A stretch of 64,000 nucleotides of DNA from Methanothrix sp. (GCA_963682135.1 OY821645.1:1600001-1664000), one strand, 5' to 3'; counted from the first letter of the stretch, positions 1 through 64,000 are shown. The notes: generated by a model not told the origin, from the sequence alone. Made by a program: numbers and translations.

Positions 1-681
1 CGCTGCATATTTGACTGCAAATTTTGTGCCGTGCCCAAATTAAAGGGAGGCATAAAGTCCGGGCAGACGGTCTTGCAGATGGTGGAGGAGGCGGCCCGAA
101 CGGGTCATTTGACTGCCATTTCCCTTACCAGCGGCGTGGAGGTCTCGCCTCGGCATGAGGCGGAGCGAGTGGCGGGAATAGTGGCGGATCTCAAGCGCTT
201 TCATGTCCCGGTGGGCGTTTCCATCAGCCCTTTTCCCGGCGTAAACCAGATTCTCAAAGATGCGGGAGCGGATGAGGTAAAGTACAACCTGGAGTGCGTG
301 GACCCAGAGCTTTTTCCACGCGTCTGTCCGGGCATATCTTATCAGGAGATCATGGATGCCCTGCAAGAAGCGGTGGGCGTTTTTGGCAAGAACCGGGTCT
401 TTACCAATATCATCGTGGGCCTGGGCGAGTCGGACGACCTAATGCGGCGCAGCATAGATGAGCTGACGGAGATGGGAGTCATACCGGTCTTACGGGCGGT
501 GTTTCCTCATCCCCTGCGAGTGGGCGAGGTGCTGATGGAGCGGCCTTCGGCGTCCAGGCTGCTGGAGCTGGCGCGCTACCTGAAGACGGCGCTGGAGAAA
601 AACGGCCTGGACGGGGCTGCGGCTCTCACCGGATGCTACCGCTGCACGGGCTGCGATCTCACGCCGGGCCGGGATCTTTAG
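1..681 (+). CDS. Radical SAM protein (biotin synthase-like, archaeal), 5'-truncated by window edge
   Basis: Frame 1 from base 1 reads RCIFDCKFCAVPK (CxxxCxxC); YNLE motif; C-terminal GCYRCTGCD. Confidence 0.85.
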   Translation, partial: RCIFDCKFCAVPKLKGGIKSGQTVLQMVEEAARTGHLTAISLTSGVEVSPRHEAERVAGIVADLKRFHVPVGVSISPFPGVNQILKDAGADEVKYNLECVDPELFPRVCPGISYQEIMDALQEAVGVFGKNRVFTNIIVGLGESDDLMRRSIDELTEMGVIPVLRAVFPHPLRVGEVLMERPSASRLLELARYLKTALEKNGLDGAAALTGCYRCTGCDLTPGRDL

Positions 682-899
682 GTTTAAGGCGCTCAGAACT
701 CAATATCCTCATCACGATAGTCAGACAGGCCAGATCATCATTGCGCCAAAGAATACGGGGTCGGGCTGAGGTAAAAAGATAGCTATTCACTGAAGGGCTC
801 TCGATCCTGTGGCCGAGCTTCTATGATGGCTGATAGCTTTGCAAAATATATTAGCCCATCCCGAAAAGCCAGGCATCTAAGCCCGAGGATTGATTTCCC

Positions 900-3464
900 G
901 TGGAAGACTTCAATATCAGCACCGCCAAGGGCCTCTCCGAGGCTGAGGCGGCAGAGCTGCTAGAAACCGTCGGCTACAACGAGCTGCCGCAATCAAAGCC
1001 TCGCAGCATCCTGACAATCGCCTTTGGTGTGGTAAAGGAGCCCATGTTCCTGCTCCTGGTGGCAGGCGGCCTGATCTATTTCATTCTGGGAGATCTTCAG
1101 GAGGCGGTTATGCTCATGGGCTTCGTCTTAGTGGTGATGGGCATCACCTTCTACCAGGAACGAAAGACCGAACGGGCCCTTGAGGCCCTGCGAGACCTCT
1201 CCAGCCCCCGGGCTCTGGTCATTCGGGACGGCCAGCAAAAACGCATCGCAGGAAGAGAGGTCGTTCCCGGAGACCTGATCGTCCTCTCCGAGGGAGACCG
1301 GGTGCCCGCCGATGCCGAGCTGCTCTTCGCCTCCAACCTCTCTGCCGATGAGTCACTGCTCACCGGCGAGTCTGTGCCGGTCAGGAAGGTCTGCTCGCAA
1401 GGAAAGGCGCCCCTGGCCCAGCCGGGGGGCGACGACCTGCCTTTCGTTTATTCTGCCAGCCTGATTGTGCAGGGCCAGGGCGCTGCCCGGGTGGTGGCCA
1501 CGGGCGCAGAGACGCAGATCGGCAAGATCGGCAGGGCTCTGCAAAATGTCGAGACGGAAAAGACGCCTCTGCAAAAGGAGACAAATGCCCTGGTGCAAAA
1601 GCTGGCCCTGCTGGGGCTTCTCCTTTGCGCCTCTGTGATTGTCATCTTCGGCCTGACCCGCCATGACTGGCTGCAGGGATTTTTGGCGGGCATCACCCTG
1701 GCCATGGCCGTCCTGCCTGAGGAGTTTCCCGTAGTCCTGACCATCTTTTTGGCTCTGGGTGCCTGGAGAATCTCCCAGCACCGCGTCTTAACCCGGAGCG
1801 TGCCTGCCGTGGAGACGCTGGGCGCAACAACAGTGCTGTGCACCGACAAGACGGGAACCATCACTGAGAACCGCATGACCGTGAAGAAGCTCTTCGCCTC
1901 CGGCCAGTTCTATGACATAGACGGACTGCCGGGCGGGCTTCCGGACGGGATTCATGAGCTGGTGGAATACAGCATTCTGGCCTCGGAGAGCGATCCCTTC
2001 GACCCCATGGAAAAGGCCTTCCTGCGGCTGGGCGAGGAGTACCTGAAGAAAACGCAGCACATCCACAGGGACTGGACTGCGGTTAAGGAGTATTCTCTCT
2101 CCAAAAAACTGCTGGCCATGTCCCGCGTCTGGAAGGCTCCGGAAGGTGACGATTTTATCATAGCCTGCAAGGGCGCTCCGGAAGCCATAGCCGACCTCTG
2201 CCACCTCGATGATTCCGCCCGCCGGAAGCTGACAGGAAATATCGTATCCATGGCCCAAGAGGGCCTTCGCATCCTGGGGGTGGCGGCAGCCCGCTGCAAA
2301 GAGAGCGACCTTCCAACAGGTCAGCATGACTTCGATTTTGTGTTCCTGGGTCTGGTGGGCCTGGCCGATCCGGTACGCTCTGGCGTTGCCAATGCCATCC
2401 AGGAATGCCGCAGCGCGGGAATAAGAGTAGTGATGATAACCGGCGACTATCCAGAAACCGCCCAGGCCATAGCCAGGCAAATAGGTCTGCGGGACCCGGA
2501 ACATATTCTCACCGGCCCGGAGATGGAAAAGCTATCTGATGCCGATCTGGGGGAGCGCATCCGGGATGTGAACATTTTTTCTCGGGTGGTGCCGGAGCAG
2601 AAGCTGCGGCTGGTCAGGGCCCTGAAGGCAGGAGGAGAGGTCGTGACCATGACCGGCGACGGTGTTAACGATGCTCCGGCTTTGAAGGCTGCCGACATTG
2701 GCATAGCCATGGGCGGCAGGGGAACCGACGTGGCCCGTGAAGCGGCCAGCCTGGTGCTCCTGGACGATGCCTTCTCTTCCATTGTAGAGGCTGTCCGGCA
2801 GGGCCGCAGGGTGTTTGACAATATCAAGAAAGCCATGGCCTACATCCTGGCAATTCACGTGCCCATTGCCGGCATGTCCTTGATACCGGTTCTCCTGGGC
2901 TGGCCCCTGGTCCTCCTGCCGGTGCATGTCGTCTTCCTGGAGCTGATCATAGACCCGGCCTGCTCCGTGGTCTTCGAGGCCGAGCCTGAAGAGGCCGACG
3001 TCATGCGGCGGCGGCCACGCGATCCGAAAAAGCCGCTTTTCTCCCGGAGAAACATTGCTCTGAGCTTTTTGCAGGGTTTCATGGTACTGGTGATTGTGCT
3101 GGCTGTTTACGCCTTTTCCCTCTACCGGGGGCAGGGTGTAGCAGAGGCCAGAGCCCTGACCTTTACCACACTCATTGTTGCCAATTTGGGCCTGATCCTA
3201 ACCAATCGCTCCTGGTCCCGCACAATTTTACAGACAATGAGCTGCCCCAACCAGGCCCTCTGGTGGGTGGTTGGAGGAGCGCTGTTCTTCCTGGCGATAG
3301 TGCTCTACACACCATTCTTAAGAGAGCTGTTCGGTTTTGCCTATCTGCATGGGATAGATATCGCCATCTGTTTCATGGCAGGAATCGCCAGCATCCTCTG
3401 GTTTGAGGGGCTCAAGATCATCAACGGAAGAAATGATGAACAAAATCACAGATCAAATTATTAG
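900..3464 (+). CDS. Cation-transporting P-type ATPase (P2A, Ca2+-type)
   Basis: TGES, PEEFP, DKTGT phosphorylation motif, KGAPE, TGD and GDGVNDAP; many TM segments. Confidence 0.95.
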   Translation: MEDFNISTAKGLSEAEAAELLETVGYNELPQSKPRSILTIAFGVVKEPMFLLLVAGGLIYFILGDLQEAVMLMGFVLVVMGITFYQERKTERALEALRDLSSPRALVIRDGQQKRIAGREVVPGDLIVLSEGDRVPADAELLFASNLSADESLLTGESVPVRKVCSQGKAPLAQPGGDDLPFVYSASLIVQGQGAARVVATGAETQIGKIGRALQNVETEKTPLQKETNALVQKLALLGLLLCASVIVIFGLTRHDWLQGFLAGITLAMAVLPEEFPVVLTIFLALGAWRISQHRVLTRSVPAVETLGATTVLCTDKTGTITENRMTVKKLFASGQFYDIDGLPGGLPDGIHELVEYSILASESDPFDPMEKAFLRLGEEYLKKTQHIHRDWTAVKEYSLSKKLLAMSRVWKAPEGDDFIIACKGAPEAIADLCHLDDSARRKLTGNIVSMAQEGLRILGVAAARCKESDLPTGQHDFDFVFLGLVGLADPVRSGVANAIQECRSAGIRVVMITGDYPETAQAIARQIGLRDPEHILTGPEMEKLSDADLGERIRDVNIFSRVVPEQKLRLVRALKAGGEVVTMTGDGVNDAPALKAADIGIAMGGRGTDVAREAASLVLLDDAFSSIVEAVRQGRRVFDNIKKAMAYILAIHVPIAGMSLIPVLLGWPLVLLPVHVVFLELIIDPACSVVFEAEPEEADVMRRRPRDPKKPLFSRRNIALSFLQGFMVLVIVLAVYAFSLYRGQGVAEARALTFTTLIVANLGLILTNRSWSRTILQTMSCPNQALWWVVGGALFFLAIVLYTPFLRELFGFAYLHGIDIAICFMAGIASILWFEGLKIINGRNDEQNHRSNY

Positions 3465-3529
3465 GGCGAATAAGACTATGAAAATAAAATAGTCTAGGGT
3501 ACAAACCCCCTCGAACTATCTAAATAGAT

Positions 3530-3784
3530 TTAATTTCTGCAGCTGCCGTCTCTGCGAGGGCCGGATCCATCCTGAGCTCCGGCAATCTTGCAGCTCTGGC
3601 CCTGGCACGCTCCTGCCTGGCAGTTTTGCTGACCGCAGGTACCCTGATTCTCGCAGCCATTGATGCAGTTCTCATTGCTGCATCCGCTACCATCTGAGGG
3701 CCCATTTCCATTTTGTGCTGCCAGAGCAAAACCGGCCAGCAGGCACAATGCCGCCAGCGAAACGAATAATTTCATGTATCTCAT
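3530..3784 (-). CDS. Small secreted Cys/Gly/Asn-rich protein
   Basis: GAGGT RBS, signal peptide ending ALA-A, 8 Cys in mature part, C-terminal DGSGPRRDGSC. Confidence 0.75.
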   Translation of the reverse strand: MRYMKLFVSLAALCLLAGFALAAQNGNGPSDGSGCSNENCINGCENQGTCGQQNCQAGACQGQSCKIAGAQDGSGPRRDGSCRN

Positions 3785-4096
3785 TTTACTAACCTCAACC
3801 TATGTCTTCCATCTTCCATCCAATTCTCTTCTTCATCGAGATAGGGCCAATAGAGCCGTTCTCACAAAGATCACTCAGCCTGAACGATACTTAATCTTTC
3901 CGGTAATTGTCGAAGTTCAGAAATGGTTCTAAATCGAAGTTATCTGGTTTTAAAAGTTCTATATTCGACAATTAACTGAATAATAGTCCTAAATTGGTTA
4001 TTATTGCTTCCTCGGTCTTTTTGAGTATTTCTCTAAATCATCGCCATCAATATTATATATTCGCGGAACAACAACGTGGTGTAGAATCACGGAGGG

Positions 4097-4498
4097 ATGA
4101 TAACGATGAGAAAACTAATGCTAATGCTTTTGGTCCTATTCGCGATCAGTGGCTTGTCATTTGCCGCCGGTCCACAGGGTGTCCATGAGCCGGGAACTGG
4201 AATTGTCAGCCCGGAAACGAAAGAATCCGCACAGGGGACCGGCCAGGGCATGATGCAGGCCAACCAACAGAACAACACAACGGCTTCGCAAGGCATCCAT
4301 GAGCCCGGAACCGGCCTCGCCAACCCTGAGCTGAAAGAAGCTGCACAAGGATCCGGACAGGGACTGGCGGCCTCAGAGGCAAACGCTCAGAACGAATCTG
4401 CAGCCAGCGCCCCCCAAACACAGCCGGGATTTGAAGCAGCGCTTGCCATGTTTGGCATCATTGCCGCATCATTCGGGCTGCTCTACCGAAGAAATTAG
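4097..4498 (+). CDS. Small secreted PGF-CTERM cell-surface protein with internal repeat
   Basis: GGAGG RBS, signal peptide, two QG(V/I)HEPGTG repeats, C-terminal PGF + hydrophobic helix + RR. Confidence 0.85.
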   Translation: MITMRKLMLMLLVLFAISGLSFAAGPQGVHEPGTGIVSPETKESAQGTGQGMMQANQQNNTTASQGIHEPGTGLANPELKEAAQGSGQGLAASEANAQNESAASAPQTQPGFEAALAMFGIIAASFGLLYRRN

Positions 4499-4607
4499 CC
4501 CCGCAGCACCTGTTATTCTTTTTTGCTCTTCGTCTTCGTCATCCATTTCGCCTGCAAAAGGAAACGAAAGAGATTAATGCCGCCCGGCCATCCATTGCTA
4601 TACTTCT

Positions 4608-6251
4608 ATGAAAATAGCACTCTTGCAGCTTAATCCCACCGTTGGAGATCTCCAGGGCAACAGCCTTCTGATCGCCCGTGCCGCCCGCCGCGCGGCAGAT
4701 GTCGACTTAGCTGTCACCTCCGAACTGGCACTGCTCGGCTATCCGCCTCGCGACCTGCTCCTCAATGCTGATTTTGTAGAGCGCAGCTGGGCCTCTCTGC
4801 TTGAGCTGGCCCGAGAGCTTTCCGATCTGCCGCCGATACTGGTGGGCCTGGCTGAGCCCAATCCGGATGAGGTGGGCCGTCCTCTCTTCAACTCAGCCGC
4901 GCTGCTCCGCCGGGGCAGGGTGGAGAGGACCTTTAAAAAGACACTGCTTCCCACTTACGATGTATTTGACGAAGACCGCTACTTTGAGCCGGCGGCAGAG
5001 CCGCAGATCCTGAAGCTTCAGGATGCAATCCTGGGCATCTCCATCTGCGAAGATATCTGGAATGATCGCGACTTCTGGAAGCGCCGTCGCTATCGCACCG
5101 ATCCCGTGCAGGAGCTTGTGGCCGCGGGAGCCCAGGCTATCATCAACCTTTCAGCGTCTCCTTTCACCGCAGGCAAGCAAAAACACCGCGAGGCCATGCT
5201 CGCCGACCTCGCCAAGAAGCACAGGATTCCTTTCATCTATGTCAATCAGGTGGGAGGCAACGACGATCTGGTTTTCGATGGCCGCAGCTGTGTCTTCGAT
5301 GGCAACGGTCGCCTGGTGGCCCGTGCTCAAGGCTTTGGGGAGGATTTGATAATAACAGATCCTGCCAGCCCTGCCTGCGGGCAGGCGGCGATCGCCAAGG
5401 ACGATTTTACACCCGAGTCAGAGATCTGGCGGGCTCTGGTCCTCGGCACGCGCGACTACGTCCACAAGTGCGGTTTTTCCGGAGTTCTGCTGGGCCTTTC
5501 CGGCGGCATAGACTCTAGCATTGTAGCCGCCATAGCCGCTCAGGCCCTGGGTCCGCAAAATGTCCTGGGGGTGCTCATGCCATCTCCCTACACCAGCCCG
5601 CCGAGCGTGCAGGATGCAAACGAATTGGCGCAAAACCTGGGGATAAGGACGATTACTATGGGCATCACCGATATCATGAAGTCCTATGACCAGGAGCTTG
5701 CCAAACCCTTCCAGGGTCAGCCGAAGAATGTGACAGAGGAGAACATCCAGGCGCGCATTCGGGGCAACCTTCTCATGGCTCTCTCCAACAAGTTTGGCCT
5801 GTTGCTTCTCACCACGGGAAACAAGTCGGAGCTGGCCGTTGGCTACTGTACGATCTACGGAGATATGTCCGGGGGGCTGGCCGTCATCTCCGATGTTCCC
5901 AAGACCACCGTTTACCGGATAGCAAAATGGCTGAATGCCCAGGGCTGTGAGGTCATTCCTACGGCAGTCCTGCACAAAGCGCCCACTGCAGAACTTCGCT
6001 TTGACCAGACCGACCAGGACAGCCTGCCCCCCTACGGGGTGCTGGATAATATCCTGGTGAGATATATCGAGCTGCATCAGTCAAAAGAAGAGCTTCTCGC
6101 GTTGGGTTATGAAGAAGCAGTGGTGGAAAAAGTACTTCGTCTGGTTAAGAATGCCGAATTCAAGAGAAAGCAGGCTGCGCCGGGGCTGAAGGTGACAGAC
6201 CGGGCCTTTGGCAGCGGCTGGAGGATGCCGGTGGCCAGCCGGGCCTGGTAA
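4608..6251 (+). CDS. nadE: Glutamine-dependent NAD+ synthetase
   Basis: N-terminal CN-hydrolase domain (ICEDIW), GLSGGIDS, ENIQAR, TGNKSE, AEFKR. Confidence 0.95.
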   Translation: MKIALLQLNPTVGDLQGNSLLIARAARRAADVDLAVTSELALLGYPPRDLLLNADFVERSWASLLELARELSDLPPILVGLAEPNPDEVGRPLFNSAALLRRGRVERTFKKTLLPTYDVFDEDRYFEPAAEPQILKLQDAILGISICEDIWNDRDFWKRRRYRTDPVQELVAAGAQAIINLSASPFTAGKQKHREAMLADLAKKHRIPFIYVNQVGGNDDLVFDGRSCVFDGNGRLVARAQGFGEDLIITDPASPACGQAAIAKDDFTPESEIWRALVLGTRDYVHKCGFSGVLLGLSGGIDSSIVAAIAAQALGPQNVLGVLMPSPYTSPPSVQDANELAQNLGIRTITMGITDIMKSYDQELAKPFQGQPKNVTEENIQARIRGNLLMALSNKFGLLLLTTGNKSELAVGYCTIYGDMSGGLAVISDVPKTTVYRIAKWLNAQGCEVIPTAVLHKAPTAELRFDQTDQDSLPPYGVLDNILVRYIELHQSKEELLALGYEEAVVEKVLRLVKNAEFKRKQAAPGLKVTDRAFGSGWRMPVASRAW

Positions 6252-6378
6252 CTGGAAGGCATAGCTCGCAGTTGACGAGATCAGGTCCGCAAGGCGGATT
6301 TAGTGGAGCGGGGGACTTTCGCTAGGTCTATCGCGATCCTACAAGTTAAATAGATTCAGGCTAAGAAATGGTCTTGAT

Positions 6379-7692
6379 ATGAAGGGCAGCGACAAGTGGG
6401 GCGCAATGGCGCAGAGGAAAACAGCAGTTTCAATGGTTCTTGTAGCTGCCTTTCTCGTTATGTTGGCTCATGCGGAGCAATCTGACTCCCCCATTGGGCA
6501 GAGTCTGGTTCTCAATGTCTATCTCGATAACGCAGGCAAAGCTCTGATCACGGGCTATGCCGAAGATGTTAGTGGTCTTGCTTTTCTCGCCGATTCGCAA
6601 TTTCGTTTCGAAAATGATTCTCATCAGCTCTATGCCCTCACAGACAGATTGACAGCGAAGGCAGGCGATCTCTGGACTCTGAGCTTTGATGCCAACGGCA
6701 GCTTCGATGATTATCGCGTCACCTTCTATCTGCCCAGCGAGACAAGTCTCGGAGAGATCAACGCCTCGCAGGGTCTGGGATATCTGCTATCCGCGTCCAA
6801 CGAGTCCCTGGTGGCGGATATACAGGGATATGAGGTTTCCAATCCCCTTATCACCATTCACTATCGTCAACTCCTTGCGGCCAACGGCAGCAGCCTGCCG
6901 CCGATTCCTCCAGCTTATCCGAGCGAGGGTGCGGCATTGATCATGCTTCTCATTGCAGCAGCTCTGCTGATGGCGGGTTTTGGCCTTGCCGTCTTCTTGC
7001 AGAGAAAGAGGCGCGGCTTAATGGCAAGCCCAATTGCTCGCCCTATTGAGAATCGGGTGGAAGAAACGATTGCAGCACCTTTGGCAAAAGAGACAGGGGC
7101 TTATCCGCTGCCTGAGAAGCATGACAGCGGGGGCCAGGCTGATTTGCCGTCCGTCGCCGCAAATGCTTCGTCTCCCGTCGCGTTGGATACTGATGCGTCT
7201 TCCTATCTTGACGATGACGGCGTTCTTCCTTCCCAGGCACCGGATGAGACCGTCGCGAATGGGCCCGGCAGTATCGAGCCCTCGCCTTCTTCTCCCTCTG
7301 ATGCGACCCATATCCAGGTAGATTTTCAGGCAGACGTCCCCCCGACGGGCGTCTCCCTTCCATCAGCATCTGAAAAAGACGGGAAGATGGCGGATGCAAG
7401 TCTGCTGCCCTCAAATGGGTCCACTAAAAAGGCGGTTGTGGTCAGCTCCGAGATGGAAGCGGTCATGCAGACGCTCACCGCACGAGAGCGAGCTGTGATG
7501 AGCACATTGATTGAACATGGGGGCAGAATGACTCAGGCAGATATCCGGTATGAGACGGGAACGCCTAAATCGTCCTTAACCGGAATTTTGATATCACTAG
7601 AGCGCAGAAAGCTTGTAAGCAAAAAGGAATGGGGCCGAACCAATATAATCGAACTTTCTGATTGGTTCTTATCGAAAAAGGAACATTCATGA
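6379..7692 (+). CDS. Membrane-anchored helix-turn-helix regulator (COG2512-like)
   Basis: Signal peptide, extracellular domain, one TM followed by RKRR, acidic Pro/Ser linker, C-terminal wHTH (LTARERAVM...GGRMTQADIR...PKSSLT...LERRKLV). Confidence 0.8.
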   Translation: MKGSDKWGAMAQRKTAVSMVLVAAFLVMLAHAEQSDSPIGQSLVLNVYLDNAGKALITGYAEDVSGLAFLADSQFRFENDSHQLYALTDRLTAKAGDLWTLSFDANGSFDDYRVTFYLPSETSLGEINASQGLGYLLSASNESLVADIQGYEVSNPLITIHYRQLLAANGSSLPPIPPAYPSEGAALIMLLIAAALLMAGFGLAVFLQRKRRGLMASPIARPIENRVEETIAAPLAKETGAYPLPEKHDSGGQADLPSVAANASSPVALDTDASSYLDDDGVLPSQAPDETVANGPGSIEPSPSSPSDATHIQVDFQADVPPTGVSLPSASEKDGKMADASLLPSNGSTKKAVVVSSEMEAVMQTLTARERAVMSTLIEHGGRMTQADIRYETGTPKSSLTGILISLERRKLVSKKEWGRTNIIELSDWFLSKKEHS

Positions 7693-8043
7693 ACGTTCTT
7701 TCCGGAGAAACTCTGACAAGTAATCTTAATTTCAGATCGTTCGTTCGGTACTTACTTTTTCTATCGTTCCTGTGTATGTTGATTATTGATGAATTAGAGG
7801 TTTGATTAAAAGAGAATAAGAATATGCGGCAAATGGCCTGGATCTTGGAAGGGTTAGGCTTCGGACGCCATATTAAGTCTTGATCCGATCAGGCTTTGAT
7901 GGCGCGGGGGGATCGTGCCCTTCTCCATTTGCGTAATTGACGGGGCGCGTTCCCTTCTCTGGGAAGATCCGGTCTGGAAATAATTTATAACCAATGAATG
8001 GCGAATACCGGGAAAGCTGTTAAGGCCGTTTGGCAGGCGAATC

Positions 8044-8826
8044 TTGATGATGAATATTTGCAGAAAAATCTTATGCATGGGGCTGGCGAGTTTGCTTCTT
8101 GTTGGTCTGTTCGGTGTGTCGTTGGCCGAGCCCGATGGGAACCAGAAAGCGAATGAACCCCCTGAAGGGATGGGGCCTCAGGATGCAAGAATGATGCCAA
8201 CCCAAAGTGCAGGCTTTCCCATGGGCGATCCATTAGAGGTCTCCGAACCCAATAATATCCATAAGATGGATGCGACCCTTAATAGTATGGCATACCAGGA
8301 CGCAAAGATGATGGCGTCCCAAAATGCGGGCTTTCCCATGGGCGTTCCTGTGGAGGTTCTGCTCAGTGGTCATGGTTTTGCTCTTGTGGGCAATGAATCT
8401 CATATCCTCCGGCTGAAGGTTGAGTCTATCATGCCATTGGAGCCCGATCAGATCAGAGATCTCCTGGCCTCCAACAAGAGCCTGGAGGAGATCAGGGATG
8501 ATATCCGGGCAAAAGAAGGAGAGAAGACCAATCGAGGTAGCCTGATCCTTGATCGCAGCATCTATCCGCTTATCAATATGGTCGTATCTACTTCAGACAA
8601 TAATTCGACGATCCTGAAGGCAGATCTGGCCGATTCAGGTCTACTATCTACTGCTAATGATACGGCGATCCTGGGCAGCATCTCTATGATCATCGCTCCC
8701 TCCGACGGGGGCATGATCGGAAAGGGCGAGCTTCGTATCGAGCAGGGTTTGCCTGCGGCCAGGTACTCTCTCTTAATCGACATGGAGCCATCCCGGCATG
8801 GCCAGGAAAAGATGATGAGGGGGTGA
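8044..8826 (+). CDS. Hypothetical secreted protein with Met-rich internal duplication
   Basis: Signal peptide; QDA(R/K)MMxxQxAGFPMGxPxEV twice. Confidence 0.7.
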   Translation: MMMNICRKILCMGLASLLLVGLFGVSLAEPDGNQKANEPPEGMGPQDARMMPTQSAGFPMGDPLEVSEPNNIHKMDATLNSMAYQDAKMMASQNAGFPMGVPVEVLLSGHGFALVGNESHILRLKVESIMPLEPDQIRDLLASNKSLEEIRDDIRAKEGEKTNRGSLILDRSIYPLINMVVSTSDNNSTILKADLADSGLLSTANDTAILGSISMIIAPSDGGMIGKGELRIEQGLPAARYSLLIDMEPSRHGQEKMMRG

Positions 8827-8878
8827 GTTGATAGCAGCATCCTCTTTCTGTCATCTCGACCGGTGCGGTGGTGCTTTG

Positions 8879-9331
8879 ATGTCCTTCCTGAAGGCAGCGA
8901 GCCTGGTGATGGTACTGCTTCTCCTCCTTTCGCCAGCGGCCCTGAGCCAGGGTGGGCAGCTCTTTTTAAATGTCTATGTGGATGGCACTCCTGGAAAAGC
9001 GCTGGTCGTGGGCAACGTGGACGATATATCCGGCCTGACCTTCCTGAACACTCCAGGTAAAATTTACGAGGATAATGGCCAGCTTTACGCAGTCTGCGAT
9101 TCTCTTGTCGAGAAAGAGGGCGATGGATGGAAGCTGTCGTTTCCCGCTAGCGGCTACTATGATGAGTATCATGCCGTCTTCTTCGTCTCGGGTGGCTTTG
9201 CCTTCCAGGAGATCAACTGCACAAAGGGACTGGAGCTTCTCTCCAGTGCCCACAACGGCTCAATCGTGCTGGATGTGCAGGGATTTGGGCTGACCGATCC
9301 TGCGGTTTCTTTCAGCTACGCGGCTTCGTGA
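8879..9331 (+). CDS. Secreted protein paralogous to the extracellular domain of the 6379-7692 regulator
   Basis: Signal peptide; aligns by eye (LNVYxD, GKAL, SGLxFL, QLYA, WxLSF, EIN, DxQG); no TM or HTH. Confidence 0.75.
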   Translation: MSFLKAASLVMVLLLLLSPAALSQGGQLFLNVYVDGTPGKALVVGNVDDISGLTFLNTPGKIYEDNGQLYAVCDSLVEKEGDGWKLSFPASGYYDEYHAVFFVSGGFAFQEINCTKGLELLSSAHNGSIVLDVQGFGLTDPAVSFSYAAS

Positions 9332-9339
9332 GCTGCAAA

Positions 9340-9545
9340 GCAAGCAGAAGGGCATTGTCGTAGGTGGAGAGAATTACGACATGCCAAAGACGGTCCTCAT
9401 GCTGGTGGCAGAGTCGGGCAATGTTGCTGCGGTCGTGAAGACCATTGAGGACAATGCCCGCACAGGGAGCATAGGTGACGGCAGGATCTTTGTGGCGCCA
9501 ATTGAAGAAGCACATACCATCCGCACGGGAGAGCTAGGGTTGTGA
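9340..9545 (+). pseudogene. C-terminal half of a P-II family (NifI1/GlnB-like) nitrogen regulator
   Basis: Reads KQKGIVVGGENYDMPKTVLMLV...ARTGSIGDGRIFVAPIEEAHTIRTGELGL*; N-terminal part absent. Confidence 0.8.
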
Positions 9546-9558
9546 CACTATACTATGC

Positions 9559-10533
9559 TCACGCCCATGTCACCGCCACATCGTCCGTTCTGTACCCTGG
9601 CCGCACCTTTGACTCCGGCAGCGGCGTCCTCGCCCCGCTCTTCAGCATAATCAGCCCAGTGTAAGCGATCATGCTGCCGTTGTCACCCATGAACTTTCGC
9701 GGCGGCAAAAAGAACCTGGCACCCCTCTCCTCACACATGATGTTGAGCATCTCGCCCAGGCGCTTGTTGGCACCGACGCCTCCCACCAGCATGGCTTCCT
9801 TCTTCTCGGCATGGGCCATAGCCCGCTCCGTGACCTCCACCAGCATGGCGAAGGCCGTCTCTTGCAGGCTGTAGCAGACATCATTCAGATCGTATTTCTT
9901 GGCAGCCTGGGTGGCAGCCGTGGACAGGCCTGAGAAAGAGAGGTCCATGCCCTTCACAGTGTAGGGCAGAGGGATGTACTGCTTGGCCTCGCGGGCCAGC
10001 TCCTCCACCTTGGGCCCGCCCGGATGAGAGAGTCCTACAGAGCGGGCGAACTTGTCGATGGCATTTCCCACGCTGATGTCCAGGGTCTCGCCGAAGATGC
10101 GGTAGCGACCCTGGCGCAAGGCCAGCACCTGGGAGTTGGCTCCGCTTACATAGATTACCGCCGGATCGCGGGCGCCGGATTGCCATTTGCCCACTTCGAT
10201 ATGGGCCACGCAGTGGTTGACGCCCAGAAGTGGTACGCCGAATCGAAGGGAGAGGGTGCGCGCCGCAGTAGCCACGGTGCGCAGGCACGGCCCCAGTCCC
10301 GGACCCTGGGAGAAGGCGATGGCATCTATCAACAAGCCCTGCTGGCGAGAGTGAGCCAGCACCTCGCCCACCACCGTGGCCATGTACTGGGCATGATGCT
10401 GAGCCGCCTCGCGTGGGTGGATGCCGCCTTTGGCCGGGGTGTAAGTGGCGCTCTTCTCGTAGATCACGCCCTGCTCGTCCACCAGGGCGGCGCTGAGGTT
10501 CCAGGCTGTCCCTTCCAGGCCGAATATTATCAT
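9559..10533 (-). CDS. kae1: tRNA N6-threonylcarbamoyltransferase Kae1 (KEOPS)
   Basis: GLEGTA, GGIHPREAA, GPGLGPCL, HCVAHIE, DNGSMIA. Confidence 0.95.
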   Translation of the reverse strand: MIIFGLEGTAWNLSAALVDEQGVIYEKSATYTPAKGGIHPREAAQHHAQYMATVVGEVLAHSRQQGLLIDAIAFSQGPGLGPCLRTVATAARTLSLRFGVPLLGVNHCVAHIEVGKWQSGARDPAVIYVSGANSQVLALRQGRYRIFGETLDISVGNAIDKFARSVGLSHPGGPKVEELAREAKQYIPLPYTVKGMDLSFSGLSTAATQAAKKYDLNDVCYSLQETAFAMLVEVTERAMAHAEKKEAMLVGGVGANKRLGEMLNIMCEERGARFFLPPRKFMGDNGSMIAYTGLIMLKSGARTPLPESKVRPGYRTDDVAVTWA

Positions 10534-11948
10534 AAATAGCCCAGTCCTATGTCTTTTCGGTAACGTATTCCATTGAAACGAATCCGCTTGATGTTGTCAT
10601 AGGCCATGACCCTGGCCTCAGCCAGACTGCGGCCGCGCGCGACGAGGGTCAAAACCCTGCCGCCTGTGGTAAACAGCCTTCTCTTGCCCGCAGCATCCTG
10701 GCCAAAGGCAGTGCCGTTGTGATAGACCAGAACCTCTGGGTCCACCTTCTCCAGGCCGGTGATGGGCATGTTGGTGTAGTGCTCTCCCGGATAGCCCGGT
10801 CGCTCACCCCCGCCCGAGGCCAACGGCTTGATAGCCCGTCCGGAAATGGCGCAAATTCCCAGGCAGAAGTCGCGCGACCATTGCAGCGGCACACAGTCCA
10901 GCTTTCTGTCTAAAACCGCCTCGGATAACTGGTAGAAATCCGTCTCCAGACGGGGTAGAATGACCTGGGTCTCTGGATCGCCCAGACGCACATTGATCTC
11001 CAGTACGCAGGGCTCGCGCTCCTCTGAAATCATCAGTCCGAAGTAGATCACGCCAACGTATTCGTGCCCTGTGGCCTCATGAAAGCCGCGCACCGTGGGC
11101 AGGGCAATTTTGTTCATTATCTTCTGGGTCAGCTCCTCGTCCAGCCAGGGGTGAGGCGAGAAACCACCCATGCCGCCCGTATTGGGATTATTATCTAAGT
11201 TGGGGTTGTTGGAGAGCTTATTGAAGAGCCGGACAGCTACTGCTTCGTCTGTGGAAAAAGCCTGCTTGTAGTCCAGAGCCGACTGGAGCGGCACAGCCGT
11301 CCTGCCGTCGCTAAGGGCAAAGAACATCAACTCACGTCCTTCCAGCCGCTTCTCAATCTCGATTCTCTCCCCAGCCCGGCCAAAGAGCTTGGGGCTGATC
11401 ATGATGCGCTCGATTGTTGACAGGGCCTCCTCTTCTGTGCAGCAAACTACAGAGCCCTTTCCTGCGGCCAGACCGTCCGCCTTGATCACCAGGCCCTGGG
11501 CGGGATTTTCCGAGCAGAACTGATGGACGTACTCTCCGGCAGCTAGCGGGTCATCGAAATTTTTGCAGGGCGGCACGGGAACATTCAGGCTCTTAAGGAG
11601 ATCCTTGGTCCTGCACTTGCTGTTCTCCAGGATGGCAGCTTCCTTCTTGGGCCCCAGGATTCTCTGGCCTTCTTCCTGGAATATATTGACAATACCGTCG
11701 GATAGGTACCCCTCCGGACCCACAAAAGTCATATCAATATTTTCTTGCTTTGCAAAAGCCAGCATTTCGAGAATGGTCTTGGGAGGCTTGCCTTGCACTG
11801 TTGCCAGGCGGCACTTCTCGATCATCTCGCTACCAGCATTGCCGGGAGAGACGAATACCGCCTCCACGTCGCCGCTTCGGGCAAAGGCATGGGCTATGGC
11901 ATTTCCCCTGCCGCCCGCGTCCACTACGAAAACTCTTTTGCCGGACAT
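10530..11948 (-). CDS. purD: Phosphoribosylamine-glycine ligase
   Basis: AGGRGNA, PGNAG, KADGLAAGKG, NTGGMG, EINVRLGDPE, TGGRVL; start moved to MSGKRVF. Confidence 0.93.
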   Translation of the reverse strand: MSGKRVFVVDAGGRGNAIAHAFARSGDVEAVFVSPGNAGSEMIEKCRLATVQGKPPKTILEMLAFAKQENIDMTFVGPEGYLSDGIVNIFQEEGQRILGPKKEAAILENSKCRTKDLLKSLNVPVPPCKNFDDPLAAGEYVHQFCSENPAQGLVIKADGLAAGKGSVVCCTEEEALSTIERIMISPKLFGRAGERIEIEKRLEGRELMFFALSDGRTAVPLQSALDYKQAFSTDEAVAVRLFNKLSNNPNLDNNPNTGGMGGFSPHPWLDEELTQKIMNKIALPTVRGFHEATGHEYVGVIYFGLMISEEREPCVLEINVRLGDPETQVILPRLETDFYQLSEAVLDRKLDCVPLQWSRDFCLGICAISGRAIKPLASGGGERPGYPGEHYTNMPITGLEKVDPEVLVYHNGTAFGQDAAGKRRLFTTGGRVLTLVARGRSLAEARVMAYDNIKRIRFNGIRYRKDIGLGYL

Positions 11949-12130
11949 CAAATCCCTTATGAATAGTATAACCCTAGATAAGCATAATTGCTGCCGCAAG
12001 AATTGCTGTACAGGAAGTTGATATGGCCAGAATAGCTTTCCACCCATCGGATAGCTATATAAAACGCAAGGTTGAGCCAGATCCGTAAATATAATGATCT
12101 GCAAAAAAATGTGCAGGAGATGATAATACA

Positions 12131-13456
12131 GTGTACTCACAGGAGCAGGTGCTTAAGATCGTTCAGGAGAAAAACGTGGAGTTTCTCCGGCTACAGTTCA
12201 CGGATATATCAGGAATAGTGAAAAATGTGGCCATTCCCGCCACCCAGATAGGAAAAGCCTTGAAGAGCGGCATATCATTTGACGGCTCTTCTATTGAGGG
12301 TTTTGCCAGGATCCAGGAGTCGGATATGGTCCTGCAACCAGACCTCTCTACTTTCAGCATCCTTCCCTGGCGCACCAAGGACGGGTCCAATGAGGCCCGG
12401 TTGATATGCGATGTGTTTTTACCGAGCGGACAACCCTTTGAGGGAGATCCCCGTCGTGTCCTTCGCCAGCAACTCGAAAAAGCCCAGGAGATGGGCTTTA
12501 GCATGAATGTCGGTCCGGAGCTGGAGTTCTTCCTATTTGAAAAGCAAAATGGCGGCTCAGCTACCATCCCGCACGACTTTGGAGGCTACTTCGATCTTGG
12601 TCCCGTAGACCTGGCCGAGGATGTGCGTCGCGAGATCATCCGGGCTCTGACGCAGATGGGCTTTACCATTGAGGCTTCCCATCACGAGGTTGCCAAGGGT
12701 CAGCACGAGATCGACTTTGTCTATGACGATGCTCTGAAGAATGCCGACAAGGTAGTGACCTTCAAGTATGTCACAAAGACTATCGCCATGAGGGAGGGGC
12801 TGCGTGCCACTTTCATGCCCAAGCCAATTTATGGTGCAGCCGGCACGGGAATGCATGCCAACATCTCGCTATTTAGGGGTGGAGAGAATGCGTTCTTCGA
12901 TCCCGAGACAAAGACGGGCATAAGCGATCTGGCCCGGTTCTTCGTTGGGGGCTTGATCGAGCACGCCTGTGCCATAACCGCTATTGCTAATCCCCTTATT
13001 AACTCATATAAGCGATTAGTCTCGGGTTTTGAGGCACCAGTCTATATCACCTGGTCTGGGCCTAACCGCTCTTCCCTCATTCGCATTCCAGCCGGTCGGG
13101 GTCTATCCACGCGCCTGGAGTTCCGCTCGCCTGATCCTACCTGCAATCCTTATCTGACCTTTGCAGTAATCCTGGCGGCTGGTATGGATGGGATCAAGAG
13201 AGGTATTGATCCAGGAGATCCGGTTGATCTGAATGTCTATCATCTCAGCCCTGCCGAGCGCAAATCAATGGGCATCAAGACCCTACCTGCCAATCTCAAA
13301 GAGGCCCTGGACTATCTTGAAGCGGATAGTGTCATACGTGGGGCTTTGGGAGAGCATGTTTTCGAGAACATCATGCGCCTGGGCCTACTGGAGTGGGAGG
13401 CTTACAACACCTATGTCCATCCCTGGGAAATTGAGCGGTATATCAATGCATTTTGA
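12131..13456 (+). CDS. glnA: Glutamine synthetase type I
   Basis: FDGSSI, ESDM, GPELEFF, HHEVA, FMPKP, LEFRSPD. Confidence 0.97.
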   Translation: MYSQEQVLKIVQEKNVEFLRLQFTDISGIVKNVAIPATQIGKALKSGISFDGSSIEGFARIQESDMVLQPDLSTFSILPWRTKDGSNEARLICDVFLPSGQPFEGDPRRVLRQQLEKAQEMGFSMNVGPELEFFLFEKQNGGSATIPHDFGGYFDLGPVDLAEDVRREIIRALTQMGFTIEASHHEVAKGQHEIDFVYDDALKNADKVVTFKYVTKTIAMREGLRATFMPKPIYGAAGTGMHANISLFRGGENAFFDPETKTGISDLARFFVGGLIEHACAITAIANPLINSYKRLVSGFEAPVYITWSGPNRSSLIRIPAGRGLSTRLEFRSPDPTCNPYLTFAVILAAGMDGIKRGIDPGDPVDLNVYHLSPAERKSMGIKTLPANLKEALDYLEADSVIRGALGEHVFENIMRLGLLEWEAYNTYVHPWEIERYINAF

Positions 13457-13585
13457 GGGGCACCTGCTGCCCCTATCATCTATTTTTCCGGGACGTTTTT
13501 CTTGTTGGGTTGATCCTCGTCTCCTTTGAATTTATTGTTAAATGCATGCGCCGGGGCTCTCTGGCAAGCGGCCAATCGAAACGTA

Positions 13586-13592
13586 TTTATAT
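13586..13592 (+). promoter_or_regulatory. TATA box of the tRNA-Lys/tRNA-Trp pair
   Basis: TTTATAT preceded by CGAAA (BRE-like), ~22 bp upstream of the tRNA 5' end. Confidence 0.55.
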
Positions 13593-13614
13593 GGCATCAA
13601 CATTGGGAGAGTCC

Positions 13615-13688
13615 GGGCCGGTAGCTTAGTCAGGCAGAGCGAAAGGCTCTTAACCTTTAGGTCGGGGGTTCAAATCCCTCTCGGCCCG
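13615..13688 (+). tRNA. tRNA-Lys(CTT)
   Basis: Acceptor GGGCCGG/TCGGCCC, anticodon arm AAAGG-CT-CTT-AA-CCTTT, T-loop GTTCAAATC. Confidence 0.95.
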
Positions 13689-13701
13689 CTTTAAAACAAC
13701 C

Positions 13702-13909
13702 GGGGCTGTGGCCTAGTCAGGTAGGGCGATGGGCTCCAGCGGTATAATTTGATGATGAGCAACGGGTCTACTGAGATCTCTCGACGGGGAGGTCGTTGAT
13801 GATCCGTTGGAGCACTGAAATGAGCTGTTATCAGCCACCGATTTCCGGCTGTATGCACTTCAGTATCGGAGATACCCGTCGATCGTGAGTTCGAATCTCA
13901 CCAGCCCCA
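13702..13909 (+). tRNA. tRNA-Trp(CCA) with ~134-nt intron at 37/38
   Basis: Acceptor GGGGCTG/CAGCCCC, ATGGG-CT-CCA-G[intron]A-CCCGT, T-arm GTGAG-TTCGAAT-CTCAC. Confidence 0.92.
13740..13873 (+). ncRNA. Intron-encoded box C/D guide RNA of pre-tRNA-Trp
   Basis: TGATGA / CTGA / TGATGA / CTGA boxes; guides ACGGGTCT and TGGAGC complementary to the tRNA anticodon arm. Confidence 0.88.
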
Positions 13910-13942
13910 CCTATTTATTTTTATATCTTCCATTTTGCTCGC

Positions 13943-15013
13943 TGTAGAGTCCTAAAAGCTTGGCATTTATATACTCAAGCACTTCAAGGCGGCATGGGCA
14001 AGGGCAGAAAGAACAAAGTTTTAAAGCTGACCGCTGCCAAGGTTAACTACATAATCCGAAAAAAAACCAATAACATCAGCTCTAAAATCATTGCTGAAGA
14101 TATAAAGGTTAGTATCCGCACAGTAAATCGTGTCTGGGGACACTGGATGAAGAATAAGGAGCCATTGGCACCAAAAAAGTTCGGGCGCCCAAAGAAGAGT
14201 CTTGGCGAGTCAGACGTTAATCTAATTCTTGAAATCCACAAAGAGCAAAATTCCGGCGCAAGGCTTATCGAGAAAATAATTGAACAAAGATATGGCAGAC
14301 ATATTCCGCATAACGCGATCCATCAAGTCCTTCTTGAAAAAGGTTTGGCCAATGAGGATAAACAAAAAAAGAAACGTAGGAAGCCTTGGATAAGATACGA
14401 ACGAAAGCACAGTCTCACCGCAGTTCATCTTGATTGGCACACCAGTCGATTCAATGGCAAAGAGGTCTGCGTGGTTCTTGATGACAGCTCTCGATTCATT
14501 CTTGCAGGCGGAGAATTTTCTGCTGCAACTACCGATAACAGCATAGCGCTTGTAAGAAGAGCGATTGATGATTTTGGAGAGATTCGGAAAATCAAAGAGG
14601 TGATCACAGATCATGGATCGCAATTCTTTGCCAACAAGTCTGACAAAAACGGGGAGTCAGAATGTGCTTTCGGACTATTCCTGGCGGATAACAAGATAAA
14701 ACATATCCTAGCGCGAGTCAAGCATCCTCAGACCAATGGCAAAATCGAAAAATGGTTTCATACTTACGAGAAAAGCAGGAAATTGTTTGATGATTTTGAC
14801 AAATTTTTGAATTGGTACAACTCAATAAGGTATCATGAAAGTCTTGAGGAAAAACACTATCTTCAGACGCCAGAAGATGCTTTTTGGTCTAGATTGCCAA
14901 ACGGCTGTAAGTTGAATTTATTCCTGTCTCGAATGGAGAGAGATTTTAATGCAGCTAGGTAGATTTAAAAAGAATCGCGGGGTATATAAATGCCAAAGAT
15001 TCGGGACTCTACA
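13943..15013 (+). mobile_element. IS481-family insertion sequence, complete
   Basis: Termini TGTAGAGTCC...TTGGCATTTATATAC / GTATATAAATGCCAA...GGACTCTACA; flanked by direct repeat CTTCCATTTTGCTCGC (13927-13942, 15014-15029). Confidence 0.92.
13994..14962 (+). CDS. IS481-family DDE transposase
   Basis: N-terminal HTH; HLDW, LDDSSR, TDHGSQF, PQTNGKIE. Confidence 0.92.
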   Translation: MGKGRKNKVLKLTAAKVNYIIRKKTNNISSKIIAEDIKVSIRTVNRVWGHWMKNKEPLAPKKFGRPKKSLGESDVNLILEIHKEQNSGARLIEKIIEQRYGRHIPHNAIHQVLLEKGLANEDKQKKKRRKPWIRYERKHSLTAVHLDWHTSRFNGKEVCVVLDDSSRFILAGGEFSAATTDNSIALVRRAIDDFGEIRKIKEVITDHGSQFFANKSDKNGESECAFGLFLADNKIKHILARVKHPQTNGKIEKWFHTYEKSRKLFDDFDKFLNWYNSIRYHESLEEKHYLQTPEDAFWSRLPNGCKLNLFLSRMERDFNAAR

Positions 15014-15075
15014 CTTCCATTTTGCTCGCCACAGCGTTTAAATATCCTCTGCGCGGTCCCTTGAAGGGTGCCGAG

Positions 15076-15384
15076 ATGTATAGGGATATCCTCACCATGT
15101 GCTGGTCAATTAAAGAGGTTAATAAGAACCTCACCGACAGGAAGTCGACATCCGACTTCTCCATAAGATACCTAAAAAACGCATGCTCTGTTCTGGCAGA
15201 ACTGATGCGAAAGATGAGCAAAACCATGCCCGATGAGGCCCTCAATGTTGTCGATAAGATGGGCAAAAAGAAGAGCATTGCACTGCATGAAGTGGCAGAT
15301 ATGCTTTATGACCCTCGAAAGATAGTGGAATTAAACCTGATCGACAATATTAGCCGATGGGCAAAAGCTCGCATGACCGCCTGA
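15076..15384 (+). CDS. Hypothetical protein
   Basis: 102-aa ORF with GGGTG RBS-like element, upstream TTTAAATA and downstream T-tract. Confidence 0.65.
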   Translation: MYRDILTMCWSIKEVNKNLTDRKSTSDFSIRYLKNACSVLAELMRKMSKTMPDEALNVVDKMGKKKSIALHEVADMLYDPRKIVELNLIDNISRWAKARMTA

Positions 15385-15614
15385 CGCTCAGAACGAACAC
15401 GAAACACAGGAGCGTCTTTTTCTTTAGATATTTTTGCGCGCCTCAGAACTCATAGGGCTCATCATAGCATCAGAGCATGCTGTATCATCATCGGCGTCGC
15501 TATTCTGGCTACGTGCCCCGTCTTTCTAACAACGATATCGGCTTTATCAATTTATCCGTGGTCCTCCGGCCTTAGGACAAGTTTGATCTGGCAAGCACTC
15601 TTGAGCGCAGGAAT

Positions 15615-16469
15615 ATGGTGCGTTTAGGAGTGCACGTTTCCGTTGCAGGAGGCGTAGATCTAGCAGTATCTCGTGCTCGCGAAAAAGGCTGTGACGCATT
15701 TCAGATCTTCTCTTCCAATCCGCGTAAATGGAGAACAAATCCCATTCCCTACGAATCAGCAAAGCGATTTATTGCCCTGCAAAGGCAGTATGGCATCTTT
15801 CCGGCGGTTGACCACATGCCCTATCTTCCTAACCTTGCCTCTGCAAACGATGAGGTTTACACTAAATCGGTGCAGTCCCTCGCGAAGGAACTGGAACGAT
15901 GTCAGGTTTTAGGTATACCGTATCTTGTAACTCATATGGGAAGTCACATGGGCAGTGGTCGGAAGAGCGGGCTTGCCAGGATTGCAGGCGCATTGCAGAC
16001 CGTCTTTTCGAAGTGCGAAAGCGATACCATCCTGCTCTTGGAGAACAGCGCGGGTACAAATAACAGCATGGGTAGCACTTTTTCGGATGTTGCTGCCGTC
16101 TTAGAATCCCAGCCATCCAATCATCATCGTTTGGGTGTATGCCTGGACACTTGCCATCTTCATGCAGCTGGATATGATTTACGTACCTCTTCAGCTCTGC
16201 AGGCAACGCTGGATCAGTTCGATGATTGCATTGGGCTGGAGAGACTTAAGCTCATTCATCTCAACGATTGCCGAGGCGCCATGGGCTCTCATCTGGATCG
16301 GCATGAGCATATCGGCCTCGGGCTGATAGGTGAAGAAGGCTTTCGCGCCATTCTTTGCCATCCCATTCTTGCCGATCTGGCCATGATCCTGGAGACGCCG
16401 TTGGATGCTCGCCGGGATGATAGAGGGAATCTGGAAGTAGCGAGGCATCTCGCCTCAGGGATAAAATAG
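15615..16469 (+). CDS. nfo: Endonuclease IV
   Basis: LGVHVS, HMPYLPNL, LLENSAG, CLDTCH, HLND, DRHEHIG, ILETP. Confidence 0.93.
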   Translation: MVRLGVHVSVAGGVDLAVSRAREKGCDAFQIFSSNPRKWRTNPIPYESAKRFIALQRQYGIFPAVDHMPYLPNLASANDEVYTKSVQSLAKELERCQVLGIPYLVTHMGSHMGSGRKSGLARIAGALQTVFSKCESDTILLLENSAGTNNSMGSTFSDVAAVLESQPSNHHRLGVCLDTCHLHAAGYDLRTSSALQATLDQFDDCIGLERLKLIHLNDCRGAMGSHLDRHEHIGLGLIGEEGFRAILCHPILADLAMILETPLDARRDDRGNLEVARHLASGIK

Positions 16470-16847
16470 CTTCTCGATGACCAGCATCAAAGCGTTATTG
16501 GAGATGGGCTTGACCAGGTAGCTGCCCGCCCCCAGATCGTAGCTCTTCTGGATATCTTGATCCTCATTTGATCCGGTAAGAATGACCACGGGTATCTCCC
16601 GAAGATTATCATCTTTCTTTATGCGGGTAAGAAGATCTATGCCGCTGATATCGGGTAGATTGATGTCCAGCAAGATCAGTTGGGGCAAATCTGCTTTGCT
16701 CCTATTTTGCAGAGCTGCAAGGGCTTCTTTACCGCTGGAGGCAATAATTAGACCACTATTCAGCTTATTGTGCAATAATACGCGCTTTGTTACGGCTGCA
16801 TCCTCAAGATTGTCCTCAACCAGCAGTATCCTTATTTCTAAGTCCAT
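16455..16847 (-). CDS. Single-domain response regulator (CheY-like)
   Basis: ILLVEDN, LILLDINLP, VILT, YLVKP; GGTGA RBS before MDLEIR. Confidence 0.9.
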   Translation of the reverse strand: MDLEIRILLVEDNLEDAAVTKRVLLHNKLNSGLIIASSGKEALAALQNRSKADLPQLILLDINLPDISGIDLLTRIKKDDNLREIPVVILTGSNEDQDIQKSYDLGAGSYLVKPISNNALMLVIEKLFYP

Positions 16848-17152
16848 AGATTCACCTGGGGCCATTTGCCCACTCTTCCCCGTTAACATCATTAAAGCCA
16901 TGATGTCGTTGCAACTACCCACAAAAATAGTTTTCCCACTGATCGGAGTCTCTCATTCTTATCGACACCCCTTGCGATCAACCCTGTATCTCAATCCGGT
17001 GCATGCAACCATCTTCGTTCAAATTCCATACATCTTATGAAATTATGAATATTTAACACCTGCAGTGGTACTGATTTTCAATCAGGGGCACGTCTTTGAT
17101 GGAGTATGATCCTCGTTCATTCTTATCTTTATTTTGAGTGAGATGAATCCGC

Positions 17153-18076
17153 TTAGGTTTTATCCTCCAGGCTTCTTTTTACGCGCCCACTGGTGAGAAG
17201 GGCAACCCGGCTCAGGGGCACGTCTGCCTCCAGATCATAGCCCAGGGCCTCACCCAAGGCACGAGCGAATTCCAGGATCTCGTAGTGCTGCGGCATGGCC
17301 TCTCTTTCCAGGCGGTCTCGGGAGCGGCCCAGGTGCATGTAGGCTTTCACCTCTACGAAGTCCGGCTCGGCCTTCGCGATTAGGCGGGCGTAGTCCTCCG
17401 GACGTTCCATATTCAGGCCGCGAGCAAGAGTCATGCGGATCACACTACGGCTACGGTGTTGGCTGATGATCTCCAGGCTCTCCTGGATTCTTTGCCAGAA
17501 CGCGGCCGCTGGCCGGCAGACCCGCCGGTACATTTCTTCGTCGGGAGCATTGAGGCTCAAGTAGAGCTGCGTCGGCTGCAGCTGCGCCAGTACCTCTGGA
17601 TTTGTGGCATTGCTCACCACAAATGAGGTCATGCCTCTCTTGCGTATCAGACCGAGAAGCTCTTTCAGATAAGGATAAAGGGTCGGCTCGCCCATGAGGG
17701 AGAGGGCCACATGCCTGGGCTCGCGCGCCTCAGCGAGCCTTGCCGGGTCCGTGGTCTTGGCTCCGCCGTAGCCGGAGAGAAACTTCATCTGGCCGAGTAG
17801 GATGCCTTCCAGCAGTTCTGCCGGCTCCAAAGGTTCAGTCCCGGGCAGCGGATCGTCTATCGGCCTCCAGCAATGCAGGCATTGGTGGTTGCACTCCAGG
17901 GTGGGCGTCATCTGTACGCAGCGATGACTGGAGATGCCATAGAAGTGGTGCTTGTAGCACTGGTCCCCGCCTCGCATGGCTCGGCTCAGCCAGAGGCAGG
18001 GCTTGACGGCTCCGCCGCCGACCAGGTGGTAGCCCTGGCGGGCGAGGGTCTGTGTAACTTGATTCTCAGATTGCAT
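17153..18076 (-). CDS. taw1: 4-demethylwyosine synthase Tyw1/Taw1 (radical SAM)
   Basis: VKPCLW, CYKHHFYGISSHRCVQMTP, CNHQCLHCWR, GEPTLYP, VEVKAYMHLG. Confidence 0.93.
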   Translation of the reverse strand: MQSENQVTQTLARQGYHLVGGGAVKPCLWLSRAMRGGDQCYKHHFYGISSHRCVQMTPTLECNHQCLHCWRPIDDPLPGTEPLEPAELLEGILLGQMKFLSGYGGAKTTDPARLAEAREPRHVALSLMGEPTLYPYLKELLGLIRKRGMTSFVVSNATNPEVLAQLQPTQLYLSLNAPDEEMYRRVCRPAAAFWQRIQESLEIISQHRSRSVIRMTLARGLNMERPEDYARLIAKAEPDFVEVKAYMHLGRSRDRLEREAMPQHYEILEFARALGEALGYDLEADVPLSRVALLTSGRVKRSLEDKT

Positions 18077-18184
18077 TCCAGGTGAAAAAAGAATATTCGC
18101 AGATATATAGCTAGTGTATCCGGGTGTTGTGCCTTTCCTATATAGCAAAGAATAAGATCCAACAGTCGCAAAGGCGCTACTAAG

Positions 18185-19675
18185 ATGCTCTGGCGATCTC
18201 TTGCATTGACGGCCGTTGTGGCGATAGTGGCTGTCTGCGTATCCAGCGCCCAGCAGGTTATCCCAGCTTCGGAGATAATAGCAGAATTAGCTGGCAATGA
18301 GCCCATTTATTACGATGGCGTTTCCATCTCCGGCGACCTGGATCTTCGCTTGCTTCCTGGTGCGCGGGTTTCCAACTCCTTCGCGCTTACCAACTCATCC
18401 CTCGTCAACGCCTCCTTTTCCGGCGTCACCTTTGCGAAGGAGGCAGTCTTCTGGGGCAGCACCTTCGCCAACGCCAGCTTTGAGAAAGCCAGCTTTCTGG
18501 GCCAGGCCGACTTCGCGAACACCAGCTTTGCCAACGCCAGCTTTTCCTCTGCCTCCTTCGAGGAGCCTGCTCTCTTTGACGAGGCGATCTTTCGGGACAA
18601 TGTGAGCTTTGAGGATGCACTCTTCGCCAAGGACGCCTTCTTTAGCCAGGCCCTATTCTCGAAAAATGCCTACTTCAATTACTCCGATTTCGCCTCGTAC
18701 TCTTATTTCCCGGCGGCGCAGTTTCTGGGTGATGCTCTCTTCTCGGACGTCGATTTTTCGGGTGCCCTGGACTTTTCCGCCGCGACGGTCGCCGGGCGGG
18801 CCAACTTCTTCCAGTCCCGCTTCAATAGCGCCGGCTTTTCCAATGCAGTATTTTACGGCCCAGTCCACTTCGGCCTGGCCAGCTTCTCCGGCCTCTCCTC
18901 CTTTGGCGAAGCAGTCTTTGCCGATGAGGCGAATTTTAATCTGGCCCGCTTTTCCCAGGCAGCCTACTTCTCGGGAGCTGAGTTTCGGGGGCTTGCCCTC
19001 TTCGGCCTGACCAAATTCGAAGACATCGCCAGTTTGCAGAACGCCAGGTTCGATGATGATCTCAATTTCAAAGGAGGCTCTATCTCCACCATCCTTTTGG
19101 ATAAGGCAGAATTCTCCAGGAATTCTCGCATTATCCTGAACGACACCGACTTTGCTCGCTTCAAAGCCCACTGGAATGAGATAGAAAAACATGTGGTTTG
19201 GGACCCGGGGGCCTATCTGGCGCTTGTCAATAATTACCACGGCCTGGGTTGGTCAGCAGACGAAGACGACTGCTACTATCAATACCGAAGCCAGAGTCAG
19301 GCCGCAAAGCAATGGGGCTGGTCCAAGATCATCGACATCCTGGCCTGGCTATCCTGCGGCTACGGGGTGCGCCCTAGCTATGCTGTGCTCTGGTCGCTCA
19401 TGACCATACTGGCTTTTGGGCTCTTATTTTGGAGAGGGGATGGTATCCGTCGCTCTGCCAAGCCGCTCTATGAGCCCGCAGAAGTAGACCGCCTGCCCGA
19501 ACATGTCACATTGCGTAACGCCCTCTTCTTCAGCACCATGGTTTTTCTCTCTCAGGGGCCTATCGACTTTCTGCCCGTGGGCAAAAACAGATATTACGTC
19601 ATCCTGGAAGGAATTTTGGGCTGGCTGCTGCTGGCGCTCTTCCTGGTGACCCTGGGCCGAGTCATGATCCGGTAA
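18185..19675 (+). CDS. Secreted pentapeptide-repeat protein with C-terminal 2TM/pore-like membrane domain
   Basis: Signal peptide; (A/V)xFxx repeats; CGYGVRP-TM, LFFSTMVFLSQG, EGILGW-TM. Confidence 0.85.
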   Translation: MLWRSLALTAVVAIVAVCVSSAQQVIPASEIIAELAGNEPIYYDGVSISGDLDLRLLPGARVSNSFALTNSSLVNASFSGVTFAKEAVFWGSTFANASFEKASFLGQADFANTSFANASFSSASFEEPALFDEAIFRDNVSFEDALFAKDAFFSQALFSKNAYFNYSDFASYSYFPAAQFLGDALFSDVDFSGALDFSAATVAGRANFFQSRFNSAGFSNAVFYGPVHFGLASFSGLSSFGEAVFADEANFNLARFSQAAYFSGAEFRGLALFGLTKFEDIASLQNARFDDDLNFKGGSISTILLDKAEFSRNSRIILNDTDFARFKAHWNEIEKHVVWDPGAYLALVNNYHGLGWSADEDDCYYQYRSQSQAAKQWGWSKIIDILAWLSCGYGVRPSYAVLWSLMTILAFGLLFWRGDGIRRSAKPLYEPAEVDRLPEHVTLRNALFFSTMVFLSQGPIDFLPVGKNRYYVILEGILGWLLLALFLVTLGRVMIR

Positions 19676-19762
19676 TACATAATTTGGCAGGGCAAATACA
19701 AAAGTGGTGACTTCCTCCCTTACCCAACGCTATAAATCCTGGGCCATCTTTGCATTGGACCA

Positions 19763-21244
19763 TTGATTACCATTTCCAGATGGCACATGCTGCATTTGGC
19801 CTTCTTGCTGCTCCTATTGCTTGGCGAGGCCTCGTCGGAAGAGAGCGGACTTGATGGCGCATCGTCTGCCTCACCGGCCATTGCGGCCCAGGATATTATG
19901 GCTCAAATAAGATCCGGCGAGCCTTTGGACTATAGCAACGTTACCATCACCGGTGAGCTGGACCTGGGGCCTGGAGAGGAGCCGATCAAGCAATCGATAC
20001 GAATCACCAACTCTCGTTTCCAGGGACCGGTCAAAATCGAAGGCGTGACCTTCGCTGAATTCCTGGATCTGCGGGGATGCATCTTCCAAGACGATGTCAG
20101 CTTCATCAAATCAAGGTTTCTGGGAGATGCCAAATTTGCCGGCGCAAAATTCGGCAAGCAGGCCGACTTTGCAGAGACTTATTTTCAAGGAGCGGCTTCC
20201 TTCATCAGCACGTCTTTCCAGAATGACAGCAGCTTTAGTAGCACCCAGTTCGATGGGGATGCCGTATTCCTGGACTGCGATTTTGCCAGTGATGTCGACT
20301 TTAATTATGCGAAGTTCATGCGTTCCGGATCTTTCTTGAATGCAAACTTCGATGATGTAAGCTTCTTTGAGACTCAGTTCGTCGGGCAGGTCACATTTAG
20401 ATCAGTCCAGTTTAGGGGCAATGCCACATTTGCTGCCACTCGTTTCGAGAGCGATGTGCTCTTTCGCACTGCTCGTTTCGGGAAGGGAAGCACTTTTGGC
20501 CTGTCCAGCTTTGGGGGATTGGCGGACTATGGTAATGCTGACTTTAATAAGACTGCCTTCTTTGGAGGTGTGAAATTTGCAGACCTGGCCTATTTCGCCA
20601 ATGCCCGGTTCAATGGGGATTTGATCTTGGAGGGGGCCAGGCTGTACAGCATGCAACTGGACAATGCCACCTTCAGTGAGAGTTCAAAGATTAACCTGAA
20701 CAGCACAGACTTTTCCAAGTTCGTGGTCCACTGGAGCATACTACAAAACCGTATGGTGTACAATGGGGCCGCCTACCTGGCACTGGTAAAGAACTACAAG
20801 AGCCTGGAGTGGTTTGATGAAGCTGATGAATGTTACTATCAATACCGCAGAATCGGTCAGGACCAGGCAGCGTGGGGCTGGGACAAACTCTCTGATATAA
20901 TCTCCTGGCTCTCTTGCGGATATGGTGTTCGGGTGAGCTACACCGCCTTTTGGTGTCTTTTTACCATCCTCATCTTTGGATTGATATTTTGGGCAGGAAA
21001 GGGCATGAACAAATTCGAGCTCGAAGGCATGGAGCTTCCCGGAGACCCGCGGCTGCGGCCCAGCAAGCGCGTCTCTTTCACCGATGCCCTCTATTTCAGT
21101 ATTGCCATGTTCACCACCTCCCAGGCGCCAGTCAATACCTATCCCGTGGGTGTTTACAAGCATCTGGCCATGGCGGAAGGTATCTTGGGCTGGTTTTTCC
21201 TGGGACTCTTCGTGGTGGTCCTGAGCGCGGTGCTCATTCGCTAG
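19763..21244 (+). CDS. Pentapeptide-repeat membrane protein, tandem paralogue
   Basis: Same architecture: AYLALVxNY, DxCYYQYR, WLSCGYGVR, LYFSIAMFTTSQ, EGILGW. Confidence 0.85.
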   Translation: MITISRWHMLHLAFLLLLLLGEASSEESGLDGASSASPAIAAQDIMAQIRSGEPLDYSNVTITGELDLGPGEEPIKQSIRITNSRFQGPVKIEGVTFAEFLDLRGCIFQDDVSFIKSRFLGDAKFAGAKFGKQADFAETYFQGAASFISTSFQNDSSFSSTQFDGDAVFLDCDFASDVDFNYAKFMRSGSFLNANFDDVSFFETQFVGQVTFRSVQFRGNATFAATRFESDVLFRTARFGKGSTFGLSSFGGLADYGNADFNKTAFFGGVKFADLAYFANARFNGDLILEGARLYSMQLDNATFSESSKINLNSTDFSKFVVHWSILQNRMVYNGAAYLALVKNYKSLEWFDEADECYYQYRRIGQDQAAWGWDKLSDIISWLSCGYGVRVSYTAFWCLFTILIFGLIFWAGKGMNKFELEGMELPGDPRLRPSKRVSFTDALYFSIAMFTTSQAPVNTYPVGVYKHLAMAEGILGWFFLGLFVVVLSAVLIR

Positions 21245-21297
21245 GGGCCGATCCGGAAAGGTTGATATACGTGTTGGTTATACGAGAAAGCCGGAAA

Positions 21298-21372
21298 GGG
21301 CGCGTGGCCTAGTCTGGACAAGGCGGCAGCCTCCTAAGCTGTAGATCGGGGGTTCGAATCCCCCCGCGCCCG
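21298..21372 (+). tRNA. tRNA-Arg(CCT)
   Basis: Acceptor GGGCGCG/CGCGCCC, GCAGC-CT-CCT-AA-GCTGT, GTTCGAATC. Confidence 0.95.
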
Positions 21373-21440
21373 CTTGGCTCTTTTAAGCTTCTTACTCTCT
21401 GTCGCAGCCTGCTTTGGAAAAAAAGCAAGTGGTCTGTGGT

Positions 21441-22340
21441 TCAGGGCACAATCTTGGAGATGGCCAGCTCCAGTATATCTTCTGCGCCTGACTTTTTCAG
21501 TTGGGGTATGAGCAGGTTGACGGTAGATCTGTCCACCACCGTCTCCACGGCGTAGTAGCCTGAGTTGTAGAGCTTGGAGATGGTGGGATTTTTCATGCTG
21601 GGCAGCATGGTTATCAGATTGGCGATCGATTCCTCAGGCACATTCATCTTGAGCAGGACTTTTCCCCGGGCCATTATGACTGCTGAGAGGAGGGTTTGCA
21701 CGGCAACGATCTCCTCATGCTTTTCCGGGTCAGCCCAGCTCTTTTTATTGGCAATCAGCTCCGAGGTTGACTTCAGCATGACATCAATTATCTTCAGGCC
21801 GTTCTTCTTAAGGGTGGAACCGGTCTCGGTGAGATCGACTACCACATCAGTCAGTTCCGGAACCTTGGCTTCGGTGGCTCCAAAGGAGAACTGGATGTCC
21901 ACCGGTATTCCCATATTCAGAAAGAATGCCTGGGTGAGGTTTGGATACTCGGTGGATACGCGGCTGCCCGGTTTGATCTCGCGAGCGGAGTTTATATTTA
22001 GACCCTCGGGCACGGCGACCACCAGCTTTACGATGCCCGGCCCTTGTTTACCGTAGTTGAGTTCAGCTACACGGGCGACGATCGCTCCAGACTCCATTAT
22101 CCAGTCCGTTCCGGATATGCCCAGGTCGAAGTAGCCTTTGGCTACATATCCTGGTATCTCCTGGGGGCGGAGGATCTTCACCTTGCCGATGCGAGGATCT
22201 TGGATGCGGGCGTTGTACTCCCGTTCTGTTCTCTTAACCTCCAGCCCGGCTTGCTCGAAGAGCTGCAGTGTCTGATTTTGCAGGCTGCCCTTGGGAATGG
22301 CGATGTCTATCATTCTAATGTCCTGCTTTTTTTGGAACAT
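21441..22340 (-). CDS. hisG: ATP phosphoribosyltransferase (long form)
   Basis: IAIPKGSL, RPQEIP, GATE, DLTETGSTL, C-terminal ACT-like domain; start 22340 or 22313. Confidence 0.93.
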   Translation of the reverse strand: MFQKKQDIRMIDIAIPKGSLQNQTLQLFEQAGLEVKRTEREYNARIQDPRIGKVKILRPQEIPGYVAKGYFDLGISGTDWIMESGAIVARVAELNYGKQGPGIVKLVVAVPEGLNINSAREIKPGSRVSTEYPNLTQAFFLNMGIPVDIQFSFGATEAKVPELTDVVVDLTETGSTLKKNGLKIIDVMLKSTSELIANKKSWADPEKHEEIVAVQTLLSAVIMARGKVLLKMNVPEESIANLITMLPSMKNPTISKLYNSGYYAVETVVDRSTVNLLIPQLKKSGAEDILELAISKIVP

Positions 22341-22447
22341 ATTTTTGCCTTTTGCTCGATCCTTGTCTGACGTTTTCAGGCTTTTGCGGCTCACAATATT
22401 TATAAATAACAACAGTAATAAACAGTTAGGAGAAGGGGGATAGGCAA

Positions 22448-23389
22448 TTGGCATCTCTGATTATCTCTGATACTCATTTCGGCCTGGATTCATCGACTCT
22501 GAAAAGCCCGGCAAAAGTAGACCAGCTCTTGCAAGAGATATGGGAATTTGAAGGCGGATGCGACGAGGTCGTGCTCCTGGGCGATATCCTCGATTTCTGG
22601 AGGGTGCGCCCGGAGATTGCTGTGAAGGACGCCATCCCTTTTCTAAAAAGGCTCTCCTTGGAAGATCTGAAGATGCGTTATGTCGTGGGAAATCACGATC
22701 ATCACCTGGTGGTACAAAAACAGGAGGCAGAATTCATGGAGAGGGCGGCACGTGGAGACCTATTTCCGGTTTATGTTCCAACAATTCGCTGGCGTCGGAC
22801 TTTTTGCGGCATTGATATCGAGATGCTCTATCCTACCTACCGGGCGCGCTGTTGCCAGAGGTCCATCCTCTTCACGCACGGCCATCATCTGGACGGCATT
22901 CAAAATTATACTTTGCAGCTGGTGGAGAAGCTGCGCAGACTGTCCGGAGAGGAGTCTCTTCCCGCAGACCAGGAGATGATGATGACTTACGCTTACGAGG
23001 GGATATATCGCTCCGCCTGCATCGGAGAGATGGTCTCTTTCGAGAATTCTATATGGAAAGCATCCGGCCTGCTGCAGAGGATCAACGCGGGTGTTTTTTC
23101 CAACCAGCGCAAAGCCAGCGTAGAAGGTCAATATGAGGCGATATTGAATTTCATTCGCGAGAGGAGCCTTGGCAAAGTCGATTGTTTCATTTATGGTGAT
23201 ACACACCGTCCGGGCATATTTCAAAGAAGGGGGGGACCGCTGGCCGTGAACGCGGGCAGTTTCACGCGCGAGAAGGGAAACGGCTCATGTCTTGAGACGC
23301 CTGATACCTATATGTTTATGGGTGAGAAGGGCCTTGCCATACGGCAGTTGGGCCGGAAAAGGCCTCTCTTTTTGTGCGAGCTTCTTTAG
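22448..23389 (+). CDS. Metallophosphoesterase (calcineurin-like)
   Basis: SDTHFG, LGDILD, GNHD, THGH, GDTH, NAGS. Confidence 0.85.
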   Translation: MASLIISDTHFGLDSSTLKSPAKVDQLLQEIWEFEGGCDEVVLLGDILDFWRVRPEIAVKDAIPFLKRLSLEDLKMRYVVGNHDHHLVVQKQEAEFMERAARGDLFPVYVPTIRWRRTFCGIDIEMLYPTYRARCCQRSILFTHGHHLDGIQNYTLQLVEKLRRLSGEESLPADQEMMMTYAYEGIYRSACIGEMVSFENSIWKASGLLQRINAGVFSNQRKASVEGQYEAILNFIRERSLGKVDCFIYGDTHRPGIFQRRGGPLAVNAGSFTREKGNGSCLETPDTYMFMGEKGLAIRQLGRKRPLFLCELL

Positions 23390-23431
23390 AATGCCAAACC
23401 TATTTCATCCAGTATCATCAATACCAATATC

Positions 23432-23740
23432 ATGTTCGAACCAAAAGAAGAATCCCTGGTCCTGGAGATCGTTCGCGGCTTCTTTGACATGCCATCTGAA
23501 GAGATGATGAAGATCGGCGATCAATTTAAAATGCTGCTCTTCGATCCCGAGGCCGGCAGCGAGCAGGAAGCAGTGGCCAAGCTCAAGGAGGCGCTGGCTG
23601 ACATGTCCAAAGAGCAGGTCTTGATGGCCGGCATGTTCGTCTCAGGATTGCTGCGCTGCAACCTTGCTCAGCAGGTCGAGCAGCAGTATCAACAAGCTAT
23701 GGCCGAAGGAAATATCGACTCCAATTGTGATTGTGTTTGA
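23432..23740 (+). CDS. Hypothetical protein
   Basis: 102-aa acidic helical ORF whose stop overlaps the elp3 ATG. Confidence 0.65.
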   Translation: MFEPKEESLVLEIVRGFFDMPSEEMMKIGDQFKMLLFDPEAGSEQEAVAKLKEALADMSKEQVLMAGMFVSGLLRCNLAQQVEQQYQQAMAEGNIDSNCDCV

Positions 23741-25368
23741 TGAAAGAGGCGCTTTTTGCATGCCGGGGTGACGGGGCCCTGGCAGTTGAGCTGCGACGCA
23801 TAGTCGATGCCATACTGGCGGGCGTTATCAAGACGCAGGCTGATCTGGAGTCTCACAAGAGGGACGCATCAGCGCGCCTGGCCCTCGCGTCCCTGCCTAG
23901 CAACGCCGATATACTCTGCCTGGCAACAGCCGAGGAGCGCGAGCGTCTCAAGATGCTGGTGCGTAAGCCCACCAGAACTCTCTCCGGCGTGGCGGTCATC
24001 GCCGCCATGACCTCTCCCGCTCGCTGCCCGCACGGCACCTGTGTCCCCTGTCCGGGCGGCATTCTTTGCTCTTCGGCGCAAAGCTACACCGGTCGCGAGC
24101 CCGCGGCACTTCGGGCCGCGCAGCACGACTACGATCCTTATCGACAGGTAACCGCCCGGCTGGCTCAACTGGATGAAATTGGCCATCCACTGGACAAGTC
24201 AGAGCTGATCATCATGGGCGGAACAATCACAGCCCGTCCTTTAGGTTATCAGCATTGGTTTGTCAAGCGCTGTCTTCAGGCTATGAATGATTATCCTGCC
24301 GCAAGAGCGCCCGATGGCGAGCGCCCGTACCGCTACCAGTCATTTGCCGATGCGGCAGCAGCCAATGAGACTGCATCGGTTAGAAACATCGGCACCACAT
24401 TCGAGACCAGGCCAGACTATTGCGGTCCCAAAGAGACAATGAACATGCTCCTTCTGGGAGCCACCAAGGTGGAGCTGGGGGTGCAGAGCACCCGGGATGA
24501 TCTCCTGGAGAATATGAAGCGTGGCCATACGGTGGAAGACACAGTCTCTGCTAATCGCACTTTGCGAGAGGTGGGCCTGAAGGTGGGCTTTCATATGATG
24601 CCGGGACTGCCCGGCTCCTCTCCAGAGGTTGATCTGGAGGTCTTCCGGGAGCTTTTCTCTGATAGCCGTTTTCGTCCGGACTACCTCAAGATATATCCCA
24701 CTTTGGTGGTGGAAGGAACCGAGCTATACCGGCAATACCTGAAGGGCGAGTACGCCCCACTGGGCGACGCTGCTGCGGCTGAGCTGGTCTCTCGCATAAA
24801 AGAGATTCTGCCGGCCTACGTTCGCTTGCAGCGTGTGCAGCGAGACATTCCTGCCCAGCTCATCGTGGCGGGCGTCAAAAAATCCAATTTGCGTCAGCTT
24901 GCCCAGCAGTTGCTGGCCGCCCGCGGCGCTCGTTGCCACTGTATTCGTTGTAGGGAAGCGGGTTTGCGCCGATTCTCTGCAGGAGAGGTGGCGCTCAAAC
25001 ATGAGGTTTATGAGGCATGCGGCAGAGAAGAGCATTTTCTGTCAATCGAGGGGGAGGACGAGACAATCATCGGCTTCCTGCGGCTGCGGCTATCCGACCG
25101 GGCTCGGGTTAGGGAGCTGCATGTCTACGGTCCCATGCTTCCCATCGGCAGCCGGGCAGAGGGGTGGCAGCACCGTGGCTTTGGAGCAGAACTGGTGAGG
25201 GCAGCTGAAGCCCTGGCAGAAGAGGCGGGCTACAAAACGCTGGAAATCACCAGCGGAATTGGTGCCAGAGGCTACTATCGGCGGCTGGGATATGAGCTAT
25301 GCGGGCCTTACATGGAGAAGAAAATGACTGGAAGGTTAAGCAGAGCCGTTGGCAATCCTCGGCAATAG
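23740..25368 (+). CDS. elp3: tRNA uridine(34) carboxymethyl-modifying radical SAM/GNAT enzyme Elp3
   Basis: RKPTRTLSGVA, CPHGTCVPCPGG, ETRPD, KIYPT, RELHVYG, QHRGFG. Confidence 0.95.
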   Translation: MKEALFACRGDGALAVELRRIVDAILAGVIKTQADLESHKRDASARLALASLPSNADILCLATAEERERLKMLVRKPTRTLSGVAVIAAMTSPARCPHGTCVPCPGGILCSSAQSYTGREPAALRAAQHDYDPYRQVTARLAQLDEIGHPLDKSELIIMGGTITARPLGYQHWFVKRCLQAMNDYPAARAPDGERPYRYQSFADAAAANETASVRNIGTTFETRPDYCGPKETMNMLLLGATKVELGVQSTRDDLLENMKRGHTVEDTVSANRTLREVGLKVGFHMMPGLPGSSPEVDLEVFRELFSDSRFRPDYLKIYPTLVVEGTELYRQYLKGEYAPLGDAAAAELVSRIKEILPAYVRLQRVQRDIPAQLIVAGVKKSNLRQLAQQLLAARGARCHCIRCREAGLRRFSAGEVALKHEVYEACGREEHFLSIEGEDETIIGFLRLRLSDRARVRELHVYGPMLPIGSRAEGWQHRGFGAELVRAAEALAEEAGYKTLEITSGIGARGYYRRLGYELCGPYMEKKMTGRLSRAVGNPRQ

Positions 25369-25416
25369 CAACGGAAGAAGGATTTAGCAGCGAACGACTG
25401 GTCGCAGGGAACGCTT

Positions 25417-26922
25417 CTACAACTCTTGATCGTGAGTAGATGCGTTTGAGCCCTTTTTCCTTTCCAGTAGTGACATGAGCCTTTCCAGAGATTGCCCGCT
25501 GGCCTCTACAATTAGACTGTCTCCAGCCTGCAATATGGTGCTTCCGCTGGGACGCATTGGATGGCCGTCTCTTCTGATGACCGCGATCCAGGTGTCGTCA
25601 GGAATGTTGAGATCGGCGATCTGGCTTCCCACAGCAGCGCTTTTCGCAGACACCTCAAGCTTCACGAGAGAGTCCCATACATCTTTTTCCTGCATATTCT
25701 CTGGGAGAGATTTCGTCGGGGATTCAACCGGCATCTCCATACCAAGACGTCGAGCCACGAAGGTTATCGTAGACCCCTGTACCAGGACTGAGGTCAGGAC
25801 GACGAAGAATACGACATTGAATATCATATTGGCCTTGTCGAGACCGAATGTGAGCGGAAATGTCGCGAGGATGATAGGCACTGAGCCCCGCAGGCCCACC
25901 CAGGAGATCATAATCCTTTCCGCCAGGGACATGTCTCTGAAGGGCAAAAGGCATAGAAGAACGCTAATCGGTCTGGCCATGAACATCAGGACAAAGCAGA
26001 TGAAAAGGCCGATGCTTGCTACCGGGATCAACTGCGAGGGAAATACCAGCAGCCCCAGAGTCAGGAACATTGCGATTTGCATCAGCCAAGCCAGGCTGTC
26101 GTGGTAATGGATCAGGCTGCGTTTGTGGATGAATGAGAAGTTTGCAAGGCTCAGACCGGCCAGATACACCGCGAGAAAACCGCTTCCTCCGAGAATCGAT
26201 GTTATGCCGTAGGTTACGATTACCAGAGACATGGTTAAAATAGGATAGAGTCCCTGATAATCCAGACGGATTCGGTTAATGAAGTATGCCATGCCCTTGC
26301 CAGATATGATCCCAAACACAGCACCCAGGGCCATCTGCTGGGCAAACATGGGTATCAGAGTTATCGGGGAGGTAGCCGGGCTCAGGATAATGCTGATCAG
26401 GCCGGTCGTGAGGAATATGGCCATGGGATCATTGCTGCCCGATTCCAGCTCCAATAGCGGCCTCAGATCGCCTTTCAAGCTGATATGTCTCGATCTGAGA
26501 ATCGAGAATACTGCAGCCGCATCTGTAGAGGAGATGATGGCGGCCAGCAGTAGCGCCTCAAGAACAGAAAAGTTCAATGAATAATAGGCAGCACATCCGA
26601 CGATGATGGCAGTAAAGATGACGCCCAGGGTGGAGAGGATCACGCCTTTCCACAATATGGGTTTTGCCTCCTTCCACTTGGTATCCAGGCCGCCAGAAAA
26701 TAGGATAAAGATAAGAGCTACAGTTCCCAGCGATTGTGCCAGCCATGGGTTGTCGAAATAAATGCCCCCCGGCCCATCCGATCCGGCAAGCATGCCTATC
26801 ACCAGAAAAAGCACCAGAGTGGGCACCCCCAACTGGGTAGACGCCTTGCTTGAGATTACACTAAGGAGCAGAAGCAGTGCTACACCAAGGAGAAGGTAGT
26901 CAAATACGGCCATAGCAACCAT
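25417..26922 (-). CDS. K+/H+ antiporter (NhaP2/CvrA type) with C-terminal TrkA-C domain
   Basis: GSDGPGGI, SSTDAAAVF, LELESGSNDP, GLRG. Confidence 0.9.
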   Translation of the reverse strand: MVAMAVFDYLLLGVALLLLLSVISSKASTQLGVPTLVLFLVIGMLAGSDGPGGIYFDNPWLAQSLGTVALIFILFSGGLDTKWKEAKPILWKGVILSTLGVIFTAIIVGCAAYYSLNFSVLEALLLAAIISSTDAAAVFSILRSRHISLKGDLRPLLELESGSNDPMAIFLTTGLISIILSPATSPITLIPMFAQQMALGAVFGIISGKGMAYFINRIRLDYQGLYPILTMSLVIVTYGITSILGGSGFLAVYLAGLSLANFSFIHKRSLIHYHDSLAWLMQIAMFLTLGLLVFPSQLIPVASIGLFICFVLMFMARPISVLLCLLPFRDMSLAERIMISWVGLRGSVPIILATFPLTFGLDKANMIFNVVFFVVLTSVLVQGSTITFVARRLGMEMPVESPTKSLPENMQEKDVWDSLVKLEVSAKSAAVGSQIADLNIPDDTWIAVIRRDGHPMRPSGSTILQAGDSLIVEASGQSLERLMSLLERKKGSNASTHDQEL

Positions 26923-27094
26923 TTAACTGCTTATTGATGGCATATCTGTCTTTCGGAGATTGATATGATGACTGCTCCCGCCAATGAATTGGCCGGTATT
27001 AAGATATCTATCGTGCAAAAACTCTCCACCCTTACCCACCACAACCATTAAATACCGTGCACCAAAGAGGATTTGCGATCTGAGGAATTATAAT

Positions 27095-27478
27095 ATGCGT
27101 TGGCAAGGCAAATTTGGAAGGAAGCCCACTGGGGGAAAATTGATTCCCGCCAGGGGTAAGAGAAAGTCTGAGATAGGCAGAGAGCAGAGCGACACCACCA
27201 TTGCCGCGGTCCGGGTTAAGAAGATCGAGACCAAAGGCGGAGACATAAAGATGCGCATGCTGCGTGGCGATATGGCCACAATTGCCGATCCAGTGACAGG
27301 CAAGTCCAAGATAGTAAAGATTGAGACCGTAAAGGAAAACAAGGCCAATTTGCACTACATGAGAAGGAACATTCTCACCAAGGGTGCTGTCATCAAGACG
27401 GAAATGGGAGACGCCAGGATAACAAGCCGGCCCGGCCAGGATGGCGTTATTAATGCCATACTGCTGCCCGCCGCTTAA
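27095..27478 (+). CDS. rps8e: 30S ribosomal protein S8e
   Basis: WQGKFGRKPTGG, RRNILTKGAVI, TSRPGQDGVINA. Confidence 0.95.
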   Translation: MRWQGKFGRKPTGGKLIPARGKRKSEIGREQSDTTIAAVRVKKIETKGGDIKMRMLRGDMATIADPVTGKSKIVKIETVKENKANLHYMRRNILTKGAVIKTEMGDARITSRPGQDGVINAILLPAA

Positions 27479-27496
27479 AACCCCCTCCTCTTTTAG

Positions 27497-27706
27497 ATGT
27501 TCATCGTCTTCCGGTGTAGTTGTGGTCGCCACCTCTACGCCTCGAAGGACGCTAAGACCAGAACTTGCCCCTGTGGAAAGAGAACTCTTCTTAGCAAGGT
27601 GTTGGTTTTGGCCCAGGCAGAGGACGCTTATGCTGCCGGCGAGATCGTGAGAACGCTGCAGCTTGAGGGCCACGGCATGACCGGATTTAGGCAGGCTGGG
27701 ATCTAG
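27497..27706 (+). CDS. Small Zn-ribbon protein (DUF1922-like)
   Basis: FRCSCGRHLYA...CPCGK. Confidence 0.75.
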   Translation: MFIVFRCSCGRHLYASKDAKTRTCPCGKRTLLSKVLVLAQAEDAYAAGEIVRTLQLEGHGMTGFRQAGI

Positions 27707-27833
27707 CCAGATATTGTTTTTTTCTGCGGATTTAGCATTATGGCAAAAGAGGCCCGGGTCTCAGCGAGGGGCGTGCCGTCTTCGGACTTGAAGCGATAAG
27801 ATCTAATATTACGAGGAGATAGTGGAAGAGGCA

Positions 27834-27907
27834 GGGCCCGTGGTCTAGCTGGTTATGACATCGCCCTTACACGGCGGGGATCACGCGTTCGAATCGCGTC
27901 GGGCCCA
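27834..27907 (+). tRNA. tRNA-Val(TAC)
   Basis: Acceptor GGGCCCG/CGGGCCC, TCGCC-CT-TAC-AC-GGCGG, GTTCGAATC. Confidence 0.93.
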
Positions 27908-27973
27908 TTATCTGTTTTCTTTTGCTTTTCGTGTTCGAGGAAGGCGTTGGGGTTTGCCGGAGCGTGGCTAAAT

Positions 27974-29218
27974 TCAGAGCACGAATAGGGAGACGAGCCC
28001 CACTACTATCGTTGGCAGGAAGATCAAAGCCATCTTGTTGCCAAACTCTCTTGTCCCCAGCACATAAGCTATGCAGAGCTTGACGAGAGTATTGGTTATA
28101 GCGGCCAGGATGATGGTGGTAACGGCCACGGAGGGAACGACAGTCGACTTAGCCAGAGAGGCCATGGTGAGAGCAATGGCGTCGACATCAGCCAGACCGG
28201 AGACCACGCCAGTAGCATAAATTCCTGCATCGCCGAAGTAGACATTGGCCAACTTGGAGATGACGAGCACAAAGGCGAAGAAAGCCCCAAATTTCAGGGC
28301 CGGCACAATGCGAAATGGATCTTTCACCTTCACATCTCTTCCCAGCGGGGCGTTCTTTCTTACCAGCATAAAGGCCAGCGCTGCGCCCACTAGCGTCATG
28401 AGCAACAGGTAGGGCAGAAGGGCGAAGAAGAGATCTCTGTTTACTAACAGTACTATGAAGAGAATTCTCGGGAACATGGTGCAGCTCGCGATGGCCGTGG
28501 CGAAGACGGCGGAAGGCAAAATCTCGTGGTTCTCTCTAACTTCTGCGGCCATAGATGAGGTGACGGCAGTACTGGAAACCAGGCCGCCCAGGATTCCCGT
28601 AATGCCGAGCCCCCTCTCTGCACCCAGGATGCGAATCGCGATGTAGCCCGCATAGCCTATGAGGCTGACCAGCACCACGAAGAGCCAGATCTGGCGGAGG
28701 TTGAGCACACCCCAGGGGCCCAGAGGCGTCTGTGGCAAGAGCGGGTAGATGACCAGGGCGATTATGCCCATCTTGAGGGTATCGAGCAGATCCGTCTCGC
28801 TCAGCACTTCTACGTAGTGATGAGTAATGGTTCGCGTGGCCAGGACCCAGGTGGTGATAATTGCCAGGGCTACAGCCAGCAGAATGCTATCGGGAAAGCC
28901 GGAGAGCATTCCCAGGGCAAAGGTGACTACTGCCGCCACGGCTGCTGTAAAATCGACTCTGCCCAGAGTGCTGATGGATGACGCATATCCTACGGCCACA
29001 AGGACGGTGAAGGTGGCCATGGACGCAATGGCAAAGCCGGGGCCGAAATGGACGGCCAGGGTGGAACATAGCGATCCCAGCAGGGCAATCAAGACGAAGG
29101 TGCGCAGTCCCGCCACGCCCCGGACCTTATCCTCAACCAGACGGCGCTGGCGCTCTGTGCCGATGAGGGCGCCAATGAGCAGAGCGACGAGAAATGGGTA
29201 GATATCGGCAAAGTCCAT
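27974..29218 (-). CDS. MgtC/SapB family membrane protein (DUF4010)
   Basis: IGTERQ, AGLRTF, GGLVSSTAVT, SGLADVDA, NTLVK. Confidence 0.88.
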   Translation of the reverse strand: MDFADIYPFLVALLIGALIGTERQRRLVEDKVRGVAGLRTFVLIALLGSLCSTLAVHFGPGFAIASMATFTVLVAVGYASSISTLGRVDFTAAVAAVVTFALGMLSGFPDSILLAVALAIITTWVLATRTITHHYVEVLSETDLLDTLKMGIIALVIYPLLPQTPLGPWGVLNLRQIWLFVVLVSLIGYAGYIAIRILGAERGLGITGILGGLVSSTAVTSSMAAEVRENHEILPSAVFATAIASCTMFPRILFIVLLVNRDLFFALLPYLLLMTLVGAALAFMLVRKNAPLGRDVKVKDPFRIVPALKFGAFFAFVLVISKLANVYFGDAGIYATGVVSGLADVDAIALTMASLAKSTVVPSVAVTTIILAAITNTLVKLCIAYVLGTREFGNKMALIFLPTIVVGLVSLFVL

Positions 29219-29352
29219 TGTGCGTTTTTTGTTATTCACTGGTTAATAGCCTTTGCCAGGTCGATAGTGTGGCTAAAGTCATCCTTCGGTTCTTAACCAA
29301 AGTTGGACATCGGCCAAGCTTTTAAAGCGATGCGCATCATTCTCCAGTCAAT

Positions 29353-30015
29353 ATGGACCGGCAAAAAGTTGCGAGCTGCATTTCCCTTCTGGAGGAGCAA
29401 TACGGCATACCCCACGCGGATGAGAGGGACCCAGTGGATCTGCTGGTCATGACCATCCTCTCCCAGAACACCAGCGATACCAACAGCCTGCGGGCCTTTG
29501 CCCACCTGAAAAGCGCTTTTAGCGATTATGAGATGGTCCTCGTCGCCCCGGATGAAGCGCTGGCAGACAGTATTCGAGCCGGGGGCCTGGCAGAGATAAA
29601 GGCGCGGCGCATAAAGGAGGCGCTATTCAGGATTAAGCAGGATGCTGGTACCATCTCTCTCTTCTTCCTGGCAAATATGGAGCCGGACGGGGCCATGGCA
29701 TATCTGCTATCCTTGCCCGGCGTGGGGCCCAAGACAGCGTCCGTGGTTCTCCTCTTCGCCTTTTCCATGCCTTTCCTGCCGGTGGACACGCATGTTTATC
29801 GCGTCTCGCGCCGGTTGGGGCTGCTATGTGAGGATGTCAGGCTGGAGAAGGCGCAGCCTATTTTGGAGCAGATAGTTCCGGTGAAGAAGTATCTTTCTCT
29901 GCATCTGAACTTGATCGCGCACGGCAGGCTCATTTGCCGGGCGCGAGGTCCCAGGCATGAAGAGTGCGTCTTGCGAAATTGTTGTGATTATTATTTGCAG
30001 GGCCAAAAGCCTTAA
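29353..30015 (+). CDS. nth: Endonuclease III / HhH-GPD glycosylase
   Basis: ILSQNT, LPGVGPKTA, VDTHV; FCL motif partly degenerate (CRARGPRHEECVLRNCC). Confidence 0.85.
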   Translation: MDRQKVASCISLLEEQYGIPHADERDPVDLLVMTILSQNTSDTNSLRAFAHLKSAFSDYEMVLVAPDEALADSIRAGGLAEIKARRIKEALFRIKQDAGTISLFFLANMEPDGAMAYLLSLPGVGPKTASVVLLFAFSMPFLPVDTHVYRVSRRLGLLCEDVRLEKAQPILEQIVPVKKYLSLHLNLIAHGRLICRARGPRHEECVLRNCCDYYLQGQKP

Positions 30016-30043
30016 ATGATAGTAAAAACCACCCCCAATCCGC

Positions 30044-30118
30044 GCTCCTGTAGTGTAGCTCGGCCAATCATGAAGGACTCTCACTCCTTCGACTCGGGTT
30101 CAAATCCCGACGGGAGCA
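30044..30118 (+). tRNA. tRNA-Glu(CTC)
   Basis: Acceptor GCTCCTG/CGGGAGC, AAGGA-CT-CTC-AC-TCCTT, GTTCAAATC. Confidence 0.95.
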
Positions 30119-30259
30119 TCTGTTTAACAAAGAAATACAAGGATTTTATTTGGGCAATGGAAATTATATTCGGGTCCTTTACTTATAAGCGGGATGACTC
30201 AGAGCAAATATGATTTTAGCACATCAGAATCGCCCTTTTCATAAGAAACGTGAATGAAA

Positions 30260-30649
30260 TCATTGTCCAAGTCGCATCCATAACGATTCCGCCTTGATCA
30301 GCCGGGCCTTCTGCATGGCCTCGGCTAGGCTCATCGTCTTGCAGGACCCCAGGTACACCTTGCGGACCTTTTCTCCTTCCCGCCAGCCTGCTATCCACCG
30401 CCCGTATTTCCTCTCGCCCTTTTTGGTCTGCTTGATAATGCAGTCCTCCCACACGGTGATATCTTCCAGCCTGGCTGCGTCCTCCAGCTCCGTGGCCTGC
30501 TCATGCAGCCTGGCCGCTTCGGCCTGTCTCTCTCCGGCCAGTTGGGCCGCGCCTTCGATGCCTTCCAGCGCCCTTGATTCCCAGGTGAGTTCGCTTGCTC
30601 TCTGTTTCAGTTCCTTTGCTTCCTTTCGGGCCGGGGTGTTGTGGGTCAT
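30260..30649 (-). CDS. Coiled-coil protein with C-terminal arm-type DNA-binding-like domain
   Basis: WIAGWREGEKVRKVYLGSCKTMSLAEAMQKA resembles the arm-binding domain of P4-type integrases. Confidence 0.65.
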   Translation of the reverse strand: MTHNTPARKEAKELKQRASELTWESRALEGIEGAAQLAGERQAEAARLHEQATELEDAARLEDITVWEDCIIKQTKKGERKYGRWIAGWREGEKVRKVYLGSCKTMSLAEAMQKARLIKAESLWMRLGQ

Positions 30650-30666
30650 GGCATCTCAACGCAGAA

Positions 30667-30715
30667 TAGTAGTGTCACATAGGATAAGCAATTTGCTGTT
30701 AATGTGACATTACTA
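30667..30715. repeat. Imperfect 49-bp palindrome upstream of the 30260-30649 gene
   Basis: TAGTAGTGTCACAT / ATGTGACATTACTA arms (13 of 14) with inner AGCAA-T-TTGCT. Confidence 0.75.
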
Positions 30716-30868
30716 AATTAAAGAAAGAGAACGGGCAGGGAAGGATCGATATCCTTAGACAGATTAATGCAGGCAAGCCGGAGGAGACCGCCACGCTCTC
30801 GGCTTCTCCGACATACACTCAGCCTACATGCTTATTCTTTAACTACTTTTCCAGATTCATAAGAAAAG

Positions 30869-31690
30869 TTGATTAATAACTCGGCTAAAGCACTTCCCAT
30901 GTGCAGAGGGCAACAGCGGTATGTTTCAAATGAGCTAACACATTTCGCAGGCGCGGGATCGACTGAAAAGGCTCAATACGATACGCTAGTTAAAATAATA
31001 AAGGAAGGCCGAATCAGTTATAAACCGCATGATAAAGTGGATGATATTCCTGAAGGCCTAAAATACGATCCTGGTTGCGCTTATACATTTAAGGGCCGTT
31101 TCAATGCAAGCAGCAATAACTTGATTTTCCCAGATATGGTCTGCTTTTGCGATATTCCTATCGGTGATCTAGGGATCCATGTCCAGAAATACAGTCCGTT
31201 TGGACTTTCCTTCCTCAAGCCCTTTTTAATCGAGAGGGGCGCAAATCCAGTATTCTATGTAGCCAAGAGTTCAGAGATCCACGGTACAACAAGAGCAGAT
31301 TATTTCGACGAACATGTAAAACTATATTTAAATAATTGCATGAATGCAAATCAGGCATTTCCATCCAGAGAACATTGTCAATCCATAAATGGATTCTTCT
31401 CTCATTTATTGTGTTACCTCAAATTTTTCGATCCTGAAAGGTCAGACGATGATAAAGACAACTTCTACATGGAACGAGAATGGCGAAGCCTCAATAATAT
31501 ACATTTTGAGATAAAAGATATTGAGCGAATAATCATTCCTAAATCATTTGCCCAAATATTTCGGAATGATATTCCTGATTATTTAGGACAGCTTACCTTC
31601 AGCGATGACCATATATCGAAACCTCCTCAACGTAATGCTAAATCCCCAGTTGTGGTATGCACGCCAGATAAGCTTCATTCAGTTCCTTGA
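30869..31690 (+). CDS. AbiGi-family protein (abortive infection associated)
   Basis: LTHF, VCFCDIP, HVQKYSPFGLSF, GANPVFY, EREWR. Confidence 0.75.
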   Translation: MINNSAKALPMCRGQQRYVSNELTHFAGAGSTEKAQYDTLVKIIKEGRISYKPHDKVDDIPEGLKYDPGCAYTFKGRFNASSNNLIFPDMVCFCDIPIGDLGIHVQKYSPFGLSFLKPFLIERGANPVFYVAKSSEIHGTTRADYFDEHVKLYLNNCMNANQAFPSREHCQSINGFFSHLLCYLKFFDPERSDDDKDNFYMEREWRSLNNIHFEIKDIERIIIPKSFAQIFRNDIPDYLGQLTFSDDHISKPPQRNAKSPVVVCTPDKLHSVP

Positions 31691-31721
31691 GGTCAATGTG
31701 GTTATAGATATCTATCGCTTC
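31638..31721 (-). pseudogene. Isolated integrase 3'-end copy 1
   Basis: Reads EAIDIYNHIDLKELNEAYLACIPQLGI*, matching the end of the 34706-35631 integrase. Confidence 0.88.
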
Positions 31722-31738
31722 CTGCTTAGGTCGATAGG

Positions 31739-32797
31739 TTATGAGCGAGTATTTTGCTCCTGCAATCCCTTTTCAATCTCACAGAAAGCGCTAATGACCT
31801 CTTCAGCTAGCTCATTTAATACATATATGCTTGCAATCCCCCAAAGTTTCAGCTTAAAAGTAGATAACATAGCTGCAGTTAATTGATACAAAGATTGGGC
31901 TGTAAGGCATGCAGGATCTGCAAAACCGAAGTCGCTTGGACCCATGAGTACATGCTCCACTCTATGCTCTAGTGGTACTCCCAGTCTAAAATCGAGGCCG
32001 TCTGGTCCCGCATGGATATTCCTGCTTGCCATTGAATAATAAGGCCGCATATAGCCAATGCCTGCCGCATCTTCTACTGCTTTGAAGCCGCTTCCTTTTT
32101 TAACCTCATTAGCCCAACCATATGGGTCCTCAAAATTTGAGCCAAATCGTTTGCACATTTCCTCTTTTTCGGCCTTCATCTCGGCTATTTTTTCCTCTGG
32201 ATACGGTTTGAATCCTAAAAGCTCGCAATGCCTTTGATATTCCTTAACGCCTTTACAGCGTGCTATAATGTCATAGCAAAGATAGCGTTCTGCAAGACCA
32301 TCTCCATGCTCGGCAATGAGCTTTGCGGTAGCATTTATTTCTTGGATTGAACGCCATCGAGCAATTGCACCATCTGGATATCCATTGAGCAGAAGCGTGA
32401 ACACTTCTGATCCGATCAGGCAGCCCCTAGCATGAAGCTTGGCCAGAGCCTGATATAAATTCTGCTTTCCTTCGGGGATTTGCGGGCCAATGTCCCTTGA
32501 TAACTTCGCTTGTGCTTCTATGCAACATGCCAGAAACACCTCAAATAAGTCAAATGCCCTTCCCCATATATTTCGGAGGCGAGCCTCAAAATTGTGCCTA
32601 TTGTCTTGTCGTCCTTTGATTATTTCTGCAGCATCATTTTTAATTCCACGCATTGTTTGTTTTGCAAGAATATTCACTACTCCATTATAGAATGTAAGAA
32701 ATTTATCTTCATATTCTCTATCGGAGATCTCTTCTAACGGTTTCCACTTTTCAAGTTCCTCTAAGAAAATTGCCATTAACTGTCCGTCTTCATCCAT
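31739..32797 (-). CDS. DUF5677-like protein
   Basis: LHARGC...LLNGYPDGAIARWRSIQE and YYSMASRNIH motifs. Confidence 0.7.
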   Translation of the reverse strand: MDEDGQLMAIFLEELEKWKPLEEISDREYEDKFLTFYNGVVNILAKQTMRGIKNDAAEIIKGRQDNRHNFEARLRNIWGRAFDLFEVFLACCIEAQAKLSRDIGPQIPEGKQNLYQALAKLHARGCLIGSEVFTLLLNGYPDGAIARWRSIQEINATAKLIAEHGDGLAERYLCYDIIARCKGVKEYQRHCELLGFKPYPEEKIAEMKAEKEEMCKRFGSNFEDPYGWANEVKKGSGFKAVEDAAGIGYMRPYYSMASRNIHAGPDGLDFRLGVPLEHRVEHVLMGPSDFGFADPACLTAQSLYQLTAAMLSTFKLKLWGIASIYVLNELAEEVISAFCEIEKGLQEQNTRS

Positions 32798-32825
32798 GCT
32801 CGATCACTCGTTTGGTATCGGTATT

Positions 32826-32948
32826 TCATATCCCCAATTGCGGTATGCAAGCTGAATAAGCTTCTTTTAATTATTTTAATTTTATATGAGTATAGATGTC
32901 TATCGCTTCCCACCTGAAGTCGCCCCTAAGTTCCTGGATGAACTCGCG
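32826..32948 (-). pseudogene. Isolated integrase 3'-end copy 2
   Basis: Reads REFIQELRGDFRWEAIDIYTHIKLK*LKEAYSACIPQLGI*. Confidence 0.88.
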
Positions 32949-33104
32949 GAAGATCACAGGCGCACTGGTATTCGTCATCATATGATCCATCAATCAAGTA
33001 CCCATCAAGTACCCACCGAGTTCAAGAAACTGCCAGAGATTATCGATTATCCAGGATTCTGATAACATCAGCACGCCCATTAATCCAGTTCCATCAAGTA
33101 CCAA

Positions 33105-34595
33105 TCAAGTAATCGTGTCTCTCGTTGGGTCGGCCCAGAAAGGAATATAGCGCATCAACTTTGGAGCCGCACCTGGGTCGTAAGGTAACACGAAGCCTGC
33201 TTCCACGGCTTCGCGTATGTAGCGCGAGGCAATCGCAATGTTTTTTTGTTCGATACCGAACCGCTCTCGGATAGAAGTGTTTGTCGTGTTTTCTCTGTTA
33301 ACGTAACGCAGGCAGGCGTGCAAATACACCGCTCTAATGCGGTCTGCTTTATCCATCTTTGTAAGCGGACGATGAGCAAACAGCACGACCCTGGTATTAT
33401 CGCATGTGGCCTCTGGCAATGGAGCCGGAAGCTGGTATAACTCCGTCTGAAACACTACCTTATCCCATCCACTGCCGCGCTCTTCACAAATTCCAAAGCG
33501 GCGCATGAGTGAGGCCAATGCCTCATTGCGCGACCGGGGTGGTGTGTCCACAAAACGATTTGTATCCACCAACGGTGCGCCGGGATTAGTGACCTCAATT
33601 CGGTCAGCAAAGATTTCTACCATCGGCCCTGCGCCTATGATAAAGAAATCCTGGTGGATGATTGCGTTAGCTACAAGTTCGCGCACTGCCAACTCAGGGA
33701 ACATCGGCACTTTCTTACGCAGAGCTTGTCCAATCAACTCATTGGATGGCAGCAAGCCATTGATATATTCAATAAGCCCTTCAAAACCACAAGCATAACC
33801 CTTCCCAAGGATATATTCCTTGATGGTTTCAATCCTATTGTTTCCCCTATACAGAATAACTCGCAAAGATTTGCGCCGAATTGCTGTAAAGCTATCTATC
33901 CTCTTTGCGAGCAAAATTGCGCCAAGGTTGGAAATATCCCAGCCGCCCGCTTCGCATGGTTCAATTAGCCGGTCATCGGCCAACGCTTCTAGAACCCCCA
34001 CACGACTCTCCGGCAAAGGACGTTTCAATAAGTCAAAATATGCCGGATAGTCCAACAGAGCAAGTACTTCCTCATCACTGATCCGCTCGGCAGCAACGCC
34101 GCTTTCGAACGGGGCTTTATCAAAAAGACGCCAGATTGCGCGCTCCTTCTCGGGAAAATCTTTGAGCCTCTTCTTATATGAACCAACACGGATGAACTCA
34201 TTTCCTTGGAATTGCACGGGTTGGCGGTAAGCGCGCTCAATCTCCAGCAACACCACAGGCAATCTATCAACCTGGATCTCGAAAAAACCGAAATGGATTC
34301 TCGGAGCCAACGCACGAAGCAGCCAATTTTCTAGCTCCTCATTACCGACTTTTGTGGTCCGCGGCGAAAACTGAGTGCCAACCACTGCATGATCATTATC
34401 ATTTAATCCCCAGATAAGGTATGCTGAGGCTTTGCCCACCAGTGCAGCCGAGTTTGACAGTGCGGATATATATTCGCCGATATCTTGCGGTTCGGCGTAA
34501 TTATGCTTGAACTCCGCCCACTCAGTCTCTTTAGGTAGCTTGGAAAGCTCTCGCACTAAGCCGACAACGTAATCAGTGCTTTGTTCAGCTCTAAT
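33105..34595 (-). CDS. AlbA_2 (Schlafen-like) domain + RecG-C/HATPase_c_4 ATP-binding protein
   Basis: ETEWAEFK, ISALSN, RELVANAIIHQD, IEVTNPG, RNEALA, CEERGSG, YIPFWA; start either GTG 34556 or ATT 34595. Confidence 0.85.
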   Translation of the reverse strand: MRAEQSTDYVVGLVRELSKLPKETEWAEFKHNYAEPQDIGEYISALSNSAALVGKASAYLIWGLNDNDHAVVGTQFSPRTTKVGNEELENWLLRALAPRIHFGFFEIQVDRLPVVLLEIERAYRQPVQFQGNEFIRVGSYKKRLKDFPEKERAIWRLFDKAPFESGVAAERISDEEVLALLDYPAYFDLLKRPLPESRVGVLEALADDRLIEPCEAGGWDISNLGAILLAKRIDSFTAIRRKSLRVILYRGNNRIETIKEYILGKGYACGFEGLIEYINGLLPSNELIGQALRKKVPMFPELAVRELVANAIIHQDFFIIGAGPMVEIFADRIEVTNPGAPLVDTNRFVDTPPRSRNEALASLMRRFGICEERGSGWDKVVFQTELYQLPAPLPEATCDNTRVVLFAHRPLTKMDKADRIRAVYLHACLRYVNRENTTNTSIRERFGIEQKNIAIASRYIREAVEAGFVLPYDPGAAPKLMRYIPFWADPTRDTIT

Positions 34596-34705
34596 GAATA
34601 TCCCTCAGGTAGTTTTCGAGACACTTGCCACTTTGGATTTGGCCATCTGCTTGCATCATTTGTCTGGAAGGTAATGTATTTTTCCTAATTTGGCTTATGA
34701 ATGCC

Positions 34706-35631
34706 CTAATAAATCCCCAACTGCAGTATACACGCCAGATAAGCCTCCTTCAACTCCTTCAAATCGATGTGGTTATACAGGTCGAATGCCTCTTTGCGGC
34801 TATCGCCCCTCAGCTCCTTAATGAACTCCCTTCACATTCCGGCCCGGAAGAGGTGAGTGCAGAACCAATGCCGGCATGCGTGGGGCGAAAAGTGGTCCTC
34901 AAGCCGCTCCGACTCTGGATTGTGTAGGCCTACGTTTTTAGCTGCTTCAGTCACAGCCCGATATACATCATTTCTGGAGATCCGATATCCCCATGTGCTC
35001 AGGAATAATGCATCCTCGTTCCGTCTGTTGATGCCTTCGCGCACTCTGAGCCATCGCCGGAGCAAATAGGCCACCTAATCATCCATGAATAACGTCCGGT
35101 TGCTTCTTTTGGCCGTGGGCTTGAGCCGGAGGGTATTTTCAACCAGGTTGACATCATCCACATCCAGGGAGAGCAGTTCACCGCGTCTCATCCCCGTCTT
35201 GAAGAACAATGCAGCATCGCTTTGCCCCTGATAGTTGGCGCAGCCTTGACCATCCGGCTGGCATCCTCGACACTGACGAGCTGCCGTGCGTGGCTATCCC
35301 CATTCTCTTTGTAACGTTTCAGGTAGCGTTTGCGGATGATCAGAACCGGATTTGATGAGATCATGCCCTCAAAGATCAGGTAATCATAGAAACTGGAAAG
35401 CGTGCTGAAATATCGCTCTATGGTCTTCTGTGATGCTCCTCGGTCCCTTCGCATGTGGCCTATGAAGCCCTTTAATGGCTCCTTGTCTTCCTGGTCGATC
35501 TCAGCACCGCGCTCGGCCATGTACGCCTTGAAGATATGCAAGACCGATTTGTAGCGAATGATAGAGTCCGGAGTCATGCCGCGAACTTCGCAGTCCTGCA
35601 GGTAGCTTTCTATCAGATCATCGGCCATCAT
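34706..35631 (-). pseudogene. Tyrosine recombinase/integrase, inactivated
   Basis: SAM-like N-domain, KTGMRRGEL, HACRHWF, ELRGD, DLYNH; frameshift near 35210, TAG at 35075-35077, TGA at 34832-34834. Confidence 0.9.
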
Positions 35632-36137
35632 ACGACCCAATGTATGTTATTATTCTCTGCCCTAATCATGCCAAAGAGCTTCAGGGTCTCCAGTTGGCCA
35701 TCAATGGCCTTGATCAGGTCTTTTTCCATCAAATCAATCCCGAGGGACTCAAGTAGCTGGAATCTGTCCACACTACCGCGCGCCTTGAGGACTTGAACAA
35801 GATCCCCACTGAGCCCTCGCATACCTGCAAAATTCGTCTCAATCCACGGTGCTGCACGATAACGTTTTAGTTCGGACTCATATCGCTCGATAAGTATGTT
35901 CTTTCTCTGGAGATCTTCCCGCAGAGTCTTGATTTCGTTTTTCAAGCCATCCAGATCACGCACGTGGCGCGGTGCCAGCTCTTCTTTCTCATCAATAACA
36001 CCGTCCACTATCGATATGATGAACTTCGAAAGGGATGTATGGGCCTTTGCTGCTAGCTTTTCCCATCTCTCCTTATGTGGCCTTGATGGATGATAGACGT
36101 AAGTATAACGGGTTATATCGGGAATTGGGTTTGTCAT
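35628..36137 (-). CDS. Hypothetical RHH-like/coiled-coil/wHTH protein translationally coupled to the integrase
   Basis: YVYHPS...KERWEKLAAKAHTSLSKFI (RHH-like), coiled coil, LETLKLFGMI; ATGA overlap with the integrase start. Confidence 0.7.
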   Translation of the reverse strand: MTNPIPDITRYTYVYHPSRPHKERWEKLAAKAHTSLSKFIISIVDGVIDEKEELAPRHVRDLDGLKNEIKTLREDLQRKNILIERYESELKRYRAAPWIETNFAGMRGLSGDLVQVLKARGSVDRFQLLESLGIDLMEKDLIKAIDGQLETLKLFGMIRAENNNIHWVV

Positions 36138-36761
36138 CGCTGTCTAGATAAACGCTATCATCTAAAGCATTTACTGAGTAGAAAATAGATCTATTCCTGA
36201 CGGGAGCATATTAGATGTTGTTGGACTACTGCTAAAAATATCGCACTTGCAGGAGTTCGCGGACGGCAATCTCTTACTCCAGAGGGAAAACGTCCCAAAG
36301 ATAGCGATTTTTTGAAGTTCGTCTCTCTTCAAGTTGTTAAAGATTATTCGATCGACTGAAATTGACCGACAGGTATATAGACTAAAGTGCACCTCGTTAA
36401 TAGGCTTCATTTGCATTGATTCAAAAAATTTGTTGAGATGTTTTTGAGAGCGCGATCGATTCTTTGAAATCGATAAAAAAGGATACATGGAATTAATGAG
36501 ATTTGGAAATGGCAGAGACGGCTTGAATAAGGCCTGCATATTCCCAGGAATGCTTGCTAAATACACAGGCAATATTAAAAGGATTTGATCATAATATTAT
36601 CTTCATTTCGTTTTAACGAAGTAGCATTCTTCTCCCAGCCTCTGCAACCGGTTGAAGTATCTCTTTGCATTAAGATGCCATCAACCAGTTTCTTTTCGGA
36701 TCCGCATCAAAGGACTTCAACCAAATCCAAGATCAGCACTTAGAAATATTTAGAGGCAAGA

Positions 36762-38027
36762 ATGTCATTTGGAAATTTGAATATCATAGATCCGCTTTGC
36801 CGAGCACTGGCCAAGGAAGGATACACCGCACCGACTCCCATTCAGACCCTGGCCATACCCCATCTCTTGAATGGAAAAGACCTGATGGGCATCGCTCAGA
36901 CCGGCACAGGCAAGACCGCAGCATTTGTGCTGCCCATATTGCAGAAGATATCGGAACAGCGCAAGGCCGCTCAGCCCGGAGTTCCGCGCGCTCTGATTAT
37001 TGCACCTACTAGAGAGCTGGCCGCACAGATCGACCAGAGCTTTGCTACCTACGGCCAGTTTCTGCGCTTTAGGCATACGGTCATATTCGGCGGCGTGCGG
37101 CAAGGACCTCAGGTCAAAATGCTCTCTCAAGGCGTCGATGTCCTGGTTGCCACACCCGGCCGGCTGCTCGATCTGATGAATCAGGGCTATGTTATGCTGA
37201 AGGGCGTGGAGTTCTTCGTCCTGGACGAGATCGATCGAATGCTGGACATGGGTTTCATCAAGGACATGCGCCGAATAGTCACAGCACTGCCCCAAAAGCA
37301 TCAATCGCTTTTCTTCTCGGCCACCGTGTCTCGCGAGACGGGCGAGTTTGCAGAAAAGCTTCTCACTGATCCCGTACGCATCGAGGCTACACCCCAGGCC
37401 AGTACTCTCGAGTGCATCAAGCAGAGTGTCTTTTTCGTGGATCAGAACAACAAGTTTCCGCTATTGCAGAAGCTCATCAGAGATGAAGACATGGAGCGCG
37501 TCTTGATCTTCTCCCGGACCAAGCACCGGGCAGATAAGATCGCGCAGGCGCTGAGCAAGAGCAGGATCAACGCTGATGCCATTCACGGCAACAAGTCGCA
37601 AAACCAGCGCACTAAAGCCATGCATGATTTCAAATCGGGCCGCTTGCGGGTACTTGTGGCAACCGATATCGCAGCAAGGGGAATTGATGTTGACGACATT
37701 TCCCACGTGATCAACTTCGATCTGCCCAATGAGCCGGAGTGCTATGTCCATCGCATCGGTCGCACAGGGCGCGCCGGAGCAGATGGCAAAGCATATTCGT
37801 TTTGCGCTGCAGATGAACGCAATATCCTGCGCAGCATTGAGCGGTTGACACGCACCAAAGCAGAGGTCGTGGATCACCAGTACCATTCCGAAACGGCCAA
37901 GATGGCTGTGGGAGCTGCCGCCGAGTCGGCCAATCCCTATCGATCCAGGGGGACGACAAGAGGTTCCCGACAGGAGGGCGGCCATAAATCAGCTCCCAGA
38001 AAACCGTACCCAGTCAGACGACGCTAG
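36762..38027 (+). CDS. DEAD-box RNA helicase (RhlE-like)
   Basis: PTPIQ, AQTGTGKT, PTRELA, DEID, SAT, ARGID, HRIGRTGR. Confidence 0.93.
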   Translation: MSFGNLNIIDPLCRALAKEGYTAPTPIQTLAIPHLLNGKDLMGIAQTGTGKTAAFVLPILQKISEQRKAAQPGVPRALIIAPTRELAAQIDQSFATYGQFLRFRHTVIFGGVRQGPQVKMLSQGVDVLVATPGRLLDLMNQGYVMLKGVEFFVLDEIDRMLDMGFIKDMRRIVTALPQKHQSLFFSATVSRETGEFAEKLLTDPVRIEATPQASTLECIKQSVFFVDQNNKFPLLQKLIRDEDMERVLIFSRTKHRADKIAQALSKSRINADAIHGNKSQNQRTKAMHDFKSGRLRVLVATDIAARGIDVDDISHVINFDLPNEPECYVHRIGRTGRAGADGKAYSFCAADERNILRSIERLTRTKAEVVDHQYHSETAKMAVGAAAESANPYRSRGTTRGSRQEGGHKSAPRKPYPVRRR

Positions 38028-38199
38028 TTGCGAGAAAGGCTGAAAAGTCTAAAGGTGAGGCTATTTCATGTTGAAAATAGCCGACTATTTTTTATTTAAC
38101 AATTTGGCAGCTGGTATACTCACGGAAACGTTTACTTATTTATACCATAGTATTTATTATCGTAAGAATATCTCTATAATCTAATGGAGTAAGATTACG

Positions 38200-38538
38200 A
38201 TGAAAGTTTTGCAGCTAAGAGACGTGGTGAGCATGCCCAATCCCCACGGAGTGGATGCCAGGAGCCTCAGCGACAGAGAGAATGCCCAGGTAGCGCACAT
38301 CACCTTGCAGCCGGGACAGTCCCTGAAAAAGCATATCACTCCCGTGGATGTGGTCTTCTACGTTCTGGAAGGCCAGGGAGTGGTGGAGATCGGAGAGGAG
38401 AGAGCTGTTGTAAAAGCAGATACGCTGATCGAAAGCCCGGCTAAAATTGCCCATCGCTGGCTCAACGAGAGCACTGGGACGCTACGCATATTGGTGATAA
38501 AGACGCCCCGGCCCAGAGAAGCCACCAAAATGCTGTGA
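38200..38538 (+). CDS. Cupin domain protein
   Basis: LKKHITP, FYVLEGQG, SPAKIAH. Confidence 0.85.
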   Translation: MKVLQLRDVVSMPNPHGVDARSLSDRENAQVAHITLQPGQSLKKHITPVDVVFYVLEGQGVVEIGEERAVVKADTLIESPAKIAHRWLNESTGTLRILVIKTPRPREATKML

Positions 38539-38551
38539 GAAGTGACTTACC

Positions 38552-38989
38552 ATGTCGATAGATGAGAACAAAGCCCTCGTTCGCCGCTTCTTTGACCAGG
38601 GTCCCTCCCGTGGTGACTTGAGGGCGGCGGATGAGCTGCTGGCCAATGACTTTGCCCTGCACGTGCCGCTTGCCTGCTCGCCGGGCGTCCAGGGAATGAA
38701 TGAGGTGATCACTGCCTGCCGGGCTGCTTTTGAGCATCTCGATGTTACGATCGAAGATATGCTGGCTGATGGGGATAGGGTCGCTGCCCGCTTCACCGCG
38801 CGGGGCATTCACAAGGGCGCTTTTATGGGCCTGCCTGCCACCGGCAAGAGCATAACCATGACGGGCATTGAGATCTTTCGTATCGAGAACCGCAAGATTG
38901 CTGAGCTCTGGGGCGAGGCCGATCTTCTGGGGCTGATGCAGCAATTGGGAATCTTGCCGCCTTTGGTGGAGCAAACTGAAAAGGGATAA
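38552..38989 (+). CDS. SnoaL-like ester cyclase / NTF2-like protein
   Basis: ENKALVRRF, GDRVAARF, GIHKGAFMGLPATGK, KIAELW. Confidence 0.88.
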   Translation: MSIDENKALVRRFFDQGPSRGDLRAADELLANDFALHVPLACSPGVQGMNEVITACRAAFEHLDVTIEDMLADGDRVAARFTARGIHKGAFMGLPATGKSITMTGIEIFRIENRKIAELWGEADLLGLMQQLGILPPLVEQTEKG

Positions 38990-39006
38990 GCGATTCGGGC
39001 ATCACC

Positions 39007-39366
39007 TCACAGCACGCACTGTTGGCAGTCCTGGCATTCGCATTTGATGTTGGTAATCTTCCATTTCAGCGCCCATTGCTTCATATCCTTGACAATGTCT
39101 ATGATCTCAAGACCGCTCTCTGTGAGGATGTACTCGCTCTTCACGGGAAAGAGGGTGCTGTCCACTCTGTTCACCACCAGTCCTTCTTTTTCCAGCTCCC
39201 GCAGGCGCGCCGATAGCACCTTCTGGGTGATGCCGAAAAGGCAGTTTTTCAGCTCGGAAAAGCGCCTGGTGTGCCCTTCTCCCTTGTAAAGCTCCAGGAG
39301 AATGAGCAGTGTCCATTTTCGGGCGATGTACTTGACGGTCAGGTTTACAGTGCATCCTTCTTGCAT
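39007..39366 (-). CDS. HxlR-family (winged HTH) transcriptional regulator
   Basis: CTV...KWTLLILLEL, RRFSELK, ITQKVLSARLRELE, EYILT; Cys-rich tail CECQDCQQC. Confidence 0.88.
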   Translation of the reverse strand: MQEGCTVNLTVKYIARKWTLLILLELYKGEGHTRRFSELKNCLFGITQKVLSARLRELEKEGLVVNRVDSTLFPVKSEYILTESGLEIIDIVKDMKQWALKWKITNIKCECQDCQQCVL

Positions 39367-39401
39367 GGTATCTTTGCAGAAACGCTCTAGGCTAAATACT
39401 T

Positions 39402-39420
39402 TGGTATCTATTGTATACCA
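39402..39420. promoter_or_regulatory. Candidate HxlR-type operator
   Basis: Inverted repeat TGGTAT-N7-ATACCA between the divergent regulator and hcp. Confidence 0.5.
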
Positions 39421-39437
39421 TAGAAGAGGAAATAAAA

Positions 39438-40748
39438 ATGACAGCAATTGAGAAACCGGATATGTTCTGCTACCAGTGCTCCCAGACTGCAGGAGGCACT
39501 GGATGTACCATCAAAGGAGTCTGTGGAAAGGAAGCAATCGTAGCCCGTCTGCAAGACAACCTGCTCTTTGCCATCAAAGGCATCAGCGCCTATCTTTACC
39601 ATGCCCGGGAATTGGGCTACACCGATCCGGAGGTAGATGCTTTTATCGAGCGGGGCTTCTTCTCGACTCTTACTAATGTCAACTTCGATCCTCAGGAATT
39701 TCTCAGCCTGGCGGTGGAAGCTGGCAAGATGAACATCAAGACCATGCAGCTGCTCAAAAAAGCGCATATCGAGACCTTTGGCGAGCCAACCCCAACGCAG
39801 GTTCGCACCGGCACAGTCAAGGGCCACGGCATTCTGGTTACCGGCCACGATCTGCATGCTCTTGCCAGGCTCCTGAGCCAGGTAGAGGGCACAGACGTAT
39901 TTGTGTATACCCACTCAGAAATGCTGCCCGCTCATGGCTATCCAGGCTTGCGAAAGTACAGGAACCTGGCAGGAAACCTGGGAAAAGCCTGGTTCGACCA
40001 GAGAAAGCTCTTCACTCAGTATCCCATGGCTCTGCTGGGAACTTCCAACTGCTTCTTGATCCCCAAAGAGGAGTACAAAGATCGCATGTTCACGGGCGGA
40101 CCGGTTTACCTGCCAGGGGTAAAGCACATCGATGGATACGACTACTCTGAGGTGATCGCCATGGCCCGCTCGCTGCCCGCGCTGCCGGACGCGCCCGGCG
40201 ATTATGTGCTCACCACCGGCTTTTCCACCTCTGCGCTGCTCGCGCATGCCGCCAAGATCAAGCAGTTGGTTGAGCAGGGAAAGATCAAGAGATTCTTCCT
40301 GGTGGGCGGCTGTGATGCGCCCCTAAAAAAGTCGGACTATTACCGGGAGTTCGTGCAAAAGTTGCCTAAGGACACTGTGGTTCTCACCCTGGCTTGCGGC
40401 AAGTTCCGCTTCAACGACCTGGACCTGGGCAACATCGAGGGCATTCCCCGGCTTATCGATCTAGGCCAATGCAATGATGCTATCGTGGCCCTGGAGGTAG
40501 CCCAGGCCCTGGCAGGACTATTTGGCGTGGGCGTGAACGATCTGCCCCTCACATTGGTGGTAAGCTGGATGGAGCAAAAGGCGGTGGCCATTCTCTGGTC
40601 CTTGCTGGCGTTGGGAATCAAGGGCATCTACCTGGGGCCCATTGTGCCCGGCTGGATCAATGCGGATATGCTCAAGATACTGATTGACAAATACGAGATC
40701 AAGCTGATCAGCACACCGGATGAGGATATCAGGAAAATGATGGGATAG
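39438..40748 (+). CDS. hcp: Hybrid cluster protein (hydroxylamine reductase), short class III form
   Basis: MFCYQCSQT...[40 protein letters not shown]. Confidence 0.93.
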
Positions 40749-40909
40749 AGAGCGCTGGTGCATGCTCAACTCATTTATTTTTTAGTATTATTCATATTAT
40801 CACAACAGCCCGCTAGGCTTCGCAAAGTCATCCCTTCGTATCAGCGTCTACCTAATACAAAGGATGAAATATAGGTTGCACATATTTTCTTCTTGGAGGG
40901 AGAAATTAT

Positions 40910-41137
40910 ATGGAAACACAGACTCTAATTAACAAGTACCCACTTATCGGTAGAACAATTACGGCAAATACTTTAGATGGAAAAACAATCACGGGCAAAC
41001 TCACAGAAGTTGAATCGAATTGGCTCACGATAATGGATGAGACAAAGTTATTCTTTGTGGCCCACTCTGCCATTGCATGTTTGTCAGCTGATAATATTGG
41101 CTTAAAAATCTTGCCCCAGACACCTCTTAAAAAATAG
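40910..41137 (+). CDS. Small Sm/Hfq-like fold protein (putative)
   Basis: GGAGG RBS; LIGRTITANTLDGKTITGKLTEVE...LFFVAHSAI pattern. Confidence 0.6.
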   Translation: METQTLINKYPLIGRTITANTLDGKTITGKLTEVESNWLTIMDETKLFFVAHSAIACLSADNIGLKILPQTPLKK

Positions 41138-41456
41138 GAGACATAATCCTCATCCATTTTAAGAGACTTCCAGGGCATAAAATATATATGTGACTGCCTC
41201 ACCACATCCCTGAGGCCAAAGGCTCAACAATTAACCCCGCCCAATTGAACACATTCAGCCACCACAATCGTCTATATCTTTCAAAGGCACCAATAAATAA
41301 GACGGAGAAGATGGTGACCTCTATGATAAGAGGCTCTGGCTGAATTGAGATGTCACCTGGCTCTAAATTTTTCTTGATGTTTCTTCTGCATCTTTGCTTC
41401 GCAGGCCGGCGCGCAAGAGTTATAAAATTATGCAGACTGGCGCCGGACGGGCGTCC

Positions 41457-42683
41457 TCATTCCGCCCGCAGCGCCTCGATGGGATCAAGCCTAGCCGCCC
41501 GGTTGGCCGGATAGACCCCGGCGATGGTGGTGGTGACCACCCCGAAGAGCACGCCGAGCACGATGGACTGGGCGGTTATGGCCGACGGTAGTGATGCCAG
41601 CGATCCGATGAGATAAGACACTGTCACCCCCAGCACAATGCCGATTACACTGGAAACTGCTCCCAGTACGCCTGCTTCCAGAAGGTACTGCATGCGAATA
41701 TCTCTGGTGGTCGCGCCCAGCGCCTTCATGACGCCGATCTCTCTGATCCTCTCTTTTACGGTGAGCATCATTACATTGGCAATGCCAATTCCGCCTACCA
41801 GCAGTGAGATAGCCCCGATGCCTGCCAGGGCGTATTTGATCATTGACAGTACGCTCATGAGCGAAGAGAGCATATCTCGCGCCGTGGTGGCGTCATATGC
41901 TTCATCTTTGTGGTACCTCTTCAGGTCGTTCTTGATCTTTTCAATGATGCTCTCCACCTGCTCCGGATCGTAAACGGTCACTTGGAAGTTGCCGTAGTAG
42001 TAATTGTCCCCACCCTTCAGCTCCTCCATGGCCTTATGAGTGACGTACATAACATCATCCGCATTGCTTCCCGGACCGCCAAAAGATGTCTGTTCCGCCT
42101 TTTGCAGGACACCTACCACCTTGAAGTCCATGTAGCGATCTTCATAGTACAGGCGAATCTTATTTCCCGGCGTGACCTTCATGCGGAATAAGTCATTAGA
42201 TACACCGTATCCGATGACTATCGACTTGTAGTCGGAGCCTGTGAGAAACCTTCCTTGTGACACCTCATCCTTGAGGTCCTCCTCTTTGTCAGGGTCCACT
42301 CCGGTGAGGCTGGCAGAGGAGTTGGTATTTCTAAAGGCTACCACTACATTTGCGGAACTTCGCGGAGCGACGTTTTTCACACCCACCACGTTCTCCAGGA
42401 CCTTGGTGTCTTTATCGGTAAACTTGGCAGGCTCTGCCGGATTTCGGTTGGCATTGTCGCTGCCGGGGCCGCCGAAATGGGCACTTCCCGGCATGACACG
42501 AATCATATCCAGATCGAGGGTAGAGAATTGCGAAGAGACCCCTGAGTAAAGCCCCTCGCCAACCGATAGCATAACCACTATGGCCATGACTCCGATGATT
42601 ATTCCCAGGGAGGACATGAGCGTCTTGAAGCGGTCGGCCTTAAAGCCGACGGCAATAAACTCCAGGATGTCAGGAAGATTCAT
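41457..42683 (-). CDS. ABC transporter permease, MacB/FtsX family
   Basis: LGIIIGV, ISLLVGGIGIANVM, ERIREIGVMKALGA, YPANRAARLDP. Confidence 0.93.
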   Translation of the reverse strand: MNLPDILEFIAVGFKADRFKTLMSSLGIIIGVMAIVVMLSVGEGLYSGVSSQFSTLDLDMIRVMPGSAHFGGPGSDNANRNPAEPAKFTDKDTKVLENVVGVKNVAPRSSANVVVAFRNTNSSASLTGVDPDKEEDLKDEVSQGRFLTGSDYKSIVIGYGVSNDLFRMKVTPGNKIRLYYEDRYMDFKVVGVLQKAEQTSFGGPGSNADDVMYVTHKAMEELKGGDNYYYGNFQVTVYDPEQVESIIEKIKNDLKRYHKDEAYDATTARDMLSSLMSVLSMIKYALAGIGAISLLVGGIGIANVMMLTVKERIREIGVMKALGATTRDIRMQYLLEAGVLGAVSSVIGIVLGVTVSYLIGSLASLPSAITAQSIVLGVLFGVVTTTIAGVYPANRAARLDPIEALRAE

Positions 42684-42695
42684 CAGTCATCGTCC

Positions 42696-43610
42696 CTAAA
42701 GCGCCCGACTATCTTTTTGAGATTTTCCATTGCTGCAGTTGTTCTTGCCGTTTAGCTTTCGTCTGCGATACAGATAACCGCCGGCGATGAGCACAATTAC
42801 GATCGCGGCGCTGGCAGGCAGAAGGTAGCTACTCTGGCTGTTCGCAGCCTTGGGCGGAGTGTATGTGGTGACATAGGCCTGAGAGTTATGCCAGTTGTCG
42901 CCGTTCTTGAACTTGGCAATAAAGCTCAGGTTTATCGGGCCACTCAGAGTCTTTGTTGCATCTTCCGATGCTATGCCAAAGCTTATGGTGAAGACCTCGT
43001 CCGGGTCCATGGTACCGATGTAATACTCATCCGGCGAGAAGACGATTCCCTTAGCAGAAGGCATAATGGTAACTGCATTGAGGGTGTTTTCTCTGGGATT
43101 GGCCACATTGAGGTTGAAGTTGGATGCATCGGTCTCAGCTCGGGCCATGCTTACTGCGGTCTCATCTACCTTGAGAGGAATCTCCCGATTGATGGTGGTC
43201 ATATCATATCCGCCTGAAACCCGGAAATCGAGGAGATGTGTCCCGCTGCTGATGTTGTCTGCGGCTTTGACCTTGTAGTAGACTGCGATCTTATCGCTGG
43301 GACCGATCATCCCCAGGTCGCTGCGCTCTTCCGTCAGAACCTTCAGCTCCGGTGTGCTCTTCAGAGTAGTTCTGTTGAGGGGCGTGGAGAGCAGCGTGCC
43401 CGTTGCTGAACTTCCTGCGCCGGCGTCTTTGCCGGCTCCGTAGGAGGCGGCTCCGTTGGACATTTCAATGGCCACTATAGCCTCGTCTCCAGGCAGGAGT
43501 ACAGCAGGAGTCATGGTGGCCTTTATGTTCACAGGCATGTGGTACTCATAAGATGATGCCAGGCCTGCAGCAAGCAGGATAAATAATAATATTGAAATTA
43601 TTTTTTTCAT
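42696..43610 (-). CDS. COG1361-like exported, C-terminally anchored accessory protein
   Basis: Signal peptide, Ig-like repeats (LGMIGPSD, IGTMDPDE), C-terminal TM + RRRK. Confidence 0.75.
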   Translation of the reverse strand: MKKIISILLFILLAAGLASSYEYHMPVNIKATMTPAVLLPGDEAIVAIEMSNGAASYGAGKDAGAGSSATGTLLSTPLNRTTLKSTPELKVLTEERSDLGMIGPSDKIAVYYKVKAADNISSGTHLLDFRVSGGYDMTTINREIPLKVDETAVSMARAETDASNFNLNVANPRENTLNAVTIMPSAKGIVFSPDEYYIGTMDPDEVFTISFGIASEDATKTLSGPINLSFIAKFKNGDNWHNSQAYVTTYTPPKAANSQSSYLLPASAAIVIVLIAGGYLYRRRKLNGKNNCSNGKSQKDSRAL

Positions 43611-44302
43611 GATGCGGTCTCCAGAATGCGTCCGTCTCTAAGCCTGATGACGCGACTGCAGTTCTCAGTGATCTCTGGATTATGGGTGACCATAATTATG
43701 GTTCTGCCCTCTTGGTTCAGATTGCTCAGGATTTTCATGACTTCATTGCTGTTTTTGAGGTCCAGGTTTCCGGTGGGCTCATCGGCAATAATTATCTTGG
43801 GATCATTGGCCAGGGCCCGGGCAATGGCCACCCTCTGCCTCTCTCCTCCGGAGATGTTCTGCGGGCTGAAATTAATGCGATGGGCAATACCTACCGATTC
43901 CAGGAGCCTGAGAGCCCGGTCCTTGCGCTTCTCACGAGAGACACCGCTAAGCATCATGGGGACCTCCACGTTCTTTAGAACGCTGATTCTGCCTATGAGA
44001 TTGAAGGTCTGGAAGATGAATCCCAGCTCCACTCTTCTGATGCGGGCCAACTCATCATCCGATGTCAGGCTGATGTCCTGGCGCTGGAGCAGGAAGCGAC
44101 CGCTTGAGGGGCGGTCCAGACAGCCCACAATGTTCATGAGAGTGGATTTGCCGCTGCCGGATGGCCCCATGAGAGCAATGAACTCACCCTCTTCTATCTG
44201 CAAATTAATGCCCTTGAGAACGGCAAACTCGCTCTCACCGATGCGAAAGATCTTTTGGATGTCTTCCAGCTCGATAACTTTTGAAATGATGGTCACCTTC
44301 AT
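43607..44302 (-). CDS. ABC transporter ATP-binding protein (LolD/MacB type)
   Basis: GPSGSGKST, ISGGERQRVAIARAL, ADEPTGNLD. Confidence 0.95.
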   Translation of the reverse strand: MKVTIISKVIELEDIQKIFRIGESEFAVLKGINLQIEEGEFIALMGPSGSGKSTLMNIVGCLDRPSSGRFLLQRQDISLTSDDELARIRRVELGFIFQTFNLIGRISVLKNVEVPMMLSGVSREKRKDRALRLLESVGIAHRINFSPQNISGGERQRVAIARALANDPKIIIADEPTGNLDLKNSNEVMKILSNLNQEGRTIIMVTHNPEITENCSRVIRLRDGRILETAS

Positions 44303-44485
44303 AGCTGCAATCTAATTGCTGGCTTCTTGATAATTATAGTGCCGTCGCCAAGCTGATCTATGGCAAGCTTATCTCCCGCATTCAGATCCAGCTTAAATCT
44401 TATATCAAAGGGAAGCAGCACTTTACCGTTGGCATCCATTTTTGTAATTGTCATCACATCAACTTTTTGCTTTTCCTATTTTGTT

Positions 44486-44704
44486 TCAGGAATCTTCTTC
44501 CAGTTTCTTCCAGATCGTCAGACCATGATTGTTCTGTGTCAAGATAAATCCCAGCTCTCTTAGTTCTAATCTGGCTTGCTGAGGACTCAGTCCACAGGCT
44601 TGTGCTACACGCTTTAGTTCTCCTCGATCAAGGATCTGACCCCGTAAACATGGCTTATGTTTTAAGTATTCTCTGATCGCTTTCATGTTTCGATCTCCTA
44701 TCAT
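44486..44704 (-). CDS. Small basic hypothetical protein
   Basis: 72-aa ORF (or 66 aa from MKAIR after GGAGA); TATA-like element upstream. Confidence 0.55.
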   Translation of the reverse strand: MIGDRNMKAIREYLKHKPCLRGQILDRGELKRVAQACGLSPQQARLELRELGFILTQNNHGLTIWKKLEEDS

Positions 44705-45223
44705 CAGGTCCTTTGCTGTAATGACTGGTCCACCCCTGCATGGAACGATATATAATAACTGAGCCGAACGAACTGCTAATTTCGTGTGGATGTCATATCG
44801 GCAAATTCTTCATTGATTGTTCATTTTTGTAGCAAAAGACCAGAGATGGTTCGAATAGCCATATTGCGGCCTTGGCTCAACAATAAGGACAAACAACTCG
44901 AAAATTATATCTGTATGGCCAAAATAGTCCAATACATTAACGCACGATAAGATCCATTATGCAACAAAATGACTTAAGACGCACTTGCGACAGCGAGAAT
45001 GTGCATTACTCTTAAAACTAAGGCCGTAAAATATCGCAACCTGGTTGCTATTGAGACCATCGGCATCTTACTTTTCATATGAACTGAACTATTTGGGCAT
45101 CATTCGAGGCAAAAGGAACCATCTGCCGAGAAATATCGCTATAAATGCCTTAGTTCGTTCGGTTATAGTTTCTTATAATATAAGTTATCATATTTGATCT
45201 ATATAATTAGTAGGTGGTTCGAA

Positions 45224-45883
45224 ATGAAGATCAAGATATTCATTGCCATGCTCTGCCTAATTAGCACGAATTGGACAATTGCCTTTGCCGCCAGTGAAAC
45301 GATCGAACTGGGGACCGCTCGCATCTCTTTGGAGCTGGAAAGCCTGGGACCTTTCTCAGTAGAAAGGGGCGAAACCACTTCCATGGTTCATAAGAATCCG
45401 GATTTCCAGTACGATATCAATTCTGCTATCATAAATGTTGATGGCTCTCCTCATCAAGTGCAAATCGAGGTCCACCAGATGAGCCTGTCACAGCCGCTTT
45501 TCAGTCCCATCTCAAATGAGGAGAAAGACGGTGGTGCAGGCAAAATTGGCGGCTACTTAAAGGGGCTGATCTCTTATCTTCCAAGTCCAAAATCAGATGA
45601 GATGTCGGCTCGCAGGGAGAACATCAGCGGCCTGGAACACTGCCTGGAGATGTCTAATTTGATCCCCCGAGGAGAAGCCATTCAGACGCAGGCCTATACT
45701 ATCGACAAGCGAGAAGGCCTCATAGCCACTATTGACCGCGACCTGGAGGGGCCGAGATACATTGTGGCCTATAGCCCGGATGCGCAGAATGGATCCGGAA
45801 CCACTGTATGTGTTGTCGGATCTGATTTCCCCAGGAATGATACCGAGAAATTATTTAACTCTGTAGATGTGGAACTCGTTTAG
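45224..45883 (+). CDS. Hypothetical secreted protein
   Basis: AGGTGG RBS, signal peptide AFA-A, TIDKREGLI motif. Confidence 0.7.
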   Translation: MKIKIFIAMLCLISTNWTIAFAASETIELGTARISLELESLGPFSVERGETTSMVHKNPDFQYDINSAIINVDGSPHQVQIEVHQMSLSQPLFSPISNEEKDGGAGKIGGYLKGLISYLPSPKSDEMSARRENISGLEHCLEMSNLIPRGEAIQTQAYTIDKREGLIATIDRDLEGPRYIVAYSPDAQNGSGTTVCVVGSDFPRNDTEKLFNSVDVELV

Positions 45884-45910
45884 GACAAGGTGGCTTTTTT
45901 TGCGAATCCA

Positions 45911-47227
45911 TTATAAATTTCCCTCCGATTTTATAATTTTCAGGAATTCCATAACTGAATATGCCGATCGATTGACGCCAGCACTTCTCTTAGTGGTATC
46001 GGTGCCCACACAGTACAGGTTCTTTATGGGAGTTTTTATCTCTCCAAAACCGCAATTTATGCCCCATGATGCTTTTTCAGGTATCAATTCCTGGTAATGT
46101 ATCATATCGATATGCTTTTCGATATCAGGTATGTTATCAACTATCGTTTGAAATGCCTTCTTCTTTATTGTTGATGCATCATAACTGCCTGGCAAGGTAA
46201 ATGCGAAACCTACCAGCTGATTTCCTTTGGGTGCCAGTGTAGGGTCGTAATTTGAGGTCGGGATTACCCAGGCATATGGATCGGAGTCGACCCACATCTC
46301 TGAGCCATAATTGTTGAAGATTTTTTTGGTCAGGCCCAGCCAAATGGAGAGGGAATTGACTCTCTTTATGGACCCTAAATTTTTGGTGTATTCGATGGGC
46401 AGGTTATCAATCAGATTGGGCAGATCGGATGAAAATCCGGAATAAACGACGGTATGGCAGTCAAAGCAGTCTTCCGAGGTCATCACGCTTTCAACTCGCT
46501 CGCCGCATTCTATCTTTTTCACGGCAACATTGGTCTTAATCTCCACATGATCTTTGGGAAATGATTCTACTATAGAGCTTACTATGGATTGCAGACCGCC
46601 TTTGGGGTATCCTTGATCAGTGGCACCTTCCTTTATAAACAGGTCATACAATTTACCCACATAGGGAACCGATCTAGGATTATTGGTCTTATTGTCTACG
46701 AATCGAGAGATAGGCGCATTTTCTATGGATGTTCCAACCATAAAATAGCATAGCCAATCCAGAAATCGTCGCGTCGTTATGGAGACTTTGTTGGGAAGTA
46801 TTTGAGATAGAGTGATATCGGAAAAATCCTTGCCGGCGTTTTTCAGATACATGATATTAAACAGCGCCCTCATCAAGAGCAATCTGTCTGTCATGGGAAG
46901 CAGCCCGAAAGTCAGCCAGGAATTGATGCTCCATGGAAATGGTTTTATTTCGCTACCTATTTTTACATAATATTTTCCTGCCGGCACAAATTGGGGAACT
47001 ATTTTGAAATATCTATCCATCAGTTCCTTGAGCGGGCCGTTTTCCAGCCTAGTTATGATGTGTGGTCCGGTATCGACACGATAGCCTAATACATCATAAG
47101 AGCGGCAGACTCCGCCAATGTAACTCTCTTTCTCTAGAATCATTACCTTTTTGCCCTCTCTAGAAAGCGCCAGAGCTGACAATAAGCCACTGATTCCGGA
47201 ACCAATCACAATGACATCTTTTTTCAT
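45911..47227 (-). CDS. FAD-dependent oxidoreductase (phytoene dehydrogenase-like)
   Basis: VIVIGSGISGL, EKESYIGG, DTGPH, YPKGG, TPIKNLYCVG. Confidence 0.88.
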   Translation of the reverse strand: MKKDVIVIGSGISGLLSALALSREGKKVMILEKESYIGGVCRSYDVLGYRVDTGPHIITRLENGPLKELMDRYFKIVPQFVPAGKYYVKIGSEIKPFPWSINSWLTFGLLPMTDRLLLMRALFNIMYLKNAGKDFSDITLSQILPNKVSITTRRFLDWLCYFMVGTSIENAPISRFVDNKTNNPRSVPYVGKLYDLFIKEGATDQGYPKGGLQSIVSSIVESFPKDHVEIKTNVAVKKIECGERVESVMTSEDCFDCHTVVYSGFSSDLPNLIDNLPIEYTKNLGSIKRVNSLSIWLGLTKKIFNNYGSEMWVDSDPYAWVIPTSNYDPTLAPKGNQLVGFAFTLPGSYDASTIKKKAFQTIVDNIPDIEKHIDMIHYQELIPEKASWGINCGFGEIKTPIKNLYCVGTDTTKRSAGVNRSAYSVMEFLKIIKSEGNL

Positions 47228-47616
47228 GATTCCCCTAACATATGCCCTCAAGAATCTGTCGTATTCTCTCCATCTTCTAGAAAGCACCCCGCCAAGATAA
47301 TAATAATGCTAGTGACATGGTTATCTCATTTCCTCAATCCATTTCCTAAATTCATTTCCCGAATCATTTCGCGTATTCTTTCGCGAGAATTATTAAGGCT
47401 TTTGGCTTTGCCGGGCCTCATATAAATTTGGCAGATTAGTTGACATGCGATGGAAACACAATACCAAAACACCCACCGGCTAAAAAACCCGGCGCTCGAT
47501 CAGACCGCCCTGGTGGTTGGCAAAAAGAGCCTTTATATCTGATAAGGTGATCCTTAGGGCCTTGTACATTTGGATAACGGATGCGAGCATGCAGATGGTT
47601 AAATGCGTGGGATGAC

Positions 47617-47898
47617 ATGATCACCAGGGAAGACGTAGAACACATCAGCTGGCTTGCCAGCATCAAGGTCGAGGATGAAGAGAAAGATGGATTAGTGGAG
47701 CATTTCAACACCATTCTGGAGTACTTCCACCAGCTGGATGAGGTGGACACAGAGGGAGTAAAGCCCACCTACCGCGTGGTAGATCTGGCTAATATCTTTC
47801 GAGAGGATGCTGCCTATGATTCACTCTCCCAGGAGCAAGCGCTCGATAATGCGCCGCGCACGGAAAATGGCTACTTTAAGAGCCCCAGGATTGTGTAA
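47617..47898 (+). CDS. gatC: Asp/Glu-tRNA amidotransferase subunit C
   Basis: ITREDVEHISWLA, LDEVDTEGV, REDA, NAP, FKSPRIV. Confidence 0.93.
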   Translation: MITREDVEHISWLASIKVEDEEKDGLVEHFNTILEYFHQLDEVDTEGVKPTYRVVDLANIFREDAAYDSLSQEQALDNAPRTENGYFKSPRIV

Positions 47899-47900
47899 TC

Positions 47901-49322
47901 ATGCTCCCCGAATTAAAGGCCAGGCTCCAAGGCGAATCATGTGAGGAATATCTTTGCCGACTCTTTGAGAAGATCGAGAAGAGTTCGCTCAATGCTTTCA
48001 CCACCTTAGCCAAAGATAGCGCACTGCTGGAGGCAAAGAAGTTCGACAAGAATCCCGGCAAGGGCCTTCTCGCAGGAGTGCCAATCGCCATCAAAGAGTG
48101 CATCTCAACCAAGGGAATTGAGACCAATTGCAGCTCTCGAATATTGCGCGGCTATATCCCGCCTTACGATGCCCATGTTATTGAACGACTCAAGGCGCAG
48201 GGAGCTATCATCATGGGCAAGACCAACATGGACGAGTTTGCCATGGGCACATCCACCGAGACAAGTTGCTTTGGACCGACAAAAAATCCCTGGGATCATA
48301 CCTGTGTTCCAGGCGGATCCAGCGGCGGCAGCGCGGCAGTGGTGGCGGGAGGCGAAGCCCCCTGTGCTTTGGGATCGGATACGGGCGGATCGGTGCGCTG
48401 TCCAGCTTCCTTTTGCGGCATTGTGGGACTCAAGCCCACCTATGGTTTAGTCTCACGCTACGGCCTGGTGGCCTATGCCAACTCCCTGGAGCAGATCGGC
48501 CCGCTCACCCATACGGTAGAGGATACCGCTCTTCTCATGGATGTCATATCCGGGCACGATGAGAGGGATTCCACGTCTGCTCAGGGGCTGAATCGCAGCA
48601 GCTATCTGTCCGGCCTGCAAAGCAGCGTGGCTGGCCTGAAGATCGGCATTCCCAAAGAGTATTTTGGAGAGGGCGTGAACAAGGATGTAGAGAAAGCTGT
48701 CTGGGAGGCGATTCACACTCTGGAGTCTCTGGGCGCCACCTGGCAGGAGGTTAGCCTGCCCCATACCCGCTATGCTCTGGCGGCCTACTACGTCATCGCC
48801 ATGAGCGAGGCTTCGTCCAACTTAGCCCGCTTCGACGGTCTGCGCTATGGCTCCAGGCAGGGCGAGGACAAAGATTGGCATACCACCTTCTCGGCCATTC
48901 GCGCCCAGGGCTTCGGCCCGGAGGTTAAAAGGCGGATAATCTTGGGGACATATGCCCTCTCCGCCGGCTACTACGGACGATACTATCTCAAAGCTCTCCA
49001 GGTGAGGACGCTGATCAAGGAGGACTTCTTGCATGCTTTCAAGGATGTAGATATTCTGGCCAGTCCGACCATGCCTATTCCTGCCTTCAAGATCGGAGAG
49101 CGCATCAATGATCCGCTGTCGCTTTACATGGCAGATGTCTTCACCGTGCCCATCAATCTGGCAGGCGTGCCGGCCATATCCGTTCCCTGCGGTTTATCAG
49201 GAAAGCTGCCCATCGGCTTGCAGCTTATGGGGCCGCACTTCGGTGAGGCGGCGGTGCTGCGGGCCGCGGCTGCCTTTGAGGCGGCCACGCCCTTCCATGA
49301 GGCAAAACCGGAGGTGATCTAG
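47901..49322 (+). CDS. gatA: Asp/Glu-tRNA amidotransferase subunit A
   Basis: [43 protein letters not shown]. Confidence 0.96.
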
Positions 49323-50738
49323 ATGGATGATGTCATCATAGGGCTTGAGATTCATGTCCAGCTCAACAGGTTGAAGTCCAAGATGTTCTGCGGCTGCTCG
49401 ACTGCTTACCATAACTCCCCGCCCAACAGCCACACATGTCCGGTATGTCTGGGACTGCCAGGCTCCCTGCCCGTGATCAACCGCAAAGCTGTGGAGTACG
49501 GCATCAAGGTGGGACTGGCGCTTAACTGCAAGATCGAAGAGGAGACGTTCTTTTACCGCAAGAACTACTACTACCCCGATCTGCCCAAGGGATTTCAGAT
49601 CAGCCAGTACGACTTTCCACTGGCCACAAACGGTCGCATCATGATTTTAGGTGACGACGGAGCGGAGAGAAATATCCGCATCAACCGAGCGCACATGGAG
49701 GAGGATCCAGGTCGGCTGGTACATGCCGGAACCATTGACAAGGCCAAGTACACCATGGTGGACTACAACCGCTGCGGCATGCCCTTGCTGGAAGTGGTGA
49801 CCGAGCCGGACCTCTGCTCACCCAAGGAGGCGCGCGCTTTTCTGGACAAGCTGAAGAGCATTCTCGAGTATCTGGATGTCTTCGATGGCTCACTGGAAGG
49901 GTCCATGCGCGTGGATGCCAACATCTCCTTGAAGGGCGGAGACCGCTCCGAGGTCAAGAATATCTCCGGCTTCAAGGGTGTGGAGAAGGCTCTCTCCTAC
50001 GAGATCACCCGGCAGAAGAATCTGCAGAGAAGGAACATCAAGGTGGTTCAGGAGACGCGCCACTTCGATGAGATCAGAAACGTCACCGTATCCATCAGAA
50101 GCAAGGTGGGAGCGCACGATTACCGCTACTTCCCAGAGGCAGATCTAGCGGTCCTGCGCATCGCCTCCTGGGTGCCGGCGATTAGAGCCACGCTGCCGGA
50201 GTTGCCCGACGTCAAGCGGGAGAGGTTTGTGGCGCAGTACGGCCTGGCGGATGATCATGCCAAATCCCTCACCTCGGAGATCAAGCTGGCCAACTTCTAC
50301 GAAGCCGTTGCCGCGCGAGCCTCGCCCAAGCTGGCTGCCGTCTGGATCGCAGATGTGCTCAAGGGCGAGCTGAACTACCGGGACCTGACCATTGAAAGCT
50401 TCCAGGAAGATCATATGGCAGAGATTGTGCAGATGCTGGAGAAGAGCACGATCACTGAGGACGGAGCGGTGCAGATTATACGCGCTCTGCTGGACAAGAA
50501 GAACGGATCGCCTCAGGAGATCGTCAAAGCTTTGGGTCTTGGCAAAGCGGAGGATGATGCCGTGCAAAAAGCCGTTCGAGAGGCTGTGGCGGAGAGCGCG
50601 GCGGCTGTGGCAGACTACCGGGCGGGCAGCGAGAGAGCCCTGAACTTCATTGTGGGCCTCGTCATGAAGAAGACGCGCGGCAAGGCCGATGCCGGCGAGG
50701 TGCACATGCTGGTGAAGGCTGAGGTGGAGAAGGCCTGA
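49323..50738 (+). CDS. gatB: Asp/Glu-tRNA amidotransferase subunit B
   Basis: IGLEIHVQL, RKNYYYPDLPK, HMEEDPG, RVDANIS, YRYFPE. Confidence 0.96.
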   Translation: MDDVIIGLEIHVQLNRLKSKMFCGCSTAYHNSPPNSHTCPVCLGLPGSLPVINRKAVEYGIKVGLALNCKIEEETFFYRKNYYYPDLPKGFQISQYDFPLATNGRIMILGDDGAERNIRINRAHMEEDPGRLVHAGTIDKAKYTMVDYNRCGMPLLEVVTEPDLCSPKEARAFLDKLKSILEYLDVFDGSLEGSMRVDANISLKGGDRSEVKNISGFKGVEKALSYEITRQKNLQRRNIKVVQETRHFDEIRNVTVSIRSKVGAHDYRYFPEADLAVLRIASWVPAIRATLPELPDVKRERFVAQYGLADDHAKSLTSEIKLANFYEAVAARASPKLAAVWIADVLKGELNYRDLTIESFQEDHMAEIVQMLEKSTITEDGAVQIIRALLDKKNGSPQEIVKALGLGKAEDDAVQKAVREAVAESAAAVADYRAGSERALNFIVGLVMKKTRGKADAGEVHMLVKAEVEKA

Positions 50739-50825
50739 ACGGCTTTTCTATCCAGGGTGAGGGGAGCGTTTCGCGATTGATGGCTCTGGTCACGACGAAA
50801 TGCTCTCATTCTTTCGTGATCGAAT

Positions 50826-51363
50826 TCAATCTGCTACCTGCCAACGTCCGCCTTTATCCGGACCGATGCGTTGGACGCGACATTGCGCTTTCATTTTTCT
50901 TATTTGCTTCTTGATCGCCCACTCAGTAATGCCTATGCACAGGGCAAGGTCTGCGATGGTGATTGTAGGATCATTCTGCATGAGTTCGATGATTTTCTGG
51001 GTACTTTTCTGGGTACTTTTCTGGGAAGTTTTTTCCGCCAGCCTCGTATCATCAAGCTCTTTGCGGTGAACGGTGGCGATGAACATGGATCCTTCCCGGT
51101 CATCTGTGAAACTGATGTCCGGCCAGCCCTCCAGAGCGCGTTTGATTCCTGATCCCAATCCCTTGTAAGGCAGCAGCCCTTTGGCCGCATAGGACACGAG
51201 AATTGGATTTCGGATATTCGAAATGCCGGAGCGGATTTTTTCCACAGTCAGATTGTTGGGCAGATGTCCGGGACTGATGATCTCAATTCAGTCCTCGAAA
51301 ATGAATAGACGAATCGTGGCGTTCACGAGATAGTCCCGGTGAATCAGAGCGTTGACCAACAGT
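50826..51363 (-). pseudogene. Truncated RecG-C/HATPase_c_4 + HTH ATP-binding protein
   Basis: LLVNALIHRDY...FED*IEIISPGHLP, GLGSGI, C-terminal HTH ending RIGPDKGGRW; N-terminus missing, internal TGA. Confidence 0.8.
50993..51028. repeat. 12-bp tandem repeat x3 (coding STQK linker)
   Basis: TTTTCTGGGTAC TTTTCTGGGTAC TTTTCTGGGAAG. Confidence 0.85.
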
Positions 51364-51470
51364 TGATGTCGGCGAGGTACACCGACGAGTATAGTCCGAG
51401 GTGGAAAAAGTTTAAGGGCGCCTTTTCTTAAAAGATTACGCCCATCCCGACGGGCCGCATAGCCACAATT

Positions 51471-52037
51471 TTAGTCAGCCTTGGTGATCTTCAAGCTGTC
51501 CAGGAGGCTCCTGGCAATGGCATCATCCCATTCAGAGATCCAGGGACCGACAACTCTGACCTGGGTTTTGCCCACGTAGACCGGACCACATTCGCATTTC
51601 TCGCTGTCCAGCCAGTAGACATACTCGAAGGAGGTCTCATTCTCGATCTTCTTAAGGTTCTCATCGTAGATGGGCAGTCCAAAGCCGATTACCCCTTCCC
51701 TTCCATCGATGGTGCCTATCTCCACGGATGCATCAGGGTCATCTGTGACTTTGCTCGCCAGCACATTTTTTAGGGATTTGAGTGTGGCATCGTCCACATC
51801 ATTGAGCTCCGATATGTAGATTCCCAGGGTGCTCTTACCGGCAAAGTCGATCATCACCGTGTAGCCTGTGCTTGTATTGGTCTGGGCCGGGCCGAGAGCC
51901 TCTACCGTGTGATTTTCAGTGGTATTGAGATCAAATGATACATCGAATGGTCCCGCAGATATCTTCTCTGTGGCGGCGGATGCCACAGATGCTGCGACCA
52001 GGAACAGTATCATTCCTAAAACTGCGTACAACTTCAT
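51471..52037 (-). CDS. Hypothetical secreted protein
   Basis: GAGGT RBS, signal peptide, GPFDVSFDLN, TIDGREG, CECGPV, LLDSLKI. Confidence 0.75.
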   Translation of the reverse strand: MKLYAVLGMILFLVAASVASAATEKISAGPFDVSFDLNTTENHTVEALGPAQTNTSTGYTVMIDFAGKSTLGIYISELNDVDDATLKSLKNVLASKVTDDPDASVEIGTIDGREGVIGFGLPIYDENLKKIENETSFEYVYWLDSEKCECGPVYVGKTQVRVVGPWISEWDDAIARSLLDSLKITKAD

Positions 52038-52475
52038 AGCTATACCTCAAATTTTTATTAGCATTGACTTATCAGCATATAATTCTTTTGTCTCTTGGTT
52101 TTTTAGATTTTAGGTCCGGCCGCAGGAGGCAAAAAGCATAGGCAAATACGTGCGCATAGTACATAATGAGCACTCAATCAAACCATAGAACACCGTATCA
52201 ACTTCTTCGTCTTGAGTGATAAGATAGCCCCCCCCAAAAGCTATAAAACGTTTTTGTATTAGGTTCGCACATTATCTCTAAAGAAATTTAAATTAATAAA
52301 GAAGGTATATAATTGACCGGAACGCTGGATGTGGCCCGCAAAGCGATGGTCAATCGGCCCTTTTCCCATTTTGTCCCAAAAGAAGACCAAAACGTATGCT
52401 ACAGACATAGAAAACTGCTTTTTGAGACGGTAACACGGCAGGCGTGCGATCTATGGATGGTGAAAGAGGTGGAGT

Positions 52476-52914
52476 CTCGTTCAGGATGCTGACAAGTTCA
52501 TAGCCGTTATCATCAGCGGAACGAAACTAATGCAGCAGCTAATTAACGAATTATTGATCAATTCAAGGTTAAACACGTAAGAGCCAAAAAATATTATGAA
52601 AATGATGATTCATTGCAGAGTGCTCTACAAAATCTGAAGCATGTTTTGGCGGAGTCAGGGGGCACGATTATATATGGAAAGATGCCATTAATAGTAACAG
52701 ATGAACGGCAAATGACTCAGTTATTTCAAAATTTAATTGGGAACGCCTTGAAGTTTCATGGAGAAGAAACATCCAAGGTGGAGATATCTGCAGTCAGGAA
52801 TGGAGATGATTGGATTATTCGAGAAATTCCTGCGGGCTGCATAGCAGTGAAGAGTATCCAGGCACGGGCATTGGCCTTGCCATCGCCAAAAAGATAGAAG
52901 AAAAGATAGTCTGA
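52476..52914 (+). pseudogene. Decayed sensor histidine kinase (HisKA/HATPase remnant)
   Basis: DADKFI...MQQLINELL...*, QLFQNLIGNALKF, and after a frame change LHSSEEYPGTGIGLAIAKKI. Confidence 0.8.
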
Positions 52915-52927
52915 TGGATACTTGCAT

Positions 52928-53383
52928 ATGATAAACGGATATAAAATTGATATTCTACTGGTAGAAGATAATCCAGCTGATGCGCGTCTGACTGAGATGG
53001 CACTCAGGGACGATAAATATCTCGTCTCCCTTATCATTGCGAAAGACGGCGTGGAAGCGCTGTCCATTTTACGCAAAGAAGGAATTCATGCCGGGTCCAA
53101 GAGTCCTGACTTCATTTTACTCGATCTTAATCTGCCCAAAAAAGACGGCCGAGAGGTGCTCAAGGAGATCAAAAGTGATGTGAAGATCAGACACATTCCG
53201 GTGGCAATCTTAACCACATCTGATGCCGAAAGCGACATTTTGTACTCCTATGGAATGCAAGCCAATTGCTATATGGTCAAACCACTGGAACTGGATCAAT
53301 TCGTGGAAATGATGAAATCCATAAAGAGTTTCTGGTTCAATACGGCCAGATTGCCCCAGAGAGATGAGATATGTGAGCCCTAA
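52928..53383 (+). CDS. Response regulator (Rcp1-like receiver)
   Basis: ILLVEDN, ILLDLNLPKKDG, ILTTS, ANCYMVKP, FWF. Confidence 0.9.
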   Translation: MINGYKIDILLVEDNPADARLTEMALRDDKYLVSLIIAKDGVEALSILRKEGIHAGSKSPDFILLDLNLPKKDGREVLKEIKSDVKIRHIPVAILTTSDAESDILYSYGMQANCYMVKPLELDQFVEMMKSIKSFWFNTARLPQRDEICEP

Positions 53384-54548
53384 TTCCACCAAAATTCTTA
53401 TTATTGAAGATAATGAGGCTGATGCAAGGCTGATCAGGGAGTACTTGCTGGACGCATCTCGTAGAGAGGAAGATGGTATTTCCGGCACAACGTTTGATTT
53501 GACATGGAAAAAAAACCTTTCTTCGGGGCTTGAATTTCTGATCAATCAAGAGGTGGACGCCGTGCTCCTGGATTTAAATTTGCCTGACAGCGTTGGTTTG
53601 GAGACGTTCCTGAAAATTCATAAAAAGAATCAAAAAATACCCATACTGGTATTGACCGGCTTTGGTGATAGGGAGATGGCTGTAAGAGCGGTCAGGGAAG
53701 GAGCAGGGGACTATCTGGTGAAAGGAGAAGTGGACGGCAGATTGCTTCATCGTTCCATCAGCTACGCCATCGAGCGCAAAAAATCCGAGGAGGAGCTTCT
53801 CTCAGCCCAGAACAATCTGGAGAAGAAGGTTCACGAGAGGACCATTGAGTTGAAAGAGAGGTATGACGAGATTGAACAATTGGTCTATGCTATCTCTCAT
53901 GACCTCATTTTGCCACTGGTTACCATCAAAGGATTTTTAGGCTATCTCAAGAAAGATATTGCTTGCGGAGGCCGGCAGAGGATTGAAATCGATCTGGGTC
54001 TGATAGGTGATGCTGTTGAGAGAATGGAAGCCCTTTTGGTCAGGGCACTGGATGTATCGAGCATTGGCAAGCTATCCAATAATAGAGAAATGGTCTCCTA
54101 TGGCGAGATTGTTCAGGAAGCCTTGAATCTGACGGCAGATAAGATTAGTGCAAGCGATGCCAGGGTCACTGTGGCAAGTGATCTTCCCATGGTGAAAGTG
54201 GATCGGCCCAGGATTGTGGATGTCCTGGTGAATCTGATCGAGAATTGTATCAGGTATGCGGGCAATATCAGGCATCAACAGATCGAATTTGGATATCAGG
54301 CAAAAGAGGAAGAGATCGTTTTCTATGTCAAAGATAACGGCAAGGGCATAGACCCGATAACCCAGAAAGATATATTCAGTTTATTTTACCTGGGCAATGA
54401 GGCGGAAAATTCCCACGCAGGACTGGCTCTATCCAGGAGGATCATCGAATTTCATGGGGGAAGAATGTGGATAGAATCGGTTGTGAACAAAGGCTGCACG
54501 GTGTACTTCACGCTTCCCGAAAGCTTCACTATGCAGTCAGGGTTATAG
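53364..54548 (+). CDS. Hybrid receiver-histidine kinase
   Basis: Receiver (LLDLNLPD), H-box SHDL, N-box NLIEN, DNGKGI; G2 box degenerate. Confidence 0.88.
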   Translation: MRYVSPNSTKILIIEDNEADARLIREYLLDASRREEDGISGTTFDLTWKKNLSSGLEFLINQEVDAVLLDLNLPDSVGLETFLKIHKKNQKIPILVLTGFGDREMAVRAVREGAGDYLVKGEVDGRLLHRSISYAIERKKSEEELLSAQNNLEKKVHERTIELKERYDEIEQLVYAISHDLILPLVTIKGFLGYLKKDIACGGRQRIEIDLGLIGDAVERMEALLVRALDVSSIGKLSNNREMVSYGEIVQEALNLTADKISASDARVTVASDLPMVKVDRPRIVDVLVNLIENCIRYAGNIRHQQIEFGYQAKEEEIVFYVKDNGKGIDPITQKDIFSLFYLGNEAENSHAGLALSRRIIEFHGGRMWIESVVNKGCTVYFTLPESFTMQSGL

Positions 54549-54855
54549 TCAATCTATCACATCTTCAATTGGCCTCCTCGGGCTAGGACGCATGGGCTTT
54601 GCCATCCCCAGGCGGAAGATGAGTTGAGGATGACCGAGATTGACCTGCGTCTTCAGCTCCTCTCGAAGATTAGGCAAACCTATGGGCTGGCTGAAGAAGG
54701 ATGCCATTATGTCGTAAGAGGTTGCTCGAAGCAGCAGATAACTCCTTGAAGGCAGCGGGAAATCCCAAGGATACGACATCGGGCACTCCGAAGGTGTACA
54801 AGGACATGCCGTCCGGCTCAGCCGTCCAGTTACTGCGCAGCCACTCACCCAAATT
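54549..54855 (-). pseudogene. Acg-type nitroreductase remnant
   Basis: GEWLRSN...DGM then in another frame LRATSYDIM...SQPI...LREEL...PQLIFRLG...PSPRRPIEDV*. Confidence 0.65.
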
Positions 54856-55103
54856 TTGGTGAAATTCCTTCCTGGCCAGTTGAATCTATCGGCGCGAGAG
54901 ACCAGATTTCAGCTTCGAATTCTCAAGCTTCAGAGATGGAATCATATTCTGAGTATCATAGGTCTTGAGCTTGATGCCTTTCTCTTTAGCATCACGATCA
55001 GCGAAATCCGTCCTTCGCAATCCTACAAGTTAAATTCAATTAGCATCAAATTCTTCTATTAATTGGGAGGAATACACTATCAACTATCTGGAGGTGGGCA
55101 AGC

Positions 55104-56210
55104 ATGAAGAGTACAGTCTACTTTGCCGGGGTCAGGGCAAGAAGCTTTCAAGATAACAAGCAAAACAAGATTATGGGCCTCTTTGATGCAGCAGGTCTGG
55201 ATGAGGTGGTACAAAAAGGCGACCTTACCGCCATAAAGATCCATTTCGGGGAGAATGGAAACGACTCCTATGTAAATCCGGTCCTCGTCCGGCCCATCAC
55301 AGAGAAGATCCGGTCCCTGGGCGCAAAGCCATTTCTTACCGATACAAATACACTCTATGGTGGTAGTAGGGCCAATGCTGTTGATCATCTGCAAGCGGCA
55401 GCCGAGCACGGTTTTGTCCCGACTGTGGCCGGAGCGCCGGTCATTATTGCCGATGGCCTGCAAGGGGACAATTTCCGGGAGGTTGAAATTGAGAGGAAGC
55501 ATTTTCGCCGGGTTATGATCGCCGGAGAGATCGCTTCTGCTAATAGCATGATCGTAGTATCCCACTTCAAGGCCCACCTTCCAGCCGGCTTTGGGGGTGC
55601 TGTAAAGAATCTGGGCATGGGCTGTGCTCCAGCGCTCGGCAAGGCAGAGCAACACAGTGCCAAGCCCATATTCAATTCCGAGCTATGCAGCGGATGCCGC
55701 TCCTGCATGGACGGCTGCCCGCGGCGGGCCATCACAGTGGAAAAGAGGATCTCGGCAGTAAACTATGATCTGTGCACAGGCTGCGGCAAATGCCTGCGCG
55801 TTTGCCCGACTCACGCTCTGGATTTCGACTGGTTTGTGGAGGTGCCTCCCTTCATGGAGAGGATGACAGAGTATGCCTATGGTGCGATAAAGGGAAAGGA
55901 ACAAAAGGTTGGGTTCTTCAACTTCCTTCTCAATATCACCCCCGACTGCGACTGTGTGCCCTGGAGCGATGCTCCTATTGTGTCAGACATAGGTATCCTG
56001 GCCTCACGCGATCCCGTGGCCATAGATCAAGCCAGCTACGATTTGGTGAACCGGCAGATGGGCCTGGCAAACTCGCTCTTGCAGAAGAATCATGAGCCAG
56101 GAATGGACAAGTTCCTGGGCGTCTGGGAGAGCACTCGAGGAAATATCCAGTTGGACTACGGGGCGACGATTGGCCTGGGAAATAAAGAGTATCATCTGAT
56201 TGAGATCTGA
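55104..56210 (+). CDS. DUF362 family Fe-S protein with 2x[4Fe-4S] ferredoxin domain
   Basis: IKIHFGE, TDTNTLY, SHFKAH, GGAVKNLGMGC, CSGCRSC/CTGCGKC, PDCDC, DPVAIDQAS. Confidence 0.9.
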   Translation: MKSTVYFAGVRARSFQDNKQNKIMGLFDAAGLDEVVQKGDLTAIKIHFGENGNDSYVNPVLVRPITEKIRSLGAKPFLTDTNTLYGGSRANAVDHLQAAAEHGFVPTVAGAPVIIADGLQGDNFREVEIERKHFRRVMIAGEIASANSMIVVSHFKAHLPAGFGGAVKNLGMGCAPALGKAEQHSAKPIFNSELCSGCRSCMDGCPRRAITVEKRISAVNYDLCTGCGKCLRVCPTHALDFDWFVEVPPFMERMTEYAYGAIKGKEQKVGFFNFLLNITPDCDCVPWSDAPIVSDIGILASRDPVAIDQASYDLVNRQMGLANSLLQKNHEPGMDKFLGVWESTRGNIQLDYGATIGLGNKEYHLIEI

Positions 56211-56216
56211 AGGGTA

Positions 56217-56804
56217 ATGGAGGAAAAAGACATGAGAGTTGTGGCATTTAACGGCAGTCCTCGCAAGGACGGCAATACCGCCGCTTTATTGGGCATTGTT
56301 CTCAAAGAGCTGAATGATCAAGGCATAGAGACAGAACTGATGCATTTGAAAGGGCCACTTTCCGGTTGCATCGCCTGCAACAAATGCTTCGAGAAAAAGA
56401 ACGGCAAGTGCGCCATGGATAAGGACATAATTAACGAATGCATCAAGAAGATGAGCGAAGCGGACGGAATTATTCTGGGCTCGCCAACCTACTTCGCCGA
56501 CCTCACGCCCGAACTGAAGGCCCTCATCGATAGGTCCGGGTTCGTGGCAAAGGCCAACGAGGATATGTTCAAACGCAAGGTGGGCGCAGCGGTTGTGGCC
56601 GTGCGCCGGGCGGGAGCCATTCACGTCTTCGACTCCATAAACCACTTCTTCCTCATCAACCAGATGATAATTGCTGGTTCAAATTACTGGAATATCGGAC
56701 TTGGCCTGCACGAAAAGGATGTGGAAAAGGATGAGGAGGCAATACAGATCATGAAAACTCTCGGGCAGAATATGGGCTGGCTGATGAAGAAGATCAATGA
56801 TTAG
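56217..56804 (+). CDS. Iron-sulfur flavoprotein (Isf) / flavodoxin family
   Basis: NGSPRKDGNT, CIACNKC...C, GSPTYF, RRAG. Confidence 0.9.
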   Translation: MEEKDMRVVAFNGSPRKDGNTAALLGIVLKELNDQGIETELMHLKGPLSGCIACNKCFEKKNGKCAMDKDIINECIKKMSEADGIILGSPTYFADLTPELKALIDRSGFVAKANEDMFKRKVGAAVVAVRRAGAIHVFDSINHFFLINQMIIAGSNYWNIGLGLHEKDVEKDEEAIQIMKTLGQNMGWLMKKIND

Positions 56805-56812
56805 AGGAACTG

Positions 56813-57223
56813 ATGCAACTGGATTATCAGACGGTAGTGTCGTTAAATCTCGCCCTGCAATTGATACTCGTTGCAGCTCTTGGCGTTGCCGTCTTCCTGG
56901 CCAAAAAGAAAAGCTTCCAGAGACACTGCCTCATCCTCCGCCTGGCGGTCACTGCCCAGATTCTGGACATCCTGGCGTTAATGTCTCCGGCCATGGTCGC
57001 GATCCTGGAGCCGGGCCGGCCTAATGGTCTCTTTCAGGCTGAGGTCTTGTTGCACCACTGCCTGGGTCTAATAGTGGTACTGCTCTGGATCTACATCAAC
57101 CTGGCCTATCTGGGGCATTTGAAGGCCCGGATTGCACTTCGGCGGGCTATGCAGGCAGCAGCAGGTCTTTGGGCAGCGTCCTTTATTCTGGGGCTTTACA
57201 TCTACCAGAGAATGTATTACTAA
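56813..57223 (+). CDS. Four-TM membrane protein (DUF420-like)
   Basis: Four hydrophobic segments with conserved-looking His (RH, HHCLG). Confidence 0.65.
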   Translation: MQLDYQTVVSLNLALQLILVAALGVAVFLAKKKSFQRHCLILRLAVTAQILDILALMSPAMVAILEPGRPNGLFQAEVLLHHCLGLIVVLLWIYINLAYLGHLKARIALRRAMQAAAGLWAASFILGLYIYQRMYY

Positions 57224-57236
57224 GCTTTGGTTTGCC

Positions 57237-57554
57237 TTACTCCACCCACTCATAACCGGGATATTTGATCTTATTGAAATTGCGGATCAGCTCTGCGGCA
57301 TCCTTTCGGCTGAATTCGGCTTCCATGATCCTGGTGCAGACAAAGCGCAGGGCAATCTTCTGCATTTCCTCCTCCGGGCCATCGTCCGGTTTGGAGGCCA
57401 GACCATGGGTCTCGAATAGATGCTCTTTCTCGCTCATGTGAGTGCTTTTGCCCCATTTTGCGAACATCTCCGCGGCCTGATCCAGAAGATGCTGATCAAA
57501 TGCCTCCGGGAGTAAGATGCCTTCGAACTGCTTTAAAAATTCATCTTTTCTCAA
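57237..57554 (-). CDS. Hypothetical protein
   Basis: 105-aa ORF with TTG start after GGGG; plausible composition. Confidence 0.6.
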   Translation of the reverse strand: MRKDEFLKQFEGILLPEAFDQHLLDQAAEMFAKWGKSTHMSEKEHLFETHGLASKPDDGPEEEMQKIALRFVCTRIMEAEFSRKDAAELIRNFNKIKYPGYEWVE

Positions 57555-57731
57555 GATAATCGCCCCGCTTAATCAATATCCAAGGATGATTCATTTCAGG
57601 ATAATTGGTATGCATTCCTATAAAAAGCTTGATTGAAATTTGCTTATCAATTGCGCCCTAAAAAATTATTTGAGAACTCCGTCGCAGGTTCTCTTTACCG
57701 GAAAAAGTGACCAATCGTAAGTGATTGGCTA

Positions 57732-58844
57732 CTAGTATGGAATGGATGTGGTGTAAACAGTGGTAGCCGCAGGTACATTGATGATCTTGGCGACACCCCT
57801 CACGAAGTTCATAGTCTTCTCGAAGTTGTTCATGCCATCAAATATGCGAATGGTGTGCGCCATGCCGCCCACGACTGAGAATCTGAAAACTCCATCCTGA
57901 GCATCGCCGTTGCTGCCTTCTTTGCCAACCATGACGCCGTCAACGTAGACATCGTATCCTTTCATCGTCGTTTGAATCGTTACAGGCGTGTCCCCGACGG
58001 CAGTCGTCTGCGGCGGATAGGATGTGCCGTATGTCTGGTAAGAGGTCGATACGCTGGTGGTGGTCTGGCCTAGGCCGCCGGTCGTGGTCTGACCAGCATA
58101 AGGCTGGTTGGAGGCAGGCGGCATATTGGAGGAGGGCGGCATCTGGCTGGCAGCCGAGACCTGGCTGGTTGGTGGCGCCTGGCTGATCACATCAACGATG
58201 ATGGAGTTGCTGGGCTGGTTGCTCTGCACGAAGAGCAGAATGTGCCTGCCCACTTTGTCCGCCATGTAGTTGAGGCTGTTATAGCCTGCGAAGAAATTTA
58301 CCCGTTTGTTGGTTATGCTCGAAGTATCCGTCTGAGTGATTTCATAATAATCAGCCTGTCCGCCTGCGGGAGCAAAGGCGATCAATTGCAGGCCGGTTCC
58401 TGCCGGGACTATAGCATACGCGGACCAATCCAGACCCTTCTGGATCCACAGTTCATTGCCTCTCGCGGCGGCTGTGGCCGACTGGTACTGGGTGTAGGTA
58501 ATTTCCTTGCCGCTGCCGAAATAGATACGCGATGGCATCTTATGTGTGACATCAATTTTCACCGGACTAAAGCCGATCACCGGCACGCTGCTGTTGATAA
58601 GAAACTCTGAGAGGAAGGAAGTAGCACTGCTGGTGTTCTGAAACTCGGGGCCAAACCACGGTCCGCTCAAATCCGTACTTGCATCACCGATGCCGAACAG
58701 GCTGTTTACGTATTCTTCATTAAAAGCTCCCCCGGTCAGACCAATGGACTGATCCAAGGAAAAGCCCTGCGCACCTATTGCACTTGCTGCCCCTGCACCC
58801 AAGATCAGGGTCATAAGACATAAGCATAAGCAATTGAATCTCAA
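57732..58844 (-). CDS. Secreted protein with Ser/Thr/Pro linker and C-terminal PEGA-like domain
   Basis: GAGGTG RBS, signal peptide, YDVYVDG...G...HTIRI. Confidence 0.75.
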   Translation of the reverse strand: MRFNCLCLCLMTLILGAGAASAIGAQGFSLDQSIGLTGGAFNEEYVNSLFGIGDASTDLSGPWFGPEFQNTSSATSFLSEFLINSSVPVIGFSPVKIDVTHKMPSRIYFGSGKEITYTQYQSATAAARGNELWIQKGLDWSAYAIVPAGTGLQLIAFAPAGGQADYYEITQTDTSSITNKRVNFFAGYNSLNYMADKVGRHILLFVQSNQPSNSIIVDVISQAPPTSQVSAASQMPPSSNMPPASNQPYAGQTTTGGLGQTTTSVSTSYQTYGTSYPPQTTAVGDTPVTIQTTMKGYDVYVDGVMVGKEGSNGDAQDGVFRFSVVGGMAHTIRIFDGMNNFEKTMNFVRGVAKIINVPAATTVYTTSIPY

Positions 58845-59003
58845 TTATAACACCTCATTTGTTGCTGCTTTAGCCATATATTATTTAGCTTTAAGTCTTT
58901 TCTGAGTCTCATCTGAATCTCATGGAAACATTGATGCAATTGTATTGCCTCAAAAATGTGGATTAAGTTTAAAAAATTTATTAAGATCGGAAGCAGGCAT
59001 CTT

Positions 59004-60857
59004 TCAGAAAGTAGCTTCCAGGCTCCATTTGTTCAGCTTGCCTGTGTCTCTGCTTGCCAAATCCCTTATCTTGAGTGTCCATTTGCCCTTTATGGACTGG
59101 CCGAGAAGAGGGACAAGAGATGCCTTTGACTTGGAGTCATAACTCATCTTCAGATCCTTCTTGCCGATCCCGGTGCGGTTGTGCAGAATGGCTCTCTTAC
59201 CGCCTGGTGAGGTGAGTTCTACTCTCAGGTTGGAGATGTTATTATGGCTTATATCGACTTGCACCACCAGCTGCTTGACCTTGCCATCCTGATCGAGCAA
59301 TATTGTATTGGAAAGGCCCGTGGTGCTATTGTCCGGAATGGTTTCGCCGGATGTCGATGATCCTTTGGCCACGTGATCAGTCTTTTCTTGCCCAACCACA
59401 AATGTCACAGTACGGCCCGGCTCGCTGATATTTGATATCGTCAGCCCTGAATCCGATCCATCCCAAAGAATCGTAGAGGGTCTTGTGGCATGGCTGAGGG
59501 CAATTCCCACCATCTTGCCGAAGAGATCCTTTTCGTCTCCCATGCTGCGGTTGGTCTCCAGATCCAGGCTTCCGTCCGCCTGCAAGAGCCCGCACTGGTA
59601 ATGTTTAGTGGCAGACCCGCCCTGCCATTCATTTGAGCCCAGTGTGTCGCAGTGATAGACCGCCAGGCCGCTGGCGGGAATGGAGGCATCAAGGCCCAAC
59701 TTGGAGCGGTTTTCCACCAGGAAATATTCATTTATCTTACCGGTCTCATAAATTATAACTGAACCGTAATCGCCATGATCAACCTGATACTGGCCGGGCT
59801 TGCTCAGACGAACCGTCTTATCGCACCATCCGACAAGGTTGCGCAGGAAGGCGCATACCGGCGCAGGAGTTCTTCCATCATCGTTATGATTGCCGGCGCT
59901 CATGAGGCAGAAGTAGCCCAGGCCCGCGCTCTTCTCAAAGTCACCGTCCCGATTGCCATAATCGTAGAGGTCCGGCCAGCGGCATAGCATATGGCCGCTC
60001 TCATGGCAGAAGGTTCCGATGGAGAGATCCTCTTTGCTTCGGCCCATGCTGGAGAGCATATAAAAGTAGGTCTTCATATTTTTGTACTTGAGGTCTATGA
60101 TGTGGTTATGCGGCCACAGCTCTCCCAAGTATTGCGTTTGGCCGGCATAAAGGAAGCTCATGGCATCTACGGTTCCCACCCCTCGCGAATCGAACTTCTC
60201 CAGTTCCAGGCCACCTTTTACTGCCAGGTCAAGGGCCTCCTTGACGAGCAGGTTTTCCGTATAATATTGGCGGTTGCGGCTCAAGGTTATTGGCCCTACC
60301 ACCTCGTTGGTATAGTCCAGCTTGCCGCTGGACATGAGGCGGTAATACTCTCGCACCGAGCAGAAGTTGCCGTTCTCATGGTAGTCCTGGCCATTGAGCA
60401 GGGCGTCTACATCTTCCCTTGTGACGGTGCTCTTCACATCTGTAAACTGGACCAGCACAGTCAGACCCTTGATCGCGCCCTCGCTCACTCGCCTTCCTTC
60501 TAACAGTCCTTTTTCCGCCCCGAAGGTACGCAGATTAAGGCTGGGCTTGAAGGCGGACACAGGGGGATCCATCTTGGCATATCTTGCTTCAAACTTGCGG
60601 TTTCTAACCTCTTCGGATTCCTTGAAGTGGCGTCGGACAAGATCGGGCGGAATTTGGGATAGATCCACACCACTGGAGACGAACTCACCCGAGATCAGGA
60701 AGGCATAGCAGTACAGTCCATGGTCCTGGTCGTAGACCACGGAATAGCCGTCCATATTTTCATATCGGGAATAGAACTCATCACCGTAGACTCTGAGTTG
60801 CACCTCTGGACCCTTCTCTTGGGGGAAGGTCAGGAACTCTCCAAATATCGAACTCAT
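59004..60857 (-). CDS. M6 (immune inhibitor A) family metalloprotease with C-terminal P (proprotein convertase) domain
   Basis: GDEFY prodomain, HESGHMLCRWPDLYD, CLMSAG, EYFLVENR, IPDN...GKWTLKIRD...GKLNKWSL. Confidence 0.88.
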   Translation of the reverse strand: MSSIFGEFLTFPQEKGPEVQLRVYGDEFYSRYENMDGYSVVYDQDHGLYCYAFLISGEFVSSGVDLSQIPPDLVRRHFKESEEVRNRKFEARYAKMDPPVSAFKPSLNLRTFGAEKGLLEGRRVSEGAIKGLTVLVQFTDVKSTVTREDVDALLNGQDYHENGNFCSVREYYRLMSSGKLDYTNEVVGPITLSRNRQYYTENLLVKEALDLAVKGGLELEKFDSRGVGTVDAMSFLYAGQTQYLGELWPHNHIIDLKYKNMKTYFYMLSSMGRSKEDLSIGTFCHESGHMLCRWPDLYDYGNRDGDFEKSAGLGYFCLMSAGNHNDDGRTPAPVCAFLRNLVGWCDKTVRLSKPGQYQVDHGDYGSVIIYETGKINEYFLVENRSKLGLDASIPASGLAVYHCDTLGSNEWQGGSATKHYQCGLLQADGSLDLETNRSMGDEKDLFGKMVGIALSHATRPSTILWDGSDSGLTISNISEPGRTVTFVVGQEKTDHVAKGSSTSGETIPDNSTTGLSNTILLDQDGKVKQLVVQVDISHNNISNLRVELTSPGGKRAILHNRTGIGKKDLKMSYDSKSKASLVPLLGQSIKGKWTLKIRDLASRDTGKLNKWSLEATF

Positions 60858-60965
60858 GATAGATCAACCTCGCGGGTGCGCGCCGCAAGACGGCGCTCAG
60901 GGCAAGCTGTTGTCTGATGACTATTTAATTATTTTCTCTACTAAAAAAAGTTTCTTGATGGATGC

Positions 60966-62243
60966 TTACTTGCGTCCTATTCCCTTCTCCATGGCCTCTT
61001 TGGAAAGCCGGATGGCGCATAGCTCCGAGCACATGGTGCAGGTGTCCGTCTCCACGCCCCGTCGGTGACGAATCTGCTTTGCCCGGGCCGGATTTATGGC
61101 AGCATTGAACTGTCCGTTCCAATCCAGCTCGGCGCGGGCGCGGGCCATCTGCAAATCCCGCGCCCTGGCCTTCTCCCGTACGCCGGGACGGGTGAGGTCA
61201 GCTGCATGCGCAGCTACGCGGGTGACGTAGGTGCCCTCGATCACATCCTCAATGGTAGGCAGGTCCAGGTGCTCGGAGGGGGTGGTGGCGCAGAGGAAGT
61301 CGGCACCAGCCATGCCGGCAATCACTCCGCCCATGGCGGCGGTGATGTGGTCGTAGCCGGGCGCAATGTCCGTGACCAGCGGGCCCAACAAATAGAGGGG
61401 CGCGCCGTCCGTCAAATGCTTCATGGCCTTGACGCTGGTCTCGATCTCATCCGCAGGCACATGTCCCGGCCCCTCCACCATGGCCTGCACGCCTGCGGCA
61501 CGAGCTCTCTTCACCAGCTCGCCCAGCATGATGAATTCCATGTACTTGGCCCGGTCGGAGGCATCCTCAATGCAGCCTGGCCGAAGGCCATCGCCCAAAG
61601 AGAGCGTCAGATCATACTCTTTAGCTATTTCCAGGAGATAATCGTACTCGGAATAGTAGGGATTGTCCTCTCCGGTCTCACTGATGTATTTCATGGTCAA
61701 GGAGCCGCCCCGGCTGACCACGCCCATGACGCGCGGATCGAGGCGAAGCCTCTCCAGAGAATTCTTGTTGACGCCCACATGGACGGTGACGAAGTCCACG
61801 CCGTCTTTGGCATGCTTCTCCAGGGCGTTGAACATGCCCTGCGCCGTCAGATCCTTTTTGACGGCCGCATTGTAGATGGGCACCGATCCCACGGGAATGC
61901 TGACTGCATCTAAAATCATCCTTCGCACTGCGTCCAGATCCCCGCCCGTGGACAGGTCCATCACCGCGTCTGCGCCAGCAGTCGCCGCGGCGAGCGCCTT
62001 TTCCACTTCGCTCTGCGGAGAGTCCAGGTTTTGCGATGTGCCCACATTCACATTCACCTTGGTGGTAAGCTGCTCACCCACACCGATGGGCTCCAGCCTT
62101 TCCCGGCGGATGTTTCTGGGAATGACTGCCAGGCCCATTGCCACCAGATCGGCCAGCTTTGCCGGCTCTATTCCCTCGCGCTTGGCCACGGCCTCTATCT
62201 CAGTGGGCACACGGCCTCTCTTAGCCTCTTGCATCAACGTCAT
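60966..62243 (-). CDS. thiC: Phosphomethylpyrimidine synthase
   Basis: [49 protein letters not shown]; true start MTLMQEA. Confidence 0.93.
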
Positions 62244-62297
62244 GAATACCAACTGATATATTGTAAGAACGGAATTCGCTTCGCAGGTGTTTATCTC

Positions 62298-62936
62298 ATG
62301 GTTGAAGTGCATAAGGTTAGCGGTGCGGCCTTTGATGGCAATGTCTACCTGATCCTGGACAAAAAGCCTATTTTGGTAGATGCAGGCATGATGGCCGGCC
62401 CGACCCTCAAAAATATCAAGAAATTTATTGATCCCACCAAGATCGAGATGATCGTTCTCACTCACTGCCACCACGACCACTCCGGTGCGGCTCCGGCGCT
62501 CCAGGAGGCCACCGGTGCGAAGCTCCTTCTGAGCGAAAGAGAAGTCGGGGCTGTAGGAGACGACATGGCATCCGTCGCCTATCTCTTCGGCCAGCAGGCC
62601 CCTAATTATAAGGTGGATGAGACGCTCAAGGAGGGCATGGTCCTGGATATCGGCGAATGGAAGCTGCGAGTAATGGAGACGCCCGGCCACTCCCAGGGCA
62701 GCCTCTGCCTCTACGAGGAGAAGGAAAAGGTGCTCTTCTCGGGAGACACCGTCTTTCCGGACGGCAACATCGGTAGGACGGATATGTACGGAGGCGACAC
62801 ACCGGAACTCGTCAAATCCATTGAGCGGCTGACCAAATTGGATGTGCAGACCATGTATCCCGGCCACATGGAGATCACCAGTCGCGATGTAAACCGCCAG
62901 ATACAGCTGAGCCTGAGGTTCGCGAATAGCATTTAG
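62298..62936 (+). CDS. MBL-fold metallo-hydrolase
   Basis: THCHHDH, TPGHS, SGD, PGH; AGGTG RBS before MVEVHK. Confidence 0.9.
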
Positions 62937-63358
62937 AAGAAATGAAAACAGAGGTCGAGGCGGATGTGGGTGATGCGGCGTAACCTGTGAGTCCGGTGCT
63001 AAAATTAGCGGCAGTTTTGCCGGTGATTTGAGCAAGCCATGAGGTGCTCTCGCTCAAACACCAAAGGTCACATTTTTATAGTTTTGAGACATATATAGCT
63101 ATGGTGAAATAGACTATGTTCAAACTTATAAAGAAGATTATAAAAATAAAGCTATTCGTGATTGGCTTGCTGGCTCTCTGGTGGTTCCTGAAGAAGCATC
63201 ATTGTTCCGACAATGAGGACGAATAGGTATCATCAAGTACTCGCTCAATATAATGTGGATATTAATGTGAAGCCTCAAAGAAAATGCCACTGATTAGATA
63301 CGATACTATTGGTTGAGCAAAAGGTGCTCCTTTTATATTCCAGCAACAGACTATTTTT

Positions 63359-63574
63359 ATGGAAATCTGGCAGATAGTCGTGATCTGTATTCTCATGTTC
63401 CCGCTCTTTCTCATCGCCAACTACGTCGTCGTCAAGAAGGCGGCATCGGAGCGACGCAGTCGCGACGAAAGGATCGAGCGAGCAGTCTCCGACAGCGTGG
63501 CGGCCAGCTACGCAGACAAGGGGCTGGCCAGGCAGAGCTGGCCCAAGTACAGGGCGGAGAGGAAGAAAGAGTGA
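63359..63574 (+). CDS. Small single-TM membrane protein
   Basis: N-terminal hydrophobic helix followed by charged tail. Confidence 0.55.
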   Translation: MEIWQIVVICILMFPLFLIANYVVVKKAASERRSRDERIERAVSDSVAASYADKGLARQSWPKYRAERKKE

Positions 63575-63775
63575 GATTTTTCAATTGTAAAAGCTATCAT
63601 CTCATTTAGCGATCCATCTAATCCATACCGGGAACTGCTTTTCGACTTGAAGAAGCCAATTCGCGTCCCACAGGCGCGCATGCATTTCTGCCCGCGTTGC
63701 TCCCGGCCCGCCCAGGCGAGCTTGGCCGCACGCGCGCGGGGGAGCGCAGCCGGCCAGGTTCAACATTTCTTTATG

Positions 63776-64000
63776 CCTGACCTCCCCATTTTTTAGGCAC
63801 ACATATGAATGGCATCCAGAATTTGACGCTGTTTCTTAGTGATCTCGGTCGTGATTCTTTCTCCATCCGGCAAGACCATGATCTTGATTTTTTCGAGTTC
63901 AGTGAACAATCCCTCAACCGAGTATCTTTTATTCAGCTCGGCATCGATCATCATTCGCATGAGCTTCATCCTCAAGATCAGAGCAAGGAATGAAATGAAT
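63776..64000 (-). mobile_element. End of an IS1634-like insertion sequence (transposase C-terminus 63793-64000), cut by window edge
   Basis: FISFLALILRMKL...YSVEGLFTELEKI...TEITKKQRQIL...MCA*; probable terminus CCTGACCTCCCC at 63776. Confidence 0.7.

What the first reader, a model, noticed from the sequence alone, without database searches (positions are those of the whole stretch)
31638..35631. Integron-like array: defence-type cargo genes punctuated by copies of the integrase's own 3' end
Seen in sequence: reading the minus strand, the order is integrase (ends ELRGDSRKEAFDLYNHIDLKELKEAYLACILQLGIY*, stop 34706), AlbA_2/RecG-C gene, tail copy 32948-32826 (REFIQELRGDFRWEAIDIYTH...CIPQLGI*), DUF5677-like gene starting 28 bp later, tail copy 31721-31638 (EAIDIYNHIDLKELNEAYLACIPQLGI*) starting 17 bp after that gene's stop, then a convergent AbiGi-like gene. 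The tails are absent from the ORF track and all include the catalytic-Tyr region. They are clearly homologous but diverged, so they probably come from different members of one integrase family. The chromosomal att site is elsewhere (tRNA-Glu), so this is not the known SSV-type Int(N)/Int(C) split. Inference: the conserved integrase 3' end acts as an entry point through which one-gene cargo modules from related elements are stacked, one tail per cassette. That would be an archaeal functional analogue of an integron for accumulating anti-virus genes.
Basis: partly seen in the sequence, partly recalled or inferred. Interest (0 to 1): 0.88.

Follow-up and report, generated by a model that had tools for sequence, protein, structure and literature searches.

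The report
Integrase-tail scars in a decayed element
A 6-kb worn-out mobile element next to a tRNA-Glu gene of an archaeon carries three defence-like genes separated by two leftover ends of related integrase genes; these look like scars of merging and decay, not parts of an integron-like capture machine.

Summary
Window 30120-36209 is an island bounded by tRNA-Glu and a 17-nt copy of its 3' end, and it is absent from the closest relative. On the minus strand it reads: orf169, tyrosine integrase, AlbA_2/HATPase_c_4 gene, tail1, DUF5677 gene, tail2, convergent AbiGi, orf129. The integrase is itself a pseudogene (one frameshift, in-frame TAG and TGA). Tail1 has an internal TAA.

The integron reading is not supported. 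Across the taxonomic family, truncated copies of this integrase start at scattered positions and show no attC-like fold. They grade from full-length pseudogenes, through copies with internal deletions, to 29-residue stubs. For AlbA_2 a decay series exists:
- intact orf169-int-AlbA_2-orf129-replicase element (L081)
- window pseudogene
- mini-integrase riddled with deletions (L083-L088)
- no integrase (G088)

Best reading (0.65): a composite of related tRNA-targeting elements, fused and trimmed by ordinary deletion. This is a known mode of island growth.

The parts
30044..30119 (+). tRNA-Glu(CUC). Its 3' end (30103-30119) is attL of the island.
   Evidence: ARAGORN and Rfam. Homology with the empty site in G059 ends at 30119. 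Repeat with 36193-36209.
30260..30649 (-). orf129, a backbone gene of this element family, no known domain. It lies beyond the variable slot that follows the integrase.
   Evidence: No Pfam, NCBIfam, PHROG or PADLOC match. Homologues downstream of the integrase in L043, L042, L053, L066 and L081.
30869..31690 (+). AbiGi-like gene, convergent. Its last 17 codons read the antisense of tail2.
   Evidence: Pfam PF10899 at 1.1e-13. PADLOC AbiGi at 2e-17. Overlap read.
31638..31727 (-). Tail2: the last 29 codons plus stop of a related integrase (EAIDIYNHIDLKELNEAYLACIPQLGI*).
   Evidence: E 7e-11; residues 285-313 of 313, 83% identity.
31739..32797 (-). DUF5677 gene (352 aa), intact.
   Evidence: Pfam PF18928 at 4.8e-23. 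PHROG 27456. No PADLOC match. Only 3 distant homologues in the 104 other genomes of the taxonomic family, none within about 1.5 kb of an integrase.
32826..32957 (-). Tail1: the last ~40 codons of a related integrase, with an internal TAA and an AT-rich patch (32891-32864).
   Evidence: E 6e-14; residues 271-313. Identity to L080/G088 falls at its 5' edge.
32991..33102 (-). Three copies of GGTACTTGATKG in the 3' flank of the AlbA_2 gene. Function unknown.
   Evidence: D3; 3 matches, 0.41 expected by chance. Conserved in G088 and L080.
33105..34556 (-). AlbA_2 (Schlafen-type) plus HATPase_c_4 gene (483 aa), intact.
   Evidence: Pfam. PHROG 12156. 98% identical copies in G088 and L080.
34706..35640 (-). 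Xer-like tyrosine integrase, a pseudogene: frameshift near 35212, TAG at 35077-35075, TGA at 34834-34832.
   Evidence: Intact relative L012. NCBIfam XerA_Arch at 2.2e-48, below its cut-off.
35628..36137 (-). orf169, the conserved partner gene immediately upstream of the integrase, overlapping its start.
   Evidence: Homologue in 41 of 52 fetched loci, beside the integrase where I mapped both. No family match.
36193..36209 (+). attR: a 17-nt copy of the tRNA-Glu 3' end with 2 mismatches.
   Evidence: (D9). Homology of the orf169-integrase core with L012, L013 and L028 ends at 36209.

Best explanation
The island is the decayed, fused remnant of several related integrative elements of one archaeal family.

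Family layout: att, orf169, Xer-like tyrosine integrase, a variable accessory slot, orf129, then a replication backbone. The family targets the 3' ends of tRNA genes.

The two tails are pseudogene stubs of integrases that belonged to other family members. Their cargo (DUF5677; AbiGi and orf129) ended up behind the resident integrase and its AlbA_2 gene.

Proposed steps (inferred):
1. Related elements came together, either by tandem integration at the tRNA att or by recombination between a resident and an incoming relative.
2. Illegitimate deletions removed the internal att, orf169, the 5' part of each inner integrase and the replication backbone.
3. Homologous recombination inside the highly conserved integrase 3' end swapped the downstream parts at least once.

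Stubs persist next to cargo for two reasons. Deletions that run on into a useful gene are lost. And the last 80 residues are by far the best conserved part of the protein, so they remain recognisable longest.

Shown: island limits, pseudogene state, scattered junctions, the decay series, the identity break at tail1. Inferred: the order of events and the part played by selection.
For: 1. Classical element. The 3' end of the tRNA is repeated beyond orf169 here (15 of 17 positions). It is repeated as exact 13-14-nt copies in L044, L074, L075 and L048, which share the same layout. G059 has the empty site. L074, L075 and L081 are full-size relatives of 11-14 kb or more, with a ~1100-aa replicase-like gene and a single integrase.

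2. Decay is rampant. In the genus scan 150 rows were listed and 48 were not. I dropped 17 rows of <=32% identity. One search then merged the rest into 64 full-length spans (several with frameshifts or stops), 35 3' remnants, 2 5' remnants, 15 internal pieces and 1 copy with an internal deletion. One further 3' remnant (G070:C60) was swallowed by my merging rule, making 36.

3. Internal deletions. Copies with internal deletions are seen directly in L046, L052 and L047. L087 is a roughly 230-nt mini-integrase that keeps bits of the N-terminus, the middle and the end, lying upstream of AlbA_2.

4. Scattered junctions. The 5' limits lie at about -90, -99, -114, -119, -123, -137, -140, -160, -170, -182, -194 and -360 nt before the stop.

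5. AlbA_2 series. L081 has an intact integrase, then AlbA_2, then orf129, with no tail. Its homology to the window ends at 32959, exactly where tail1 is joined. The window and L080 have a pseudogene or 3' end. L083-L088 have the eroded mini-integrase. G088 has none.

6. Literature. Tandem integration, integrase loss and module exchange by homologous recombination are described for archaeal elements (PMC8371274, passages read). 'Fragmented integrases' in tRNA-linked islands are described for tycheposons (10.1101/2020.12.28.424599, passages read).
Against: - I found no intact tandem pair of full-length elements in any listed row, so the proposed intermediate is unobserved. Many assemblies are fragmented, and repeats break contigs.
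- No internal att copy survives in the island (only 2 matches at <=3 mismatches, the two ends). No orf169 fragment lies beside any solitary tail.
- In 10 of 10 integrase-plus-truncated-copy pairs that I picked by proximity, the truncated copy lies downstream on the same strand, only 16 nt to about 2.6 kb after the stop. Only one opposite case exists: an internal piece 1.2 kb upstream of a full copy in G070:C101.
- 24 of 36 3' remnants start in the last 84 of 313 residues. Random single deletions would not give this polarity and skew by themselves. My account needs repeated erosion, selection for cargo and a detection bias, none of which I measured.
- The sharp identity break at the tail1 edge shows that recombination, not only deletion, shaped the array.
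Confidence: 0.65

Rival explanations
1. Homology-driven stacking. The extremely conserved integrase 3' end, whether attached or solitary, acts as a portable homology patch. Recombination between a solitary tail in one element and the integrase end of a relative appends the relative's downstream cargo behind the resident cargo. Arrays therefore grow in the slot between the integrase and orf129. The outcome resembles an integron, but it works by general recombination without a dedicated site.
For: - Window versus L080: 97.6% in the spacer, 98.2% in AlbA_2, 97.3% in the 3' flank, then 83.3% (55 of 66) in the first part of tail1. Window versus G088: 94.6% in the flank, 80.3% in the first part of tail1, 65.2% in the rest. 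After the stop there is no homology.
- High-identity blocks end at the integrase stop in other comparisons. L039/L041 share 91.8% from the tRNA to the stop. The window core 34710-36209 matches L012, L013 and L028 at 78-80%.
- All 10 pairs have the truncated copy downstream on the same strand.
- Tail protein sequence is almost invariant across the family, while synonymous sites are near saturation.
Against: - It does not explain how the first solitary tail arises. That still needs an illegitimate joint or a deletion.
- Tails in one array are only 73-88% identical over 90-180 nt, which is poor substrate for homologous recombination.
- Block ends at the stop codon are also expected simply because conservation stops there.
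- Only one joint (tail1) gives direct evidence.
Confidence: 0.2
2. Integron-like site-specific capture. The family integrase recognises a site in its own 3' coding end and inserts circular one-gene cassettes there, each bringing one tail.
For: - Regular order: integrase, cargo, tail, cargo, tail.
- Short distances between genes and tails (28 and 17 nt).
- The same polarity in 10 other loci.
- A 7-nt match (AAATCCC) between the tRNA T-loop part of att and the last codons of the tails, read. It is too short to weigh.
Against: - The 5' limits of tails are scattered.
- The tails have no stable fold: z-scores -0.83 to +2.1 for 6 strands.
- The natural att is the tRNA 3' end upstream of orf169, at least 1.5 kb from the tail.
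- The intact relative scores far below the integron-integrase models: 45 bits against a cut-off of 265, and 20 against 435.
- The resident integrase is dead.
- Truncated copies include 120-170-residue pieces and copies with internal deletions, which no cassette model predicts.
- L081 carries AlbA_2 without a tail.
Confidence: 0.04
3. The stubs are kept because they work. Each tail supplies the promoter or 5' leader of the cargo gene that follows it, or encodes a small C-terminal peptide that modulates family integrases.
For: - DUF5677 starts 28 nt after tail1.
- Tail1 has an AT-rich patch (32891-32864) lying 67-94 nt upstream of that start. It differs from G088 at 14 of 28 positions.
- Cargo genes follow full-length integrases at 9-150 nt on the same strand in L012, L037, L044 and L074.
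- Most solitary tails listed have no internal stop. One (L044) begins with ATG.
Against: - There are no expression data.
- Tail1 has a stop codon, so it is not a peptide.
- Tail2, and the tail in L039, are followed by convergent genes, not by a gene they could drive.
- The low ratio of non-synonymous to synonymous change between solitary tails is uninformative, because the parents diverged while still functional.
Confidence: 0.1

Closest known systems
Tandem accretion and deletion of integrative elements at one att site (ICESt1/CIME model of Streptococcus thermophilus: Pavlovic et al. 2004, Bellanger et al. 2011; seen only as entries in the reference list of PMC5812530; content recalled)
   Same: Related elements that use one tyrosine integrase family pile up at a tRNA or gene 3' end. 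Internal recombination modules are lost, so cargo from several elements becomes one island.
   Different: In that model the internal att sites persist and allow cis-mobilisation. Here no internal att is left, and the only marks of the joints are integrase 3' stubs. The host is an archaeon.
Tycheposon islands of Prochlorococcus (bioRxiv 10.1101/2020.12.28.424599, passages read)
   Same: tRNA-targeting tyrosine-recombinase elements carrying defence or niche cargo. [quoted passage not shown]
   Different: There the elements are separated by partial tRNAs. Here they are not. This family differs in its partner gene (orf169) and in having a fixed accessory slot between the integrase and orf129.
Archaeal integrated elements: tandem integration, integrase loss, module exchange by homologous recombination (review PMC8371274, passages read)
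   Same: Classical (non-suicidal) integrase, tRNA targets, tandem integration at one locus, and module exchange explained by homologous recombination between tandem elements.
   Different: The passages I read do not mention Methanosaeta (0 occurrences of that word) and do not describe arrays of integrase 3' stubs between single cargo genes.
Integrons (IntI, attI, attC cassettes)
   Same: A tyrosine recombinase gene next to a row of mostly single-gene, often defence-related units in one orientation, each followed by a repeated element.
   Different: The repeats here are coding remnants of integrase genes, not folded attC sites. They lie downstream of the 3' end, not at an attI beside the 5' end. 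Junctions are not conserved, and the integrase is not of the IntI type.
SSV-type 'suicidal' integrases (PMC7253208, abstract seen in listing; PMC8371274, passage)
   Same: Integrated archaeal elements leave C-terminal integrase fragments, Int(C), in the chromosome.
   Different: In the SSV type the att lies inside the integrase gene, and Int(N) and Int(C) sit at opposite ends of the element. Here att lies upstream of orf169, full-length copies persist in the integrated state, and matching N-terminal halves are almost absent (2 5' remnants against 36 3' remnants).

Membership tests
Classical tRNA-targeting tyrosine-recombinase integrative element | Tyrosine recombinase with a SAM-like N-domain and a catalytic domain (R, HxxR, Y) | tested here: met
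   Pfam Phage_int_SAM_1 and Phage_integrase on the pieces. HACRHW and LYNH are visible. The intact relative L012 is 313 aa and matches XerA_Arch at 2.2e-48. The window copy is a pseudogene.
Classical tRNA-targeting tyrosine-recombinase integrative element | Direct repeat of the tRNA 3' end at the far border (attL/attR), lying outside the integrase ORF | tested here: met
   30103-30119 and 36193-36209 match in 15 of 17 positions and are the only two matches in the window. Exact 13-14-nt copies occur in L044, L074, L075 and L048.
Classical tRNA-targeting tyrosine-recombinase integrative element | Empty site in a relative | tested here: met
   G059:C337 (L056) aligns to window 29110-30119 and then to 36348-36529.
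Integron | IntI-type integrase | tested here: not met
   Integron-integrase models score 45 bits (cut-off 265) and 20 bits (cut-off 435) on the intact relative.
Integron | attC-like imperfect palindromes that fold as single strands at cassette ends | tested here: not met
   Six strands of the three tails folded as DNA gave z-scores between -0.83 and +2.10 against shuffles.
Integron | Conserved crossover point at every cassette junction | tested here: not met
   Tail 5' limits are scattered from about -90 to -360 nt. The 3' limits coincide with the gene end, where family conservation stops anyway.
Integron | Free circular cassettes, or cassette excision | tested here: inconclusive
   Only assembled contigs of public runs could be laid, with no raw reads. 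One low-depth joint in a metagenome is explained by a related tail.
SSV-type suicidal integrase element | att inside the integrase ORF, splitting it into Int(N) and Int(C) at opposite ends | tested here: not met
   att lies beyond orf169. Integrated full-length ORFs are common: 64 spans.
Accreted tandem array with retained internal att sites (CIME-type) | att copies between the member elements | tested here: not met
   No internal match to the 17-nt att at <=3 mismatches. None in L044 either.

The most novel reading that the evidence does not exclude
In this archaeal element family the near-invariant last ~40 codons of the integrase gene work as a built-in recombination handle. Solitary stubs left in the accessory slot let relatives append their own downstream cargo by recombination within the stub. 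Defence genes therefore pile up in one orientation behind a single integrase. This would be a homology-driven counterpart of an integron that needs no attC sites.
Probability: 0.2. Interest if true: 0.6.

Novelty: new member of a known kind. Interest (0 to 1): 0.3.

Why it matters
The finding documents, for an archaeal lineage whose mobile elements are little described, a family of tRNA-targeting elements. My one search for 'Methanothrix' with integrase, tRNA and integrated found 0 papers. The family has a fixed core (orf169 plus a Xer-like integrase) and one accessory slot where defence-like genes collect.

It also shows how such slots become mosaics. The practical lesson for annotation is that short, strongly conserved integrase 3' stubs mark old joints between elements, and they can be used to dissect islands. 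If the homology-handle idea held, it would add a simple route, needing no dedicated enzyme, by which defence genes are stacked. As it stands, the locus is an ordinary product of accretion and decay.

Tried and rejected
- T-loop mimicry. The tails end in AAATCCC, as does the T-loop part of att (read). This is only 7 nt, and attR itself differs there, so I dropped it.
- Internal att remnants: none.
- attC-like folding: none.
- DUF5677 behind a full-length integrase elsewhere. There are only 3 distant homologues (30-39% identity) in 104 other genomes of the taxonomic family, and none has an integrase match within about 1.5 kb. No relative turned up in the metagenome scan. The parent of the tail1-DUF5677 unit therefore remains unknown.
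- Selection on solitary tails. The proportion of non-synonymous change is 0.02-0.1 and of synonymous change 0.5-1.0. This is uninformative, because the copies may have diverged before truncation.
- Excess of 3' over 5' remnants (36 against 2). I do not use this as evidence for a mechanism. The N-terminal half is only 35-47% identical between members, so short heads would go unseen. In addition, 9 of the 15 'internal pieces' are fragments of the same conserved region (residues 216-297) that lack the very end.
- Public runs. No RNA holder was listed. All four runs laid were assembled contigs. Parts without cover (for example X5 at 32763-33013) say nothing. One contig of X6 (depth 4.9, shorter side 32 nt, likeness threshold 90) joins 31682 to 32933. 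It skips 1250 nt rather than the in-register 1188. It is best read as a related tail of the G088/L080 kind that matches tail1 at its start and tail2 further on, not as excision.
I did not ask for any supplements.
- I did not check the organism's name. It is an archaeon, judging by C/D-box sRNAs and an intron-bearing tRNA.

Full report
**What is there.** Reading the minus strand of window 30000-36200 gives this order:
- orf169 (36137-35628)
- a tyrosine integrase (35640/35631-34706)
- an AlbA_2 plus HATPase_c_4 gene (34556-33105)
- a 123-132-nt integrase end, tail1 (32957-32826)
- a DUF5677 gene (32797-31739)
- a 84-90-nt integrase end, tail2 (31727-31638)
- a convergent AbiGi-like gene (30869-31690, + strand)
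- orf129 (30649-30260)
- the 3' end of tRNA-Glu(CUC) (30044-30118, + strand)

Domain calls are from Pfam. PADLOC recognises only AbiGi, at 2e-17. AlbA_2 has only marginal PADLOC hits and DUF5677 has none.

The three integrase ends form one repeat family at 73-76% identity over 83 nt. They are the only close copies in the 3.04-Mb genome.

It has a frameshift near 35212, an in-frame TAG (35077-35075) and an in-frame TGA (34834-34832). The intact 313-aa relative in L012 shows the undamaged form. Tail1 has an internal TAA. The AbiGi ORF runs 52 nt into the antisense of tail2.

**Limits of the island.** The last 17 nt of the tRNA recur at 36193-36209 with 2 mismatches. These are the only two matches in the window at up to 3 mismatches. 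G+C falls from about 0.55 to 0.37-0.50 between them. The closest relative with this flank (G059:C337, 87% identical) goes from the tRNA end (window 30119) to window 36348 with 62 unaligned nt between, so it has the empty site. The window is archaeal: it holds C/D-box sRNAs and an intron-bearing tRNA. I did not check the name of the organism.

**The element family.** A 41-residue tail query finds matches in 72 of 105 genomes of the taxonomic family.
- orf169 has a homologue in 41 of 52 fetched loci, and it sits next to the integrase wherever I mapped both.
- DNA homology of the window's orf169-integrase core with L012, L013 and L028 (78-80%) runs exactly from attR (36209) to the integrase stop (34710-34713).
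- The same layout recurs at tRNA-Gly (L044), tRNA-Glu (L074, L075) and tRNA-Asp (L048). In each, the tRNA 3' end faces the cargo, then comes the integrase, then orf169, then an exact 13-14-nt copy of the tRNA end.
- L074 and L075 are 13.8 and 11.4 kb. They carry one integrase, a roughly 1100-aa replicase-like gene and, in L074, small ORFs that I read by eye as HicAB-like (not searched against a family library) right after the integrase stop.
- orf129 homologues lie a few genes downstream of the integrase in L043, L042, L066 and L081.

The family therefore has a core (att, orf169, integrase), a variable slot, orf129 and a replication backbone. Its att lies outside the integrase gene, which makes it a classical, not an SSV-type, integrase. 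The intact protein is Xer-like (XerA_Arch at 2.2e-48, below the cut-off) and scores far below the integron-integrase models.

**Are the tails part of a mechanism?** Four lines say no.

First, truncated copies are common and heterogeneous. In the genus scan with the intact protein 59 genomes were searched; 150 rows were listed and 48 were not. I dropped 17 rows of <=32% identity as distant Xer-like paralogues and merged the rest. The result was 64 full-length spans (several with frameshifts or stops), 35 3' remnants, 2 5' remnants, 15 internal pieces and one copy with an internal deletion. One more 3' remnant (G070:C60) was hidden by my merging rule, giving 36. Only 4 of the 36 3' remnants, the window's two included, share a contig with a listed full-length copy just upstream.

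Second, the 5' limits differ in every independent case: about -90, -99, -114, -119, -123, -137, -140, -160, -170, -182, -194 and -360 nt from the stop. Some copies have internal deletions (L046, L052 and L047).

Third, the tails have no stable single-strand fold (z-scores -0.83 to +2.1).

Fourth, the AlbA_2 gene can be followed through a decay series. Among 80 metagenome loci with an AlbA_2 relative, 8 hold an integrase-family match:
- L081 is an intact element (orf169, 303-aa integrase, AlbA_2 at 91.5%, orf129, replicase-like gene) with no tail. Its homology with the window stops at 32959, exactly where tail1 is joined.
- L080 matches the window at 96% from inside the integrase end to 32893.
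- L083-L088, six near-identical records, have upstream of AlbA_2 a roughly 230-nt mini-integrase made of pieces from the N-terminus, the middle and the end.
- G088 (L053) has AlbA_2 (98% as protein, with a 188-nt internal deletion) and the tail. It has no integrase at all, and homology starts 24 nt after where the stop would be.

Three observations do.

First, polarity. In all 10 integrase-plus-truncated-copy pairs that I picked by proximity among the listed rows (76 rows were not listed), the truncated copy lies downstream on the same strand. The distance from the stop is 16 nt to about 2.6 kb. The only opposite case I saw is an internal piece 1.2 kb upstream of a full copy in G070:C101.

Second, 24 of 36 3' remnants start within the last 84 residues.

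Third, and most telling, identity between the window and L080 is 97.6% in the spacer, 98.2% in AlbA_2 and 97.3% in its 3' flank. It then drops to 83.3% (55 of 66) in the first part of tail1. Against G088 the figures are 94.6% in the flank, then 80.3% and 65.2% in the tail, with nothing after the stop. The junction between flank and tail is shared by the three, so it arose once. The tail and everything downstream were later exchanged by a crossover or conversion at the tail. Likewise L039 and L041 share 91.8% from the tRNA to the integrase stop and nothing beyond it.

**How I put this together.** The simplest account is accretion and decay. Related elements meet at one locus, by tandem integration or by recombination between a resident and an incoming relative. 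Deletions then remove the inner att, orf169, the 5' integrase part and the backbone.

Only composites that keep the outer core and the useful cargo persist. That would explain why the intact copy is the outer, upstream one, and why stubs hug the cargo that follows them. Repeated erosion between two retained units leaves the last piece next to the retained gene. The extreme conservation of the last 80 residues makes those pieces the ones we can still detect.

These last points are inference. I did not observe an intact tandem pair. Tandem integration, integrase loss and homologous module exchange are described for archaeal elements (PMC8371274, passages). Fragmented integrases in tRNA islands are described for tycheposons (preprint 10.1101/2020.12.28.424599, passages).

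I keep at 0.2 the bolder reading that the conserved integrase end is a recurrent homology handle that stacks cargo. I put a true site-specific, integron-like system at 0.04.

**Limits.**
- Most genomes are fragmented assemblies.
- The parent of the tail1-DUF5677 unit was not found.
- Public runs gave contigs only, with no RNA holder listed.

Noticed in passing
window 32864-32891: AT-rich patch inside tail1. It differs from the G088 copy at 14 of 28 positions and lies 67-94 nt upstream of the DUF5677 start. It may be a promoter made from the stub.
   Followed up: partly
window 32991-33102: Three copies of GGTACTTGATKG in the 3' flank of AlbA_2 (0.41 expected by chance), conserved in G088 and L080. 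Function unknown.
   Followed up: partly
window 13702-13909 and 15441-15495: Rfam calls a tRNA spanning 208 nt that contains a C/D-box sRNA (sR3, 13748-13820), i.e. an intron-borne guide RNA. A second C/D-box sRNA (sR41) lies nearby.
   Followed up: no
G000:C1:909780-910019 and 912406-912951 (same genome, outside the window): Two pieces of a paralogous integrase (residues 55-137 and 133-313, 46-51% identity) lie 2.4 kb apart on one strand. This may be an integrase interrupted by an insertion.
   Followed up: no
L087 5600-5840 (metagenome locus; the same in L083-L088): A mini-integrase of about 230 nt that keeps bits of the N-terminus, the middle and the C-terminal end, just upstream of an AlbA_2 gene. 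It is a clear product of several internal deletions.
   Followed up: yes
L039 8696-10313 and L041 4592-6209: The tRNA-Leu, orf169, integrase core is 91.8% identical between two species and the identity stops at the integrase stop codon. Each is followed by different DNA and then by a solitary tail whose 5' limit lies near -160 to -180 nt.
   Followed up: partly
L066 (G055:C65) 1010-19700: A 19-kb island at tRNA-Glu with one integrase, two diverged orf129 copies (68% and 46%) and a replicase-like gene matched only over residues 503-976. This looks like another composite in decay.
   Followed up: partly
L052, L053, L046 (tRNA-Gly locus of G071, G088, G050): The three species share both chromosomal flanks of a tRNA-Gly island (85-95% identity). 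The island contents differ, and none has an intact integrase of this family.
   Followed up: partly
window 35628-36137: orf169 overlaps the integrase start. Its N-terminus (YTYVYHPS...ERWEKLAAKAHTSLSKFIISIV) looks like a ribbon-helix-helix DNA-binding fold followed by a coiled coil. This resemblance is recalled and untested; no library matched.
   Followed up: no
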